From positions 85,064,001 to 85,128,000 of the forward strand of contig CM060731.1 of NCBI GenBank assembly GCA_030704615.1: a stretch of 64,000 nt of DNA. The letters run 5' to 3'. The position numbers and the translations under genes are program-made. Source of the DNA: Takakia lepidozioides. Lineage: Eukaryota > Plantae > Bryophyta. Positions within the stretch are counted from its first letter, which is position 1, and each line of letters begins with the position of its first letter. The notes beneath the pieces were generated by a model. That model did no database searches, was not told the DNA's origin, and worked only from the letters and a program-made list of their open reading frames with translations. This document shows positions 1-64,000 of this stretch, in pieces.

Positions 1-2189
1 GTACTGGAAGAACGCGAGCGTTTGTTGAAGCTCGCAAAGTACAACATTGCCAAAGCTAGGAAACGGTATGAAAGGCAGGCGAATCGGAAGCGGAGGGAAG
101 TGAAGTTTGAGGCAGGCACAGAGGTCTGGTTGAACATCAAAATTTTCGACTACCTCCGGAAGTGAGTCCGAAGTTCGTACCTCCGTATGCGGGTCCCTTT
201 CGCATTCGGAGGGTTATGAATGAGGATGTGTATGAATTGGAGCTGCCAGCAAACAGCAAGGTGCACCCAGTATTCCATGTCTCCCTTTTGAAGCCTTACT
301 TCAAAGATGAAGCACGTCCGAATCGGCAGCAAGTGTTGCGTCCGCCACCTATGCTGTTGGATCATGAAAATGAACCTGAGTACGAGGTGGAGGCAATACT
401 TAAGTCGAGGAGGTTCAAGAACCGAGAAACAGAGTATCTCGTCAAATGGAAGGGCTATCATCTTGTGGAGGCATCTTGGGTGCGTGCCTCAGAAATGGGA
501 AACGCATCCGAGGCAGTTGCAGCGTTCGAAGGGCGACCTCAAAAGCGGAAGAAACGTTGATGGGGACATCAACCTTGGAGCGTGGGGGAGGAAATGCATG
601 CTTAGCCCGGTTTAGCTAGCTCAGGAATCCGATTGCAAAAACTTGTATTGTACAAACATTTGTTATAAAGGAAATGGGTTCCAAATATTGTGCGTCCTAT
701 TGTGTTTGGAATGGTGATGCATGGTGTGTTGGCTAGTGTGTAGAATGCATGCTAGCTTACAAAAGTGGGAGAGGTAAATTGGGTAATCGTGTGTTTGCGC
801 AGTGCCGAAATCGGGTGACTCCCATCCAGGGGCAAGGAAACTTGCGCCTTCTTTGGGAGTTCACGTGCTAGTGCGCACCTGGCGCGTGCGCGTACTATAA
901 CTGCGCTACCGAGGGGGTTGCCTTGTAGTGCGGGCTAACGCGGAAGCTACGTGCTTCCGTTCACGTACTATAATCGTGTAGCCTCGGGACGAAGTCGTAG
1001 TGCGGCTTCGACGTGTTCCCGTACCTCAGGCCAGCATTCCAAGGCGGACCCAATTGTAGTGATTGGGGCGCACGGTTGGTTCAAGGTTATCTTCCTAGTC
1101 AAAGAGGGTTCCAGGTGAACCCTTGCTCAAGGTGATGCCAAAAGCGGCATCATGAGCGATCGCAAGCAATGTTGTTGCAGTAAGGCGATTCGATCCTCGG
1201 GGAGGATCGTTCCTTGGCCTTGAAGTAGGCCAAGAAGAGTGCACTGGGAGGAGCTGGAGAGGCTCCACCCTTGGCCGGGACTTGGAGGAAGTCGGCCGAA
1301 CTAGCTAGTGGAGAGTGGAGTCAAGTGTGGGGTTTGGTTCTTTGCCATGGGACGCCATGGTACGGAAACAAACTCCTTGATGTGGGACGCCACAACTTGG
1401 ATGTTCGTTTCTACAAAATGGACAAGTCGATGAGGACATCGACTCCCTGTTGGTAGGGGTGTGTGTCGCGGCCCTTTGCCTTGAGGGCAGGGGGTCGGGA
1501 CACATGAGGGGCTGCCCCTGTGGTGGGGGCAGCGGCAGCGATAGGTATGGGGGGCTGAAGCACCCTTGAGTGCCCAAGGCACTCAAGGAGGCGGAGGCGC
1601 TCACTAGGTGGAGCCCCGCACACCGGGTTGCGGTGGAGGTGGCTCCACAAGGGGTGGTGGTAGCTTAGTGGGACTTAGTGGGGGTGGCATAGGACTCACC
1701 ATGGGGTGGAGACCTCGAGGTGGGAGTCGTGGGGAGTCTTGGGACTCATCACGGTCCATTGGGGCCGCGGTGAGTGGGCCAAGACTCACCGCGACTCACC
1801 ACCGGGAGTCGAGGGTTTTCGTGGTGGTTCGCCATAAAATGGCATGGCTGGTTATGAAACCCCCGCGGACAGCTACAGAAGTATATATAGGGAGTAGTAA
1901 CCCCGAGAACGGTGCAAGCCCGTTGGTGACCAAAAACTAGTGAGTAAGCGAGCGAGCCGGAAAGCGACCAAAGAGTGGGGAGCTGTTCCGGACTGCCATC
2001 TACCAAAGGGAATTCTCCTAGTCCCAAAGAGGTGGAGGGTTTAGAAGGAAGCGAAGGGGGGACCGTTATGTCCCGGTGAGCAGCCGAAGCTCCAAGTTGG
2101 CCCGGGCGGCCAGGTTGGGAGTCAGGCGCGCGCATCAAAGCGAGTAACTATGACTTGAAGGGGAGCTTACCGGAGTGAGGTGCGCGACA
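1..2189 (+). mobile_element. Ty3/Gypsy chromovirus (family A), 3' part: integrase C-terminus and chromodomain (to 560), ~900-bp 3' UTR, PPT, 3' LTR 1464-2189
   Basis: ORF 162-560 has the GPF/Y integrase tail and chromodomain YEVEAIL...YLVKWKGY...SW. The LTR is bounded by TGTCGCG...CGCGACA. The segment is near-identical to 54581-56768. Confidence 0.95.
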
Positions 2190-4399
2190 GAACCGGTAGT
2201 AGCGGCGGTATTGGAAGAACGCGAGCGTTTGTTGAAGCTCGCAAAGTACAACATTGCCAAAGCTAGGAAACAGTATGAAAGGCAGGCGAATCGGAAGCGG
2301 AGGGAAGTGAAGTTTGAGGCAGGTACAGAGGTCTGGTTGAACATCAATAATTTCCGACTACCTCCAGAAGTGAGTCCGAAGTTTGTACCTCCGTATGCGG
2401 GACCCTTTCGCATTCGGAAGGTTATGAATGAGGATGTGTATGAATTGGAGCTGTCGGCAAACAGTAAGGTGCACCCAGTATTCCATGTATCCCTTTTGAA
2501 GCCTTACTTCAAAGATGAAGCGCGTCCGAATCGGCATCAAGTGTTGCGTCCACCACCTATGCTGTTGGATCATGAAAATGAACCTGAGTACGAGGTGGAG
2601 GCAATACTTAAGTCGAGGAGGTTCAGGAACCGAGAAACGGAGTATCTCGTCAAATGGAAGGGCTATCATCATGTGGAGGCATCTTGGGTGCGTGCCTCAT
2701 AAATGGGAAACGCATCCGAGGCGGTTGCAGCTTTCGAAGGGCGACCTCAAAAGCGGAAGAAGCGTTGATGGGGACATCAACCTTGGAGCGTGGGGGAGGA
2801 AATGCATGCTTAGCCCGGCTTAGCTAGCTCAGGAATCCAATTGCAAAAAACTTGTATTGTACAAAATTTGCTTTAAATGAAATGTTTCAAAATGTTGTGC
2901 TTCCTATTTTGTTTGGAATGGCGATGCATGGTATGGTTGGCTAGTGTGTAGAAGGCATGCTAGCTTACAAAAGCGGGAGAGGTAAATTGGGTTAATCGTG
3001 TGTTTGCGCAGTGCCGAAATCGGGTGATTCCCATCCAAGGGGCAAGGAAACTTGCGCCTTCTTTGGGAGTTCACGTACTAGTGCGCACCTGGCGCGTGCG
3101 CGTACTATAACTGCGCTACCGAGGGGGTTGCCTTGTAGTGCGGGCTAACGCGGAAGCTACGTGCTTCCATTCACGTACTATAATCGTGTAGCCTCGGGAC
3201 GAAGTCGTAGTGCGGCTTCGGCGTGTTCCCGTACTTCAGGCCAGCATTCCAAGGCGGACCCAATTGTAGTGATTGGGGCGCACGGTTGGTTCAAGGTTAT
3301 CTTCCTAGTCAAAGAGGGTTCCAGGTGAACCCTTGCTCAAGGTGATGCCAAAAGCGGCATCATGAGCGTCGTAAGCAATGTTGTTGCAGTAAGGCGATTC
3401 GATCCTCGGGGAGGATCATTCCTTGGCCTTGAAGTAGGCCAAGAAGAGTGCACTGGGAGGAGCTGGAGAGGCTCCACCCTTGGCCGGGACTTGGAGGAAG
3501 TCGGCCGAACTAGCTAGTGGAGAGTAGAGTCAAGTGTGGGGTTTGGTTCTTTGCCATGGGACGCCATGGTACGGAAACAAACTCCTTAATGTGGGACGCC
3601 ACAACTTGGATGTTCGTTTCTACAAAATGGACAAGTCGATGAGGACATCGACTCCCTGTTGGTAGGGGTGTGTGTCGCGGCCCTTTGCCTTGAGGGCAGG
3701 GGGGGTCGGGACACAAGAGGGGCTGCCCCTGTGGGGGGGCAGTAGCAGCGATAGGTACGGGGGCTGAAGCACCCTTGAGTGCCCAAGGCACTCAAGGAGG
3801 CGGAGGCGCTCACTAGGTGGAGCCCCGCACACCGGGTTGCGGTGGGGGTGGCTCCACAAGGGGTGGTGGTAGCTTAGCGGGACTTAGTGGGGGTGACATA
3901 GGACTCACCATGGGGCGGAGACCTCGTGGTGGGAGTCGTGGGGAGTCTTGGGACTCATCACGGTCCATAGGGGCCGTGGTGAGTGGGCCAAGACTCACCG
4001 CGACTCATCACTGGGAGTCGAGGGTTTTCGTGGTGGTTCGCCATAAAATGGCATGGCTGGTTGTGAAACCCCCGCGGACAGCTACAGAAGTATATATAAG
4101 GGGAGTAGTGACCCCGAGAACGGTGCAAGCCCGTTGGTGACCAAAAACTAGTGAGTAAGCGAGCGAGCCGGAAAGCGACCAAAGAGTGGGGAGCTGTTCC
4201 GGACTGCCATCTACCAAAGGGAATTCTCCTAGTCCCAAATAGGTGGAGGGTTTAGTGGGAAGCGAGGGGGGACCGTTATGTCCCGGTGAGCAGCCGAAGC
4301 TCCAAGTTGGCCCGGGCGGCCAGGTTGGGAGTCAGGCGCGCGCATCAAAGCGAGTAACTATGACTTGAAGGGGAGCTTACCGAAGTGAGGTGCGCGACA
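2190..4399 (+). mobile_element. Second family-A chromovirus 3' part (host of the copy to its left); 3' LTR 3673-4399
   Basis: Starts abruptly inside integrase (GAACCGGTAGTAGCG, equivalent to ~54564) right after the CA of the previous LTR. It repeats chromodomain, UTR and LTR, and has a premature stop at 2700-2702. Confidence 0.93.
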
Positions 4400-4673
4400 G
4401 AGAGGGAGTGTGTTGAGGGCTTTGTAGGGTGGATTCCTTTAGCAAATGTGCCCTTGGCTTGACTTAGTTTATGTGATAGAGTGGATTTCACTTGGAAGGA
4501 CTAGGGCTTGTTCTTCATGTGATTGCTTCATGCTTTGAGAACTTTCATTGTCTTCTACTTCTCTCATTTATCATCTCTTATCATTGTGGTATAGCTTTCT
4601 AGGATTGTGTGCTTAGATTGTGTGGTGGACAGCGATGTATGTTGTGGCACGATGCTTAGGTGCACGACACTAA
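4400..4673 (+). mobile_element. Fragment of a different LTR-like sequence (related to family B)
   Basis: GTAGGGTGGATTCC...CTTGGCTTGACTT resembles GTAGTGTGGATTCC...CTTGGCTTGACTT at ~63303-63346. Confidence 0.45.
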
Positions 4674-5757
4674 CTTTGGCAATGTTGTACTTTGCGAGCT
4701 TCAACAAACGCTCGCGTTCTTCCAATACCGCCGCTACTACCGGTTCCTCAACGTCCTGGGCGGCCCAACTTGTCGGCACCAGAGGTGCTTTTCCATAGAC
4801 CAATACGAAAGGGGAAACTCCCGTTGCGGAGTGTTTTGTGTTATTATAACAGAACTCTGTCGCGTCCAAGTGCTCCACCCAGTCCGATTGGTCTGTCGCC
4901 ACGTAATTTCGCAAGATCTGCTTCACCACGGAATTCACCCTTTCCGTTTAGCCGTCCATCGTAGGTCGGAAGGCGGTGCTCATCTTGAGCCTCGTCCCCA
5001 TTTTCTTCCAGAGTGCCCTCCAAAATTTACTTGTAAACTTTGGATCGCGGTCCGAGACAATATCCTTCGGGAGTCCATGATGCTTGAAGACGTGGGCGAA
5101 GTAAAGTCGTCCCGTCTCCTGTGCCATTGCCGTCTCCTTGGTGGGAATGAAATAGCCCATTTTTACTGAACCTATCCACCACCACCATGATTGCATCGAA
5201 TCCTTTTGACAGCGGCACGGCAGTCATGAAATCCATCAAGACACTTTCCCAAGACCCCTCTGGAATCGGCAAGGGTTGTAACAGTCCCGCTTGCTTTTTG
5301 TACTCGCTCCAGTTTTGTTGGCATGTGGTGCATGTCTTGACATACTCATCGGCCTCCTCCCTCAGTTTGGGCCAGAAATACTCTTTCTTCAGGAGTGCCG
5401 CGGTGCGCTTGACTCCGCCGTGGCCCGCAAGCAGGCCATCATGGCATTCTCTCAAGAGACTATCTCTGATCCCTCCCTTCGGCACATAGAGACGCTTTTG
5501 CTTATACCGGAGCAGTCCTTTTGTAAGTGAAACTGCGATTTAACCCCCATCCTTAAGTCCCGCATCACGGACTTCGCCATCTCATCCTTCTGGTAAGCCT
5601 TTTGGATCTTTCTTTGGAGCGCTGTCTCGCCCTTGTACACCAACATGAGCTGCTGCTTTCTACTTAAGGCATCGGCCACCACATGGTCCCGTCCCGGTTT
5701 GTACTGGATATCCACGTCAAACACCGCCAAAGTGTCTTATCACCTAAGTTGTTTTGC
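4674..5757 (-). pseudogene. Inverted family-A pol fragment (end of RNase H, HHCC zinc finger and integrase core)
   Basis: Minus-strand ORFs 4564-4938, 5027-5485 and 5452-5730 match 53552-54634 of the complete copy, with frameshifts. Confidence 0.93.
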
Positions 5758-6063
5758 CCCCACACATGCATGCTTGACTGTGTGCCATGTTGGTTTTGTG
5801 TGGGCGTTTGCTTTCATAGGGATTAGGCCGGATTTGACCACAGGTCAATCCTAGAGTATGTTGTCGGTGGTGAGGCTGGAGCGATGACCAGCAAGACCAC
5901 CAATGTTTCTCTATGGTAAGGTTGGGTTGATGACCAACCAACCATAGGAGTTCTTGCAGTGGGCGCAGGTGCAGGTGCCCTTAGCCATTGGGATATGATC
6001 CTTGAGCCACAATAGATGCCCACCCGTGTCAATTTTAGAGCTACCTGTAGAGCCTTATAGTGT

Positions 6064-6745
6064 CACGTGGGGGAGGTGCGGGTTGTGAGTGTCATCACGG
6101 AGTTATCCAAGGGTTCTGAGGGGAGTGCGGCTACAAGCAGTAGCAGTGGCAGTGAGTTCATGAGGCGAGGGGTTCAATTCAGACCACCTTCACCTTCACC
6201 TCCACCTTCATCTCGTGCAGAGTCTGACACAGACTTGGAGGCTTCATCAACAGGTGTGCAGTTTCCTTTGTCATTGTTGTAGGACGACATGGAGGGGATG
6301 TATGGAGCTACCAAGGGGCCTTGTAGGTACTCTGGAGTTATGGGCACAATTGAGCTGGATGACTTTATCCAGGAGTTTGACAGCTGGTGTGATTTGTAGC
6401 AGATGCGCAATCCACAACTGTTCATCCCATTCATGGCGTAGAAGAGACTGTTCCAGCATTTGGAAGACTCATCTATGGACGATTACCACGAGTTCAGGCG
6501 AGGACATGAAGCAGAGATTGAGGAGTGGAGGATGTATTGGTCACATGACTATGTCTCCATTACTCAAGGCACGACGCGACCAGCAGCTGCATCAGCACCA
6601 ACATCTCCAACAGCAAGCACTAGTAGTGGAACAAGTTGTGCCGGTACTTCTGCAGGTGGTACCAGTTCTAAAGGTGCTACCACTCCTCCTGCCACGACTA
6701 CAACACCTGTGCCTGGATTCAACCCGGTGGTGGAGTTCTTCGATC
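6064..6745 (+). pseudogene. Degenerate gag-like ORF of a second retrotransposon family
   Basis: Reads ...IELDDFIQEFDSWCDL*QMRNPQLFIPFMA*KRLFQHLE...DDYHEFRR...FNPVVEFF. The LDDFIxEFDxW segment resembles a Gypsy gag start, there are two in-frame stops, and family-A sequence interrupts it at ~6750. Confidence 0.55.
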
Positions 6746-6749
6746 TTGG

Positions 6750-9322
6750 CGCTAGAGCAGTACTTCCGGGCGGCCAAGTTGAGTGACGAGGATCGGGTGG
6801 AAGTGGCTCCCACCTATTTGAGGGGCTATGCTCAACAATGGTGGCAGAAACGCTTCACGACCGAGGTCCAAACCCGGAAACCTTGAACTGGAGTGGGTTC
6901 AAGGAACTTATGAAAAGATAGTTTGTGCCCATCAACGCGTCCTGGCTCGCCCGGGACAAGATGAGGAATTTGAAGCAAACGGATGACATTTGGGGATATG
7001 TTCAGGCTTTCAATATGTTGTTGCTCGAAGTCGCGGACATGGCAGAACCAGAAATGGTCTTCAACTTTGTGGCGGGACTGGCCCCATGGGCCAGGCGGAA
7101 GTTGGAGGAGAAGCCACCTAAGACTTTGAACGAGGCAATTGAGAGGGCTGAATGTTTCTCGGATGTCCCTAGGGGCGAGAGACAAGGCCGTACGGAGCTA
7201 AACCACAAGAAGGCCCGGCGGGAGGGTGACTCTTTCCAACCAGAAAAGAAATGGGATAGGCCACGCGGCGACAATGGCACGTGGAAATCGAAGGGAGGGC
7301 CTTCACACGTCAAGGCGGCACCCGGAGCTCGGAAAGGAAAAGTAGGTGCGGCGGCTGATGGTGGACAGAAGGCGACCTTTGATGGAGTGTGCTTCAATTG
7401 CGGGGAGCCCGGGCACATGGCCAAGAAGTGCACGAAACCCCGACAATTGAACATGACTTGGGCGGCCACGGAGCTGTCCGAAGATTCAATCAGCCGCTTG
7501 GTGGAGGCGGTGGTCGCCAAGACTTGCAAGGTAGGCAACTACTCTTGTGAGTTGTATCAGGAAACTGGCGCCTTGCGTAAAGGAAGTTAGTTAATGTTCG
7601 TGGATGGGATAATTTCCGGAACTAACGTGTCGTTGTTGGTGGACACAGGAGCATCGCACTCCATCATGACACCGGCAATGGCACGGAAGCTGGGGCTCCC
7701 AACAACTGACGTGGGGGCCTCTATTGAGGTGCATTCTGCCAAAGGAGAACCACAATTGGTGACGAGGTTGGTGTTCGATGTTCCTCTTCAACTGGGGAGT
7801 TGGGAGGGACGTGAGAACTTCACCATTTGCGAGATCGATGGAGTGGATCTCATTTTGGAGATAACCTTTTCGAGCAAATCCGGAGCGGTCATAGATAGCC
7901 GCAAGAGAGTAGTCACGTTGCCGTGTGAGAATGGTGGCAAAGTCTTACGAGTGTCGGAAATGCCCAAACCCATGGGAGGGCGAATAAACCTTCTGTCAGT
8001 AAGGGAGTGGGCCGTAAAGGAGCCACACGAGCCCCAATTTTTGCTTTACGTAAGACAAGTGAAGGGAGAAGGCGATAGGGAGCCGAGCCCAGATTGGATC
8101 AAGGGGATCTTGGAGAAATACCAGGATGTGATGCCGAAGGATTTACCAAGCGGCTTGCCACCGCGAAGGGGAGTTGACCACAAGATTGAGGTGATACCGG
8201 GATTGGAGCCGCCTGCCAAGGCGCCCTACCGGTTAAGCCATAGAGAGTTGGTCGAGCTGAAGACTTAGCTCAATGATCTAATGTCAAAGGAGTATATCCG
8301 GCCGAGTAAGTCACCTTACGGAGCCCCGGTGCTATTTGTAAACAAGAAGGATGGGACGTTGCGGATGTGTGTCGATTACAGGGCTCTGAATAAGGTGACT
8401 ATAAAAAACCGGTACCCTTTGCCAAGGATCGACGACCTTTTCGATCGGTTGGCAGGAGCGAAGTATTTCAGCTGGATCGATTTGCGCTCCGGCTATCATC
8501 AAATTCGGGTGGCGGAAGGAGATGAGGAGAAAACCGCGTGCAGGACAAGGTATGGTTCATATGAGTTCTTGGTGATGCCTTTTGGGCTCACCAACGCACC
8601 CGCGACCTTTAGCACGCTGATGAACAGCCTTTTCCAGGAGTGGCTGGATGACTTTGTGATTGTGTACATCAACGACATCTTGGTGTACTCGAAAACAAAG
8701 GAGGAGCACCTGGAGCATCTCAAAAGGGTGTTCCAAAAATTGCGGGAAGGGAAGCTGTATGGCAAAGCTTCAAAGTGCGAATTCGGGGTCATAAAAGTGG
8801 AGTTCCTAGGGCATGTGATTACACAGGATGGGATCAAATGGATGACAGAAAGGTGAGGGTGATCTTGGATTGAGAGCCTCCGACTTCGGTCCCGGGAGTG
8901 CGATCCTTCCTAGGACTCGCCTCCTATTACCGAAAGTATGTGAGAAATTTTGCCAAGATCGCGGGGCCGCTGTCAGACCTTTTGTGTAAATCCAAGGTAT
9001 GGGTATAGAACACCTTTTGTGGCCAAGCTTTTGCCGAGTTGAAGCAGCAGATGGCGGAAGCTCCAGTCTTGAAAATCCCGGAGTTCGACCGTCCGTTCGA
9101 GATTCATACAGATGCGTCGGACTTCGCGATTGGGGGTGTACTTATGCAAGATGGACGTCCAATGGCTTACGAAAGTAAGAAATTGAATGAAGTGAAACGA
9201 CGGAGGCCAACGCACGAGAAAGAGATGAAGGCGGTGATGCATTGCCTTGAGTTTTGGCGCCACTATGTTGGTTCCAACCCGGTGAAGGTATTCACGGACA
9301 ATGTCACGGTGAAGTATTTTGC
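6750..9322 (+). pseudogene. Family-A internal fragment: gag (CCHC knuckle), aspartic protease (DTGA), RT, RNase H
   Basis: Matches ~50960-53533. Stops at 6919, 7588 and 8266, and RT YIDD is mutated to YIND. Confidence 0.95.
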
Positions 9323-9679
9323 TTGGATGCTGATGTAAGAGCAGGTGGAGTACGACATGCATGCCCTCACTGTATAGGGAATAAGTTTTCTTGTTGTAGT
9401 GTTGCTGATGGGCAGTCAGAATGTGAGTGTGCATACGTCATGAGGGTTAGGCCAAGTCCAAGGGCTTTAATCTTGACTCATCTTGGCAGGCACTGAAGAG
9501 GACAGATTCCGAGCTGGTGATCACTATCCCTCCAGCAGGGCAGGCTCTGTTTGACAGGCTCTGTTCTATAGCAGTCTTAGGACATGTGATACTTGAGCAC
9601 ATTGTTCAATCAAAACATGATGCTGTAAACCTGAGATCCAGTTCTTGGAAGTGCATTTTGAATGACAGAGGTATGGTGT

Positions 9680-9989
9680 GGGAAAAAATACGCGGGGGAA
9701 GATTAAAGGAAAACCTCAAGGGGAAAGGTATAGAGGAAAAACCAATTCCGCAAACGGAAAAATCTCAATAGGGGAAAGGTGCATTGGGGAAAACTAAATA
9801 CACCAGGGAAAAATCCAAATAGGGAAAATGCAGTGGGAAAAATTAAATACACCGGGGAAAATCAGGAAGGGAAAATCAACGGGGTAATTGTTTCCAGTGA
9901 GATCGGCGGAAAGTACACAAACATTTCCACTGTTGCACAGTTCCCTCTGACGTATAAATGAATGTCTAAGGGCATTTTGCCCTTTTCCC
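9680..9989 (-). repeat. GGGAAAA-rich stretch ending in a possible Mutator-type TIR end
   Basis: Many GG(G)AAAA motifs. The right end reads GGGAAAAGGGCAAAATGCCC on the minus strand. No partner TIR was seen. Confidence 0.35.
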
Positions 9990-11766
9990 ATGAGGGGATC
10001 GTTCTAAAGCTCCTTGTGTATATGCAACCAGAGGAAAAAAACGGGTTACTCTACCACCCAGTGTTTTACATATTCAAAATGACTAACGTAGGCCAGAAAA
10101 TTGACTTTCAAGCATCAGTTCATGGTTTGAAAGCATCAGATATCTTCCAAAATAAAAGTCTGTTGAGTCACTGCTGGTGCCCCATGCCACTCGCAAGGCC
10201 TCCAAAGACAATTAGAGAAAAGACATGTATGACGACCAGAGGGAGAAAGCGCAGGTAAAGACGCTAACGTGCATGTTTCTCTCAATGATTCAAGGATGAA
10301 GAGAGGAAAATAAACTCTCTTAGCACACAGTTCAATCCAGTCTCCAAATAGGAATAATGCATTCCATCCCTGCATGATATTCATGACAAATTGTTCAAAA
10401 TTTATACCTGCATGGGTATAGTAAACAAGCTATGAATTAAAGGGGAAACAACTAAACTACATTATCTACCTCATGTTAATGAGCTTCTCCACATTTAGTT
10501 CACATTTCTTCCAAATTTACATTTTATCCAAATGAATTAGACACTAAACCTTTTGTTATCTAACATCTAGGGTGGATAGGTATAGCGAGCACTAACCAGT
10601 ATAAAATTGGGCAACTTGCTGACAAGGTCAAAATATTGGTCAATGTTCTTGGAATGCCAGTGCTCATACACAGAGCATGCCGTCCATGATAGATCCGTGT
10701 TTGAAGTTGACTAGTGCTTACAAACAGGGAGTAACACCATTTGATCCCTGCTTCAGGACTAGCTTCTTTGCAAGCACAAAGATCATAATTCCAGCAAATA
10801 GTTAGATATTAATGAGGCTCTTATTAAGGAATAGATAATTTTGCGAGCTTACTTTAAGAGAAACATAATCGCCTTAGTCAGGCAGCAGTATTGTACAATT
10901 GACAAAAAATGAATCACCCTAAAGCAGAGAAGATAAGCTTCAAACTAAACTAGGGTTCTCCATAGCCATGATCTACTATAGAAGTGCTACAGAATTGGAA
11001 GATGAATTGCTAACAAACATTCTATATATAATATATTCACAATCTATCAAAGGCAGGTGGGTATCTCTAATTTTTATACACATTTGTGGCCTATTTCTTT
11101 TTCATTAGCTATACTGCCAAGCAGAGGCAACCCAAATTATGCAACAAGAGAAATTTTAGAGTTTTTCATTAATTGAGATTACTTGACAATCCATTTGTTA
11201 TTAATATCAATATTTTATCCCAATTTTACACTTCTTTTCTAGCAATGAGAGCATAACCCTTGAAAATGCCACATTTTAGCTGTGTTGTATGGGTAGACTC
11301 TTTTGCGTAGCAAAAGTTTTGGGATATTGAGCAGTTAATCCAGAATGCCATAAGATTGGCTCAAGTAGATTACCTCATATAACCTACAATAGAACTGATC
11401 TACTAAAACTTAACTCGGGAGCACTCTGGAACACGTCCTCACAATGTGAACAGTTTTCGTGAATTTGTTAACAAATGGATCCATAGAAATCTCATAACTA
11501 AATTGCTCATGTGAGATAGTAGGGTTACCAGATTCTTCCACCCGTAGCAAATGTGAGCACTACAAAGTCCTCAATTCGGCAAAGAATTGCGGGGTGTCAA
11601 TTTGCTTGCAATGCCTTTCACAATGTGACCCTGAAATGATGGGATAAATTCATCAGGAATGGCTATGCAGAGCCATGAAAGAACCCCACAAGCCAAAGAA
11701 CTACTAACATAAATAAACTCTCCTCGGAGTCTAGAGATCACACAGTCGACATCATTTAATCGAGAG

Positions 11767-13417
11767 CTAATGTCTTCCTAATAACTTCATGTATGGTGTT
11801 AGTGGGCATACTGATCCACTGCGGTCACTGTTCGGAGTGGCCCTGGGGCTGGACGAGTCCCTCTCACTTGGCTTCATGCTTCTTGTCTGTTCCCAAATTA
11901 CAACCCCAACCATATGCATAAACACAATCAAATATATATCAAAGACATTTCTTATTTTGAGGATTGATACATGTATCGTAATTTCCTTAGCTCTACAATC
12001 TCTTAAAGGGCGATGTGATGAGAAGGAAAAAAAAGAAAAACACAAGATGATTCATGGCTGTACAAAGTTTAAGACTCACAGTCATGCACCCCGAGAGACG
12101 TTGGTTCCTGCATTCAAGGTGGTGGTTCTTCGCCCTAAGGCGTCCAATCTCACGATTCTCACTTCCAATTTCGCTATTCACATTCTTCAATCTATTTACC
12201 ACTTTCTGTAACCTGCGAATCTCCCCGGCAAACACATCTCTCTCAACTTCTACCTCCTGCACACGAAGGTAGAAATAGTAACAATGTGAGATTGCAGATA
12301 ACGGGTGCCCTGTACAAAACTGATAAATCTATTGGTTCGAGGCATGCCCCCCTTCTTTTCTGCTGGCCTGAGAGCTTACTCGCATTCTAGTGAGACGAAT
12401 GTCCCTGCGAAGCTGATAGAGTTCCTCCCGTTGTGATTCGCAAGTGTCCTCCAAATCGTCCAGCATCACCTTGAGTCCTGTATTCATCCTTTGGAATCAT
12501 GCTAAATGTATGGTATATCCAATCATAACATTGCAAGTCTATCTCTCCCAATATTACCGTGTAATTCATCACTGTGCAGGTTGTCTGATCCTCTAGATAT
12601 CCTATCTACAATCGCTCAGTCCATATGTGATTACATTACAAGCAAGATATGATTGTGGAATTTACCTGTTACCTTGGCACGTAATCGCCTTGGACTACCT
12701 GTTCGAGGGCCGTCTAGGTCTAGGTTCATCTCCAAATCGTCAATATCTCTCTCCAATTTTCTGCATTTGAAAGGCATGACCCAGATTGATTATAGATCAC
12801 GTGGATACATCATCTGAATGCATAATGATAGCAGAGGCTCTGCAATTGAGGGAAAAAGAGGTCACAAGAGTGTGGTCGAGCTGTCCCACATGAGAGATCA
12901 TTTGAAAGTGGGAGAAAAACATGCAAGCGGGCCACACCACTGCAAGAAACCAAACCAGACAAGAGCTCTAAAGCAAAGACCTGTTCTCCAGCTCAATATT
13001 GCCTTCATGGATCTTATGCTTTTTGAGGTGGTCTTCTTTGTAATTTAGAGCTTGCTTCAACTGTAAGATCTCCTCAACTAAGGACTCCTTGTCGCGGCCG
13101 GTTAGTATAACTCGCCTAGCATTGGTGGGACTGATCTGACGGCGTCTAGGTGTAAACCTCCCAGGACCAGTGGATCCATTTGATGATGAATCATAAGGTG
13201 ATGAGAAATAGGGATCAGCAGTGTTTGCATTCCAGGCATTCATTTTGATGGAGAGAATTGTGGAGTGGGGGGGACCATGGCTCAATTTGGGAGACCCTGG
13301 TGTTCCTCCTCTTGTGTGTGGAGTTCCTTCGCGCGACGTGAGTCTGGGTGTGTTGCCAAGGCTACAACTGTGGATCCTGCAGGGACCTGCTACCCTGCAT
13401 CTTGGATCAGTATCCAT
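11767..13417 (-). CDS. IQCE-like coiled-coil protein, 308 aa, 5 exons (13417-12981, 12760-12666, 12477-12380, 12256-12080, 11886-11767)
   Basis: All four introns are GT-AG and phase-compatible, giving 927 nt without internal stops. The spliced protein KESLVEEILQLKQAL...ELENRKLERDIDDL...VTGLKVMLDDLEDTC...RDIRLTRMREVEVERDVFAGEIRRLQ recalls the conserved N-terminal coiled-coil of IQCE (recognised from memory). Confidence 0.8.
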
Positions 13418-14099
13418 GGATTTCAAACCTGAAGATTGCAAAAATTGTGTCGCTAGGAAGCTCCTAGGATTACCGATGCTTGATCTAGATCTCCAGCTCG
13501 ATTTCCACTATGAGAGAGGTCAGGGCAAAGCAGATTCAAAGAGAAGAGCTAGTTCAGTGAAGTCACTTGTCAGGCGGTTGTGCACAGTAACTACCACTTG
13601 GGTCGAGTATGATAAAAAAGGAAACACTTAACAAAGTGCTAAAAACTGTCGAACCTCAACCCATGTAATTGACTATCATTTTACTATTTTGTTGGCAAAT
13701 GTATTAAGATTTGGAGTGAAGACTTCTTTATATGTATCCACATTATAAATCCCATAGTACTTTGGTGCCTAAAAACTCTATTTGTTTGGGGTTCTGAACC
13801 CACATTCTAGCGACGACCCAAGGTCGGAAGCTAGTTTAGCGTAGAGCAGGAATAGGGTGCCTTAGTGCCACGTTTTCGTCGCCACGTTTCGTACACACGT
13901 CATCGTAGCTATGTCATCATCGTCGTCAAAAAAATAATAATCTGCCCGGACTGCCCGCCCAAAAAACCCCGAAGCGCCAAGTTTTTTCGGAGCGTGCCCG
14001 GACTGCCCGGTTCTTGAAGTTATTGAAGTTCTTGAACTGCACGAGCTCTGCGTTTTCCGCCATCGTTCACCTGCAAGCTGCAAGCTCTCAACAGTCTCG

Positions 14100-14280
14100 T
14101 TGCTCAATGCAAACCGTGGCTTTTCCCTCAACGATCTTTGATCACGTGGAATTGGCAAGATTTACCGAGCATGGGATGCTTTGGAGACCTATGAGCAAAT
14201 GATGAGCGAAGGGGTGAAGCCCAACAGCATCACGTTTGTTTTTGTTTGCGTGTGGGAGCCTTGGAAAAGGGGAAAGAGGT
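14100..14280 (+). pseudogene. Short degenerate PPR motif fragment
   Basis: ...GAGACCTATGAGCAAATGATGAGCGAAGGGGTGAAGCCCAACAGCATCACGTTTG is similar to 17197-17250 and 20825-20910. Confidence 0.75.
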
Positions 14281-15729
14281 CAGATTTTCGAGCACAAACG
14301 TCTACCTTGGAGCACGGAGTGATTTTTTAAAACATCCTTCACGATGGTGGGACAACCACAATCGCAAGGTGTGACTTTTTCTTAATGTACCATGTGAAGA
14401 AGTTTTTCCATCGTGCAGATGTGGGCTCTTGGCTCTTCCTGTTAGTACCATGATTTTGTATAATTCCTAATGTTTACAAAGTTCTTGGGAGAGTCAGCTT
14501 GGTCTTAGCAGGCCGTGTTTCAATCTATGCCTGCTCAGCTGCACCGTGGTGGTTCTCACAGACCAATCCGACATTACCTGACTACAGACACAAGCAGCAC
14601 ACACAAGAGGTCCTTTTGGGTTGATGGTCGGTCAAATCCTCCATGGATCATGACACAAGGTCAAGGACAATGTGGTGAGGGCACCTTCTTCTTCGACCTA
14701 TTTCGGCTTGTTCCATTCAGATCCAGGGTGCACTCCAGATTCACTGCGCACAGCTGCATTGGGGAATGCCCTATCAGGTATCCGTCAACTTACTCCAGGG
14801 GTTCGAATGTGGGAACTGGTGAAAATGATCTAACATTTGTGCCATGAATCTCACCCACATCCACTGGGCTGATTGTTGTGAAAGTCCATGCGTAGACTAG
14901 AATCAACATGTTCAATGTTGAGATGCCCCCGAGTTTCCTGTCACCAACTAGCATACCTGGCAATCTGAGTGGCCTGTAATGACCAATAGAATCCATTGTT
15001 CAGCATTTGAAAGGAGAGGCATCCATCTCTGTGGCCCACAATTCCACTAGAAAATGCTCTACTACTTTCAACAATTCACTGAGCTTCCAGCCAATCATGA
15101 TAGGAGGGATACAAATTGCTCACATATACAGGGGCTCAGATGGTCCAGGGCTGGCTTCATATGCGCTGAACTCTAAGCCAAATTACTTGGGGTAAAATTC
15201 TTATATATAGAGGTCACATTGGAGGGTTGCAGATGGTCCAGGGCTGGCTACTCCACCCGCAGTCTCTACAATTGCCCACTTCGTCATCTCACTTCCACCT
15301 CTGTCTCTGTCATTCTTAACTCCCTCCTGACCCTCACAGCTACCTGAAGACAATATTCAAGTTTTGACTCACTGTCCTGGGTACTCTGACCAGACACCCT
15401 CTTCAAATCCATTCAAGGATAAACTTGTGCATGTACCTTTGTTTACCAACTTTGAATATCTCGAGGCTGAGCCAAAGCTCAGCCCCCTTCACACTCCAGT
15501 AGTGGGACTTACTTTGATAGAGCAATTCGTTTAGGCCTTCCAGATTTCCTCTAGAAAGCCCTTCTTACAAGCATGAATCTGCAGTGTAAGAGCTGCCCAA
15601 CAATTAGAACCCTGACATGGCTGCCAGAGCTTGTGGGTTAGACTCCAGACTTGCATCCTTTATGCTCCCACATTTTGCATGTGTCCCCAAGGGTATTTTC
15701 TAAATTAATATATGGAGCAATCCCAACTC

Positions 15730-16666
15730 TTATATTGTCCGCATGGACCTGCTTGCCTCTTTCCAGGGCTTGTACACACTGGCACATGCATTGAGAGCAC
15801 AAATGAATGTGACCCTGTCCGGGGTCACCCATTCCCATTGCATTTGCTCATAGATTTTTAAGGCCTCATTGGGATGCCCATGTTTCACACATCCTGCCAT
15901 CAGCATTGTCCAAGTGACTGTATCTCGGTCAGGCATCTCCTCAAACATTTGTTGGGCATCCACCATGCTCCGACACTTGGCATACATGTTGACAAGGGTG
16001 TTGCCGACAAAGGTGTTTGGCTTGAATCCACTTTGGATAATGTGGGCATGCACCTACTTTCCCTCTGCCAGGGTTTTCATGTTGATGCATCTTTGTAAGA
16101 GACAGATATATATATTGTAGTCTGCCCGGATGCCTCCTTGGTCTAGAATGTGCAACACCTCTTTCATTTTTCCCTGCTTACACAGTGCCGACACAATCTC
16201 ATGCCTGCCAGACAAATTGTTGACTTCCTGTCTTGGCCCTTTATTGTAGAAGTGGTTATAGTGGATTTGCCACACCAGCTGCCTATTTGATGTCCAACAA
16301 ACAGTTGTATCCAATGCAAACCTGGCACCCTGCATGACTAAACTTCCAGTTGAAAGCATTGTGTTCAAAATATCTACAAACTTCAAAATATTTCAAAAGG
16401 ATAGGCCTTTCAAATTTTCTAACAGGGTACATACTTCCTGGATTGATTATCTGCAATTGACTCTTTAACATATTTGTCTTGCTCATTTTAACTTGAGGAT
16501 GGTGCTCATTCTGCATCTTGCTTTCCCTTTTGGTGAGTTCCTGAGAAGTTCTGAGCTTCACACTGTCCTGGTAATCCAGGCCCATTTGGCCCTGCATGAC
16601 AGATGGGACCACAACGGAAGAGGGCAACTCCTTAGTTTCTTGCGAGAGTGGCAGCAATATTCCCAC
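15730..16666 (-). pseudogene. PLS-class PPR protein N-terminal part, disrupted
   Basis: Reads LCKQGKMKEVL...YICLLQRC...EGK*VHAHIIQSGFKPNTFVGNTLVNMYAKC...DTVTWT. There is a TAG at 16054-16056 plus frameshifts and truncation. Confidence 0.85.
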
Positions 16667-17027
16667 TGCCAGTTCTGTTCTGTTCTGTTGTGGTCTTCGT
16701 CATAGCATCTCTCCGTTTTGGTTTTACATTATAGTCTTATGCCCATGTAGCTCTCCTAGTAAGCTAATAAGCTTAACCTACTTACGAAGGGCATAGCTCT
16801 ATTCCAGAGTTTGTTGAGCCTATCACAGGCTGTCATTGTCAGCTGCTAGCAGCAAGGCAAGGATGTATGCATGATTTGTGCAGAGGCATGGATAGCTGAA
16901 GGAGTAGGGATAGAGTGTGGGTCCAGATTCATCCAAGGGGACCGGACTTGAAGCTCCAGATTACCTATGATTCCCTGTGGATCAATAGCTACAAGGAACC
17001 TACATGGGTAGATGGTCAACTAAAAGC

Positions 17028-18687
17028 ACATTTGTTTGCATTTGCAGTGTGTGTGCAAGCCTGGCAGCCCTGGAAAAGTGGAAAGAGGTCCATGGTGACA
17101 TCGTCAAATCTGGAATTGTACCAGATGTCATTCTGAACACTGCCCAACGCGATGCTTGCAGGGGATACACAGCAGGGGCGCGGGATGGAGGTTTTGGAGA
17201 CCTATGAGCAAATGATGTGCGAAGGGGTGAAGCCCGACCACATCACGTTTGTGTGTGTTTGCAGTGCGTGTGCAAGCCTGGCTATCTGGAAAATGGCAAA
17301 GAGGTCCACGGTTGCATCGTCAAAGCTGGAATTGTACCAGATGTCATCCTGAACACTACCCTGGTGGACATGTATGCCAAATGTGGGAGCATTGAGGATG
17401 TGGAGGGAGTTTTCCACACTATGGATGAACGAGATTTTGTGTCGTGGAATGCCATGCTTGCAGGGTATGCACAGCAGGGGCGTGTGATGGAGGCCTTGGA
17501 GACCTATGAGCAAATGATGTGCGAAGGGGTAAAACCCGACCACATCACGTTTGTGTGCGTTTGCAATGCGTGTGCAAGCCTGGCAGCCCTGGCAAAGGGC
17601 AAAGAGGTGCATGGTTGCATCGCCAAAGCTGGAATTGTACCAGATGTGATTCTGAACAATACCCTCGTAGACATGTATGCCAAATGTGGGAGCATTGAGG
17701 ATGTGGAGGGAGTGTTCAACAGTATGGTTGAACGAGATTTGGAACGCCATGCTTGTAGGATATGCACAGCAAGGGCACGGGATGGAGGCCTGGGGGAAGG
17801 GGTGAAGCCCGACCACATCACGTTTGTGTGCGTTTGCAATGTGTGTGCAAGCCTGGCAGCCCTAGAAAGGGCAAAGAGGTGCATGGTGACATCACCAAAG
17901 CTGGAATTCTACCAAATGTCATTCTGGACGCTGCCCTGGTGGACATGTATGCAAAATGTGGGTGCGATGAGGATGCAAAGGGAGTATTTGACAATATGGC
18001 TGAATGAAATGTGGTGTCCTGGAATGCGATGATCGCAGGATATGCCCAGCATGGTTGTCATAGGGAGGTCCTGCAACTATTTGGAGGAATGCAAAAGAAA
18101 GGCTTGAAGCCGGACAATATCACCTTTATATGTGTTCTCGCTGCATGCAGCCACACGGGCCTACTGAATGAAGGAAGACGCTACTTCGATTCCCTGAGTC
18201 AAGATCATGGTGTCACTCCGACATGATACTGCAATGGTGAGAAGAATGATCAAGGTCAGAGGGGTTAGAAAGGAGCCACGATCCAGGTCGCTGCTGCATT
18301 GAGGTTGGCAACAGGGTGCACACCTTCGTTGTAGATGTCAAGTTGCATCCCAGAATTAAGGAAATCCATGCTGAGCTGAGAAGATTGTCTGGGCAGATGA
18401 AGGAGGCGGGGTATGTGCTTGACATGCACTTTGTATTGCGTGATGTAGGGGAGGAGAAAAAGGAATTTTCTCTTTGCCACCACAGTGAGAAGCTGGCCAT
18501 TGGTTTTGGGCTGATTAGCACGACCCCTAGGACACCTCTCCGTCTCATCAAGAATCTTTGAGTGTGTGATGACTGCCACACCTCCACCAAATACATCTCA
18601 AAGATTGTTGGCAAGCAATTGTTGTACGGACGCTAACCACTTCACCACTTTGAAGATGGGATTTGTTCTTGTGGTGATTACTGGTGA
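17028..18687 (+). pseudogene. PLS-class PPR-DYW RNA-editing factor pseudogene
   Basis: Repeated LVDMYAKCGS/VSWNAM/PDHITF motifs, a PG-box remnant (~18270-18330), HSEKLA, KNL*VCDDCH and terminal CSCGDYW* (18664-18687). It has several frameshifts, internal deletions and TGA stops. Confidence 0.92.
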
Positions 18688-19674
18688 AAGGATGTTTTCT
18701 TCGAAAGATGCAAGTGTCTTGCTTCATTCATTGACCTGTGTAGCTACTCAGACCATCCACCATTTCCTGATAATATTGACCATCATGTACTGTTCAGTGC
18801 ATTTCCTGTGGCATATCTACAGGAAATGATGATGGGGTCTACCCGGCATAGGTGGGAAGTCAGCCCATAAATGCACTTGACTGAAGGGGTGATTTTTGAG
18901 TGATTCTGGTGACAGGGGATGGAAATCAAGAGTGTTGTCCTAATTTTGGGTTTGGGTGGTGGAGCTTCTCCAAGGCTTGAAGATGGAAGTGAATACAAAT
19001 TTTAATGAGCTTGATGAGAGGCGCTGCCCTGTGCACAAGTTTGTTCAGCATCTTAAATTTGGACATGTTTGTTTGTTTCTCGTGATGTGTCTTTGGATGG
19101 AGCCCTTGTCGAACTTGCATGAATATTGTCAAAAGCTAGCCTTAACCCACCAAGATCCAATCCCATGGTGGCTGCTTGAAAGTTCATATAGTGATTTAAG
19201 GGTATTTGGGTATGTTGTTAATGATTGATGCGGCTTGACTCCCTCACACTATAAGATCGGTTTGTGCAGTGAGGTCTTTTTCTCTTGCCTCCAGTAACCG
19301 CCCAACATCCCAAAAACGAAGCTTTTGGTCCGTCATGTTGGTTCATTTAATATCAATGAGATTATACCCAACTAAGGGATAACTAATGTGAATAATGAGA
19401 GGAAGATATACTTACTGCTCCTCTTTGTGGATCTACTGGTTTTTCTCTTTATCTCTCTCCCTCGTCCAACTTGTGACTTCAGTTTTTGTTCCTACAGGTG
19501 CTGCAGCATTTGTTGATGCATAGTCCTCCAGAACAAGCTCTGATTTTGATTCCGAAAAACAATGAAATATGGGATGTATGTAACACCATGGGGATGACCC
19601 ACCCCTTTTTGTGAAAAATTAAACGCAGTTCTCAGAATTCGTCGCTAGTAGTGCGGAGCAACGCGAAGCCCTAG

Positions 19675-20910
19675 TTCTAGCGACGACCGAAGGTCGGAAG
19701 CTAGTTTAGCGTAGAGCAAATATAGGGTACCATAGTGCCTCATCATCGTCGCCACGTCATCGTCACCACGTTTCGTCGTCTTCAATTTTCGTCAGACCTG
19801 CCCGTATTGTCCAAAAATGTCTTTGCAAAAGGATGACGATACCCGGCATCCTTGAGCACGGAGGGGTTTCACGCAATGTGGTGAGGGCACCTTCTTCTTT
19901 GACCTATTTCAGCCTGTTTTGCCTCTCATCAGGCTCGGCCCTGAGATGCATGTTATCAGAGTCGTCCCTAAATTATGCTGAATTCTGCAAGTTAGCTCGT
20001 TGGTGGATCTATGGTGGTTGTGGAGTGATTTTGACATGTTACTGCCAATGTGACAACAGGAAAGTATCGAAAAAACAGATAACAGAGACGAGGAGTATCC
20101 AAATTCAACATGAAAGTATCCAGAAACAGGTCCAGATTCATCCAAGAGGGCCGGATTTCAAGCTCTAGATTACCTGTGATTCCCTGTGGAAGGATGGCTA
20201 CAAGAAACCTACATGGGTAGATGGTCAACTGGAAGCCGAAGCAGCAGCGGCACAATTAATAAAATCAGGCACTGCTAGTCAAGGCATTCTTCAACACATT
20301 TCACCCTGTTTTTCCCTCTTATCAGAGTAGCAGAGGCAATTGAGCATAGGAACTAGTGTGATAAGTTGAGTTGGGTGTTTCATGGTCGGTCAAATCCTCC
20401 ATGGGTCATGACATAAGGTCAAGGACAGGGCACCTTCTTCTTCGACCTATTTCAGCCTGTTTTGCCCTCTCATCAGGCACCTCAACCATGACCACAGCCT
20501 CTGGAAGAGGATCAAGAGAGGGAGTTCATAATGCCTCTTCTGGCACTTCTGGGCATGTGAAGATGCTCTGTGAGGCAGGCAGACTGAAAGAGGCTCTACA
20601 GACTTTAAACCAAGGAGGCATTTCAGCAGATTCAGATACGTATGTCTGTCTCTTGCATAAGTGCATCAAGATGAAAGGCCTTGAAGCTGGAAAGCAGGTG
20701 CACGTCCACATTATCCAAAGTGGATTTAGCCAAAAGTTTTTCTACTCAACACCCTTGTCAACATGTATGTTAAGCGCGGGAGCATCATGGATGCTTACCA
20801 AGTGTTCAAGAGAATGCCTCAACCATCTTTGATCACGTGGAATATAATGTTGGCAGGATTTACCAAGCATGGGTGTGGTACGAATGCTTTGGAGACCTAT
20901 GAGCAAATGA
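19675..20910 (+). mobile_element. Second, head-to-tail Helentron-like copy (3' end not located)
   Basis: TTCTAGCGACGACCGAAGGTCGGAAGCTAGTTTAGCGTAGAGCA is almost identical to 13805-13848. Internal blocks match 14607-14710 and 16919-17021. Confidence 0.55.
20371..20910 (+). pseudogene. Truncated PPR N-terminal fragment
   Basis: Reads LCEAGRLKEALQTL...TYVCLLHKC...AGKQVHVHIIQSGF, then a frameshift. It ends after about one PLS triplet. Confidence 0.85.
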
Positions 20911-22204
20911 GGTAGCCTATACTATATGTGCACACAAATGCATACATATGTAGGAATATATGCGTGCATACAAATTTTAGATATGCATAGGATCAATTTT
21001 ATATGCACAACACTTAAATAAGGGTACCCAAAAAACAAAAAACAAAATGTGATTCATCTAATCTTAGGGTCCATAGTCAAAATATCAACAGGATGGAATA
21101 AGAATATTCTATATAGAATATTCCATATTCATTGTGTTATTATTCCACATGGGTGAGTGTAGGAATGGGAGAGGAAGATGTTGCTTTTGTGGCTTTCCAA
21201 CATGAGAAAAAAGGTCAAAAAATTAAAAAGTGACGAGGCGCGGCTCCTTGTTAGATACAAATGGTGAAGGTACGGGCTCTTCCAATGGTGGGAGTCTAGT
21301 TTGAAGTTCAGAATGGAGCAATGCTCAAGGAATGCTAGGGAGCTTGACAATGTAATGGAGATGGTCCGCTTGCGCATTTGGGTAGTATATGGCGATGGCC
21401 TGCAAGGGAATTCAATTTTACAAAAAAGACTATTGATTGGTAATCGAACCCGCAATCTCATAACTTAAAAAACACAATCCTTACCAAACCACCACCCATT
21501 TAATCTTGTTACATAGGTTTTGGAGTATCTATATATCTATCTTCTGAAACATTTTTATTTTACAGAAACATAATGTCCACCAGAGATGGAACCCACAACC
21601 TATCGGGTATCAAGCATAGTTCATACCACTATACTACCCATTCAGACTTGAAACACTAATGAAATGAAACACTAATGAGATAAAGATAGTCACCTTGTGT
21701 GTACATAACATACCATAATACTCATAAGGGTTGATCTTACTAATATGATGAAATTTGATAGCGCTGAAGTGCATGTCGGACTCGCATTCTGGTAAAGGGA
21801 TCTATGTACAAACTATTACATAGATAAATCAAATGAGAGGAAGATAACATGAAATCTGATTTCAACACCATGTCATTTGCCCCATTTGTTTTACCTTACA
21901 CTAGAGAGAAAGACATGTATCATAAAAAATAACCAAATGCAGTTTAAGTTCTTGGAGAAACCCCTCTCCAAGGGTTGGATCAGCAATAGGAAGCAACTTC
22001 ACAAGCTGACTCTTGTGTTGCTCCCTTTCTTTCAATCCAGCCTGTCTCATTGTATCTTCAAGGCCCTCCTGACTCTTTGGCCCCTCAGCAAGTTTGTAAG
22101 CTTCCCCCGCCATGCGTTGGGCCTCAACAATATCATGCTGCCAAAAGAACCAAAACAGTTCATAACATGAACCAGAGGTGAATCTTGTCTATGGATGCAA
22201 AGAA

Positions 22205-22840
22205 TGAAACTTGGTTAAGACATGATGTTACCTTATACAAAATCTCTGTCATTGCATGGACTGTCAGGTTATACCAAGTCTTTCCTGCTTTCTTGATGCA
22301 TTTGTCGTATTGCTCTTTCCTCAATACATTCTTCCATTCAGAGACGGGTGTAAGGCCAATCATATTGACCTTGCAAACCAAGTGCACAAATTTGGATGTA
22401 ACATGTGCCCTCTCTGTTGCCCTGCACATACGAAATGTGATCATTAGAAAGAAGATGTGTATATGTACATCCATTGAGCAAGAAGATGACAACATTGAAC
22501 ATGAAAGTAAATGAAGAATAGAAAGGAAACTCACACATTCACTCCATCCATGATGGACCTAAGGGAACCACGATTTTCAATGTCCGCATTGAGCACCCAA
22601 CTTGTCACACAGACATGTCTTGACAAGTTGGCCCCATGAACTTCATTGATATAGGGATACCATGCCTGAAGCCTCTGATTCCCATCCCAGACATGAAACA
22701 TCTTCCCCCGAAGATGATGCAACTTTGGCTTGGACTCAAGATACTTCTCAAACTCATCATTGACTGTTTTCTAATGACTATCCCATGTAGAGATGATATC
22801 AGGACCCACATCTATAGTAGATCCATCAATCCCCATGGGG
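22205..22840 (-). pseudogene. Degenerate spliced gene with a ParB/Srx-like DGN(H/Q)R motif
   Basis: Reads ...WDSH*KTVNDEFEKYL...KMFHVWDGNQRLQAW...MDGVNV, then a GT-AG intron, then ATERAHVTSKFVH... Confidence 0.45.
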
Positions 22841-23170
22841 AAAGGGCCAAGGCAAGCTACGGATGTACTAGGGCCTATCTTGCTGGGCAAGTCAGAAGTG
22901 CAGTCAGAATTGCAAACGTGTAGCTGCAAAAACAGAAATTTTGAGGTGAGGCAGCCAATCTCCTTGTAGACCGAACACCGTAAAGTATGGAAAAGGACAT
23001 AGATGGACAGGATTGCTCAGTCGTTAGAATGGGAAATGTCATACTTGCAAGCCAGCTTCAGAGTAAACTCGAAGAAAATGAAGACCAGTACCCGCTGCAG
23101 CCCAACCATTGCCAATTGCCACTGCCTTGACGGGCCTCTTCAATAGGAAACCGCATCGACCGCTGCATGA

Positions 23171-23314
23171 GGGTCTTAGGGCCTGAGGTCATGTAGCCTA
23201 GGGTTTAGGGCCTAAGGTCATGTAGCCTAGGGTCTTAGGACCTGAGGTCATGTAGCCTAGGGTCTTAGGGCCTGAGGTCATGTGGCCTAAGGTTCTAGGG
23301 CCTTGGATCATGTG
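23171..23314 (+). repeat. ~30-bp minisatellite (GGGTCTTAGGGCCTGAGGTCATGTAGCCTA) x ~4.8, continuing degenerately after 27219
   Basis: Tandem units are directly visible. Confidence 0.9.
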
Positions 23315-26300
23315 TACGGAATACCAAAAAGGCCATGCTTTCCACTCACCCTATGCCCGTTGGCCAGATTCCAAAATTGCCTCTTTTATGCTTACGCTCC
23401 TGCGGTGGCTATGGCATCTTTATCCTACGCCAGTAATCTTCCTTGTGCAAGGAATCCAAAATCCCACGCAAGGAATCTTTCCTGCGCAAAGAATCTAAAA
23501 CCCCGAGCAAGGAATCTTGAACTCCGCGTTAGCAACCGTATATCCTGCACGTATAATCTTTTATCCATACATGCTCACATATACATACGTTGTGGCTTGG
23601 ATTTGGCTCGGTTAGCACATTAGGGTTGGCAGACAGGTTTGGGCGATCGTCTTGGGATGTATATTTGCATAACCAATCCGATGAGGGCCATGACATTCAT
23701 TCCAAGTATCCTTAATTCTAATCGATGGAATTAAATATATCTTGATCATTGTTTTCGAAGTAGACCATCTCGACACAAAAAAGAGGTTGTGCTTTCAGAT
23801 CTCTAGATAATCACATACTGCGAAGTGGGGCGCGTTGATTATGTATGATTTGAACTGTCTCGAGAGATGTAACACTGATCATGTTTTGAGATCTCTGAGA
23901 CACACAAGACAGGAAGATGGCACTATGCAAAACTGATTCTCTTTGGGAATCTTATGTTGATGTCCCCCTCACATATAACAGCATGACTTCCTCTGCAGTG
24001 GTGGGTGGCAGGATCAAGTCATATGGAGAGAAATAATTTACAAACAAAATAGGTTCGAATCAACCAACATCACTGAGCTGCAGTTCAAAGGGCCTCCAGC
24101 ACATTAGCACGTCTAATACAACCCTTTCTTCTTCCAAACTGTGACAAGAATCATATCTGATCAACTCCTTTACAGCTTAGCTCTTGATGGAACCATATTC
24201 ACACAATTTACACCACCTTTTGTACAAAAGAGGAACCATAGTCTCTGCCGCTGCTAACTACAAAAGTCAGTGACTATTTCTGGATCAACCAACTCTAAAA
24301 TGCACAGCACCGGTTATCACATCCGGTCCACCCAGCCACCACGCCGTGCCTAATTCCTGCATCCAGTTCTATCAAACCCTAGTGTCCTCCAGGCCATCAT
24401 CCCCAATCGTCTTCTCCCCTGTTCGTGCCTGCCGGAACCGTTTTTCTTCCTTCGTGTACAGGTGACCTTCCCCACCCGTTGACCTCCTTGACAGGTGATC
24501 AGTACTTAAAGCTGGCAGTTTCCTCTCCAAGCCTTCACGTGACACTGCTCCAGCTTTCCCCCACCTGTCATTCACCCCACCCCATGGTCTTTTCCACCCA
24601 GAAGCCATTCAGACTTGTTGCATAGAGTGCCATAATAACGTCAAACACTGTCATGAGGGGGAGAGAGAAAAGATCCACATAGTGACTGTGCAACTAATCA
24701 ATATTGTGGGCTTATCTACAAATTGTCTTCCATTTCCTCCCACATATGTGGATCGTCTTCCCAAGAGTAGATGGGAAGAGGATGTAATGCACCCTTTTGT
24801 GTGCAAACACAGCGTTTGATTATAAGAGTGCGGACTCCTCAACCTCATCGTCCTTCATGTATTTTTTTTTGCACTGTTGCGGACGTGCCAAACTGCATCA
24901 TCAAGGCAAACATGATAGAACACAAGGTCTTGCAAATGACATCTTTCTATACCTCCAAACTACATAATTTGGTATATGAGGGAATGAATACACAAAAGTT
25001 GCATCATAGCAGTCGACTGGTAAAATTGCATGTGCCCATACGGTGTCCACCAATGTTGGGCAGTTATTTAATCTTGTCTCTAATAACAGTTGGTTATCTA
25101 TCCGGTTATATATATATATATATAACCGCAAGAGATGAAAATTTGAAATAACCGGTCCCGTTAGGAACCGACAGAGTGTAGGCATACAAATAACCGGTCC
25201 CAATAGTAACCGGCGGAGGCCAAAATTTTAAAAATTGATGTAGACAACCGGTTGGGTATTTTTTAAGTGCACGGTTATGAAAAAAATAAAAAACAAAAAT
25301 GAGTGGTCTAATATATGAATATATATATTGGGTCTAATAACCTGAGGTTATGAGTGGTGGTTCTGAGGTGTGAGTCCTTGGCTAAATTTGTGAATGAGCT
25401 TGCCAGGCTTCATATTTTGAAGCACTTTGAAACATTATGATAGGACATTGTATTTTTTGAAATCCCCATTGATGAGCCCCATTCATTTAATAATTTTAGA
25501 TGCATGTGTATATCTAAAATATATCTATAGATCGGCTCTATTGTACTAATGCAGGCTTGAAAATATATTTATGATTGATACAGAATTATATTTATGATTT
25601 CAGCTATAATTCTATATTACTTTTTAAATAAATAAATAAATATACATAACCGGTTGTATAACCCTCAGTTATAGCGAAAATGATAACCGGATTTATGGAT
25701 ACCTGGCCAAAAAAACATGTCACTCTTAACCGCAACCGGCAGGTTATTAGAAAGTCAATAAATTGAAAGAACCGGCCTACTAGGTTATTTCAATATTGAG
25801 TTCCAATGTAACTGCAACCGCCTGTTAGCAAAAAATATAAATAACCGCCCAATACTGGTGTCCACGACCTAATCTTGGTACCGTGTTTGCATAAGGATTC
25901 GGGGCTGACATGTGGAACAGCCCAAATTCTTGGATATCTAAGGGCAGACTTCTCAAGGGCAGATAAAGTCCAAGCTCCATAAGCTACAGGCTTATGCTGC
26001 TCCAAAGCGAAGGAGCTGAAGCTGAGCCCAAATCTACTCTGCATTGTTCCACTCTTTTAGAAACAATTAGAGCTAATCATAGTAGGATTGGAGCTGGATC
26101 CCGGTTTCCCTTTACTACTTCTGAGAGTTTTGATTGTATATGAGTGGAGCATAAGACTTCCAGCACGTATTGTTGTCCTACAAATCCAGTAGAAAATATA
26201 GTAGCGTCGACAGGTCGCACCAATGTCAATAACCTGCTGAAGTTTGTGACTTGTAGGTTAAAGTTGTATGTAATTGAGATGAAGAGTCCTGTGAAGACTT

Positions 26301-27213
26301 AGGCATTTCAAAGAGTGCTATGAACCAGCTACACGAGCCATAGGAATCTGTAGCAAGCTGCATTGATTACAGGAAAGTCCAGACACCTATCTTTGCCCAC
26401 CCACCGATACGGCCCAGCTAAGGTTTGGTTCAATCAGCTAACGAGGTCTGCAAATAGGCCATGTAGCCATCAAGACTAGTAGACCAAATGGAGAAAGTTC
26501 AACAAGAGAAAATTTGACGAGTTTCCATGGGTGTTCTGACCAGAAAGTTGGCATTGAAACGCACCCTTGAACTTATAGACTCTAATCATTCCAAGGCTGG
26601 ATATGCTCCACAGCCAAAACTTAATAAAAGTGAACCGAACAGCTTTGTTCTGTATTCACGGATAACTGCTTATTTGCCCGCACATGCTCCCTCTGTTTCT
26701 TCATCCTGTTTGAAAAATAGCATTGTTCCAAGTATATTGCTCAATGCAAAGGATGTCAAGCAAGCAACCATATGTCAATTACACACAATGGTACAAGAGG
26801 AAGAGACGTCATACATGAGCGAAGTTCCCCGCTTCTCCTGAAACTCGCAGCTTGGAAGAAGAGAGAACTGCCGTGCCGTGGGGGAAGACGATCGCCCAAA
26901 CCTGTCTGCCAAACCTAATGTGCTAACCGAGCCAAATCGGAGCCACAACGGATGTATATGTGAGCATGTATGGATAAAAGATTATACGTGCAGGATATAC
27001 GATTACTAACGCGGGGTTCAAGATTCCTTGCGCGGGGTTTTAGATTCCTTGCGCAGGGAAGATTCATTGCGTGGGGTTTTGGATTCCTTGCACAAGGAAG
27101 ATTCCTGGCGTGGATAAAGATGCCATAGCCACCGCAGGAGCGTAAGCATAAAAGAGGCAGTTTTGGAATCTGGCCAACGGGAGTGGAAAGCATGGCCTTT
27201 TTGGTATTCCATA
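23315..27213. mobile_element. Non-autonomous long-TIR DNA transposon with 6-bp TSD (IS3EU-like signature)
   Basis: TIRs of ~330-340 bp (23315-23652 and 26886-27213) start TACGGAATACC and end GGTATTCCATA. The TSD CATGTG is at 23309-23314 and 27214-27219. No transposase was recognised inside. Confidence 0.85.
25051..25857. mobile_element. hAT-type MITE nested in the long-TIR element
   Basis: TIRs CAATGTTGGGCAGTTATTTA / TAAATAACCGCCCAATACTG, 8-bp TSD GTGTCCAC (25043-25050 and 25858-25865), many subterminal AACCG(G) motifs and an AT-rich interior. Confidence 0.88.
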
Positions 27214-28774
27214 CATGTGGCCTAGGATGGGGATCCTAGGGCTTGAGGTCCCACAGTCTGAGGCTGAGGTCACGTGGCTTGAGGTCTACGGCGTGAAGTT
27301 TTTTTATGACTGCCCATCCCTCATATTTTTCAAATAAGATATACGTATTTTGAAAATATATAGAAAATACATTATACGTCTTGAGATTGAGCCTCAAGCC
27401 AAGGACATTAGCTCGAGCCACATTGCATCTCAAAGCCTACAGATGCTTTACCTATGTTTCTGGAACATTCCATTCAAGTCCCAAGGCCTGCGGGCCCCAA
27501 CCATGATGGCTGTTTTGGGATTCCATACCCGGGGTCTAGGCCATGGACCAAGCAAGGTCTGGGCCTGGGACTGGATGTCCTGCACCCCCGCCCATATAGG
27601 GAACTCATTGGGAACAAATTTCGCCCGCTGCCCGTCCTTTCCTATTGTCCTGGGGTTGCAGTGGCCCAGGCTTAGAAAGCCCGGGAAAGATTCGCTAGCC
27701 CTGGGTAAATATTCCCTGGACCCAGGGAAAGATTCTTTACCCTGGGATATGAAGACACCCGAGAAAAATTCCAGATGAATATTCTTTGACGTCTTTAACC
27801 CTGGGTCTACATAATGCAGTTTTCATCCGTCGACCATGTATTCTACATCGCGTATTTTCTAGGTGTTTTGCGTACGAGAGTTTGTTTGTTCACCAGGCAG
27901 GGCACTTCCTCTCTCGCCAAACAACAAAGGCGTCGTTTTTATGAAGCATCTGTTTTCCTTCATGTTTGTTGAATCTCGTAAAATGTTTCTTACGAAATGA
28001 GGACAGACTCTCTTGAGGACTCCAAAGATACTTGCAAAATACCCCCAAGCAGTTCGGCAGAGGTCAAGGAGATAGGTGGAGGAAAAAACTCAAACATTAA
28101 AGCTGTTGCTGGAAATGTTTCTGTGGAAAAGGGGAAAGCAACGGCAACAGGAGATAGTCGCAAGATCCCTCCAACTTTGGGGAATGCAGAATGGAGGGCA
28201 GAGGTCAAGGAGGTAGGTGCAAAGAAAAGCTCCAGCATTTCAGGGGCAGCTGCAATAGGTGCTGGTGGAAATGTCGCCGCAGGAAGGGAAAATGGCGGCA
28301 AGTGGAGGGGGTTCTTTGGCAAGTCTGTGGGGACGAGCATCCAACAAACCCAAGCCCTCTCCTCCAAAGGCTTCGGAATCAAAAGCTGCTGACTTTGATA
28401 ATCCTATATGTGAGAAGAAGAAGCCTCGAGCGGTTGAGGCTTTCTACGGCGGAGATTCTTCACCATATGACAGAGATATGACAGAAATTTGTACTGGGAG
28501 GTAGATGAGAAGTTAGAAGACTACCGGACGGCTCGAATCTTAGCACAGTTAGTTCTAATTTGAAGTTCACTGCAATACTCCTCCGTCGGGTTTGATTACT
28601 GGCTGGCTTCTATTCAATTAGAAGCAGGTTACGGTACTTCAAGAGTTCTTCGAATCCTGTCGATTTGTTCAGTCGGCAACAGCTCGACCTGGGCGTATCC
28701 CTCCATTGCATCCTCACGTTCCCCTCCCTCGAGCGAACCCTGCCCGCGCGATGAACCGGGCATTCTACAAAAAA

Positions 28775-29015
28775 ACTTGGAACGTATGGAATTCCCGTAT
28801 AAACTTACTCGATATTCATATAAATACTTAGTATAAAGTATGGTCACTCAAGACCGCGGTCCTCCAACGGGTAACCAGTGGTAGCCGGCATCTTTCCAGT
28901 GGCAACCGGCGTCTTTCCAGCGGTCATGGACATCTATCCAGCGGTCATGGGCATCTTTCCAGAGGTCATGGGTGCATAACTGAAAGAGAAAGCATGGCCC
29001 TTTTGGCATTCCATA
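28775..29015. repeat. Short dispersed element with a TATGGAAT...ATTCCATA inverted motif and ~21-bp internal repeats
   Basis: Homologous to 38468-38697. Its right end GAAAGCATGGCCCTTTTGGCATTCCATA matches the TIR end at 27186-27213. Confidence 0.7.
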
Positions 29016-32000
29016 ACTGGGCACGTGGCAGGACGGATATGCAGTGCTGGCGGCCAGCGGCGGCGATGGCCAGCGGCGGGTGTGTGGGATTGCCCTGCAT
29101 GGCCGCCCGCCACGATGATGAAAGCCACCTGGGGGCAGCGCAGGGTGGCGGGGGACTTGGGTGTTTCACGCGCAATTTGCTGGAGCTCTCCACTCTCTTG
29201 CGTTTTCCTGCAGCTCGACGACGAGCTTCGCTTGCCCTCCTTTTCCCTGCATGGTGACCTCGTGTGCTGCTTCTGGCGATTTGGGGGACCGTCTCTCTTA
29301 CCCGGTTTTCCTTTGCTTGCGCAGCTGTTCACCACCTATGGCAATATGTCTGCGCCGTTTAGGGTGTTTAGTCCTCATTGCTTTGGGGCCAAGGATATAA
29401 GTGTCTTGTGCTTGTGTCGTGAATGCTTCGAGGTTTAATTTTTCCTGCGAGTGATAAAGTTGGGGATTTGGGGGGGATTAGTGGGGGGCGCAATTGATGG
29501 CTCGAAAGCACAAAGGCGTTGATGTTCTTCAGCCACCACCTTTCTCCGCAGGAGCATAAGAACGCAGTTGGGATAATCTCAACTTGGGCTTTGGAGGAGC
29601 AGCACTACACATCCGCACAACCGGCAGAGATCCTTGGTTGCTTGAGTGTAGATTACTTGTTGAGTTTACCTCTGCCAACTCCTCGTGCGCACCGCTTGCC
29701 AACGAATCGTACCTTGTTGGTAAGTCATCATTGATACCAATCCGATGTGGGAGGGCGAAGCTCCGCTCTCCCGCTCAACTCTCTGCTAACTTTTCCGCTA
29801 AACTGTTATTTCTAGGGTTCTGCTATTTTATTTCCCCATTCTCGTGTTGATTTTCACCCTATTTAGCAATGCCCCTTGTTTAATGCCCACTAGCGTGTGT
29901 AGCTCTGGCCGCCGCCATGGCCCAACTCAAAGCTTCTTTTGATGCTGCGCTCTAGATGTTGTCCTCTAGATGCTATCCTCAACCCCTTCCCATTCCCTTA
30001 TGTTGACCCTCATCTCTCCTAGGCGCTTCTTGCAAACCATTTCTTTTAAATTTTTAGGACGATTTTGAATGTTGTACTAGTTCTTTTTGGTAATTATCTT
30101 AAGCCTTTGTTGTTTGCTTGCTCATGTGCGACTTCACTTGCGGACAACATCTCAGGCTCGACGACCTTGGCCGCGCAGGCGATTTTGGTGTTTTTTCAGT
30201 TCAACCGAACGAAAATCATGCAAGGAAGTCTCAAAACATGTTGCTGCTCCTGCTATTACTGGGGTTCACCAGTCAGATGCATGCAGGATCGTCCCCCATT
30301 CCAGTGGAGGCTAAGGCCGTTTCCTTGGAGTTCTCACAGAGTATCAGCCCGACATGGCTACGCACGGCTGATCCCCTCGTCCTGCTGTTATGCGCTCAAT
30401 GGTACCCACAATGCAAAGTTTCGGTGCAACTGAAGGATTCGTGCCAACAATCTCTCACCAACAGGATTATTCAAGGCCAAGCCATCAGCTCTGCAACTCC
30501 TGATGACAACCTACACCTCAACCCTATCAAAGTGATGTCGCAGATGGAGCCATTTGCAAATTACGAGTATACCGCAGGAACTCCCACACCTGGAATATGC
30601 AACGTGCACTTGTTCCAAGGGTTCTTCAAAGTCTGAGATCTACCGATGGCCCAAGTTTTGCGATTTTTGTGTCATGGTCCCTCTTGATTTCGGGGCATCT
30701 TGTGTTGCAAACCCTCTGTGGTGAAAATTCTTGGGCCCTGTTTTTATTTTTGTCTTTTTGTTTCAGAGAGTGAGAGTATGACGCCTCCATTTTTGTTTCA
30801 CTTAAGCCTTAAGGCCTTGGCTTGTTTTGTGGCTAAATCCCTAGATGAAGTGCGTAACGGATTTTCGTGGGTGAAGTACATGGGTTCTCAGCTTGGAGTG
30901 TTGAATCCCGTGGATGAATGGGTGCACCCGTTCTGTGCAATGTTCATCCGGGCTAGTTTGTCTGTATGTTTCTGCAGCAGCGATCTTTGATGAGCACGAT
31001 AGGACTCGGATACTACATAGCCGGTGGCTGCATAGAACAATGGGTACTTTTTTCTTCTCGTGTCGTCGTTTTGGTTTTGGAGAGAGAGATGAGTGGGAGT
31101 TAGGATGATGGAATGAAAGGATGAGATGATGTGAGGGCTGGAGCATTGAGAGGGAAGATGACTTGATTCTGGAGTACAGTACTCTGGTTGTAGGAATTGT
31201 GGAACCCTGCTGTTGTAACCCAAACTGTCATATGGCAGTGTGCATGGACACTATGGTTTGAGCTGGTAATTGATATGCACCTAGGCATTTTAGTGTTCAG
31301 AGTCAGCTTTCTCATCCTAGATATGTATTAGGAAGGCATATCATATCCAACCATCACAGGCAAGAATCAATGACCTGAAAAGCACAGACGCCCCTTACAG
31401 CAAAGCTGCAATTCGAGACTATTTTTCATCCCCCCGAAGATAGAATCCTCCAGGCCAACTATTTGTTTGCACTACTCCATCTCTTGTTCTAGCAGATTCG
31501 GGAAGGTTCAGAATGATGGGCTAGAACATCTGCGGTGAGAGGGAAAGCTCCCTCAACGGCTTTCCCCCAAGCTCCCGTGCCCTGAACCTTCCCTGCGTGC
31601 TTAACCCTTCGTTCTCGTCCTATGCCTTGTCCTTAAGCATCATCGCAAGTACATCACGATTCAATAGAATCCATCATCCATCCTTCCAGCTTCACAAACC
31701 TGTTAAGGTTCTTAACGAACATCCTCCCTTCATCCCTTTCGTTTGTTCGGCAACCTCTCCTTCAGATGGATACTCATCAGCTTCCTTAATGCACAGCCGC
31801 CTTCCCTATGATCCTTTCCCTAATCACCTTCAATATTTCCATCCCTCAGCCAATAGCCTCTCAACTCCTTTCATCGGAAGTGTAATCCCCGACAGGCTCT
31901 GGTTTCATCAGCCATGCAGCCGCCACTAATCCTAAATTCCCACCACCCTTAAGCCTCCCTCCCCCGCCACTCTGGTCCCCCCTCTCCTGTGCTTCCTGAG

Positions 32001-32454
32001 ATCGCTCGCTCTCTCTTTCAGCTCACGCTTGGTTCATCCGCTAGCTGCACATCCAGCTATCCTCCCACTCTAATCTGGCAGGCCAATTGCACGTCTCCAA
32101 TACTGCTTCTATTTCTAAAACCATCATCTCCCACCTTTCTATCACGCTCGCTGTCCAGTAATTTTCCTTCGTCCTTCCTTCATAGGTCCATTCTCAACAG
32201 GGCTTTCGGCTTCGCTCCATCTCGGTCAGGTCCCAGCAGATTAGGCGAGCCCAAGCGGCTCCAGCCTTCCATAAGCACGGGGTTCTTCATGACCCACCAA
32301 GCCTGGTCCAAAGGTTTGATCCACCATGACCACTCCACTTCTGCATTCAGGCGTGTTCCCTCCCTAGCAGATTCCCTAGTGTCCCCTGACCTGGTTGCGG
32401 TCAATGTCAGCTCTCCAATTCCCCAGGACTCTTTGCCTCTATGACCGCTCCGAA

Positions 32455-33663
32455 TTTGCTCAGAAACAACATTCCCAAAATGAGATCCACTCCATCGATC
32501 TCACAAATAGTGAAGTTTTCACGCCCCTCCTAACTCCCCAGCTGAAAAAGGGACATCGAATGTCACCCTCGTCGCTAGTTGTGTGGTTCTCCTTTGGCAG
32601 AACGCACTTCAATAGAGGCCCCCACGTCACTCGTCGGGAGTCCCATCTTCCGTGTCGTTGCCGATGTCATGAAGGAGTGCGATGCTCCTGTGTCCACCAA
32701 CAACGACACGTTAGTTTTGGAAATTACCCGCTCATGAACATCAGTTGACTTCCTTTATGTAAAGCTCTTGTCTCCTAATATAACTCACAAGAGTAGTTGC
32801 TTACCTTGCCAATCTTGGCGACCACCGCTTCCATCAAGCGGCTGATGGAGTCTTTGGACAGCTCTTGCCCGGGTCATATTCAACTGTCGGGGCTTCAGGC
32901 TTCTTGGCCATGTGCCCGGGCTCCCCGCACTTAAGCACATCCCATCAAATGTCGCCTTCTGTCCGCCATAAGCCACCGCACCTAATAGAACTTTCGGAGC
33001 ACCGGGTGTCGCCTTGACGTGTGAAGGCCCTCCCTTTGATTTCCATATGCCATTTGTCGCCGCGTGGCCTATCCTACTTCTTTTCCGGTTGGAAGGAATT
33101 ACCCTCCCATCGGATCTTCTTGTGGTACAGCTCCGTACGGCCTTGTCTTTCGCCTCTAGGGACATCCAAGAAGCATTCAGCCCTTTCAATTGCCTCGTTC
33201 AAAGTCTTTGGTGGCCTCTCCTCCAACTTCCGCCTGGCCCATGGGGCCAGTCCCGCCACAAAGTTGAAGACCATTTCTGGTTCCGCCATATCCGCAACTT
33301 CGAGCAATAGTACATTGAAAGCCTGAACATATCCGCGACTTTGAGCAATAGTACATTGAAAGCCTGAACACATCCGCGGATGTCGTCCATTTGCTTCAAG
33401 TTCCTCATCTTGTCCCGGACGAGCCAGGACGTGTTGAGGGGCACAAACTGCTTTTTCATTAGGTCCTTGAATCCACTCTAGCTCAAGGTCTCTCGGTTTG
33501 GCCCTTGGTCACCACCACCCCTCGTGGAGCCCCCCCCCCACCGCAACCCGGTTTGCGGGGCTCCACCTAGTGAGCGCCTCCGCCTCCTTGAGTGCCTTCG
33601 GCACTCAAGGGTGCTTCAGCCCCCTTCCCTATTTGCTGCTACCGCCCCCACCACAGGGGCAGC
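32455..33663 (-). pseudogene. Older family-A fragment: partial LTR (~33508-33663) fused by deletion to gag-protease
   Basis: Minus-strand ORFs contain [24 protein letters not shown]. There is a small tandem duplication at ~33302-33378. Confidence 0.88.
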
Positions 33664-33899
33664 TGGATCTAAAGTGGCTTGCATGGCAATTCATGCCACT
33701 TCTTTTCAAAAATGCAAATCGAAAATATGCAAACACTGCAAGAATCGTCGATTTAACGACTGGCAAAACGACTGCAAAGTGAGTCGTTGCAGACAAAAAA
33801 AGACTGGGCAACTCGGAGTGCCAACAAACTAGTCTCTTTGGACAGCCCAGTCGTTTCACTCATGATGTGGTCGGAGTGGTTTCGGTCAGTCGTTCCGCC

Positions 33900-34622
33900 G
33901 GCTGCGGCTTAATTTGGGGGGCACGTGGCAACGCCGTGCGCGCGTTGACTGAATTTTGGACCTTGACCAAATGGACTTTTGACCCAGGGGGTGCTCTAAG
34001 TACTCAGCCCGCTCAGAACAATTAGTCATGACCTACAACTAGTGTATCATGGGGGTGCTACCTATTTGTATTCCTTCTCGCATTCATATTAGCAATTTAC
34101 CTTACTGTCTATGATTAAGTATCAGATTGCTTTTGCAATCTACCATGTTCCAACTACTCAAGCATTCATTCCACAGCTTCACTCATATCTCTCTACACTG
34201 TGTGAATATGAAATAGGAATCATATTAATATCTATCATGTATCAGGCCGAAGTCATGGTGTCTCTAATCTGCTCTACAGTGCATCTCTACAGCTAAGCAT
34301 CATCTCGTCGTATCTCCTCCTCTGTGTAATCTCCATCCCTGTGCTCTAAGATCGTGCTTTCCGCCTGAGCCCTTGTCGGGTTGTGACTGTGCCGAGCTGT
34401 GACTGGTTGTGTTGGACTGTGGTTGGCTGTGATAGGCTATGTAAGCTTGTGACTGACTGTGTGAGCCTACCTACCATCCCTAAGGCCTGTGTTTGTCACC
34501 CCTGGCCTCTGTTGGTCTAAGTCTACCATCCGTAAGTCTGCGCAAAATCAAGGGTAACCCACAGAACCCGTAAAACTGTCGAAGTCCCAGACAACCCCCT
34601 AGCATTATCCCCTCCCCCTCTC
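33900..34622 (-). mobile_element. Probable PPT plus LTR of a third LTR-retrotransposon family (left boundary approximate)
   Basis: The minus strand reads GAGGACACGGCTTTTTGAGAGGGGGAGGGGATAA-TGCTAGG, a typical Gypsy PPT followed by TG at 34604. Confidence 0.5.
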
Positions 34623-35354
34623 AAAAAGCCGTGTCCTCATGGTTTACTGCTTAGGATCAGCAAACCTCTGTGAACGAACACCCTTCTGCCGGTGAGAGTC
34701 CCTCGGAGGGCTCTCTGTGTGAGCCCGAGCCATGTCGCTGGCTGGTGGGGATGACTGTCGACTAGATGGATCTGATTGTCCTGCCTTAGGCTGATATGGA
34801 GGTAACTTTCAGGCATAGGAGATCCCCGTCGTTTCTTCTCCGCCATTTATATCGCATAATCCCCAGCCATGTCAAAATTCCCGTCCACAGAACCAGTAGT
34901 ATCCGAAACATCTTCCCCCCGTTGGCCGTATTGTTTCCTGTCCTTTGGTGGCTTCGCACGAATCCTAACTGGCATACAGTGTATGCCCACCATGTCTGGA
35001 AGCTTATACTCTAAGACTTGTGTCAACCTCTTGCGGGCAAGATTAGTGTATGCCCGTAGCTCATCATCTGTATAGCTGAATAGTGTACCAATGACTTTGG
35101 AGAAGTGTGCCTAGCTTCATGCCCCTTGGGAAAAATGTGGTCAAGAGTGACCTCCCCAAGCGAGCTACATGGGATGTCGCCTGGGACGAAGATGAAGGGG
35201 ACTTCAACTGGAGGCACAAGAGGGCTCGTGTGACCAAGTTCAGAACCCAATTGCGCTTTTAAATGCCTTCCCTTTAGTGGTCTCGCCTTCTTTTATGATT
35301 CCATACGCTCTTATGGCTTGTAGACCTTGTTATTGGATCATCTCTTGGAGCTCT

Positions 35355-35710
35355 ACCCCTGTGTGGCCCATTTTGAAGGAAAAAAACAACCGGAAAAGGG
35401 GGCACAAACAGTGTGCGTTGCCGCACACTGTTTGGTGCTTCCAACTACGGGTGTTTTGAACTTGGCACACTGGCCCTGTGTGGCACATTTAGAAATCAAA
35501 CATGGCCCATTTTGAAATAAAAAAACAGGCACAGACCGGGCCACAAACAGTGTGCTTTGAAGCACACTGTTTGGGGCTTCCAATTAGGGGTATTCTGAGC
35601 ATGGCATACTGGCCCTGTGTGGCCCATTTTGAAGTAAAAAAACAACCGGAAAGGGGGGCACAAACAGTGTGCGTTGCCGCACACTGTTTGGTGCTTCCAA
35701 CTACGGGTGT
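35355..35710. repeat. Three ~117-139-bp tandem units, each with a 30-nt hairpin
   Basis: CAAACAGTGTGC-N6-GCACACTGTTTG at 35405-35434, 35544-35573 and 35661-35690. Confidence 0.9.
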
Positions 35711-36894
35711 GGGGCCTCTGGTTTCTTTCATTTTGGCTCTGCAGCTTAGTTATGTTTCCTAGTTGCTGCTTACCAGCAATTTCCTTGCGGCTTCTTCCTT
35801 GTTTCATCTCTTTCTGCCTTGGCAGTCTTACCTCTCTATCTGCTTTTGTTTGTTCTTTTAATAGAGCTAGTATGCTATGGCTTTAGGGAAGTTTCCCCCT
35901 AGTTAGCTTTACGGCCTCCCTGGTGGTTATTTTTTCCACCTTATGTGAACCTTTATTAATTATTAACTTGATTAAAAGGGCCTCTGTCCCCTTTCCTTAA
36001 AACAAAAAACAAAAAAAACGCTCATCGTGACACGTGTCAATTTCCCGTGGGACCACGTGTGAAAAATGTGGCGTGCCACGTGCTGCAACCGGATTGCCTC
36101 GCCTGTAGTCATAGTTCACAGTCATGGAAAGTGCGCACTATGCCACGTGTCATTTTTTCTATCAAGCACGTGTCTCTCTTACACAGCGGCCAAGAAGTTT
36201 ACTTGGTTGCATGCTTGAAATCTGATTAATTGCAGGTTGGTCCTTCAAGGTACTTGTATGAACATATCCTGAATCTGTAGTAGGACAGGTTGTTCTTACC
36301 TACCCAAGGAGCCTTGCATGATGCATGTCTTGGATTACTTACCAATGGTAAAGAGTGAGGCTGCATTATATTTTGTCATGCCCATGAAGATTAACTGGTT
36401 GCATGATTGGAATATGATAAACTACATGATGGTCCATCAAGATGCTTGTGTATACATATCTTGGATCTGTAATGTGACAAGTTGTTCTTACATGCCCATG
36501 ATATCTTGCATGATGCATATCTTGTGGATAATTATGGATGATATAATCTGAGGCTGCAATTTAACTTGTATTGTGCAAGAGGGTCACTTGGGTACATGTC
36601 AGGAATCTGAACATGAATAAACCCCGCCCTCCCACCATGTTCTATCATGACTGAATGGGTGTTGTCACTTGGTATGCTATGACAAGACTGGAAGTGTTAG
36701 ATGGTGCCCTGTCATGGGCTGTTTATGTCTTTAATTGACAATGACCCTAGTGGGTCTTGTCCATGTCTTGACATGACATGAATATCTTCCCACTCTTCCT
36801 TTTCTAGTGTACTTAGTGGTGTTTGTACACACTATCTACCGTCTTCCTTTCTGTTTATTGCCTCACCATTGTAACATACTGACATGTTGTTTGG

Positions 36895-37674
36895 ATGGCC
36901 CGGCAGAAAGCCAACAAGGCCACGTCTGAATGGAAGGATGAGCTTAAGGCCCTTGGATATCAGCTGCCCCTGCCCCCTCCTATTCCAGTAGTGCAAGCTA
37001 CATTTGCACAAATCAAATCAGGTGATTTTCATGCTGCCATACAAAGGCTGGAATCTGAAGCTATTGAAGACGTCAGTGATAACCGACCTGTCTTATTGCT
37101 TGAAACATTAGCTTTGGAGGATTGGGTTGCTCTTGGCATTACGGTAAACAAGAATGGGAAGTGGCTGGAAAAACTCCAGAAATACCACTCTAGGTTGTTG
37201 GAAGTATTGGAGGATGATGCTACTGAGATTGCTACTTGGGAAAAGAAGGGCTCCTCAATTGAGGATGCCCTTTGGCTGGCTAACAATGAAGATGTCTTAC
37301 CTGTGTCCACCCAGAAGTCCTCAACCACTGTTGAAAAGGAATTTATACCCATAGTGAGCAATCACCCAATTTTGGGTTGTATGGACGTACCGGATGAAGA
37401 AAAGGAAGCTGTAAAAGACTTTTTTGATCAGGTCGTTCTTTCTCAAGTGGAACAGGATCGGGCTGCAGGGGCTACACCAGGTAACGAGCAATTCGTTCCT
37501 TGGTTACCCCCTAGGGCAGTTGAGCTTGAAGTTGCCAATAATGACCATATGATGTGGCATCCATTGGCCAACATCAATCTGCTGGCCCCTATTTCGGTTG
37601 ATATGTGGGTCAAATGGGGCAACATAATACCAACCGAACGAAACAGATGTGCACAAGATGCCAAAGATAGCTAA
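36895..37674 (+). CDS. 'ORF-X' hypothetical protein, N-terminal 259 aa (3'-truncated), probably retroelement-associated
   Basis: ATG-initiated ORF. Its second half is clearly homologous to 48454-49065(-): VEQDRAAG.TPGN.QFVPW.PPR.VEL.VANN.HMMWHP..NINLLAPIS..MW.KWGNI. Confidence 0.6.
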   Translation: MARQKANKATSEWKDELKALGYQLPLPPPIPVVQATFAQIKSGDFHAAIQRLESEAIEDVSDNRPVLLLETLALEDWVALGITVNKNGKWLEKLQKYHSRLLEVLEDDATEIATWEKKGSSIEDALWLANNEDVLPVSTQKSSTTVEKEFIPIVSNHPILGCMDVPDEEKEAVKDFFDQVVLSQVEQDRAAGATPGNEQFVPWLPPRAVELEVANNDHMMWHPLANINLLAPISVDMWVKWGNIIPTERNRCAQDAKDS

Positions 37675-38467
37675 ACATACAGTTTCTGTATAGGGAGTGA
37701 CAACTCTTCATAGCTTTGACAAATGGTTCCAAGTCTAGGAGGTACGATGCAGGCTCAAAACTGCTCGTGAGATTGGCAGAGACTACAGAACATATTACTT
37801 GGTATTTGAAAATGCAGATGGAATATAATATATCAGTAGGGTACCGGCATTCGAGTTGGGCAAAGAGCGCTCGTAGTACGAGGTGATTTGCACTTGTAAG
37901 CAAACCTTCCAGCCAATTTGAACACTCTTTGTCTCTAATTACCCTTAGATGCTTAGGTTTGCAGGTAAAATTGTCGGAAAGAGCATTGGAGAAGACGAGA
38001 GCTTGTAAAGCCTCGGGAACAATGTAACTGGGAAAGACGGCCCCTTGCGGGCCCGCAAGTCTTCCGGGTTACCATGATTCCTGACGTCCCTTGTGATGCT
38101 CCCCTTAACACTACTCAAATTTACGTTGAGGTCCCAACAATGCATTGAAATCACACATTCCCTGTCCCACCTCGCCTAGTCCGTGTTTGATTCCTGCTTT
38201 TCTCTTACCTTCACAAAACCTGCTTAGGGAATGAAAACCTGCAATCTGACTCCCTCTCTCTCTCTTGTCAAATCTTCAAATGCTAACAAAGAGACAATTC
38301 CTAATGAAAAAATTTGGATTCTCTTTCAATAACCTCGATTCGGAACATGCAAATAGCTCTATGCGTTGACACATAGATCTCGAATATAATCACAGTCTTC
38401 GTCGCACAAGCTTTAAATAGTGGAGGTGCACTCTTTCAACCCTGCTCTCTTCAACTTGATATCCCCC

Positions 38468-38697
38468 ACTTGGAACGTATGAAATTCCCATATAAATTAC
38501 TCGGTATTCGTATAAATACTTTGTAAAAGTACGGTCACGCAAGACCGCCGTCCTCCCCACACTAACCAGTGGCAACCAGCATCTTTCCATTGGACATGGG
38601 AATATTCCCAGTGGACATGGGCATATTCCTAGTGGTCATGGGCATCTTTTCAGTGGTCATGGGTTGCTAGAAAGTATGGCCCTTTCGGCATTCCATA
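38468..38697. repeat. Second copy of the short TATGGAAT-ended element
   Basis: Colinear with 28775-29015, from ACTTGGAACGTAT to CATTCCATA. Confidence 0.7.
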
Positions 38698-39434
38698 CCG
38701 AGTCAATGGGCGTGGCTGCGGGGTTTTGATTGCATTGAACCGCCATTTGTTGCGTGTAGAGGAGAATCAGGGCTACATTTTCCGTTCAGGGCCCATCTTC
38801 GTCCGACGAAGATACGAGCTGGATGAAAAACGACGCAACCCGTTTCGGGTCGCGTCGTCGTTTAGGGGAGAAGAGACCTAACCAAATTTTGTGCAAAGGT
38901 CCAAGAATGGAGGGTGCACTCCTTTTGATCATTTCCTGTTACCACGAGCGGCGAGCCATCGCTCTCGAGCACGTGGGCTACAGCCCTCCGAACGTCGCCA
39001 TCCCCAACACCTTTCTCCCTACCACGGATGCTTGTAGCTTGCTCTTTGGAACTCTCACCGTCTTACCAACATTCATATGCCGGCACGCCGTCGAGAGGGA
39101 TATCACGGTTTTCAAGTCTTGCGACTTCCGAGTTTCTGTGAGAGGAGAGCATCCTTTGTTCCAAATCAGACTCCGGGCCATTCTTAGATTTGCGAGTGCC
39201 GGAAAGAGATAGTTGAGAGAGGGAGAGAGAGAATTTCACAACATCCATGGACTTCTATGAGAATAATGTAGATATAGATTATATCTGAAAACTGTGTTGA
39301 TCAGCATAAGTACATTGCCAATTTGAGGGAGAAGAATCATAGATCTACATCTGCAAGAAGTACTGAAGAGTCAAGGAAATAGAGGGTGAACGCATATCAA
39401 ACGGTGTGCCGTAGAAAGGAATTCGAGAATATCG

Positions 39435-41580
39435 ATGGCCTGCCACTGCCCGACTGAATGCTGGACCACTGGGCTGGTACTGGCGCTGATATGTATGGCC
39501 ATGGGCACATGGCTGTTGGTCTTGTCACCTCGCACGCCCATCACAAAGTTAGAGGTACATTTCTCTCTCTCTCTCTCTCTCTCTTCTCAGTCGATCAAGA
39601 AGGTTATGTCGTTTTTGACGGATTATTAGAGCTGCGCTAACCGCTCCTGAACAACATCCTGAATTTCTTCTACTGATGGCATCAGTCGAACAATTCCAGG
39701 CATTGTTGTCCTTATATACCCGGGTTGTTATACATTGATGATTCTGCAGTTTGTCTTTGGCACAAAAGAAAAAGGATTCATGAGGCACTCTCTTTCACAC
39801 CCTTTCAATTATGTTCTTGACGGACCCTGGAGCTGTGATAGTGAGTTTGCGTCTAAATCGATAAGTGGAAGACGAGGGATAGGGAGATTCAGTTGAATGG
39901 ATTCAGTCACGTCCTCTCGGGTGAAAGGAGTTCGTTACAAAGAAGGTTGATGACTTCCAAGCCAATTGACATGAGGAATAAGTCAAGAATGAGATCAATA
40001 TCGGGTTCGTTTAGTCGGAGTTCCATCCTTGTCCATACAAGGAATCCTCGCTGTCGCCCAGAAACTACTGGTAAACTTGCTCAATCCATCGACAAGACGT
40101 GCGCCTGCGAATCTGTTTCTGAAAGTCACAATTTATAGGTGCACATTCGTGAACATATATAGTGAAGTTTCCTTCACGTCCATGATCTACTGTAAATGGC
40201 ACCGCTAAAGGAATGGGGCTTTGGTACGTCGGCTAACTCCTCAAAGCTGGATGTAGAGAAAACAACGCTGCCAGGGTTAACCTTGACCGAACTATACTCT
40301 AAGCTTGCTTGAAGTATTTGATTTGGTCAATGAGCCCTATGAGGACATGAACTAATATTTGTTCAAAATTTACCAGACATATATGTGAATTAAGTAAGGT
40401 GAAACTATCCATGCAGTGGCTGGCCAGTCTGATTGGGTGGACCGTCGAGATCATTTTCTTAATTATACTGGGTCTGCTTGAATTGAATAGCGTGGGCATA
40501 GATCTGATGGTCGAGATGAAATCGAGCTATCGAGAGCTAAGTCTTATGCATTTTAAGCATTAAGATTGCCAGTGAGAATCCCTATTAATTTGAGAGGTGA
40601 GCACTTCCTGGGGGTGGAGCAGTGCTAGACCTACGTTTCGATTTCTTTATTTCATGGAACACTGCGTGAAGTTCTAGACTTTTCATTGATGTTCAGTTTG
40701 TAAGAACTTCCCATCTCTCTACCTTGCTACGTAATTAAGTCTTTTTCTTGTTACTAATTTATTTGCAGAGATTTCAAATAGACTCCTGGAAGGTAACCAA
40801 CGGGTGGGACGCCCGCAATGTCCCTAGTAAGAAGCTCTGGGTGACAGCCCAGTTGGACTTCAGTTTCCACAATCCTTCAAAGATGTTTGGCATGCACGTC
40901 CGTCCGGGACCTGTCACCCTTCGTGTGTTTGAGCGTCGTATTGCTTTTGCAAAGGTGTGTTACAAATTAACCCATAAACCCGGGGCTGCGATTTTGGACT
41001 TTGTAGAGGTAGAAACAGGGATGTGTTGGAAGTTCATCGCTCGGGTCTGTACCTCGTTCCCTGATCTTGTTTTTTTGTTGAACTTGAACCTTTCAAGTCT
41101 TCAGGCCAGTTGTGTTCCTTAATTAACTGCGACCTATTACTTAGTGTTAGGTTGCAGTGATACTTTGTTTTGGTTTTTATACAACAGCTTCCGAGTAATA
41201 TTATGTACAGTAGACCTACTATCCCAAACCTGAATGGTTTTATCCTAGGGTGTATGATAATTACGAACACGGGCGATAATTGCAAATAGGTCCGAAATCT
41301 GCAGGCTTCCAGTTTCTACCAACCAGCAGATAGCGGCCGCGTTGTGCACATGCTTTTCAGGGCATCAAACGCATCGCTCTACGGTGCCAGTCCTCACGTG
41401 GATACTCCACATGCAAATCTGCTCCTCTCTCTGCAAGGACCAATCGCGGCAAAGATCCAGTGGCTATGGCGGCTGTTTCCTCTCGATCGCTCGGTCTCCC
41501 TCAACTGTTCTCTTAAGGGTGAGGTTGTCAGCAGGCAGAAAGTTGTGCTTTTGGGAAGCTCTTGTGGGCTTGGGGATTGA
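39435..41580 (+). CDS. LEA_2-domain single-pass membrane protein (Companion-of-Cellulose-synthase/NHL-like), 193 aa, 3 exons (39435-39554, 40769-40954, 41305-41580)
   Basis: Two phase-0 GT-AG introns. A TM helix is followed by SPRTP, then ...FHNPSKMFGMHVRPGPVTL...IA, SFYQP...LYGA...LNCSL...SSC, the motif order of the CC-like LEA_2 subfamily. Confidence 0.82.
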
Positions 41581-42548
41581 CGCTTCTTGAATGTGGACTA
41601 TACAATAGGAGGTTCATACGTTGGACTGTGTTAAGGACAGGATTTCCTGGTCACCTAGAGCAGAGGGTCGCCATTATTGCGAAAACTGGATAGCCTTCAA
41701 GAAGTGCTGGGCCGAAATTGTGTAGTTAGCCAGCTACCGTGCCCAGATTATACAAGGAGTAGATCATGGCTCGGGGAGATTTTTGTGGTATCCATACACT
41801 TGCAAAGCAAACCCTCTCAAATGGGGTTTCGAGTCTAGAACCTAGTATGAAGCCAGCTCGACTTCCAACTTGCACTGTGTTAAGTGCTTCGAATCCATGC
41901 TCCTAAATTCAACTGCACGGCTAGGCCTCCCTGTGTTGTGTTTTGTCTAATTTTGTTGTAGGGTTTGCGGGCTCACGAGTCAACACGGAGGAACAAGTGG
42001 CAGAACAAATTATGCCCCAAGTGCTGAAGGCCTTTACGAAAGTTGCAAGAGTAAAAGTGCCATCTCAGCTTTCCCCCGATCCGGGTTGAGGCACTGTTCT
42101 CACAGAGCAGCTTCAGCATGTAGAACTCAGGACTGAATTCAGTTTCAATCTCAACGTGCAGTCAAGCGCTTCGCAGTCACTACTAGATCTATGGAACTCG
42201 GGTACTCGACCAAGATCTATGTGAGCACTCCGATTTCACCAACACTAAAAGATCATGTATGCATGTAATCTTGTGTCTGACTTTAAAACAAGAAATTTAC
42301 AATTTGATGAGACTTTGTAATCCTCAGTCCCGGTGTGCTCTCGGGACCAATACATCCTAAATTCTCATGAAACTTGTTCTCAAGTTTACGAACTGGACAC
42401 CTTTCTTTGAAGATCAATCATACATTCGGGATGTATGTACGCTCCTGCACTTGCGATCCAACAGTTCGTGCAGTCTTCTGGACTTTATAGCCAAAATATT
42501 TTTAATCATGATCAATGAGTAAGGGATTGTCCTAACCCGATAGGATAC

Positions 42549-43053
42549 TCGGCCACGAGACGACTTCATCCGAACGGCCTCGGATGGAAATTCGGCGCCG
42601 TTTTTCCATCCGAAGGATATTCTCTGTCAGGCATGTGTCGGCCTCTCCCCCCGAGACGACTTCATCCGAACAGCCTCGGATGGAAATTTGGTGCCGTTTT
42701 TCCATCCGAGGGATATTCTCTGTCGGCCAGGTGTCGTCTTCTCCCCACGAGACGACTTCATCCGAACGGCCTCGGATGGAAATTCGGCGCCGTTTTGCCA
42801 TCCGGGGGATATTCTCTGTAGGCCAGGTGTCGGCCTCTACCCCTGAGACAACTTCATCCGAACGGCCTCATTGGAGATTCGGCGCCGTTTTCCCATCCGA
42901 GAGATGTTCTCTGTCGGCCAGGTGTCGGCCTCTCCTGCGAGACGACTTCATCTGACGGGCCTCGTATTGAAATTCGGCGCCATTTTTCCATCTGTGGGAT
43001 GTTCTCTGTCGGCCAGGTGTCGGCCTGTTCCCCTGAGACGACTTCATCCGACA
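42549..43053. repeat. 96-bp tandem repeat x ~5 with internal hairpin, likely MULE subterminal array
   Basis: GAGACGACTTCATC recurs at 42557, 42653, 42749, 42845, 42939 and 43035. The core is TCGGATGGAAA-TTCGGCGCCG-TTTTTCCATCCGA. Confidence 0.9.
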
Positions 43054-43075
43054 CGTTGGTTCCCATTGTCACAAA

Positions 43076-44625
43076 TTGACGAGGGGTAACTCGAGGGAGG
43101 CTGCCCACGAGGCAGAGCAGCTCGTTCAAGAGGAGGTTAAGTTGAGACCTGGTGCCAAACCCAAACAGATACAGCTGCAGGCCGCCCATAAGATGGCATT
43201 GGCCAGAATTATGTCGGAAGACGGCTCCGACATAGTTCCTCTCGATGAGAAGGAAATGGAGGCATTGCTAGAGTCGGTGTTCCACGTCTGTTCACCGAAT
43301 GTCCGAAACCACATTGTCTCCTGCAAACAGAGAATTGGGCGTGGCTTGGATATGCACTCCATTCTGGAGGTGAAGCGACGATGTGGATATGACTACATTC
43401 ATGGAAGTAGATTTCCAGGACAAGGGACTGAGGCAGATCGCTATTTTGTATTCAAAATGTCAACGTGTGGGCTTGGCAGCGGCGTCGAATTGGTCCACCG
43501 GATGACGAGTGGGGACTTGTCAAACAGTTAGGTCATGTTTGACCATATCAAGCGAATTACAAATCACCAGTGGGTGACAATGGGTGCACATGTCTACGAC
43601 ACCTACTGCAGGATGCTAATGACAATTGTTATTTGTGAGATGAAAGGAGAGGACACACAATCGGAGATGCTTCTTTGGCAGGGAATAAACGAACAGATGG
43701 CCAGGGCGGGATTGCCCCCTCCCAATTTCCGTGGTTTCATGGCGGACAACGCACAAGCAAATTGGGCTGCCATCCGAAGGGTGTACGGGGAAGATCCCAA
43801 TGTTCCGATGAAAAACAATGAGAGATATTGTGGGTTCCATTTTCTGCAGAGCTTGTCGCAGTACACAACCAGGCTCGTGGCACCAGATTTCAGAGAGGAG
43901 CACCGTTCCATGTGTCTTGCGTGGAAGTGTGTTCCTACCTTGGATGATGCAGAGACACAGTTTGCATGTATACGGGCTTGGTGGACAACGTCAGGTGCTG
44001 TAAAGAAATCAGACGAGGGAGCAATGGTCAGTTGGCTAGCATGGTGGCATTATCGTTTCCTCCAGTTCGGCGACTATATGCGGGAGGTGAGTTGGACAAA
44101 TTTGCGTCCCGTTGAATATTATGCTAGCTACTCATTGCTTGTAACCTGAATATGTGCATGTGCAGGAAATGTGTCTCGACTCCGACACCGACATGCCGAC
44201 AACAAACATGGCCGAATCAGTACATTCTTCCTGGCGTGCCTCCTCTGCAGCGCATCTGGTGGACATCCTCACTGCCACAACGGAGGACATTGTCAGGTCA
44301 ATTATGCAGCAATGCAGGTACAACGAGTTCTTGAAAGGGAAACAGTGGGGCTTGGGGCCGGACAGGTAGGAAATGCTGATGCGGACTGCCTCCAGATCGA
44401 AGAATCCTCGCAAGTGGGCGGCAGCCTTGCGAGAGGGCCTTCAGGGCACGCCATTGCTTCGAAGTGGCCAACACTTGAAAGGAGATGTTCACACCCGTCC
44501 AGTGAGACGAAGACTTGACGAGGCACTTGGCGGAGAAGATGATTCATGGCGAGCTGACAAGAATATTCGCACGCTCCCTCGTGGTCCTGTGATGTTGCCC
44601 GAGGAGGTCTCGTCGAGCACCGCAA
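43076..44625 (+). pseudogene. Mutator-like (MULE) DDE transposase, disrupted; intron ~44087-44165
   Basis: MFDH...FMADNAQAN...CGFHF (CxxH)...TTNMAESVH, with stops at 43529 and 44367. Confidence 0.8.
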
Positions 44626-44639
44626 GTCCGATGTCTGAG

Positions 44640-45392
44640 AAAATGGCGCCGTATCTCCAGTTACATGGCCCAAGAACTGCCCAACATCTGTGCAATCCCC
44701 GGCACCATGTACCGAAATTCGGCGCCACATTTCCAAATTTTGGGCTTACACACCTACCATGTTGGGACCTATAGCCGCGAAATTCCGCACCATTTTTCGC
44801 CGGAGACACCTATTACCGCGAAATACGTCGCAGCTTTCCCTGGTTGCGGAACCTATTACCGCGAAATTCGGCGCCATTTTTGCAGATGTCGCTCGAAATT
44901 CGGAGGTTAGCTATTTCATGAGCATGAGCGGCATGAGCGGCATGAGCGGAGTAGTAAGACAATTGGTTTTCATGAGCAGAAGTACAAATTCCGCATATAA
45001 AAAACATTAAAAATATTATTTTAATGGGATGTGTCAGAAGAAAAAAAACCCATATAATATTCATTGTTTGAAGTAGAAATTGTAGTTTTGAGAGCCGTGC
45101 TCATGATATTTCGATTTCCGCTCATGCGAATTCCGAGCGACATCTGCAAAAATGGCGCCGAATTTCGCGGTAATAGGTTCCGCAAGCAGAAAAATCGGCG
45201 ACGTATTGCACGGAAATAGGTGACTGCGGCGAAAAAATGGTGCCGAATTTCGCGGTTATAGGTCCCAACTTCATTGAAGTGTAAGCCCAAAATTTGGAAA
45301 TGTGGCGCCGAATTTCGGTACATGGTTCCGGGCATTGCACAAATGTTGGGCAGTTCTGGGCCATGTCACTGGAAATTCGGCGCCATTTTTCC
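44640..45392. repeat. Foldback-like long inverted repeat (arms ~44640-44930 and ~45100-45392, AT-rich spacer)
   Basis: The arms are reverse complements and are built from GAAATTCGGCGCC motifs shared with the 96-bp array. Confidence 0.85.
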
Positions 45393-45743
45393 AAACATCG
45401 TCTCCAGACAATGTTGGGACTTAGCCAGTTTTCGGCACAAAAAAGTGAAATTCGGCGCCATTTTTCCAGAAATGACCCCTTCAACTGCAACTGTTGGAAC
45501 TCAGTTTTCTGGAAGATTTGCAAATTTTTCCTGCCGCCATCTTTGAATTGATTCTGTTTTGACATTGAATTGCCACTGGACGTGAACGGATATCCAATAG
45601 TCCCTAGTGTTTAAAAGACATCACTTTAATATTGTCTGTCTCATTCCAGGAGTTTTGGGGTGCAATTCATTACACTGCAAAACAAAGTCTAATGCATAAA
45701 AATACAACTGCAAATATCCATATGGTGGATTCCCTTTTCCCCA

Positions 45744-46918
45744 TCAATGATTTCTGGAATCCCGGCGGAGGAGTTTGTGCAGCTCGTTCACGCTCAACGC
45801 TGGTGCATGAATAAAGTCATCAATAGTCAAGTTCATCCTCAACCTCTTCAGGTAAATGTAATACAGATGCTTGCATGGATAATACTTTGACCCCTTCTTT
45901 GCTTCCATCAACGAGAAGTCCGTACAATTGCAAGTCGGGTCCACTCCAATCGTAATTGTGTATACGTCGTCGCGTAAAGCTGAGCCGGCCGTTGCCATCC
46001 GATAAACACGCCCAAGGCCGGGTGGGGGTATGTCCACGAAGCTCTGAATAGTGCAAGCCATCCCAAGAGCATTGGCAATCCGAGTCTCATTCAACTTGTT
46101 GGGAGGGTGTTGTCTCTTCACTCTTCCGAATCGCATTGTGGGATGTGCAGAATTGTCCAATCCGTCTCTACTGGACGGAGCAGCCTGCAATGGCAGGGTC
46201 TGAGGAACTGGAAACGAGTGGGCCGGGACGTCTGTGCGTTGCACCATTCAAAATCCTGCTGCAGAAAGAGCATCCGCCTCATTCTGAGAAAGGTTGCAAC
46301 CCGGTGCAACAGGCCAGACGCCCGGAGGCTCGGGCATTCCCTGAATCCCGTACTTGGGCTTGCCAGATACATAGGTCATTATGTCGTGCCTACAGAACCA
46401 AAACGTCTGCGTTGTGGCGTGAGAGAATGTGGGAGTCAAAAATCTGTCGCTGAAACAAGGTGCAGGTACAGCACCGTGTGGGTTCCTCCAAATCATCTCA
46501 CCACAGCGTGCTCTCGTATCTACCCGGATGGCGCAGCACTTCCCTCGAAATGCCGGCAATGTCCTTGCTATTCTCCACTGTGACTCCGACACTCTTGTCT
46601 CCACAATGGGTATGTTGTACTGCGTTACTACAGATGGCTCGTTATGTTCCGCGGGCACGTGCCCTGTGCTCAAAGGAGATGGCGATCTTGAACGTGCAGG
46701 ATTTGCGGTGCTCGACGAGACCTCCTCGGGCAACATCACGGGACCACGAGGGAGCGTGCGAATATTCTTGTCAGCTCGCCATGAATCCTCTTCTCCGCCA
46801 GGTGCCTCGTCAAGTCTTCGTCTCACTGGACGGGTGTGAACATCTCCTTCCAAGTGTTGGCCTCTTCGAAGCAATGGCGTGTCCCGAAGGCCCTCTTGCA
46901 AGGCTACCGCCCACTTGC
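45744..46918 (-). pseudogene. Inverted C-terminal part of the same MULE protein, with SWIM zinc finger
   Basis: 46703-46918 duplicates 44410-44625 in inverted orientation. CNCTDF...CKHLYY is a SWIM motif (CxC...CxH). One in-frame stop at 46248-46250. Confidence 0.82.
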
Positions 46919-47584
46919 TCGTCATTCATCATTCTTAGGATGAAAAACATCTGCCAACCCATACGCCCGACGGACGTTGTCCGTTTCTCATTCGCGGAAG
47001 ATGAAAAACATCGTGTGTTCATCCTGTCTTGAACGCAACGGATGCAGTCCGTTTTCCATCCAGGTTAGATGAAAAACATCGGGGTTTTGTTATTTATGTA
47101 TACCTGTCTTGTCCCGTATTTAGGTCCTGCCAGACGAAGTCCTTTTTTCATCCAGGTTGGATTGAAAATAATAATAATAATGACGGGAGTTTCGCAATCA
47201 ATATATTCCGGGTTGATGTCCGGATGAAGAAATCCTCATAGGTATTAATGAAGAAATGTCTCATTAGGGAAAAAAAGGAATGTATTCTGGATGAAAAACA
47301 TCTAAATTCCCTGCAACCCAATTTTTCAATTTTTTCAAAGATGGAAGTTGGGACAACAATTCCATAAACCCAGTGTCCAGAGGGAGAGAGAGGGAGAGAG
47401 AGGGAATCCCACCATCCAACCCCTAGTATGGCAGGCCCTTACGGAGTGAGTGTGGTATGCACTCACCCCGTAAGGGAGTGCATACCACACTCCTCTCCAA
47501 AAGGGTAATCTCTCCCTGCTCCTAGGCCAGTCCTTCGGAAGATGTCCCGTAAAGGATTACCAGGCTATCCTTATTCAAGCTAGG
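46917..47584 (-). repeat. Structured terminal repeat R (pseudo-LTR-like), downstream of ORF-X
   Basis: Reverse complement of 60443-61113. Confidence 0.92.
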
Positions 47585-47788
47585 TATCCAAAACAAGTAT
47601 ATAAACCTTAATGCTGTGATTGGGGTATGTATTGAGCATAGACCCCGAAATGAACTAGTTTATTCAAGGAATTACAGGTGTAAGAAACCAGCCGCTTTAT
47701 GCATGGTTTTCTTTCTTTTTGTTCCATCATTATTCAACAAATCTGCATACATAAGGGAAAGGACATACCATTTTTAGGTTGCCAATGA

Positions 47789-49065
47789 TCATTCCCAAGC
47801 ATCAAAGTTCCTCTTTTGGATTGGGGAGAACTCTCCTGCCACATGCCTGGATCGGTTCGAACCATGGCTCCCAATGTCGATTGTGGAGCAGGATTTGGAG
47901 CCAGAGCCTCCATTGGATGTTCTGGTTACAGACTTAGCATTCTTGGAGTTGGAGAAAGATTGGTGTCTCTGCCCAAACCTGCCACCTCTTTGGTAGCCCC
48001 CACGTCCTCTGAAATTAGCACCCCTGCCCCGGTTGGGTCGCCCTGTTTGCTGGAAAGTGTTCCCTTCAATGCATTGCCGTTTATAGCTATTAAATGCAGG
48101 TTTGGGGAGGCTGTCGGAGAAAGATCCAGGTTTGATCAGTCTCTCAATGAATCTGGCCCCTTTGGAGTCCGGCAGCCTATCAAGCAATTTTGCTTTGGAA
48201 TTATCGGCAAAAGTTTATGCTGCTTCCAATAGGAGCTCCCGGATCATTTGGAATGTTATCTGAGCCAGTATTGCAGATCTGGCAGCCCTCATCAGCCATA
48301 CAATGAAGCTATAGTACTTGCTTTGTGCGGAGGGGTATGTTGCATCAGGAAAAAATGCCCCAAGATGGTTAATCATGTACCAAACCAAGTGATCGAACCA
48401 AGCCACACTTCCAACACATCCAGACGGAGTTGCACCAGGTCCACAATTACATCTTAGGTATGGCCTGTGCCAGTTCCAGAGTTGGCTTTTGTGATTCCGG
48501 GAACGGACAGATCCAGTAGGGGGATCATTTTTGGTCCGGAGAGTGATATTGTCCCTTTGTCACATAGCTTATAATAAAATGTTTTTAATGGCCATGCAAC
48601 TGCGATGGGTTCCTTTTTGAATCTCTGGAAACCATCTAAAGCATCCTGATAACAACGTAGGTGTTCAGCATCAGTGATGTTACCCCACTTCATCCACATC
48701 TCGATGGAGATGGGTGCTAAGAGGTTGATGTTGGTTTGTGGATGCCACATCATGTGCTCGTTGTTGGCCACGTCGAGCTCAACGGAGCGAGGGGGCGTCC
48801 AAGGGACAAATTGTTGATTCCCCGGGGTAACGCCTGCTGCCCTGTCTTGTTCCACCCGTGACATTTCCACATGCTCACAGAAATCCTTCATCGCGTCAAT
48901 TTCATGTTCGGGGAGACACATGTGACTTAAAGGCGGGTGATTGGTGACGGAGGGGGTAAAATCCTGCTCAGCATTGGAGGACGATGTCCGGGACCTGTGA
49001 GAGGGTGTCTCGAACGTACTGGCAAAGTTTGGAAGCGAGCAAAAATGATTTGGATGGGCAACCAT
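47789..49065 (-). pseudogene. ORF-X C-terminal part with RGG-rich tail, disrupted
   Basis: Consecutive ORFs 48454-49065, 48215-48406 and 47789-48187. It ends ...GRPNRGRGANFRGRGGYQRGGRFG... and is homologous to 36895-37674. Confidence 0.65.
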
Positions 49066-50528
49066 CCGTTCACCCGTTGAATGTATTCCGTTGGATTTGC
49101 TATTACTTTGGGACTTGTTGGACTGTGTTTCGCGTGCTCACGATTTTTTTTTCATTCCATTTTTTAATGGGGCGTGTAATGACTCCATATGCAACATGCA
49201 TGCCAAATTTGGGAGCGAACATAATTCATTTGGACCCAAAACCACAGTTTCTTCCCTGTTTTGCACTCCAAACTTGATTTGTGTTCTACTTCGTGCACTC
49301 TTCATAGAGAGTTCTACAATATAGTGAGCGAAGATAACACTTTTTTTGGGGGGCATTTTTTATTGGTCCAAATATTGGCGGGGGAGTAGCGGTGGGATGC
49401 TTGAAGCCGCTCACTGAAGGTTCAAAAATGGAGCAAATAGAGGTACATATAGGCCCCAACAACATTCTGTCCAAAGGAATTACCTGCAGGCTGGTCTCCC
49501 CATAGTTAAGAATTGGGCTGAAAACCAGAAAATATTACCTGCAGGGAAGTAATCCCCTTTGTTAAAACGCAACAGGGAGGCAATTCCGACTTTTCTGCCG
49601 AATCAGCTAGCTCAAAACCGTTGTTCTACAGAGCCCAGCCTCCCCACCAAGGTCCTACGAAACGAGTGATTTATTATTTATTATTTATTTTATTTTATTT
49701 TCACTCTGCCTGTTCGCAGCCTTCGGTGGCTCCAACCGCCACGACTCCTCACGGCCCGCCCTAGGCGCTCGTTGGCCACGGGCTGCCTCGTGATACCCCG
49801 TGTGTCGAGGCCCTTTGCCTTGAGGGCAGGGGGTCGGGACACATGAGGGGCTGCCCCTGTGGTGGGGGCAGCGGCAGCGATAGGTATGGGGGGCTAAAGC
49901 ACCCTTGAGTGCCCAAGGCACTCAAGGAGGCGGAGGCGCTCACTAGGTGGAGCCCCGCACACCGGGTTGCGGTGGGGGTGGCTCCACAAGGGGTGGTGGT
50001 AGCTTAGCGGGACTTAGTGGGGGTGGCATAGGACTCACCATGGGGGCGGAGACCTCGTGGTGGGAGTCGTGGGGAGTCTTGGGACTCATCACGGTCCATT
50101 GGGGCCGCGGTGAGTGGGCCAAGACTCACCGCGACTCACCACCGGGAATCGAGGGTCTTCGTGGTGGTTCGCCATAAAATGGCATGGCTGGTTATGAAAC
50201 CCCCGCGGACAGCTACAGAAGTATATATAGGGAGTAGTAACCCGAGAACGGTGCAAGCCCGTTGGTGACCAAAAACTAGTGAGTAAGCGAGCGAGCCGGA
50301 AAGCGACCAAAGAGTGGGGAGCTGTTCCGGACTGCCATCTACCAAAGGGAATTCCACTAGTCCCAAATAGGTGGAGGGTTTAGTGGGAAGCGAAGGGGGA
50401 CCGTTATGTCCCGGTGAGCAGCCGAAGCTCCAAGTTGGCCCGGCGGCCAGGTTGGGAGTCAGGCGCGCGCATCAAAGCGAGTAACTATGACGTGAAGGGG
50501 AGCTTACCGAAGGGAGGTGCGCGACACT

Positions 50529-50540
50529 TGGTATCAGAGC
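50529..50540 (+). promoter_or_regulatory. Primer-binding site for initiator tRNA-Met
   Basis: TGGTATCAGAGC, 2 nt after the 5' LTR. Confidence 0.95.
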
Positions 50541-50581
50541 TTAGAGTTTAGTACGCGATCGTCCTTGGGATTGGCCTCATC

Positions 50582-53500
50582 ATGGGGTCGGGCAAGCCGA
50601 AGCGAAAGCGGAACGGCCCAAAAGATGATGATCCTGGTGAGCCCGATGGGGGCGACGTGTCACCGAAGCAGCCGTTTGAGGAAGCGATGCATGTTTCCGA
50701 AAACGAGGCCGCTCAAGAGCGGGAGGAATCCGAGGAGTCGGAGCCCAATGAATCCTTGAGAGCTCCGACAAACCAAGAGATGCCTCCCATGCCGGCAGCC
50801 TTTTGGGAAGGGTTGTTGGCGCAGTTTGGCGGGACGTTGAAAGACGTGTTGAAGGCGGCTAATGCCACTTCCACTAAGGCAAAGTTTAAGGTGAAGCCTA
50901 AGGAACCCGGCACCTTTGAGGGCGTCCAAAATCGGAAGGCACTCAACACCTGGCTCCTGGAGCTAGAGCAGTACTTCCGGGTGGCCAAGTTGAGTGACGA
51001 GGATCGGGTGGAAGTGGCTCCCACCTATTTGAGGGGCTATGCTCAACAATGGTGGCAGAAACGCCTTCACGACCGAGGCCCAAGCCCGGAAACCTTGAAC
51101 TGGAGTGGGTTCAAGGAATTGATGAAGAGACAGTTTGTGCCCCTCAACGCGTCCTGGCTTGCCCGGGACAAGATGAGGAATTTGAAGCAAACAGATGACA
51201 TTCGGGGGTATGTCCAGGCTTTCAATGGGCTGTTGCTCGAAGTCGCGGACATGGCAGAACCAGAAATGGTCTTCAACTTTGTGGCGGGACTGGCCCCATG
51301 GGCCAGGCGGAAGTTGGAGGAGAAGCCACCCAAGACTTTGAACGAGGCAATTGAGAGGCTGAATGTTTCTCGGATGTCCCTAGGGGTGAGAGACAAGGCC
51401 GTACAGAGCTGAACCACAAGAAGACCCGGCGGGAAGGTGACTCCTTCCGACCGGAAAGAAGTGGGATAGGCCACGCGGCGACAATGGCACGTGGAAATCG
51501 AAGGGAGGGCCTTCACACGTCAAGGCGGCACCCGGTGCTTCGAAAGGAAAAGTAGGTGGAGCAACTTATGGCGGACAGAAGGCGACCTTTGATGGAGTGT
51601 GTTTCAATTGCGGGGAGCCCGGGCACATGGCCAAGAAGTGCACAAAACCTCGACAATTGAACATGACTCGAGCAACCACGGAGCTGTCGGAAGATACCAT
51701 CAGTCGCTTGGTGGAAGCGGTGGTCGCCAGGACTTGCAAGGTAGGCAACTATTATTGTGAGTTGTATCAGGAAACTGGCGCCCTGCGTAAAGGGAGTCAG
51801 TTATTGTTCGTGGATGGGATAATATCCGGAACTAATGTGTCGTTGTTGGTGGACACAGGAGCGTTGCACTCCTTCATGACACCGGCAGCGGCGCAAAAGT
51901 TGGGACTCCCGACAAGTGACGTGGGGGCCTCTATTGAGGTGCGTTCTGCCAAAGGAGAACCACAGTTGGCGACAAGGTTGGCGTTTGATGTTCCTCTTCA
52001 ACTGGGGAGTTGGGAGGGACGTGAGAACTTCACCATCTGCGAGATCGATGGAGTGGATCTCATTTTGGGGATGACCTTTTTGAGCAAATCCGGAGCGGTC
52101 ATAGATGGCCGCAAGAGAGTGATCACGCTGCCATGTGGGAATGGTGGCGAGGTTTTACGAGTGTCGGAAACGCCCAAATCCGTGGGAGGGCGAATAAACC
52201 TTCTGTCAGCAAGGGAGTGGGCCGTGGAGGAGGCACACGAGCCCCAGTTTTTGCTTTACATTAGAGAAGTGAAGGGAGAAGGCGATGGGGAGCCGAGCCC
52301 AGATTGGATCAAGGGGATCTTGGAGAAATACCAGGATGTGATGCCGGAGGATTTACCAAGCGGCCTGCCACCGCGAAGAGGAGTTGACCACAAGATTGAG
52401 GTGATACCGGGATCGGAACCGCCTGCCAAGGCACCCTACCGGTTGAGCCACAGGGAGTTGGTCGAGCTGAAGACTCAGCTCAAGGATCTAATGTCAAAAG
52501 GGTACATCCGGCCGAGTAAGTCACCTTATGGAGCCCTGGTGCTATTCGCAGACAAGAAGGATGGGACGCTACGGATGTGTGTCGATTACAGGGCTTTGAA
52601 TAAGGTGACTATTAAAAACCGGTACCCTTTGCCAAGGATCGACGACCTTTTCGACCAGTTGGCAGGAGCGAAGTATTTCAGCCGGATCGACTTGCGCTCC
52701 GGCTATCATCAAATTCGGGTGGCGGAAGGAGATGAGGAGAAGACCGCGTGCAGGACAAGGTATGGTTCATATGAGTTCTTGGTGATGCCTTTTGGGCTCA
52801 CTAATGCACCGACGACCTTTAGCACGCTGATGAACAGCCTTTTTCAAGAGTGGTTGGATGACTTTGTGATCGTGTACATCGACGACATCTTGGTGTACTC
52901 GAAAACAAAGGAGGAACACCTGGAGCACCTCAAAAGGGTGTTCCAAAAGTTGCGGGAAGGGAAGCTGTACGCCAAAGCTTCAAAATGCAAATTCGGGGTC
53001 ACGAAAGTGGAGTTCTTGGGGCATGTGATTACACAGGATGGGATCAAAATGGATGACAGAAAGGTGAGGGCGATCTTGGACTGGGAGCCTCCGACTTCGG
53101 TCTCGGGAGTGCGATCCTTCCTAGGACTCGCCTCCTATTATCGGAAGTATGTGAGAAATTTCGCCAAGATCGCGGGGCCGCTGTCGGACCTTCTGTGTAA
53201 ATCCAAAGTCTGGGTATGGAACACATTTTGTGGCCAAGCTTTTGCTGAATTGAAGCAGCGGATGGCGGAAGCTCCAGTCTTGAAAATCCCGGAGTTCGAT
53301 CGTCCATTTGAGATTCATACAGATGCGTCGGACTTCGCGATTGGGGGTGTACTTATGCAAGATGAACGTCTAGTGGCTTACGAAAGTAAGAAACTGAATG
53401 AAGTGGAGCGACGGTGGCCGACGCACGAAAAAGAGATGAAGGCGGTGGTGCACTGTCTTGAGCTTTGGCGCCACTATGTTGGTTCCAACCCAGTGAAGGT

Positions 53501-55142
53501 GTTCACGGACAATGTCACGGTGAAGTATTTTGCCACGCAGCCCAAGTTGTCCCCAAAACAACTTAGGTGGCAAGATACTTTGGCGGTGTTCGACGTGGAT
53601 ATCCAGTACAAACCGGGACGAGACAACGTGGTGGCCGATGCTTTAAGTAGAAAGCAGCAGCTCTTGTTGGTGTACAAGGGCGAGACGGCGCTCCAAAGGA
53701 AGATCCGGAAGGCTTACCGGAAGGATGAGCTGGCGAAGTCCGTGATGCAGGACTTGAGGATGGGGGTTAAATCGCAGTTCCACTTGCAAAATGGACTGCT
53801 CCGGTATAAGCAAAAGCGTCTCTATGTGCCGAAGGGAGGGATCAGAGATAGCCTCTTGAGAGAATGCCATGATAGCCCGCTTGCGGGCCACGACGGAGCC
53901 AAGCGCACTGCGGCACTCCTGAAGAAAGAGTATTTCTGGCCCAAACTGAGGGAGGAGGCAGAGGAGTATGTCAAGACATGCACCACATGCCAACAAAACC
54001 GGAGCGAGTACAAAAAGCAAGCGGGGCTGTTACAACCCTTGCCGATTCCAGAGGGGACTTGGGAAAGCGTCTTGATGGATTTCATGACTGCTATGCCGCT
54101 GTCAAAAGGATTCGATGCAATCATGGTGGTGGTGGATAGGTTCAGTAAAATGGGCCATTTCATCCCCACCAAGGAGACGGCAACGGCGCAGGAGACAGGG
54201 CGACTTTACTTCGCCCACGTCTTAAAGCATCATGGAGTCCCGAAGGATATTGTCTCGGATCGCGATCCAAAGTTTACGAGTAAATTTTGGAGGACACTTT
54301 GGAAGAAGATGGGGACGAGGCTGAAGATGAGCACCGCCTTCCGACCTACGACGGACGGCCAAACGGAAAGAGTGAATTCCGTAGTGAAGCAATTCTTGCG
54401 GAATTACGTGTCGGCAGACCAATCAGACTGGATGGAACACTTAGACGCGGCAGAGTTCTGTTATAATAACACAGAACACTCCGCAACGGGAGTTTCCCCT
54501 TTCGTATTGGTCTATGGAAAAGCACCTCTGGTGCCGACCAGTTGGGCCGCCCAGGACGTTGAGGAACCGGCAGTAGCGGCGTACTGGAAGAACGCGAGCG
54601 TTTGTTGAAGCTCGCAAAGTACAATATTGCCAAAGCTAGGAAACGGTATGAAAGGCAGGCGAATCGGAAGCGGAGGGAAGTGAAGTTTGAGGCAGGCACA
54701 GAGGTCTGGTTGGAACATCAAGAATTTCCGACTACCTCCGGAAGTGAGTCCGAAGTTCGTACCTCCGTATGCAGGACCCTTTCGCATTCGGAAGGTTATG
54801 AATGAGGATGTGTATGAATTGGAGCTGCCGGCAAACAGCAAGGTGCACCCAGTATTCCATATCTCCCTTTTGAAGCCTTACTTCAAAGATGAAGCGCGTC
54901 CGAATCGGCATCAAGTGTTGCGTCCGCCACCTATGCTGTTGGATCATGAAAATGAACCTGAGTACGAGGTGGAGGCAATACTTAAGTCGAGGAGGTTCAA
55001 GAACCGAGAAACGGAGTATCTCGTCAAATGGAAGGGCTATCATCATGTGGAGGCATCTTGGGTGCGTGCCTCAGAAATGGGAAACGCATCCGAGGCGGTT
55101 GCAGCTTTCGAAGGGCGACCTCAAAAGCTGAAGAAGCGTTGA
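50582..55142 (+). CDS. gag-pol polyprotein (apparently one ORF broken by single-base indels)
   Basis: ORFs 50582-51412, 51597-54608 and 54687-55142 contain CCHC, DTGA, YIDD, RNase H (TDAS...NVVADALSR), HHCC/DDE integrase and a chromodomain. Confidence 0.93.
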
Positions 55143-56773
55143 TGGGGACATCAACCTTGGAGCGTGGGGGAGGAAATGCATGCTTAGCCCGGCTTAGCTA
55201 GCTTAGGATCCGATTACAAAAACTTGTATTGTACAAAAATTTGTTATAAAGGAAATGGGTTCCAAATGTTGTGCGTCCTATTTTGTTTGGAATGGTGATG
55301 CATGATATGGTTGGCTAGTGTGTAGAATGCATGCTAGCTTATAAAAGTGGGAGAGGTAAATTGGGTTAATCGTGTGTTTGTGTAGTGCCGAAATCGGATG
55401 ACCCCCATCCGAGGGGCAAGGAAACTTGTGCCTTCCTTGGGAGTTCACGTGCTAGTGCGCACCTGGCGTGTGCGCGTACTATAACTGCGCTACCGAGGGG
55501 GTTGCCTTGTAGTGCGGGCTAACGCAGAAGCTACGTGCTTCTGTTCACGTACTATAATCGTGTAGCCTCGGGACGAAGTCATAGTGCGGCTTCGGCGTGT
55601 TCCCGTACCTCAGGCCAGCATTCCAAGGCAGACCCAATTGTAGTGATTGGGGCGCACGGTTGGTTCAAGGTTATCTTCCTAGTCAAAGAGGGTTCCAGGA
55701 ACCCTTGCTCAAGGTGATGCCAAAAGCGGCATCATGAGCGATCGCAAGCAATGTTGTTGCAGTAAGGCGATTCGATCCTCAAGGAGGATCGTTCCTTGGC
55801 CTTGAAGTAGGCCAAGAAGAGTGCACTGGGAGGAGCTGGAGAGGCTCCACCCTTGGCCGGGACTTGGAGGAAGTCGGCCGACCTAGCTAGTGGAGAGTAG
55901 AGTCAAGTGTGGGGTTTGGTTCTTTGCCATGGGACGCCATGGTGCGGAAACAAACTCCTTGATGTGGGATGCCACAACTTGGATGTTCGTTTCTACAAAA
56001 TGGACAAGTCGATGAGGACATCGACTCCCTGTTGGTAGGGGTGTGTGTCGCGGCCCTTTGCCTTGAGGGCAGGGGGTCGGGACACATGAGGGGCTGCCCC
56101 TGTGGTGGGGGCAGCGGCAGCGATAGGTATGGGGGGCTGAAGCACCCTTGAGTGCCCAAGGCACTCAAGGAGGCGGAGGTGCTCACTAGGTGGAGCCCCG
56201 CACACCGGGTTGCGGTGGGGTGGCTCCACAAGGGGTGGTGGTAGCTTAGCGGGACTTAGTGGGGGTGGCATAGGACTCACCATGGGGGCGGAGACCTCGT
56301 GGTGGGAGTCGTGGGGAGTCTTGGGACTCATCACGGTCCATAGGGGCCGTGGTGAGTGGGCCAAGACTCACCGCGACTCATCACCGGGAGTCGGGGGTTT
56401 TCGTGGTGGTTCGCCATAAAATGCATGGCTGGTTATGAAACCCCCGCGGACAGCTACAGAAGTATATATAGGGAGTAGTAACCCCGAGAACGGTGCAAGC
56501 CCGTTGGTGACCAAAAACTAGTGAGTAAGCGAGCGAGCCGGAAAGCGACCAAAGAGTGGGGAGCTGTTCCGGACTGCCATCTACCAAAGGGAATTCCACT
56601 AGTCCCAAATAGGTGGAGGGTTTAGTGGGAAGCGAAGGGGGACCGTTATGTCCCGGTGAGCAGCCGAAGCTCCAAGTTGGCCCGGCGGCCAGGTTGGGAG
56701 TCAGGCGCGCGCATCAAAGCGAGTAACTATGACGTGAAGGGGAGCTTACCGAAGGGAGGTGCGCGACACCGTG

Positions 56774-58166
56774 GTACCACTCCCACGAGCCTTCACGGCC
56801 CGCCATCCCCACGATCTGGTCACCGTGCCCACCCGTTGTGTCCGCACCACAGCTTCCAACGGTCACGGTCAGCAGTCACGGCCCATCACGGCCACTATTC
56901 CCTGCGTTCCCTGGAACTCCCAACGAGTTCCCATGCGTTCCCGGGCGTTCCCGAGCTGGGGTTTGCTCCTGCACCTGCTGCCGATGAGCTATGGCTTCTG
57001 CGGAGCCATCAACCCCGTCGCCCTGCACTCCTGAGCTCTCACGGCCCACTAGAAGCGCCCCCAACACAACAAGCAAGCTATATGCTGCCCAACAAGCTCC
57101 ATTTCTTCATGAAGCTCACAAAAACGAATCTGAAAATACACACCTTTACAAACTTGGAGCACCTACAGTTCTACTGCACATTCCCTAGCTCTAGGACGCC
57201 TTGTTGCTGCCCTTCCAGCCCCCCGCTCTTGCCACTCCAAGAGCCCTTACACTGTTGAGTTTCAGATTGAAACTCCAACTCAGCACATGTTTCACAAGTG
57301 CACTGATTTGCACACAAGAGGGACCTGCCCCCTCTCTTCACTCATACCTCTTCATGAGTTTGGAGTTGAAGCTCCTAACGGGCTGCGATGCATCCCCTCG
57401 CAGCTCCACTATTCGGCTGCTCCTCATCTACCCGCAACAACTAGTTTCGGGCAGAAATACCTGGAGCTGATCATATCATCTCCAACCTGCAACACGCTAG
57501 TTTCCCATGCGCAGCCCACATTTCTGCAGCTCCTTAACTCGGCCTGCAGCTGAAGAAGATGACCACCAGTTCGCCCACTCGTGGCCAACATCTCCTCCGC
57601 TTCACACTAGAAGCCCAAACTTGGTTGCCATAGCGTTGAGCTATGCAACGCCGCTCTTCAACATAGGCTACCCGCCTCTCTATCCATGGCAAACCTGCAA
57701 TCTGTTTGCCTTTGCACTCTATCCGCTTTGGATAGGCTCATGCACGGCTCCCTGCACTCTAGGCTGAACCGCTTCTCATGATCTGAAAACACAAGTGCTA
57801 CAACTAACTCGAACCTGGCACTCATAGACTCGAGCTGATCTTTCTCGAGTGATAAAGAAAGGAATAATACAAGCATACAAGCTCTCTCAAACTCACACAC
57901 TTGCACATGAAAACATCACTCTTATATTAAGTCGAGCCAAGTGCACCCCACACCATGGGGAATCCACACTACAGCGCCATAGCTAGACGCGATGATTCTC
58001 AACTCGAGAAAGATGAGCCCACCGCGATCTGCCGTGAAGATACCAACGCCAGGTGCCCAAACATGTATTGGTCCCTGGATTGATACTTGGGTCAATCCCA
58101 AATGTCAATATATAAAAGCTAGTTATTTCCTAGCTAACTTCACACTAGTGGTAAAATAACTTGACA
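56774..58166 (-). mobile_element. Long LTR-like sequence (family B), interrupted by the chromovirus and continuing left of 49798
   Basis: Begins TGTCAAGTTATTTTACCACTAGTGTG on the minus strand at 58166 and is homologous to 63111-64000(+). Confidence 0.65.
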
Positions 58167-58299
58167 AATTTTTTCAAGGATGGAAGTTGGGACAACAATT
58201 CCATAAACCCAGTGTCCAGAGGGAGAGAGAGGGAGAGAGAGGGAGAGGGAGAGTTTTGTTTCCTGATCTCTCCCTCTCACTCCTTCTCTCTGTCCCTCT

Positions 58300-60380
58300 C
58301 CTCCCTTGGGATATGTTCATATGCTCTATCCCAACAAAGGAATGGAATGGGTCAATGTCAAAGGTCTCATCAAAGAAGCTTTGGAATTTTTTGAACAGCC
58401 TGGTTAATGTCTATTGCTTGATGATGTTGTGTTTGGATGGACTTATCACAAGCAGTGCAATCTGGAATACTACCAACCTGCTTCCGTCTTCCGTAACTTC
58501 AGTTTCTCACAGGATTTGACACCCAATCATCCATGTCTATGTGAGAGCACCAATAGATTTAAAAAGTTTTGCGACAGTGATACACTGGCAGAATTCCACA
58601 TGCCTGGTGACTCTCACACTCTACATGTACGGACAATGGACCTCACCATTATCCGACACCATGGTTTGAGGAAGCTATTTGGGCTAGGTATGAATCATAT
58701 CCCTTTGAGAAAAACTCTACTGAAAGAGATAGTAGAGGAGGTATCTCTAGCTTTTTGGAAAACATGTGAAATATTGGATGTATCAGAATCTGATCCCTGG
58801 GTATCTGAATGCCATGAATGGCTCAAGCAAACCTGCTGGGACAGATTAAAGAAAAAAACATACAAGGGAATTTTCTCACAACACGAGAAAAATCCCCTTG
58901 AGATGGCGGATGCCCAAGACGAACTAGCTTGGCTTCGAAGTCATCTGTATATGTCAGGCTTGGACAAAGCTAACAATAATGTTTGTTTCATGTGTGTGAA
59001 GCATATCAGAACACAAGCCTTTCACAGGCTGATGGGTAAGGACTTTAAGCCATGCATCCAAAATGAGGTATGGACTCCACCCACAGAAATCAGGGATTCC
59101 TTGACTAATGATTTAGAAAGGACGATTCCTGAACTGTCCACTGAAATCTCTGCTCTACCATACATCATGGGGATCTATAAACTACACAAGAAAAAATACC
59201 GGTGGATCACTAATGCCCACAAATGTATTTTTAGTGGGCTAGCAAGTTTACTTACTTGTGCCACTATGACTCTTTTGCCGCTTGTGAAAGAGTGGGTAAA
59301 AATGAAGCTGGACACCTATGAAAAATTTCTTTAAGTCTCTACGTCTATGTACTGGATTATAGACAATACTATGGACTTTACCCTGAATTTACGTGACAAG
59401 ATACATAGCATATTTGTGGCTGTCATCACCCAATGCTATGAGAATATACCCTTATCAGGAGAAGATAACCTAGGTGCAGCCATTGCTTATGTGATTAAAA
59501 TTGCCTTTAAGCAATATCACGCATCTCGACCTAGGTCCCAGCATGTTTTATGGATCCAAACAAATGAAGGAAAATTTGGGAAGTGTAGGTGGGGACCTAC
59601 TTCCCCTAAACCTGGCAGTTGGATTGAGCTGTCTGAAGCAAGGTTGCTCGAGCTCCACGGCTGGTTGATGTCCCATTGCTTTGTTGCTTTAGGGGACCGG
59701 GTATGACAGCAAATATCAGGTATCCCTATGGGCTTTTCTTGTTCACCTTTATGGTGCAATTTTTTTTTTTATCCTATGAAATCCGGTTCATTTTAAGATT
59801 GGCTACACTCGGGGAATCACAACTGATGGCCAAGTTCGAATCAGCTTTCCGTTACATTGATGACATATGCTGGCTTAATGCAGGAAATGCTCTAATGTTT
59901 CTGAATCCCTCAGCTGATCGTAGTAGTTCCAACCCATGGTGGATATATCCTTTGAATGTGGTCGAAATTAAGCCTGAAATATTGAGAACCAAATCTGAGT
60001 CTCAAGATGAAGGCCTGGAAGCTTGTTTTATGAACATCCAATTATCAGTTGTGAATGAGGAGACAGGTGAATTCCACGTCCAGAAATATGACAAGAGAAG
60101 GGCTCTCCCTTTCTCATATACCCAATACATTCAGTTCAGGTCAAACCGACCAGTGAACCAATCATACAATGTGGTGATATCTCAGGCTGTACCCATGTTA
60201 TATATTTCCAGTACTGTTCAATCTGCCTAGAAAGAGTGTGGGATTCTGATTGACACCTTAGGAAAAAATGGCTTCAAAACGGACAAGTTGTTACGAATAT
60301 TACTAAGGCTCCTTGAAGAAGGAACTTTTCCTGGTATACACTTCCAGATTGCTGATATGGTTAACATGCTCAGAGGTAAG
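58300..60380 (+). pseudogene. Penelope-like element reverse transcriptase, Naiad/Chlamys type, 5'-truncated and disrupted
   Basis: NKG...CLC...HVRTMDL..I....LR...DKANNN...LPYIMGIYKLHK...YRWI...YWIIDN...QISGIPMGFSCSPL...FRYIDD...IYP...YDKRR...SN. There are 3 stops and about 2 frameshifts. An inverted piece of R sits at the 5' junction (58167-58240). Confidence 0.85.
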
Positions 60381-60442
60381 CACTATCTTTATCAACCTAA
60401 ATGATTTCAAAGATTGATTTCATTTTGCTTGTTCTAAATCAC

Positions 60443-61113
60443 CCAGCTTGACTAAGGGTAGCCTGATAATCCTTTACGGGACATCTTCCGAAGGATTGGC
60501 CTAGGAGCAGGGAGAGATTACCCTTTTGGAGAGGAGTCTGGTATGCATTCCCTTACGGGGTGAGTGCATACCACACTCACTCCGTAAGGGCCTGCCATAC
60601 CAGGGGTTGGATGGTGGGATTCCCTCTCTCTCCCTCTCTCTCCCTCTGGAAACTGGGTTTATGGAATTGTTGTCCCGACTTCCATTTTTGAAAAATTTGA
60701 AAAATTTGGGTTGCAGGGAATTTTAGATGTTTTTCATCCTGAATACATTTCTTTTTTCCTAGTGAAACATTTCTTCACTAATACATGTGAGGTTTTGCTT
60801 CATCCGGACATCAACCCGGAATATACTGATTTGCAAAACTCCCGTCAGTATTTATTTTTTCAATCCAACCTGGATGAAAAAAGGACTTCATCTGACAGGA
60901 CCTAAATACGGGACAAGACAGGTATACATTTTTTTTTTTTAAAAACCCCGATGTTTTTCATCTAACCTAGATGAAAAACGGACTACATTCGTCGAGTTCA
61001 AGACAGGATGAAAACACGATGTTTTTCATCTTCCGCGAATGAGAAACGGACAACGTCCGTCGGGCGTACAGGCTGGCGGATGTTTTTCATCCTAAGAATG
61101 ATGAATGACGAGC
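60443..61113 (+). repeat. Structured terminal repeat R downstream of the Penelope-like RT
   Basis: Reverse complement of 46917-47584. It contains interleaved inverted repeats and multiple GATGTTTTTCATC/GATGAAAAAC motifs. Confidence 0.92.
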
Positions 61114-62552
61114 CAGACAAGGAAAACCCTGCGCAACCCTAATGTCTTTCTTTTTGCGCTGCAAGAGTGCGCGCGATGGCGGCTTAGAGGGAATGATGGT
61201 GCTCGTGCTGCAGATATCATGAGCTGCCAATCCCTGAGTGTTTATGGCTCCTGTGAGCGCTGCCTATGCGGGCTCTTTAAGGCGATGGCGGTGGCTTAGA
61301 GATGAGGGGATTCACTATCTCATTTGTCTGTTTTTTTGCTGCACAAGGGAACCACGGCAGTGATGGCGGAGGTACCACCTGCCTGCTTATGAAGTTTCCC
61401 TAGGAGCCCTCCTCTGGATCTTTGATGAATGGCGGCGTCTTGGTAGAACAAGGAAGTCTCTCTCTCCCTCCCTTTATAAACCCTACCTTTTGAGACCAAG
61501 CTCTTTTTTCTTGTGCTTGGCAAGACGTTGCTTTGGTTAAGGTAGCAGTGCTGTGGTGTTGGCGGAGACCTCCCTGCACGGTTAGGCTTGTGGAGAGATG
61601 GCGACCCTCCCCCAAACAGTAAAAAAGGTTTTTTTTTTTTCTGTTTGTTTTGCTTCCCTGCTTTCTTTGGCATTCTCTGCGCTTAGATTCAATTGTATTT
61701 GACCTCGATAGCAAGTGTGGAAGCCTGCTACTCACCTCGTGCATCCTCACTAACTCACAATGCGTTGTGGTTGTTTTTGGGACGGGCACAGGTGATGGCT
61801 TCCACTTAATATACTGATGTCTAGGTGCTGCTGGATGCCAAGTGGGATTGCAGAGCTGGGGAAGGAATCGCTTGCCATGGACTCATCTTAAAATGTTGAA
61901 AAACTAAACTACTTTATGGTTTTTCTTGATCCTACCTCTTTCCTTCCTTTATTTATGAAGAACAAGTGTAATGCTTTCTACGATGGGCTATTTCGGCCCA
62001 GCCAGTGGAAGACCTCTGCTTTGTTGTGACAGCCGGGTTTATGATGGCTTATGTGAGAGACACACGTCTGTTTTCCAGGCCCTAGTTTGCTTTGCTTACC
62101 TTATGGTAGTTGGAAACAAAATGAGAGGCTGCAAGGAACTGTTTGCTGCAGCTACTCTACTTGAAGAAAAGTGTAATGCTTTCTACGATAGGCTATTTCG
62201 GCCCAGCCAGTGGAAGACCTCTGCTTTGATGACCATTTGACCTGCACCACATCAAGGCCAAGATATGGCCAAGTACCCGCCATCCCACCCAGACCTCTGA
62301 ATGTGTATCATGATCATGAATGATGGTCAACCAGCATCAGTGGCATACTCTTTGGGTTATGAATAATACTGACATGAACACATTACTGTGCATGGATGTA
62401 ATTCTGGATTTTCTAAGCTTGATGATTGATGGATGGTGCCACTGTTAAGTGGCTGATATTTCTGATTATTCTTTCATGACAACGACCCTAGGGGTCCTGT
62501 CTTTGTCTTGACATGACAAAAAGTATCTTCCCTCTATCTCCCTCTCTTTTAA

Positions 62553-63110
62553 GCTCCCGACGAGATGAGTTTAAGGTCAGATGGTGGTGTCAGCTGCAGC
62601 ATATGTCCAACACCAGATCTCCTAAGTTAATCGACTTTATATCTTGGAAACAGGACCGCCCACTTACTGTCAAACAGGCTAAGTCCTGGCAGAAGACAAT
62701 AGAAGATATTCTCAAGGACTTGGACCTGGAACCGCAAGTCTTCACCCTGCTGGATAAATCTGACTTAGAGGCTGTAGTGTCCAACCATGTCTATTGCCAT
62801 GAGATTGTCTGATGAAAATGAAGTTAGGCAAAAAACTTCCCTGAACTTGTTTCCAGCCTATGACATGGGGGAAGACATCTTGGATGACCTCAAGGATCTA
62901 CCCACTCTCGGCACTAGACTGAAATTTAATCTTGGGGCAGGAAGCCTTCCTTTGATAAGCAAACAGAAGCAAAGAGGATCGGGAGAGTGCAATTGCCCGT
63001 TGTGTGGGCAACCTGAAGACATTATTCATTTTCTGATACACTGTCCGGGGTTCTCTCACCAAAGAGACGCTCTCTTCAAATCTATCAAGGGAATTGTGCA
63101 TATACCTCTG
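62553..63110 (+). pseudogene. 3' fragment of a non-LTR (LINE) ORF2 with C-terminal CCHC zinc finger
   Basis: SW...IEDIL..LDL...LKFNL..GSLPL...CPLCGQPEDIIHFLIHCP...R..LF, cut by the family-B insertion at 63111. Confidence 0.7.
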
Positions 63111-64000
63111 TGTCAAGTTATTTTACCACTAGTGTGAAACTAGCTAGGAAATAGCTAGCTTTTACATATTGACATTTGGGATTGGCCCAAGTGTCAATCC
63201 AGGGGTCAAGGCAGATTTAGGCCCTGGAGTGGTTATCTTCACGGCAAGCGCGGGAGGCTCATCTTTCTCAAGTTGAGCCTCACCGCGCCTAGCTATGGCG
63301 CCGTAGTGTGGATTCCCCATGGCGTGGGGTGCACTTGGCTTGACTTGTATTTGAGTGATGAGGTTAAATATGCATGAGTTTATGCTTCAGCTTTGTGAGC
63401 TCGCATGAGCTTGTGCTTGTATTCTTCCTCTTTATCACTCGAGAAAGATGAGCTCGTATCTATGTGTGCTAGATACGAGTTAGTTGTAGCACTTGTGGTT
63501 TTTGCTTGAGAATGAGCGAAACCAAGTTGTTATGCAAGGAGCACCGTGGAGCTCTTGGTTGTTAGAAGCGGAGGCGATGTGGGTTACGAGGTGGTAAACC
63601 TTGGCATTCGATCTTCAGCTTCAGAGATGAAAGCACCATACTGTAGGTAATTCCAGAGCACCTTGATGGTTTCAGATTGTGTACATGCATGAGCAAGCAC
63701 GATTGGGAAGAGGACCAGTCAAGAGCAGGTTATAGTGGCTTTGGTGGCAAAGCTGAGAACTGGACTTGGGAATGCGAGCTGTCATTGTGTGAAGGATTGC
63801 AAGACCAAGCGAAAGGGCTGATTTGGCTTGGGGCAAATCAGTGCACTTTGTGGAGTATGGTGAGATTGGGTTTCAATCTCGAGCTTCAGCATTGAGAGGG
63901 CTCTTGTCATGGCGAGAGCAGGGCTGGAACAGGAGCTAAGAGGTGCGGCAAGGCCATGGAATGTGCACCTAGGGTTACAGAGCTTGGAAGAAGAGCTCTT
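63111..64000 (+). mobile_element. LTR-like sequence (family B), runs off the window
   Basis: Starts TGTCAAG and is an inverted homologue of ~57250-58166. Confidence 0.65.

Follow-up and report, generated by a model that had tools for sequence, protein, structure and literature searches.

Decayed fragments in Takakia lepidozioides point to a two-gene, endonuclease-less Penelope-like element with its own 3' repeat block

The window analysed here, a stretch of 64,000 nucleotides from contig CM060731.1 of Takakia lepidozioides, holds three fragments related to Penelope-like elements (PLEs): a reverse transcriptase (RT) gene followed by a repeat termed R (copy C), an open reading frame termed ORF-X followed by another R (copy B), and a further piece of ORF-X (X2). 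No copy of this PLE family in the window is full-length, and ORF-X directly joined to the RT is therefore not observed in this genome. The features of copy C and its surroundings are the following:

58167–58244, minus strand: inverted 78-nt piece of R (the simple repeat and the next 48 nt) at the 5' junction of copy C
58245–58297, unstranded: low-complexity junction, GA-rich then CT-rich, just upstream of the RT homology (sequence reading; tandem-repeat scan of 58218–58253)
58298–60404, plus strand: copy C, 5'-truncated and decayed ORF2, the PLE reverse transcriptase (tblastn, protein search, motif alignment)
60428–61116, plus strand: RT-linked copy of R, 3' UTR and pseudo-LTR block (91–95% identity to 47597–46914)
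60534–60632, plus strand: conserved 3' stem-loop (27 bp) and then a G-rich linker, within R (folding, RNA model, covariation)
60619–60650, plus strand: CT-rich simple repeat, unit TCCCTCTCTC, about 3 copies (sequence, tandem-repeat scan, comparison with relatives)
60651–61116, plus strand: distal R, sub-repeats of about 65 nt, each with a 10–12-bp hairpin (GTTTTTCATC / GATGAAAAAC)
62427–62547, plus strand: conserved element of about 120 nt downstream of the RT-linked R (76% over 123 nt with 36695–36805)

The RT homology of copy C begins at GYVHMLYPNKGMEW (58309) and includes the CxC and DKA motifs, RT1–7 and the thumb, with landmarks placed by alignment A9 at 58531 (CxC), 59413 (motif A) and 59850 (YIDD), before the natural stop at 60402–60404. 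It matches the RT of the related locus L001 with E values of 3.5e-113 and 4.4e-53 (tblastn), and a search against protein representatives returned 239 matches, the best at 43% identity. The gene carries in-frame stops at 58405, 59332, 59704 and 60228 and a frameshift near 59765–59795, and the motif-A Asp is replaced by Val. When the RT model of a relative was searched with Foldseek, the top 14 matches were all TERT, the telomerase catalytic subunits; together with the motifs, this upholds the description of the RT as Penelope-like. The inverted 5' junction, previously placed at 58167–58240, is real and extends to 58244, being 94% identical to the reverse complement of R at 60621–60698 and 99% identical, in direct orientation, to 47328–47405 of the ORF-X-linked R. 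PLE insertions typically carry inverted 5' pieces (PMC8557442, section 6), and copy C (58298–61116) is a 5'-truncated unit with an inverted 5' piece and a partial leader behind.

The ORF-X pieces and their neighbours lie at lower coordinates:

47789–49065, minus strand: copy B ORF1 (ORF-X, copy X1), 5'-truncated (tblastn, blastp, translations)
47670–47788, minus strand: ORF1/ORF2 junction of copy B and the first codons of the RT ORF (nucleotide motif, weak peptide match)
46914–47597, minus strand: ORF-X-linked copy of R (stem-loop 47492–47394; simple repeat 47405–47379)
36895–37674, plus strand: X2, a second and diverged copy of ORF-X of which the N-terminal 259 codons remain, 3'-truncated
36695–36805, plus strand: conserved element upstream of X2, partner of 62427–62547

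X1 matches the ORF-X of L001 (tblastn, E 5.5e-40), and its pieces match a 534-aa ORF of the metagenomic relative L002 (blastp, 3e-19, 5e-16 and 6e-3). It is broken, with a shift of frame near 48543 and a stop codon in frame at 48217–48215, and it retains a CxCX8C...H motif at about 48451–48413 and an RGG tail at about 48031–47969. Searches of ORF-X against Pfam gave no match, and no structural match was found for its predicted fold; the RGG tail and the position in the element suggest an RNA-binding protein. ORF-X had been taken for an unknown protein unrelated to the RT, but the N-terminal extension of the PLE-X proteins of Chara (E 7e-12) and Selaginella (E 6e-7) is its homologue, and the RT of the window matches the same proteins.

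Immediately behind X1, 17 nt past its stop, copy B presents ATG-GTA-TGT (47771), in agreement with the (A/C)TG GTA TGT of L002, L014 and L015–17, and the RT-start remnant '..KKTMHKAAGFLHL' ends near 47672. The peptide match at this RT start is weak (12 residues, E 0.03), and the 75 nt between the remnant and R have no match in copy C. Since the ORF1/ORF2 junction is still present, copy B (49065–46914) reads best, as far as its sequence goes, as a derivative in which the RT was almost wholly lost by an internal deletion that brought ORF1 next to R, rather than as a module in its own right. The third fragment, X2, is older and 62% identical to X1 over 121 residues of protein and 74% in DNA; neither RT nor R was found downstream of it, and the two RNA models introduced below have no match nearby. 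The conserved element sits 90–200 nt upstream of the X2 start codon. The preliminary description had reported homology between this region and 62275–62545, downstream of the RT-linked R; the similarity holds for 62427–62547 against 36695–36805 (E 4e-15), not for the whole interval. The element at 62427–62547, which a LINE-like fragment cuts short, may be a leader or promoter element belonging to a unit further downstream.

A repeat of about 670 bp had been noticed behind both genes in sense orientation, and this is borne out with a length of about 690 nt. The copies at 60428–61116 (plus) and 47597–46914 (minus) are 91% identical over 694 nt (blastn, E=0), and their internal blocks 93–95% identical. 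The RT-linked R lies about 23 nt past the natural RT stop and in sense to the RT, the ORF-X-linked R about 190 nt past the ORF-X stop (47791–47789) and in sense to ORF-X. The first 220 nt or so comprise the stem-loop, the G-rich stretch and the short CT-rich simple repeat. For the RT-linked copy, folding of the stem-loop gave an MFE of -61.8 kcal/mol (z -4.5), and RNA model R2, built from other genomes only, matches it with E 1.7e-25; a model built without the window also matches the ORF-X-linked R (E 2.6e-22). In alignment A7, 95% of the cells are paired and 18 of the 27 pairs show double changes, covariation that supports the stem-loop. In the opposite direction, a model built from R alone matches only sites behind an RT, in L015/16, L002, L009–11 and L001, and across both directions there were no further matches in 224 kb.

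The same 3' layout stands after the last ORF in all relatives with the exception of Selaginella; hairpin, G-rich stretch and simple repeat are found also in Chara and in the TARA family, and the position of the CT-rich repeat is occupied in relatives by (TC)n, (AC)n, (TTTG)n or (AACCCTA)n. R belongs to the element itself as its 3' block, and its earlier characterisation as a terminal, pseudo-LTR-like part of the RT/ORF-X system stands, given the model matches behind the RT of relatives. In distal R the hairpin motif occurs 19 times against 5.8 expected, and its start, from 60651, is similar to the L002 sequence after (TC)n. With this portion the leader of a following head-to-tail unit probably begins, the alternative being that the portion runs to the true 3' end; as R is represented by two copies only, the RNA could end either at the simple repeat (60650) or at the end of R (61116).

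The relation between the two genes becomes visible in other genomes: six further families, from metagenome contigs, Chara and Selaginella, have homologues of ORF-X and of the RT side by side and on one strand. ORF-X comes before the RT in five of the six, and the TARA family (L003–8) has the reversed order, with the ORFs 4 nt apart. The linked loci include L001 (ORF-X 9560–11182, RT 11485–13492), L002 (its intact 534-aa ORF-X followed by an intact 679-aa RT), L014–L017, L009–13, Selaginella L018 and Chara L019. The gap between the ORF-X stop and the RT start measures 17–24 nt in L002, L014, L015–17, L009–13 and copy B of the window, about 300 nt in L001 and the Selaginella locus, and about 1.4 kb in the Chara copy. 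The RT then starts with (A/C)TG GTA TGT or ATG ATG (L002, L014, L015–17, L009, copy B), and the protein sequence is conserved from this point onward. Both ORFs stand on one unit in every intact relative. The contigs of the relatives are circularly permuted or tandem, with the next ORF-X about 2–3 kb after the RT, and it is only in such a head-to-tail (tandem/pLTR) arrangement, common among PLEs, that an RT-R-...-ORFX order occurs. The linkage at other loci for which the preliminary description proposed a test is found, and both an ORF-X unlinked to the RT elsewhere and an R that is an independent MITE were checked for and excluded. Judged from these comparisons of sequence, ORF-X and the RT do not form two modules but belong, as its two genes, to a single element.

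We therefore regard the RT, ORF-X and R, with a probability of about 80%, as decayed fragments of one family of endonuclease-less, Chlamys-clade PLE-X in a land plant, and their assignment to a single Penelope-like system of the Naiad/Chlamys lineage is upheld by the linkage in other genomes. The preliminary description had proposed a native unit RT-R-ORFX-R, with the terminal repeat between and after both genes. Such a unit would account for the resemblance of 62427–62547, downstream of the RT-linked R, to the region upstream of X2, for the distance at which the next ORF-X follows the RT in permuted or tandem contigs, and for the TARA family, where ORF-X comes directly after the RT. It is nevertheless unlikely: any head-to-tail array of ORFX-RT units yields the order RT-...-ORFX, the TARA ORFs have no repeat in the 4 nt between them, the junction retained in copy B joins ORF1 to ORF2, and in the five families with ORF-X before the RT an R-sized block is never found in between. 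The order is ORF-X, RT, R, with the genes 17–24 nt apart.

Its other proposal was a bipartite system, in which RT-R would form an autonomous family and ORFX-R another, the two being co-dependent and each mobilised through the common R. Copy B does consist of ORFX-R without an RT and shares only R with copy C (91–95%), the inverted piece beside copy C is nearer to the R of copy B (99%) than to its own (94%), and some known Chlamys elements are non-autonomous and have 3' ends in common with autonomous ones (PMC8557442, section 10). However, the two copies are each single, decayed and truncated; the junction and RT-start remnant of copy B are as expected of a deletion derivative; copy C begins inside the N-terminal region of the RT beside junk sequence, and is therefore truncated and not a designed RT-only unit; and intact relatives always carry both ORFs in one unit. 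Co-dependent modules are accordingly an unlikely reading. Far less probable still is that R is an independent short mobile element (MITE or SINE) lying by chance behind both ORFs. The sharp limits of R in both copies (60428/47597 and 61116/46914), its many hairpins and an inverted-repeat element abutting its end in copy B are compatible with this, but both window copies are without terminal inverted repeats or target-site duplications of their own and lie in sense orientation behind the ORFs, the first 220 nt or so share the layout behind the RT or last ORF of relatives other than Selaginella, and the RNA models detect this layout both ways and nothing else in 224 kb.

Read as a single two-gene element, the native unit consists of a leader, ORF1 (ORF-X), ORF2 (RT) and a 3' block. 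ORF1 has a helical N-terminal part, the cysteine motif CxCX8C...H and an RGG tail that is disordered; ORF2, starting 17–24 nt past the ORF1 stop, has the CxC motif, an IFD-like insertion and the thumb but no GIY-YIG; and in the 3' block a G-rich linker joins a long stem-loop to a short simple repeat. With units arranged head to tail, the 3' block and the start of the next leader appear together as a repeat, R, a pseudo-LTR. A single RNA may encode both proteins, with ORF2 translated by re-initiation or read-through at the tight junction, and ORF1 with its RGG tail might bind RNA in the manner of gag or ORF1p. The RT would recognise the 3' stem-loop, and the terminal simple repeat could pair with a genomic 3' end of matching microsatellite or telomeric sequence, priming reverse transcription without an element-encoded endonuclease. 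Any RNA bearing R, including that of an RT-less derivative such as copy B, could then be copied in trans. In stringent-type LINE/SINE pairs, a 3' stem-loop with a short simple repeat is the tag that the RT recognises, and any RNA bearing the tag can be copied; the eel pair UnaL2/UnaSINE1, which shares its 3' tail, is reportedly of this type, as Kajikawa and Okada are said to have described in 2002. The comparison with R is an analogy of mechanism, as the RT of this AP-endonuclease LINE belongs to an unrelated class.

[quoted passage not shown] They resemble the system of the window in an RT with CxC and an IFD-like insertion, in the lack of GIY-YIG, in pseudo-LTRs (pLTRs) and in green-plant hosts, and the CxCX1-8C of their upstream protein part has its counterpart in ORF-X. 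A search for an N-terminal GIY-YIG in longer copies had been suggested; neither the pieces in the window nor 20 homologues yielded such a domain, and relatives of full length begin at the CxC region. The difference lies in the "extension", which in the window and the metagenomic relatives is a separate ORF1 with an RGG tail and a stop; at the Selaginella locus, an annotated intron removes exactly this tail and stop. PLE-X was also described with canonical hammerhead ribozymes (PMC8557442), whereas the window and all the relatives retrieved, the Chara and Selaginella loci among them, gave none, and the window copies, in contrast to PLE-X, do not lie in rDNA. The two-ORF layout and the common 3' architecture refine the published description of PLE-X.

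Chlamys-2_cBra of Chara braunii, an endonuclease-positive element that has a gag-like zf-CCHC ORF upstream and a hammerhead at its 3' end (PMC8557442, section 9), is likewise a Chlamys-clade PLE of two ORFs, the upstream one nucleic-acid-binding, a role that ORF-X would share; its ORF1 has a CCHC knuckle, while ORF-X has CxCX8C...H and the RGG tail and is without a Pfam match. Athena and Coprina are endonuclease-deficient, telomere-associated PLEs (Gladyshev and Arkhipova, 2007, as summarised in PMC8557442 and PMC13159263). According to these summaries, some have a coiled-coil ORF1, and a short 3' repeat complementary to the priming DNA end may be likened to the simple repeat of R; they are placed there in another RT clade, without the CxC motif or IFD. 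The window copies differ in having CT-rich, not telomeric, repeats and in lying within a transposon-rich chromosomal region. In L001, (AACCCTA)3.5 stands exactly at the position of the CT-rich repeat, and telomere-like tracts flank the locus. MRC1 of Chlamydomonas is one of the non-autonomous Chlamys elements in which the 3' end is all that they have in common with an autonomous family (PMC8557442, section 10). Like the family of the window, these elements have pLTRs and head-to-tail copies; they are not described as coding, whereas copy B retains ORF1 and the ORF1/ORF2 junction.

The repeat R, about 690 nt long, occurs twice in the window, and self-comparison of the window revealed that its two copies are 91% identical over 694 nt, with 93–95% identity in the ungapped blocks between them. 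The preliminary description had placed R in sense orientation behind two different coding regions, a Penelope-like reverse transcriptase (RT, here also ORF2) and the reading frame ORF-X (ORF1), and this observation was borne out. R begins about 23 nt past the natural RT stop (60402-60404, + strand); on the - strand, its distance from the ORF-X stop (47791-47789) is about 190 nt.

Copies of RT, ORF-X and R in the window
58298-61116 (+): copy C, RT followed by R
60428-61116 (+): R linked to the RT
49065-46914 (-): copy B, ORF-X followed by R
49065-47789 (-): X1, the ORF-X of copy B, with 62% protein identity to X2
47597-46914 (-): R linked to ORF-X
36895-37674 (+): X2, the second ORF-X copy, which ends abruptly after 259 codons

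The connection between the two frames was found in relatives of the element, by using the uninterrupted ORF pieces of the window as protein queries, each searched separately. A word-based search with X2 returned one protein, located on a 966-kb eukaryotic contig (L001). In this locus an RT homologue, 42–46% identical to the window RT (E 1e-113), comes after the ORF-X homologue on the same strand. On contig L002 both frames are intact, with ORF-X (534 aa) first and the RT (679 aa) second. The same arrangement was observed in L014-L017 and L009-L013, contigs fetched through RT homologues, and the mapping of proteins onto the genomes of Selaginella and Chara gave ORF-X followed by RT. The junction between the two frames is tight, and from the junction codon onward the protein is conserved as 'VCTDP...LGRN.LVKKSN.K.IGF.H.LYPNRAMEW'.

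Junction between ORF-X and RT (ORF-X stop, spacer, following codons)
L002: TGA, 20 nt, CTG GTA TGT
L014: TGA, 18 nt, CTG GTA TGT
L015-17: TAA, 20 nt, ATG GTA TGT
L009: TAA, 24 nt, ATG ATG
Window copy B: TGA, 17 nt, ATG GTA TGT, with the ATG at 47771

A local intron that would remove the ORF-X stop in the L002/L015 family was considered and rejected, as in L015 the stop is not preceded by a GT donor. In Selaginella moellendorffii (GL377639.1, L018 9860-10190), the annotated intron of SELMODRAFT_425444 cuts out exactly the in-frame RGG tail and the ORF-X stop, and for this reason the gene model may have fused two ORFs which the element itself keeps apart. The Selaginella copy was also checked for an rDNA location, and no rRNA match was found. 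The order of the frames is reversed in a marine family of TARA ocean-metagenome contigs (L003-L008), as exemplified by L003 1780-5689, where a 782-aa RT is followed after 4 nt by a 518-aa RGG-tailed ORF-X homologue; the ends of this contig overlap by 119 nt, which gives a unit of 6485 nt.

The first ~220 nt of R contain a 27-bp stem-loop (z = -4.5), a G-rich stretch and about three copies of a simple repeat. Stem-loop, G-rich stretch and simple repeat appear in this same order 3' of the RT in the relatives, and the repeat alone varies; in the TARA family the hairpin, the G-rich stretch and the repeat are located 3' of ORF-X, and at the Selaginella locus the module is not clearly visible.

Simple repeat at the end of the 3' module
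Window R: TCCCTCTCTC, ~3 copies
L009: (TC)n
L002 and L015: (TC)n
L001: (AACCCTA)3.5, the complement of the plant telomere repeat
Chara, three copies: (AC)n
TARA family: (TTTG)8, 3' of ORF-X, the last ORF there

Reciprocal searches with covariance models linked R to these sites. The model built from the two window copies of R matched only post-RT sites in 224 kb of fetched loci (E 7e-10 to 3e-3), and the model built without the window recovered both R copies, with E values of 1.7e-25 and 2.6e-22. In the model-fitted alignment, 95% of the cells are paired versus 30–52% for slid partners, and both sides have changed in 18 of the 27 pairs of the stem-loop, figures from an alignment that is biased toward the structure, so that the reciprocal searches constitute the stronger evidence. 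By these matches, R is the element's own 3' block and no foreign insertion.

The sequence past the module provides the layout of the unit. In L002 and L015, whose contigs span a single unit or show circular permutation, the sequence following the simple repeat is a 2.2–2.4-kb leader before ORF-X. In Chara, a repeat of at least 2.1 kb beginning at (AC)n is found both 5' of ORF-X and 3' of the RT, and in Selaginella a repeat of ~600 nt begins at the RT C-terminal end; pseudo-LTR (pLTR) or tandem layouts are seen in L001, L002/L015, L003, Chara and Selaginella. By this layout, R is the counterpart of the PLE pseudo-LTR. In the window, 60651-62547 is plausibly a leader belonging to a downstream unit. 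Such a leader would account for the similarity reported earlier between the region downstream of the RT-linked R and the region upstream of X2, which is real but short (62427-62547 versus 36695-36805, 76% over 123 nt). The two R copies are compatible with an RNA end either at the simple repeat or at the end of R. The distal 466 nt of R hold hairpin sub-repeats, and a tandem array at 42556-43051 (96-nt unit, 5.2 copies) has a unit hairpin, GGATGGAAA / TTTCCATCC, that resembles them. No continuation of R was found past the inverted-repeat element at copy B (44409 downwards), and no R-like tail or RT remnant was found 3' of X2.

With the two ORFs linked in the relatives and R as their cognate 3' block, the core idea of the preliminary description, namely one system with a common terminal repeat, proved right. 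Rather than bipartite or of a new kind, the system is a set of decayed copies of a two-ORF element of PLE-X type, the Chlamys-clade Penelope-like elements without endonuclease. In copy B, a remnant '..KKTMHKAAGFLHL' persists past the junction, the RT similarity ends near 47672 and R starts 75 nt further on; in copy C, the RT similarity begins at 'GYVHMLYPNKGMEW' (58309), immediately past low-complexity junk. On these grounds copy B is best read as a unit from which an internal deletion removed the RT, and copy C as a unit truncated at its 5' end. Derivatives of both kinds have been described among Chlamys elements (PMC8557442, sections 6 and 10). The deletion breakpoint of copy B (47672) and the truncation point of copy C (58309) coincide to within ~5 codons in the RT N-terminal region. 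The possibility that an inversion split a single element into copies B and C was rejected, because R lies 3' of ORF-X in copy B, unlike what an inversion of leader and ORF-X would leave. Copy C displays the anatomy of a PLE insertion, with its 5' truncation and, as had been noted earlier, an inverted 5' piece: the 78 nt at 58167-58244 are the reverse complement of R 60621-60698 and are 99% identical to the ORF-X-linked R copy. Every PLE copy in the window is dead. Four in-frame stops (58405, 59332, 59704 and 60228) and a frameshift near 59765-59795 disrupt the RT, whose motif-A Asp is replaced by Val. X1 is devoid of the first ~138 codons that X2 has and is broken by a frameshift near 48543 and by a stop at 48217-48215.

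Read directly from the sequence, the window RT contains the CxC motif ('PCLCES'), 'GLDKANNN', 'YKLHKKKYRWITNA', 'RYIDDI' and the PLE thumb 'YDKRRALPF..SNRPV', and with them the DK(G/A/N) signature, RT motifs 1–7 and the conserved thumb by which PLEs are recognized. Features of the Naiad/Chlamys clade were also found. The zf-CDGSH-like CxC is located at 58531, in a column conserved in A9, the RT alignment that includes the window pieces, and a putative insertion-in-fingers-like (IFD-like) insert of ~85–90 residues separates 'VF.ADI..CYE.IPL' (motif A) from 'GIPMGFSCSP' (motif B) in all members of A9, the window pieces included. The Pfam RVT_1 match to the RT is weak and under its cut-off; the Pfam search of the window RT pieces returned no RT, endonuclease or other domain, and an RT profile searched against PDB sequences gave no match. 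By using the structural model of the closest full-length relative (43% identical), Foldseek against the PDB returned telomerase catalytic subunits for all of the top 14 matches (E 8e-5 to 4e-2).

When the first RT piece was scanned against the full set of 1.84 billion representative proteins, 239 matches were obtained. The best of these are metagenome proteins of 679–692 aa with 41–43% identity; their alignment with the CxC region starts at their very N-terminus and leaves no room for an N-terminal endonuclease. A GIY-YIG endonuclease domain was not found by Pfam in the window pieces and 20 homologues. Such a lack is expected in an EN-less lineage, and it places the window element only in the EN-less offshoot, PLE-X, and outside Naiad or Chlamys proper. 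Among the 239 matches, the named proteins are limited to one from Selaginella moellendorffii (D8ST44) and three from Chara braunii (including GBG83558 and GBG72928), so that homology at the sequence level points to the PLE-X proteins of these two genera. Elements of exactly this sort in Chara, Selaginella and mosses were described as 'PLE-X' by Craig et al. 2021 (PMC8557442, section 9).

The first frame leads to the same group. X1 contains 'RCNCGPGATPSGC...WFDH', a CxCX8C motif of the form CxCX1-8C known from the N-terminal extension of PLE-X proteins, here carried by a separate ORF. The L001 ORF-X matches the N-terminal parts of a Chara protein (E 7e-12) and of a Selaginella protein (E 6e-7), and both matches span the Cys motif and the following 'WFDH..W' helix. 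As judged from these sequence matches and from the Cys motif of X1, ORF-X is the PLE-X extension. A further search found ~28 more ORF-X proteins (300–591 aa) from metagenomes or other assemblies; in the window, L002, L009 and the TARA family the 3' end of ORF-X is an RGG-rich tail and a stop codon. No domain was returned by Pfam for the ORF-X homologues or the window ORF-X pieces, and an ORF-X profile had no match among PDB sequences. According to the AlphaFold model (mean pLDDT 52), the N-terminus is helical, residues 205-400 form an alpha/beta core and the RGG tail is disordered. Foldseek against the PDB gave nothing below E=1 for this model, and there is accordingly no hint of a nuclease fold in ORF-X.

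One feature departs from the published PLE-X description, which includes a hammerhead ribozyme, present as well in the pLTR of canonical PLEs, whereas none was detected in the window and eight related loci. Rfam gave no hammerhead match at the gathering threshold in the window, none at E<=10 on 60300-62600 and none in the eight loci, and a core-motif scan had no match in R, although minimal or split hammerheads could escape such scans. Other Rfam families likewise returned nothing in the window or the eight related loci.

The RTs of PLEs are the closest relatives of telomerase. Because PLE-X elements, in addition, are without an endonuclease, a structured 3' end tipped with a repeat becomes a concrete candidate for priming. 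The element would express one RNA bearing ORF1 and ORF2, and the tight junction suggests that the ORF2 product could arise from re-initiation or read-through. ORF1 would likely act as an RNA-binding partner, the 3' stem-loop is probably recognized by the RT, and the terminal repeat probably anneals to a matching microsatellite or telomeric DNA end, from which cDNA would be primed without endonuclease. Priming by repeat pairing was proposed earlier for telomeric EN-less PLEs (PMC13159263), and the microsatellite bias of Chlamys elements is compatible with repeat-primed cDNA synthesis (PMC8557442).

These elements can be joined in a tentative reading, to which we give roughly one chance in three, that telomerase-like priming is common to all PLE-X-type elements, the plant, charophyte and marine lineages alike and the RT-then-ORF-X one included, with ORF-X as an obligatory partner. 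In such a scheme the conserved stem-loop and the G-rich linker, possibly a G-quadruplex, would position the family-specific simple repeat, be it CT-rich, (TC)n, (AC)n, (TTTG)n or telomeric (AACCCTA)n, which would pair with a microsatellite or telomeric end and prime synthesis with no endonuclease. ORF-X, which bears the Cys motif and the RGG tail, would serve as the obligatory RNA-binding protein encoded by the same RNA as the RT, and ORF2 would be made by termination and re-initiation. If true, this would explain the genome-wide integration of EN-less PLE-X elements, a question left unanswered in 2021.

The window result itself is ordinary, as the apparent modular system is the usual decay of PLEs through 5' truncation, internal deletion and pseudo-LTRs. 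The novelty lies in details that hold for the group and are absent from the published PLE-X description: the "N-terminal extension" is a separate RGG-tailed ORF1; the ORF1 stop lies ~20 nt before the ORF2 start in four metagenome families and window copy B; the 3' module of stem-loop, G-rich linker and variable simple repeat is kept from a land plant to Chara to ocean metagenomes; and a marine lineage has the two ORFs in reverse order.

Telomeric EN-less PLEs and Athena-type Terminons differ from the window element in combining reverse-complement telomeric 3' repeats with a telomeric site. No telomeric repeats were found near R, and the window element resides in an internal, transposon-rich region; of the window element and L001, the latter alone has (AACCCTA)n at the homologous position. 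The L001 unit, on its 966-kb contig, is bounded at 9100-9220 and 13609-13652 by reverse-complement plant-type telomeric (AACCCTA)n, of which the upstream tract merges into a longer degenerate one, and the locus is internal to the contig.

Several other elements surround the PLE copies. Between two of them, at 49800-56769, is a Ty3/Gypsy element with 728-nt LTRs (97–100% identical) and a 1003-aa pol ORF with protease, RT, RNase H and integrase; a further, diverged copy from this family lies in inverted orientation at ~32438-33663. An element with 220-nt inverted repeats (95%) and outer ends CAAGTGGGCGG occupies 44410-46918, abutting the end of R in copy B and flanked by a possible 4-bp CGAG duplication. 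A ~390-nt inverted repeat (57786-58166 / 63111-63501, 82% identical) encloses the whole RT-R block 58167-63110. It was rejected as a part of the element, as its identity of 82% makes it older than the R copies, and it is probably a pre-existing inverted repeat that received insertions. A LINE-like 3' fragment at about 62548-63110, with a weak zf-RVT match at 62787-63137, ends exactly at this inverted repeat, and a tail 77% identical to the fragment is present at 15339-15442. Finally, the host is marked as a land plant by apparently fragmented ORFs of PLS-class pentatricopeptide-repeat proteins at 17217-18032 and 20371-20832, with best matches in the lycophyte Diphasiastrum complanatum (48%), then in Sphagnum and conifers.
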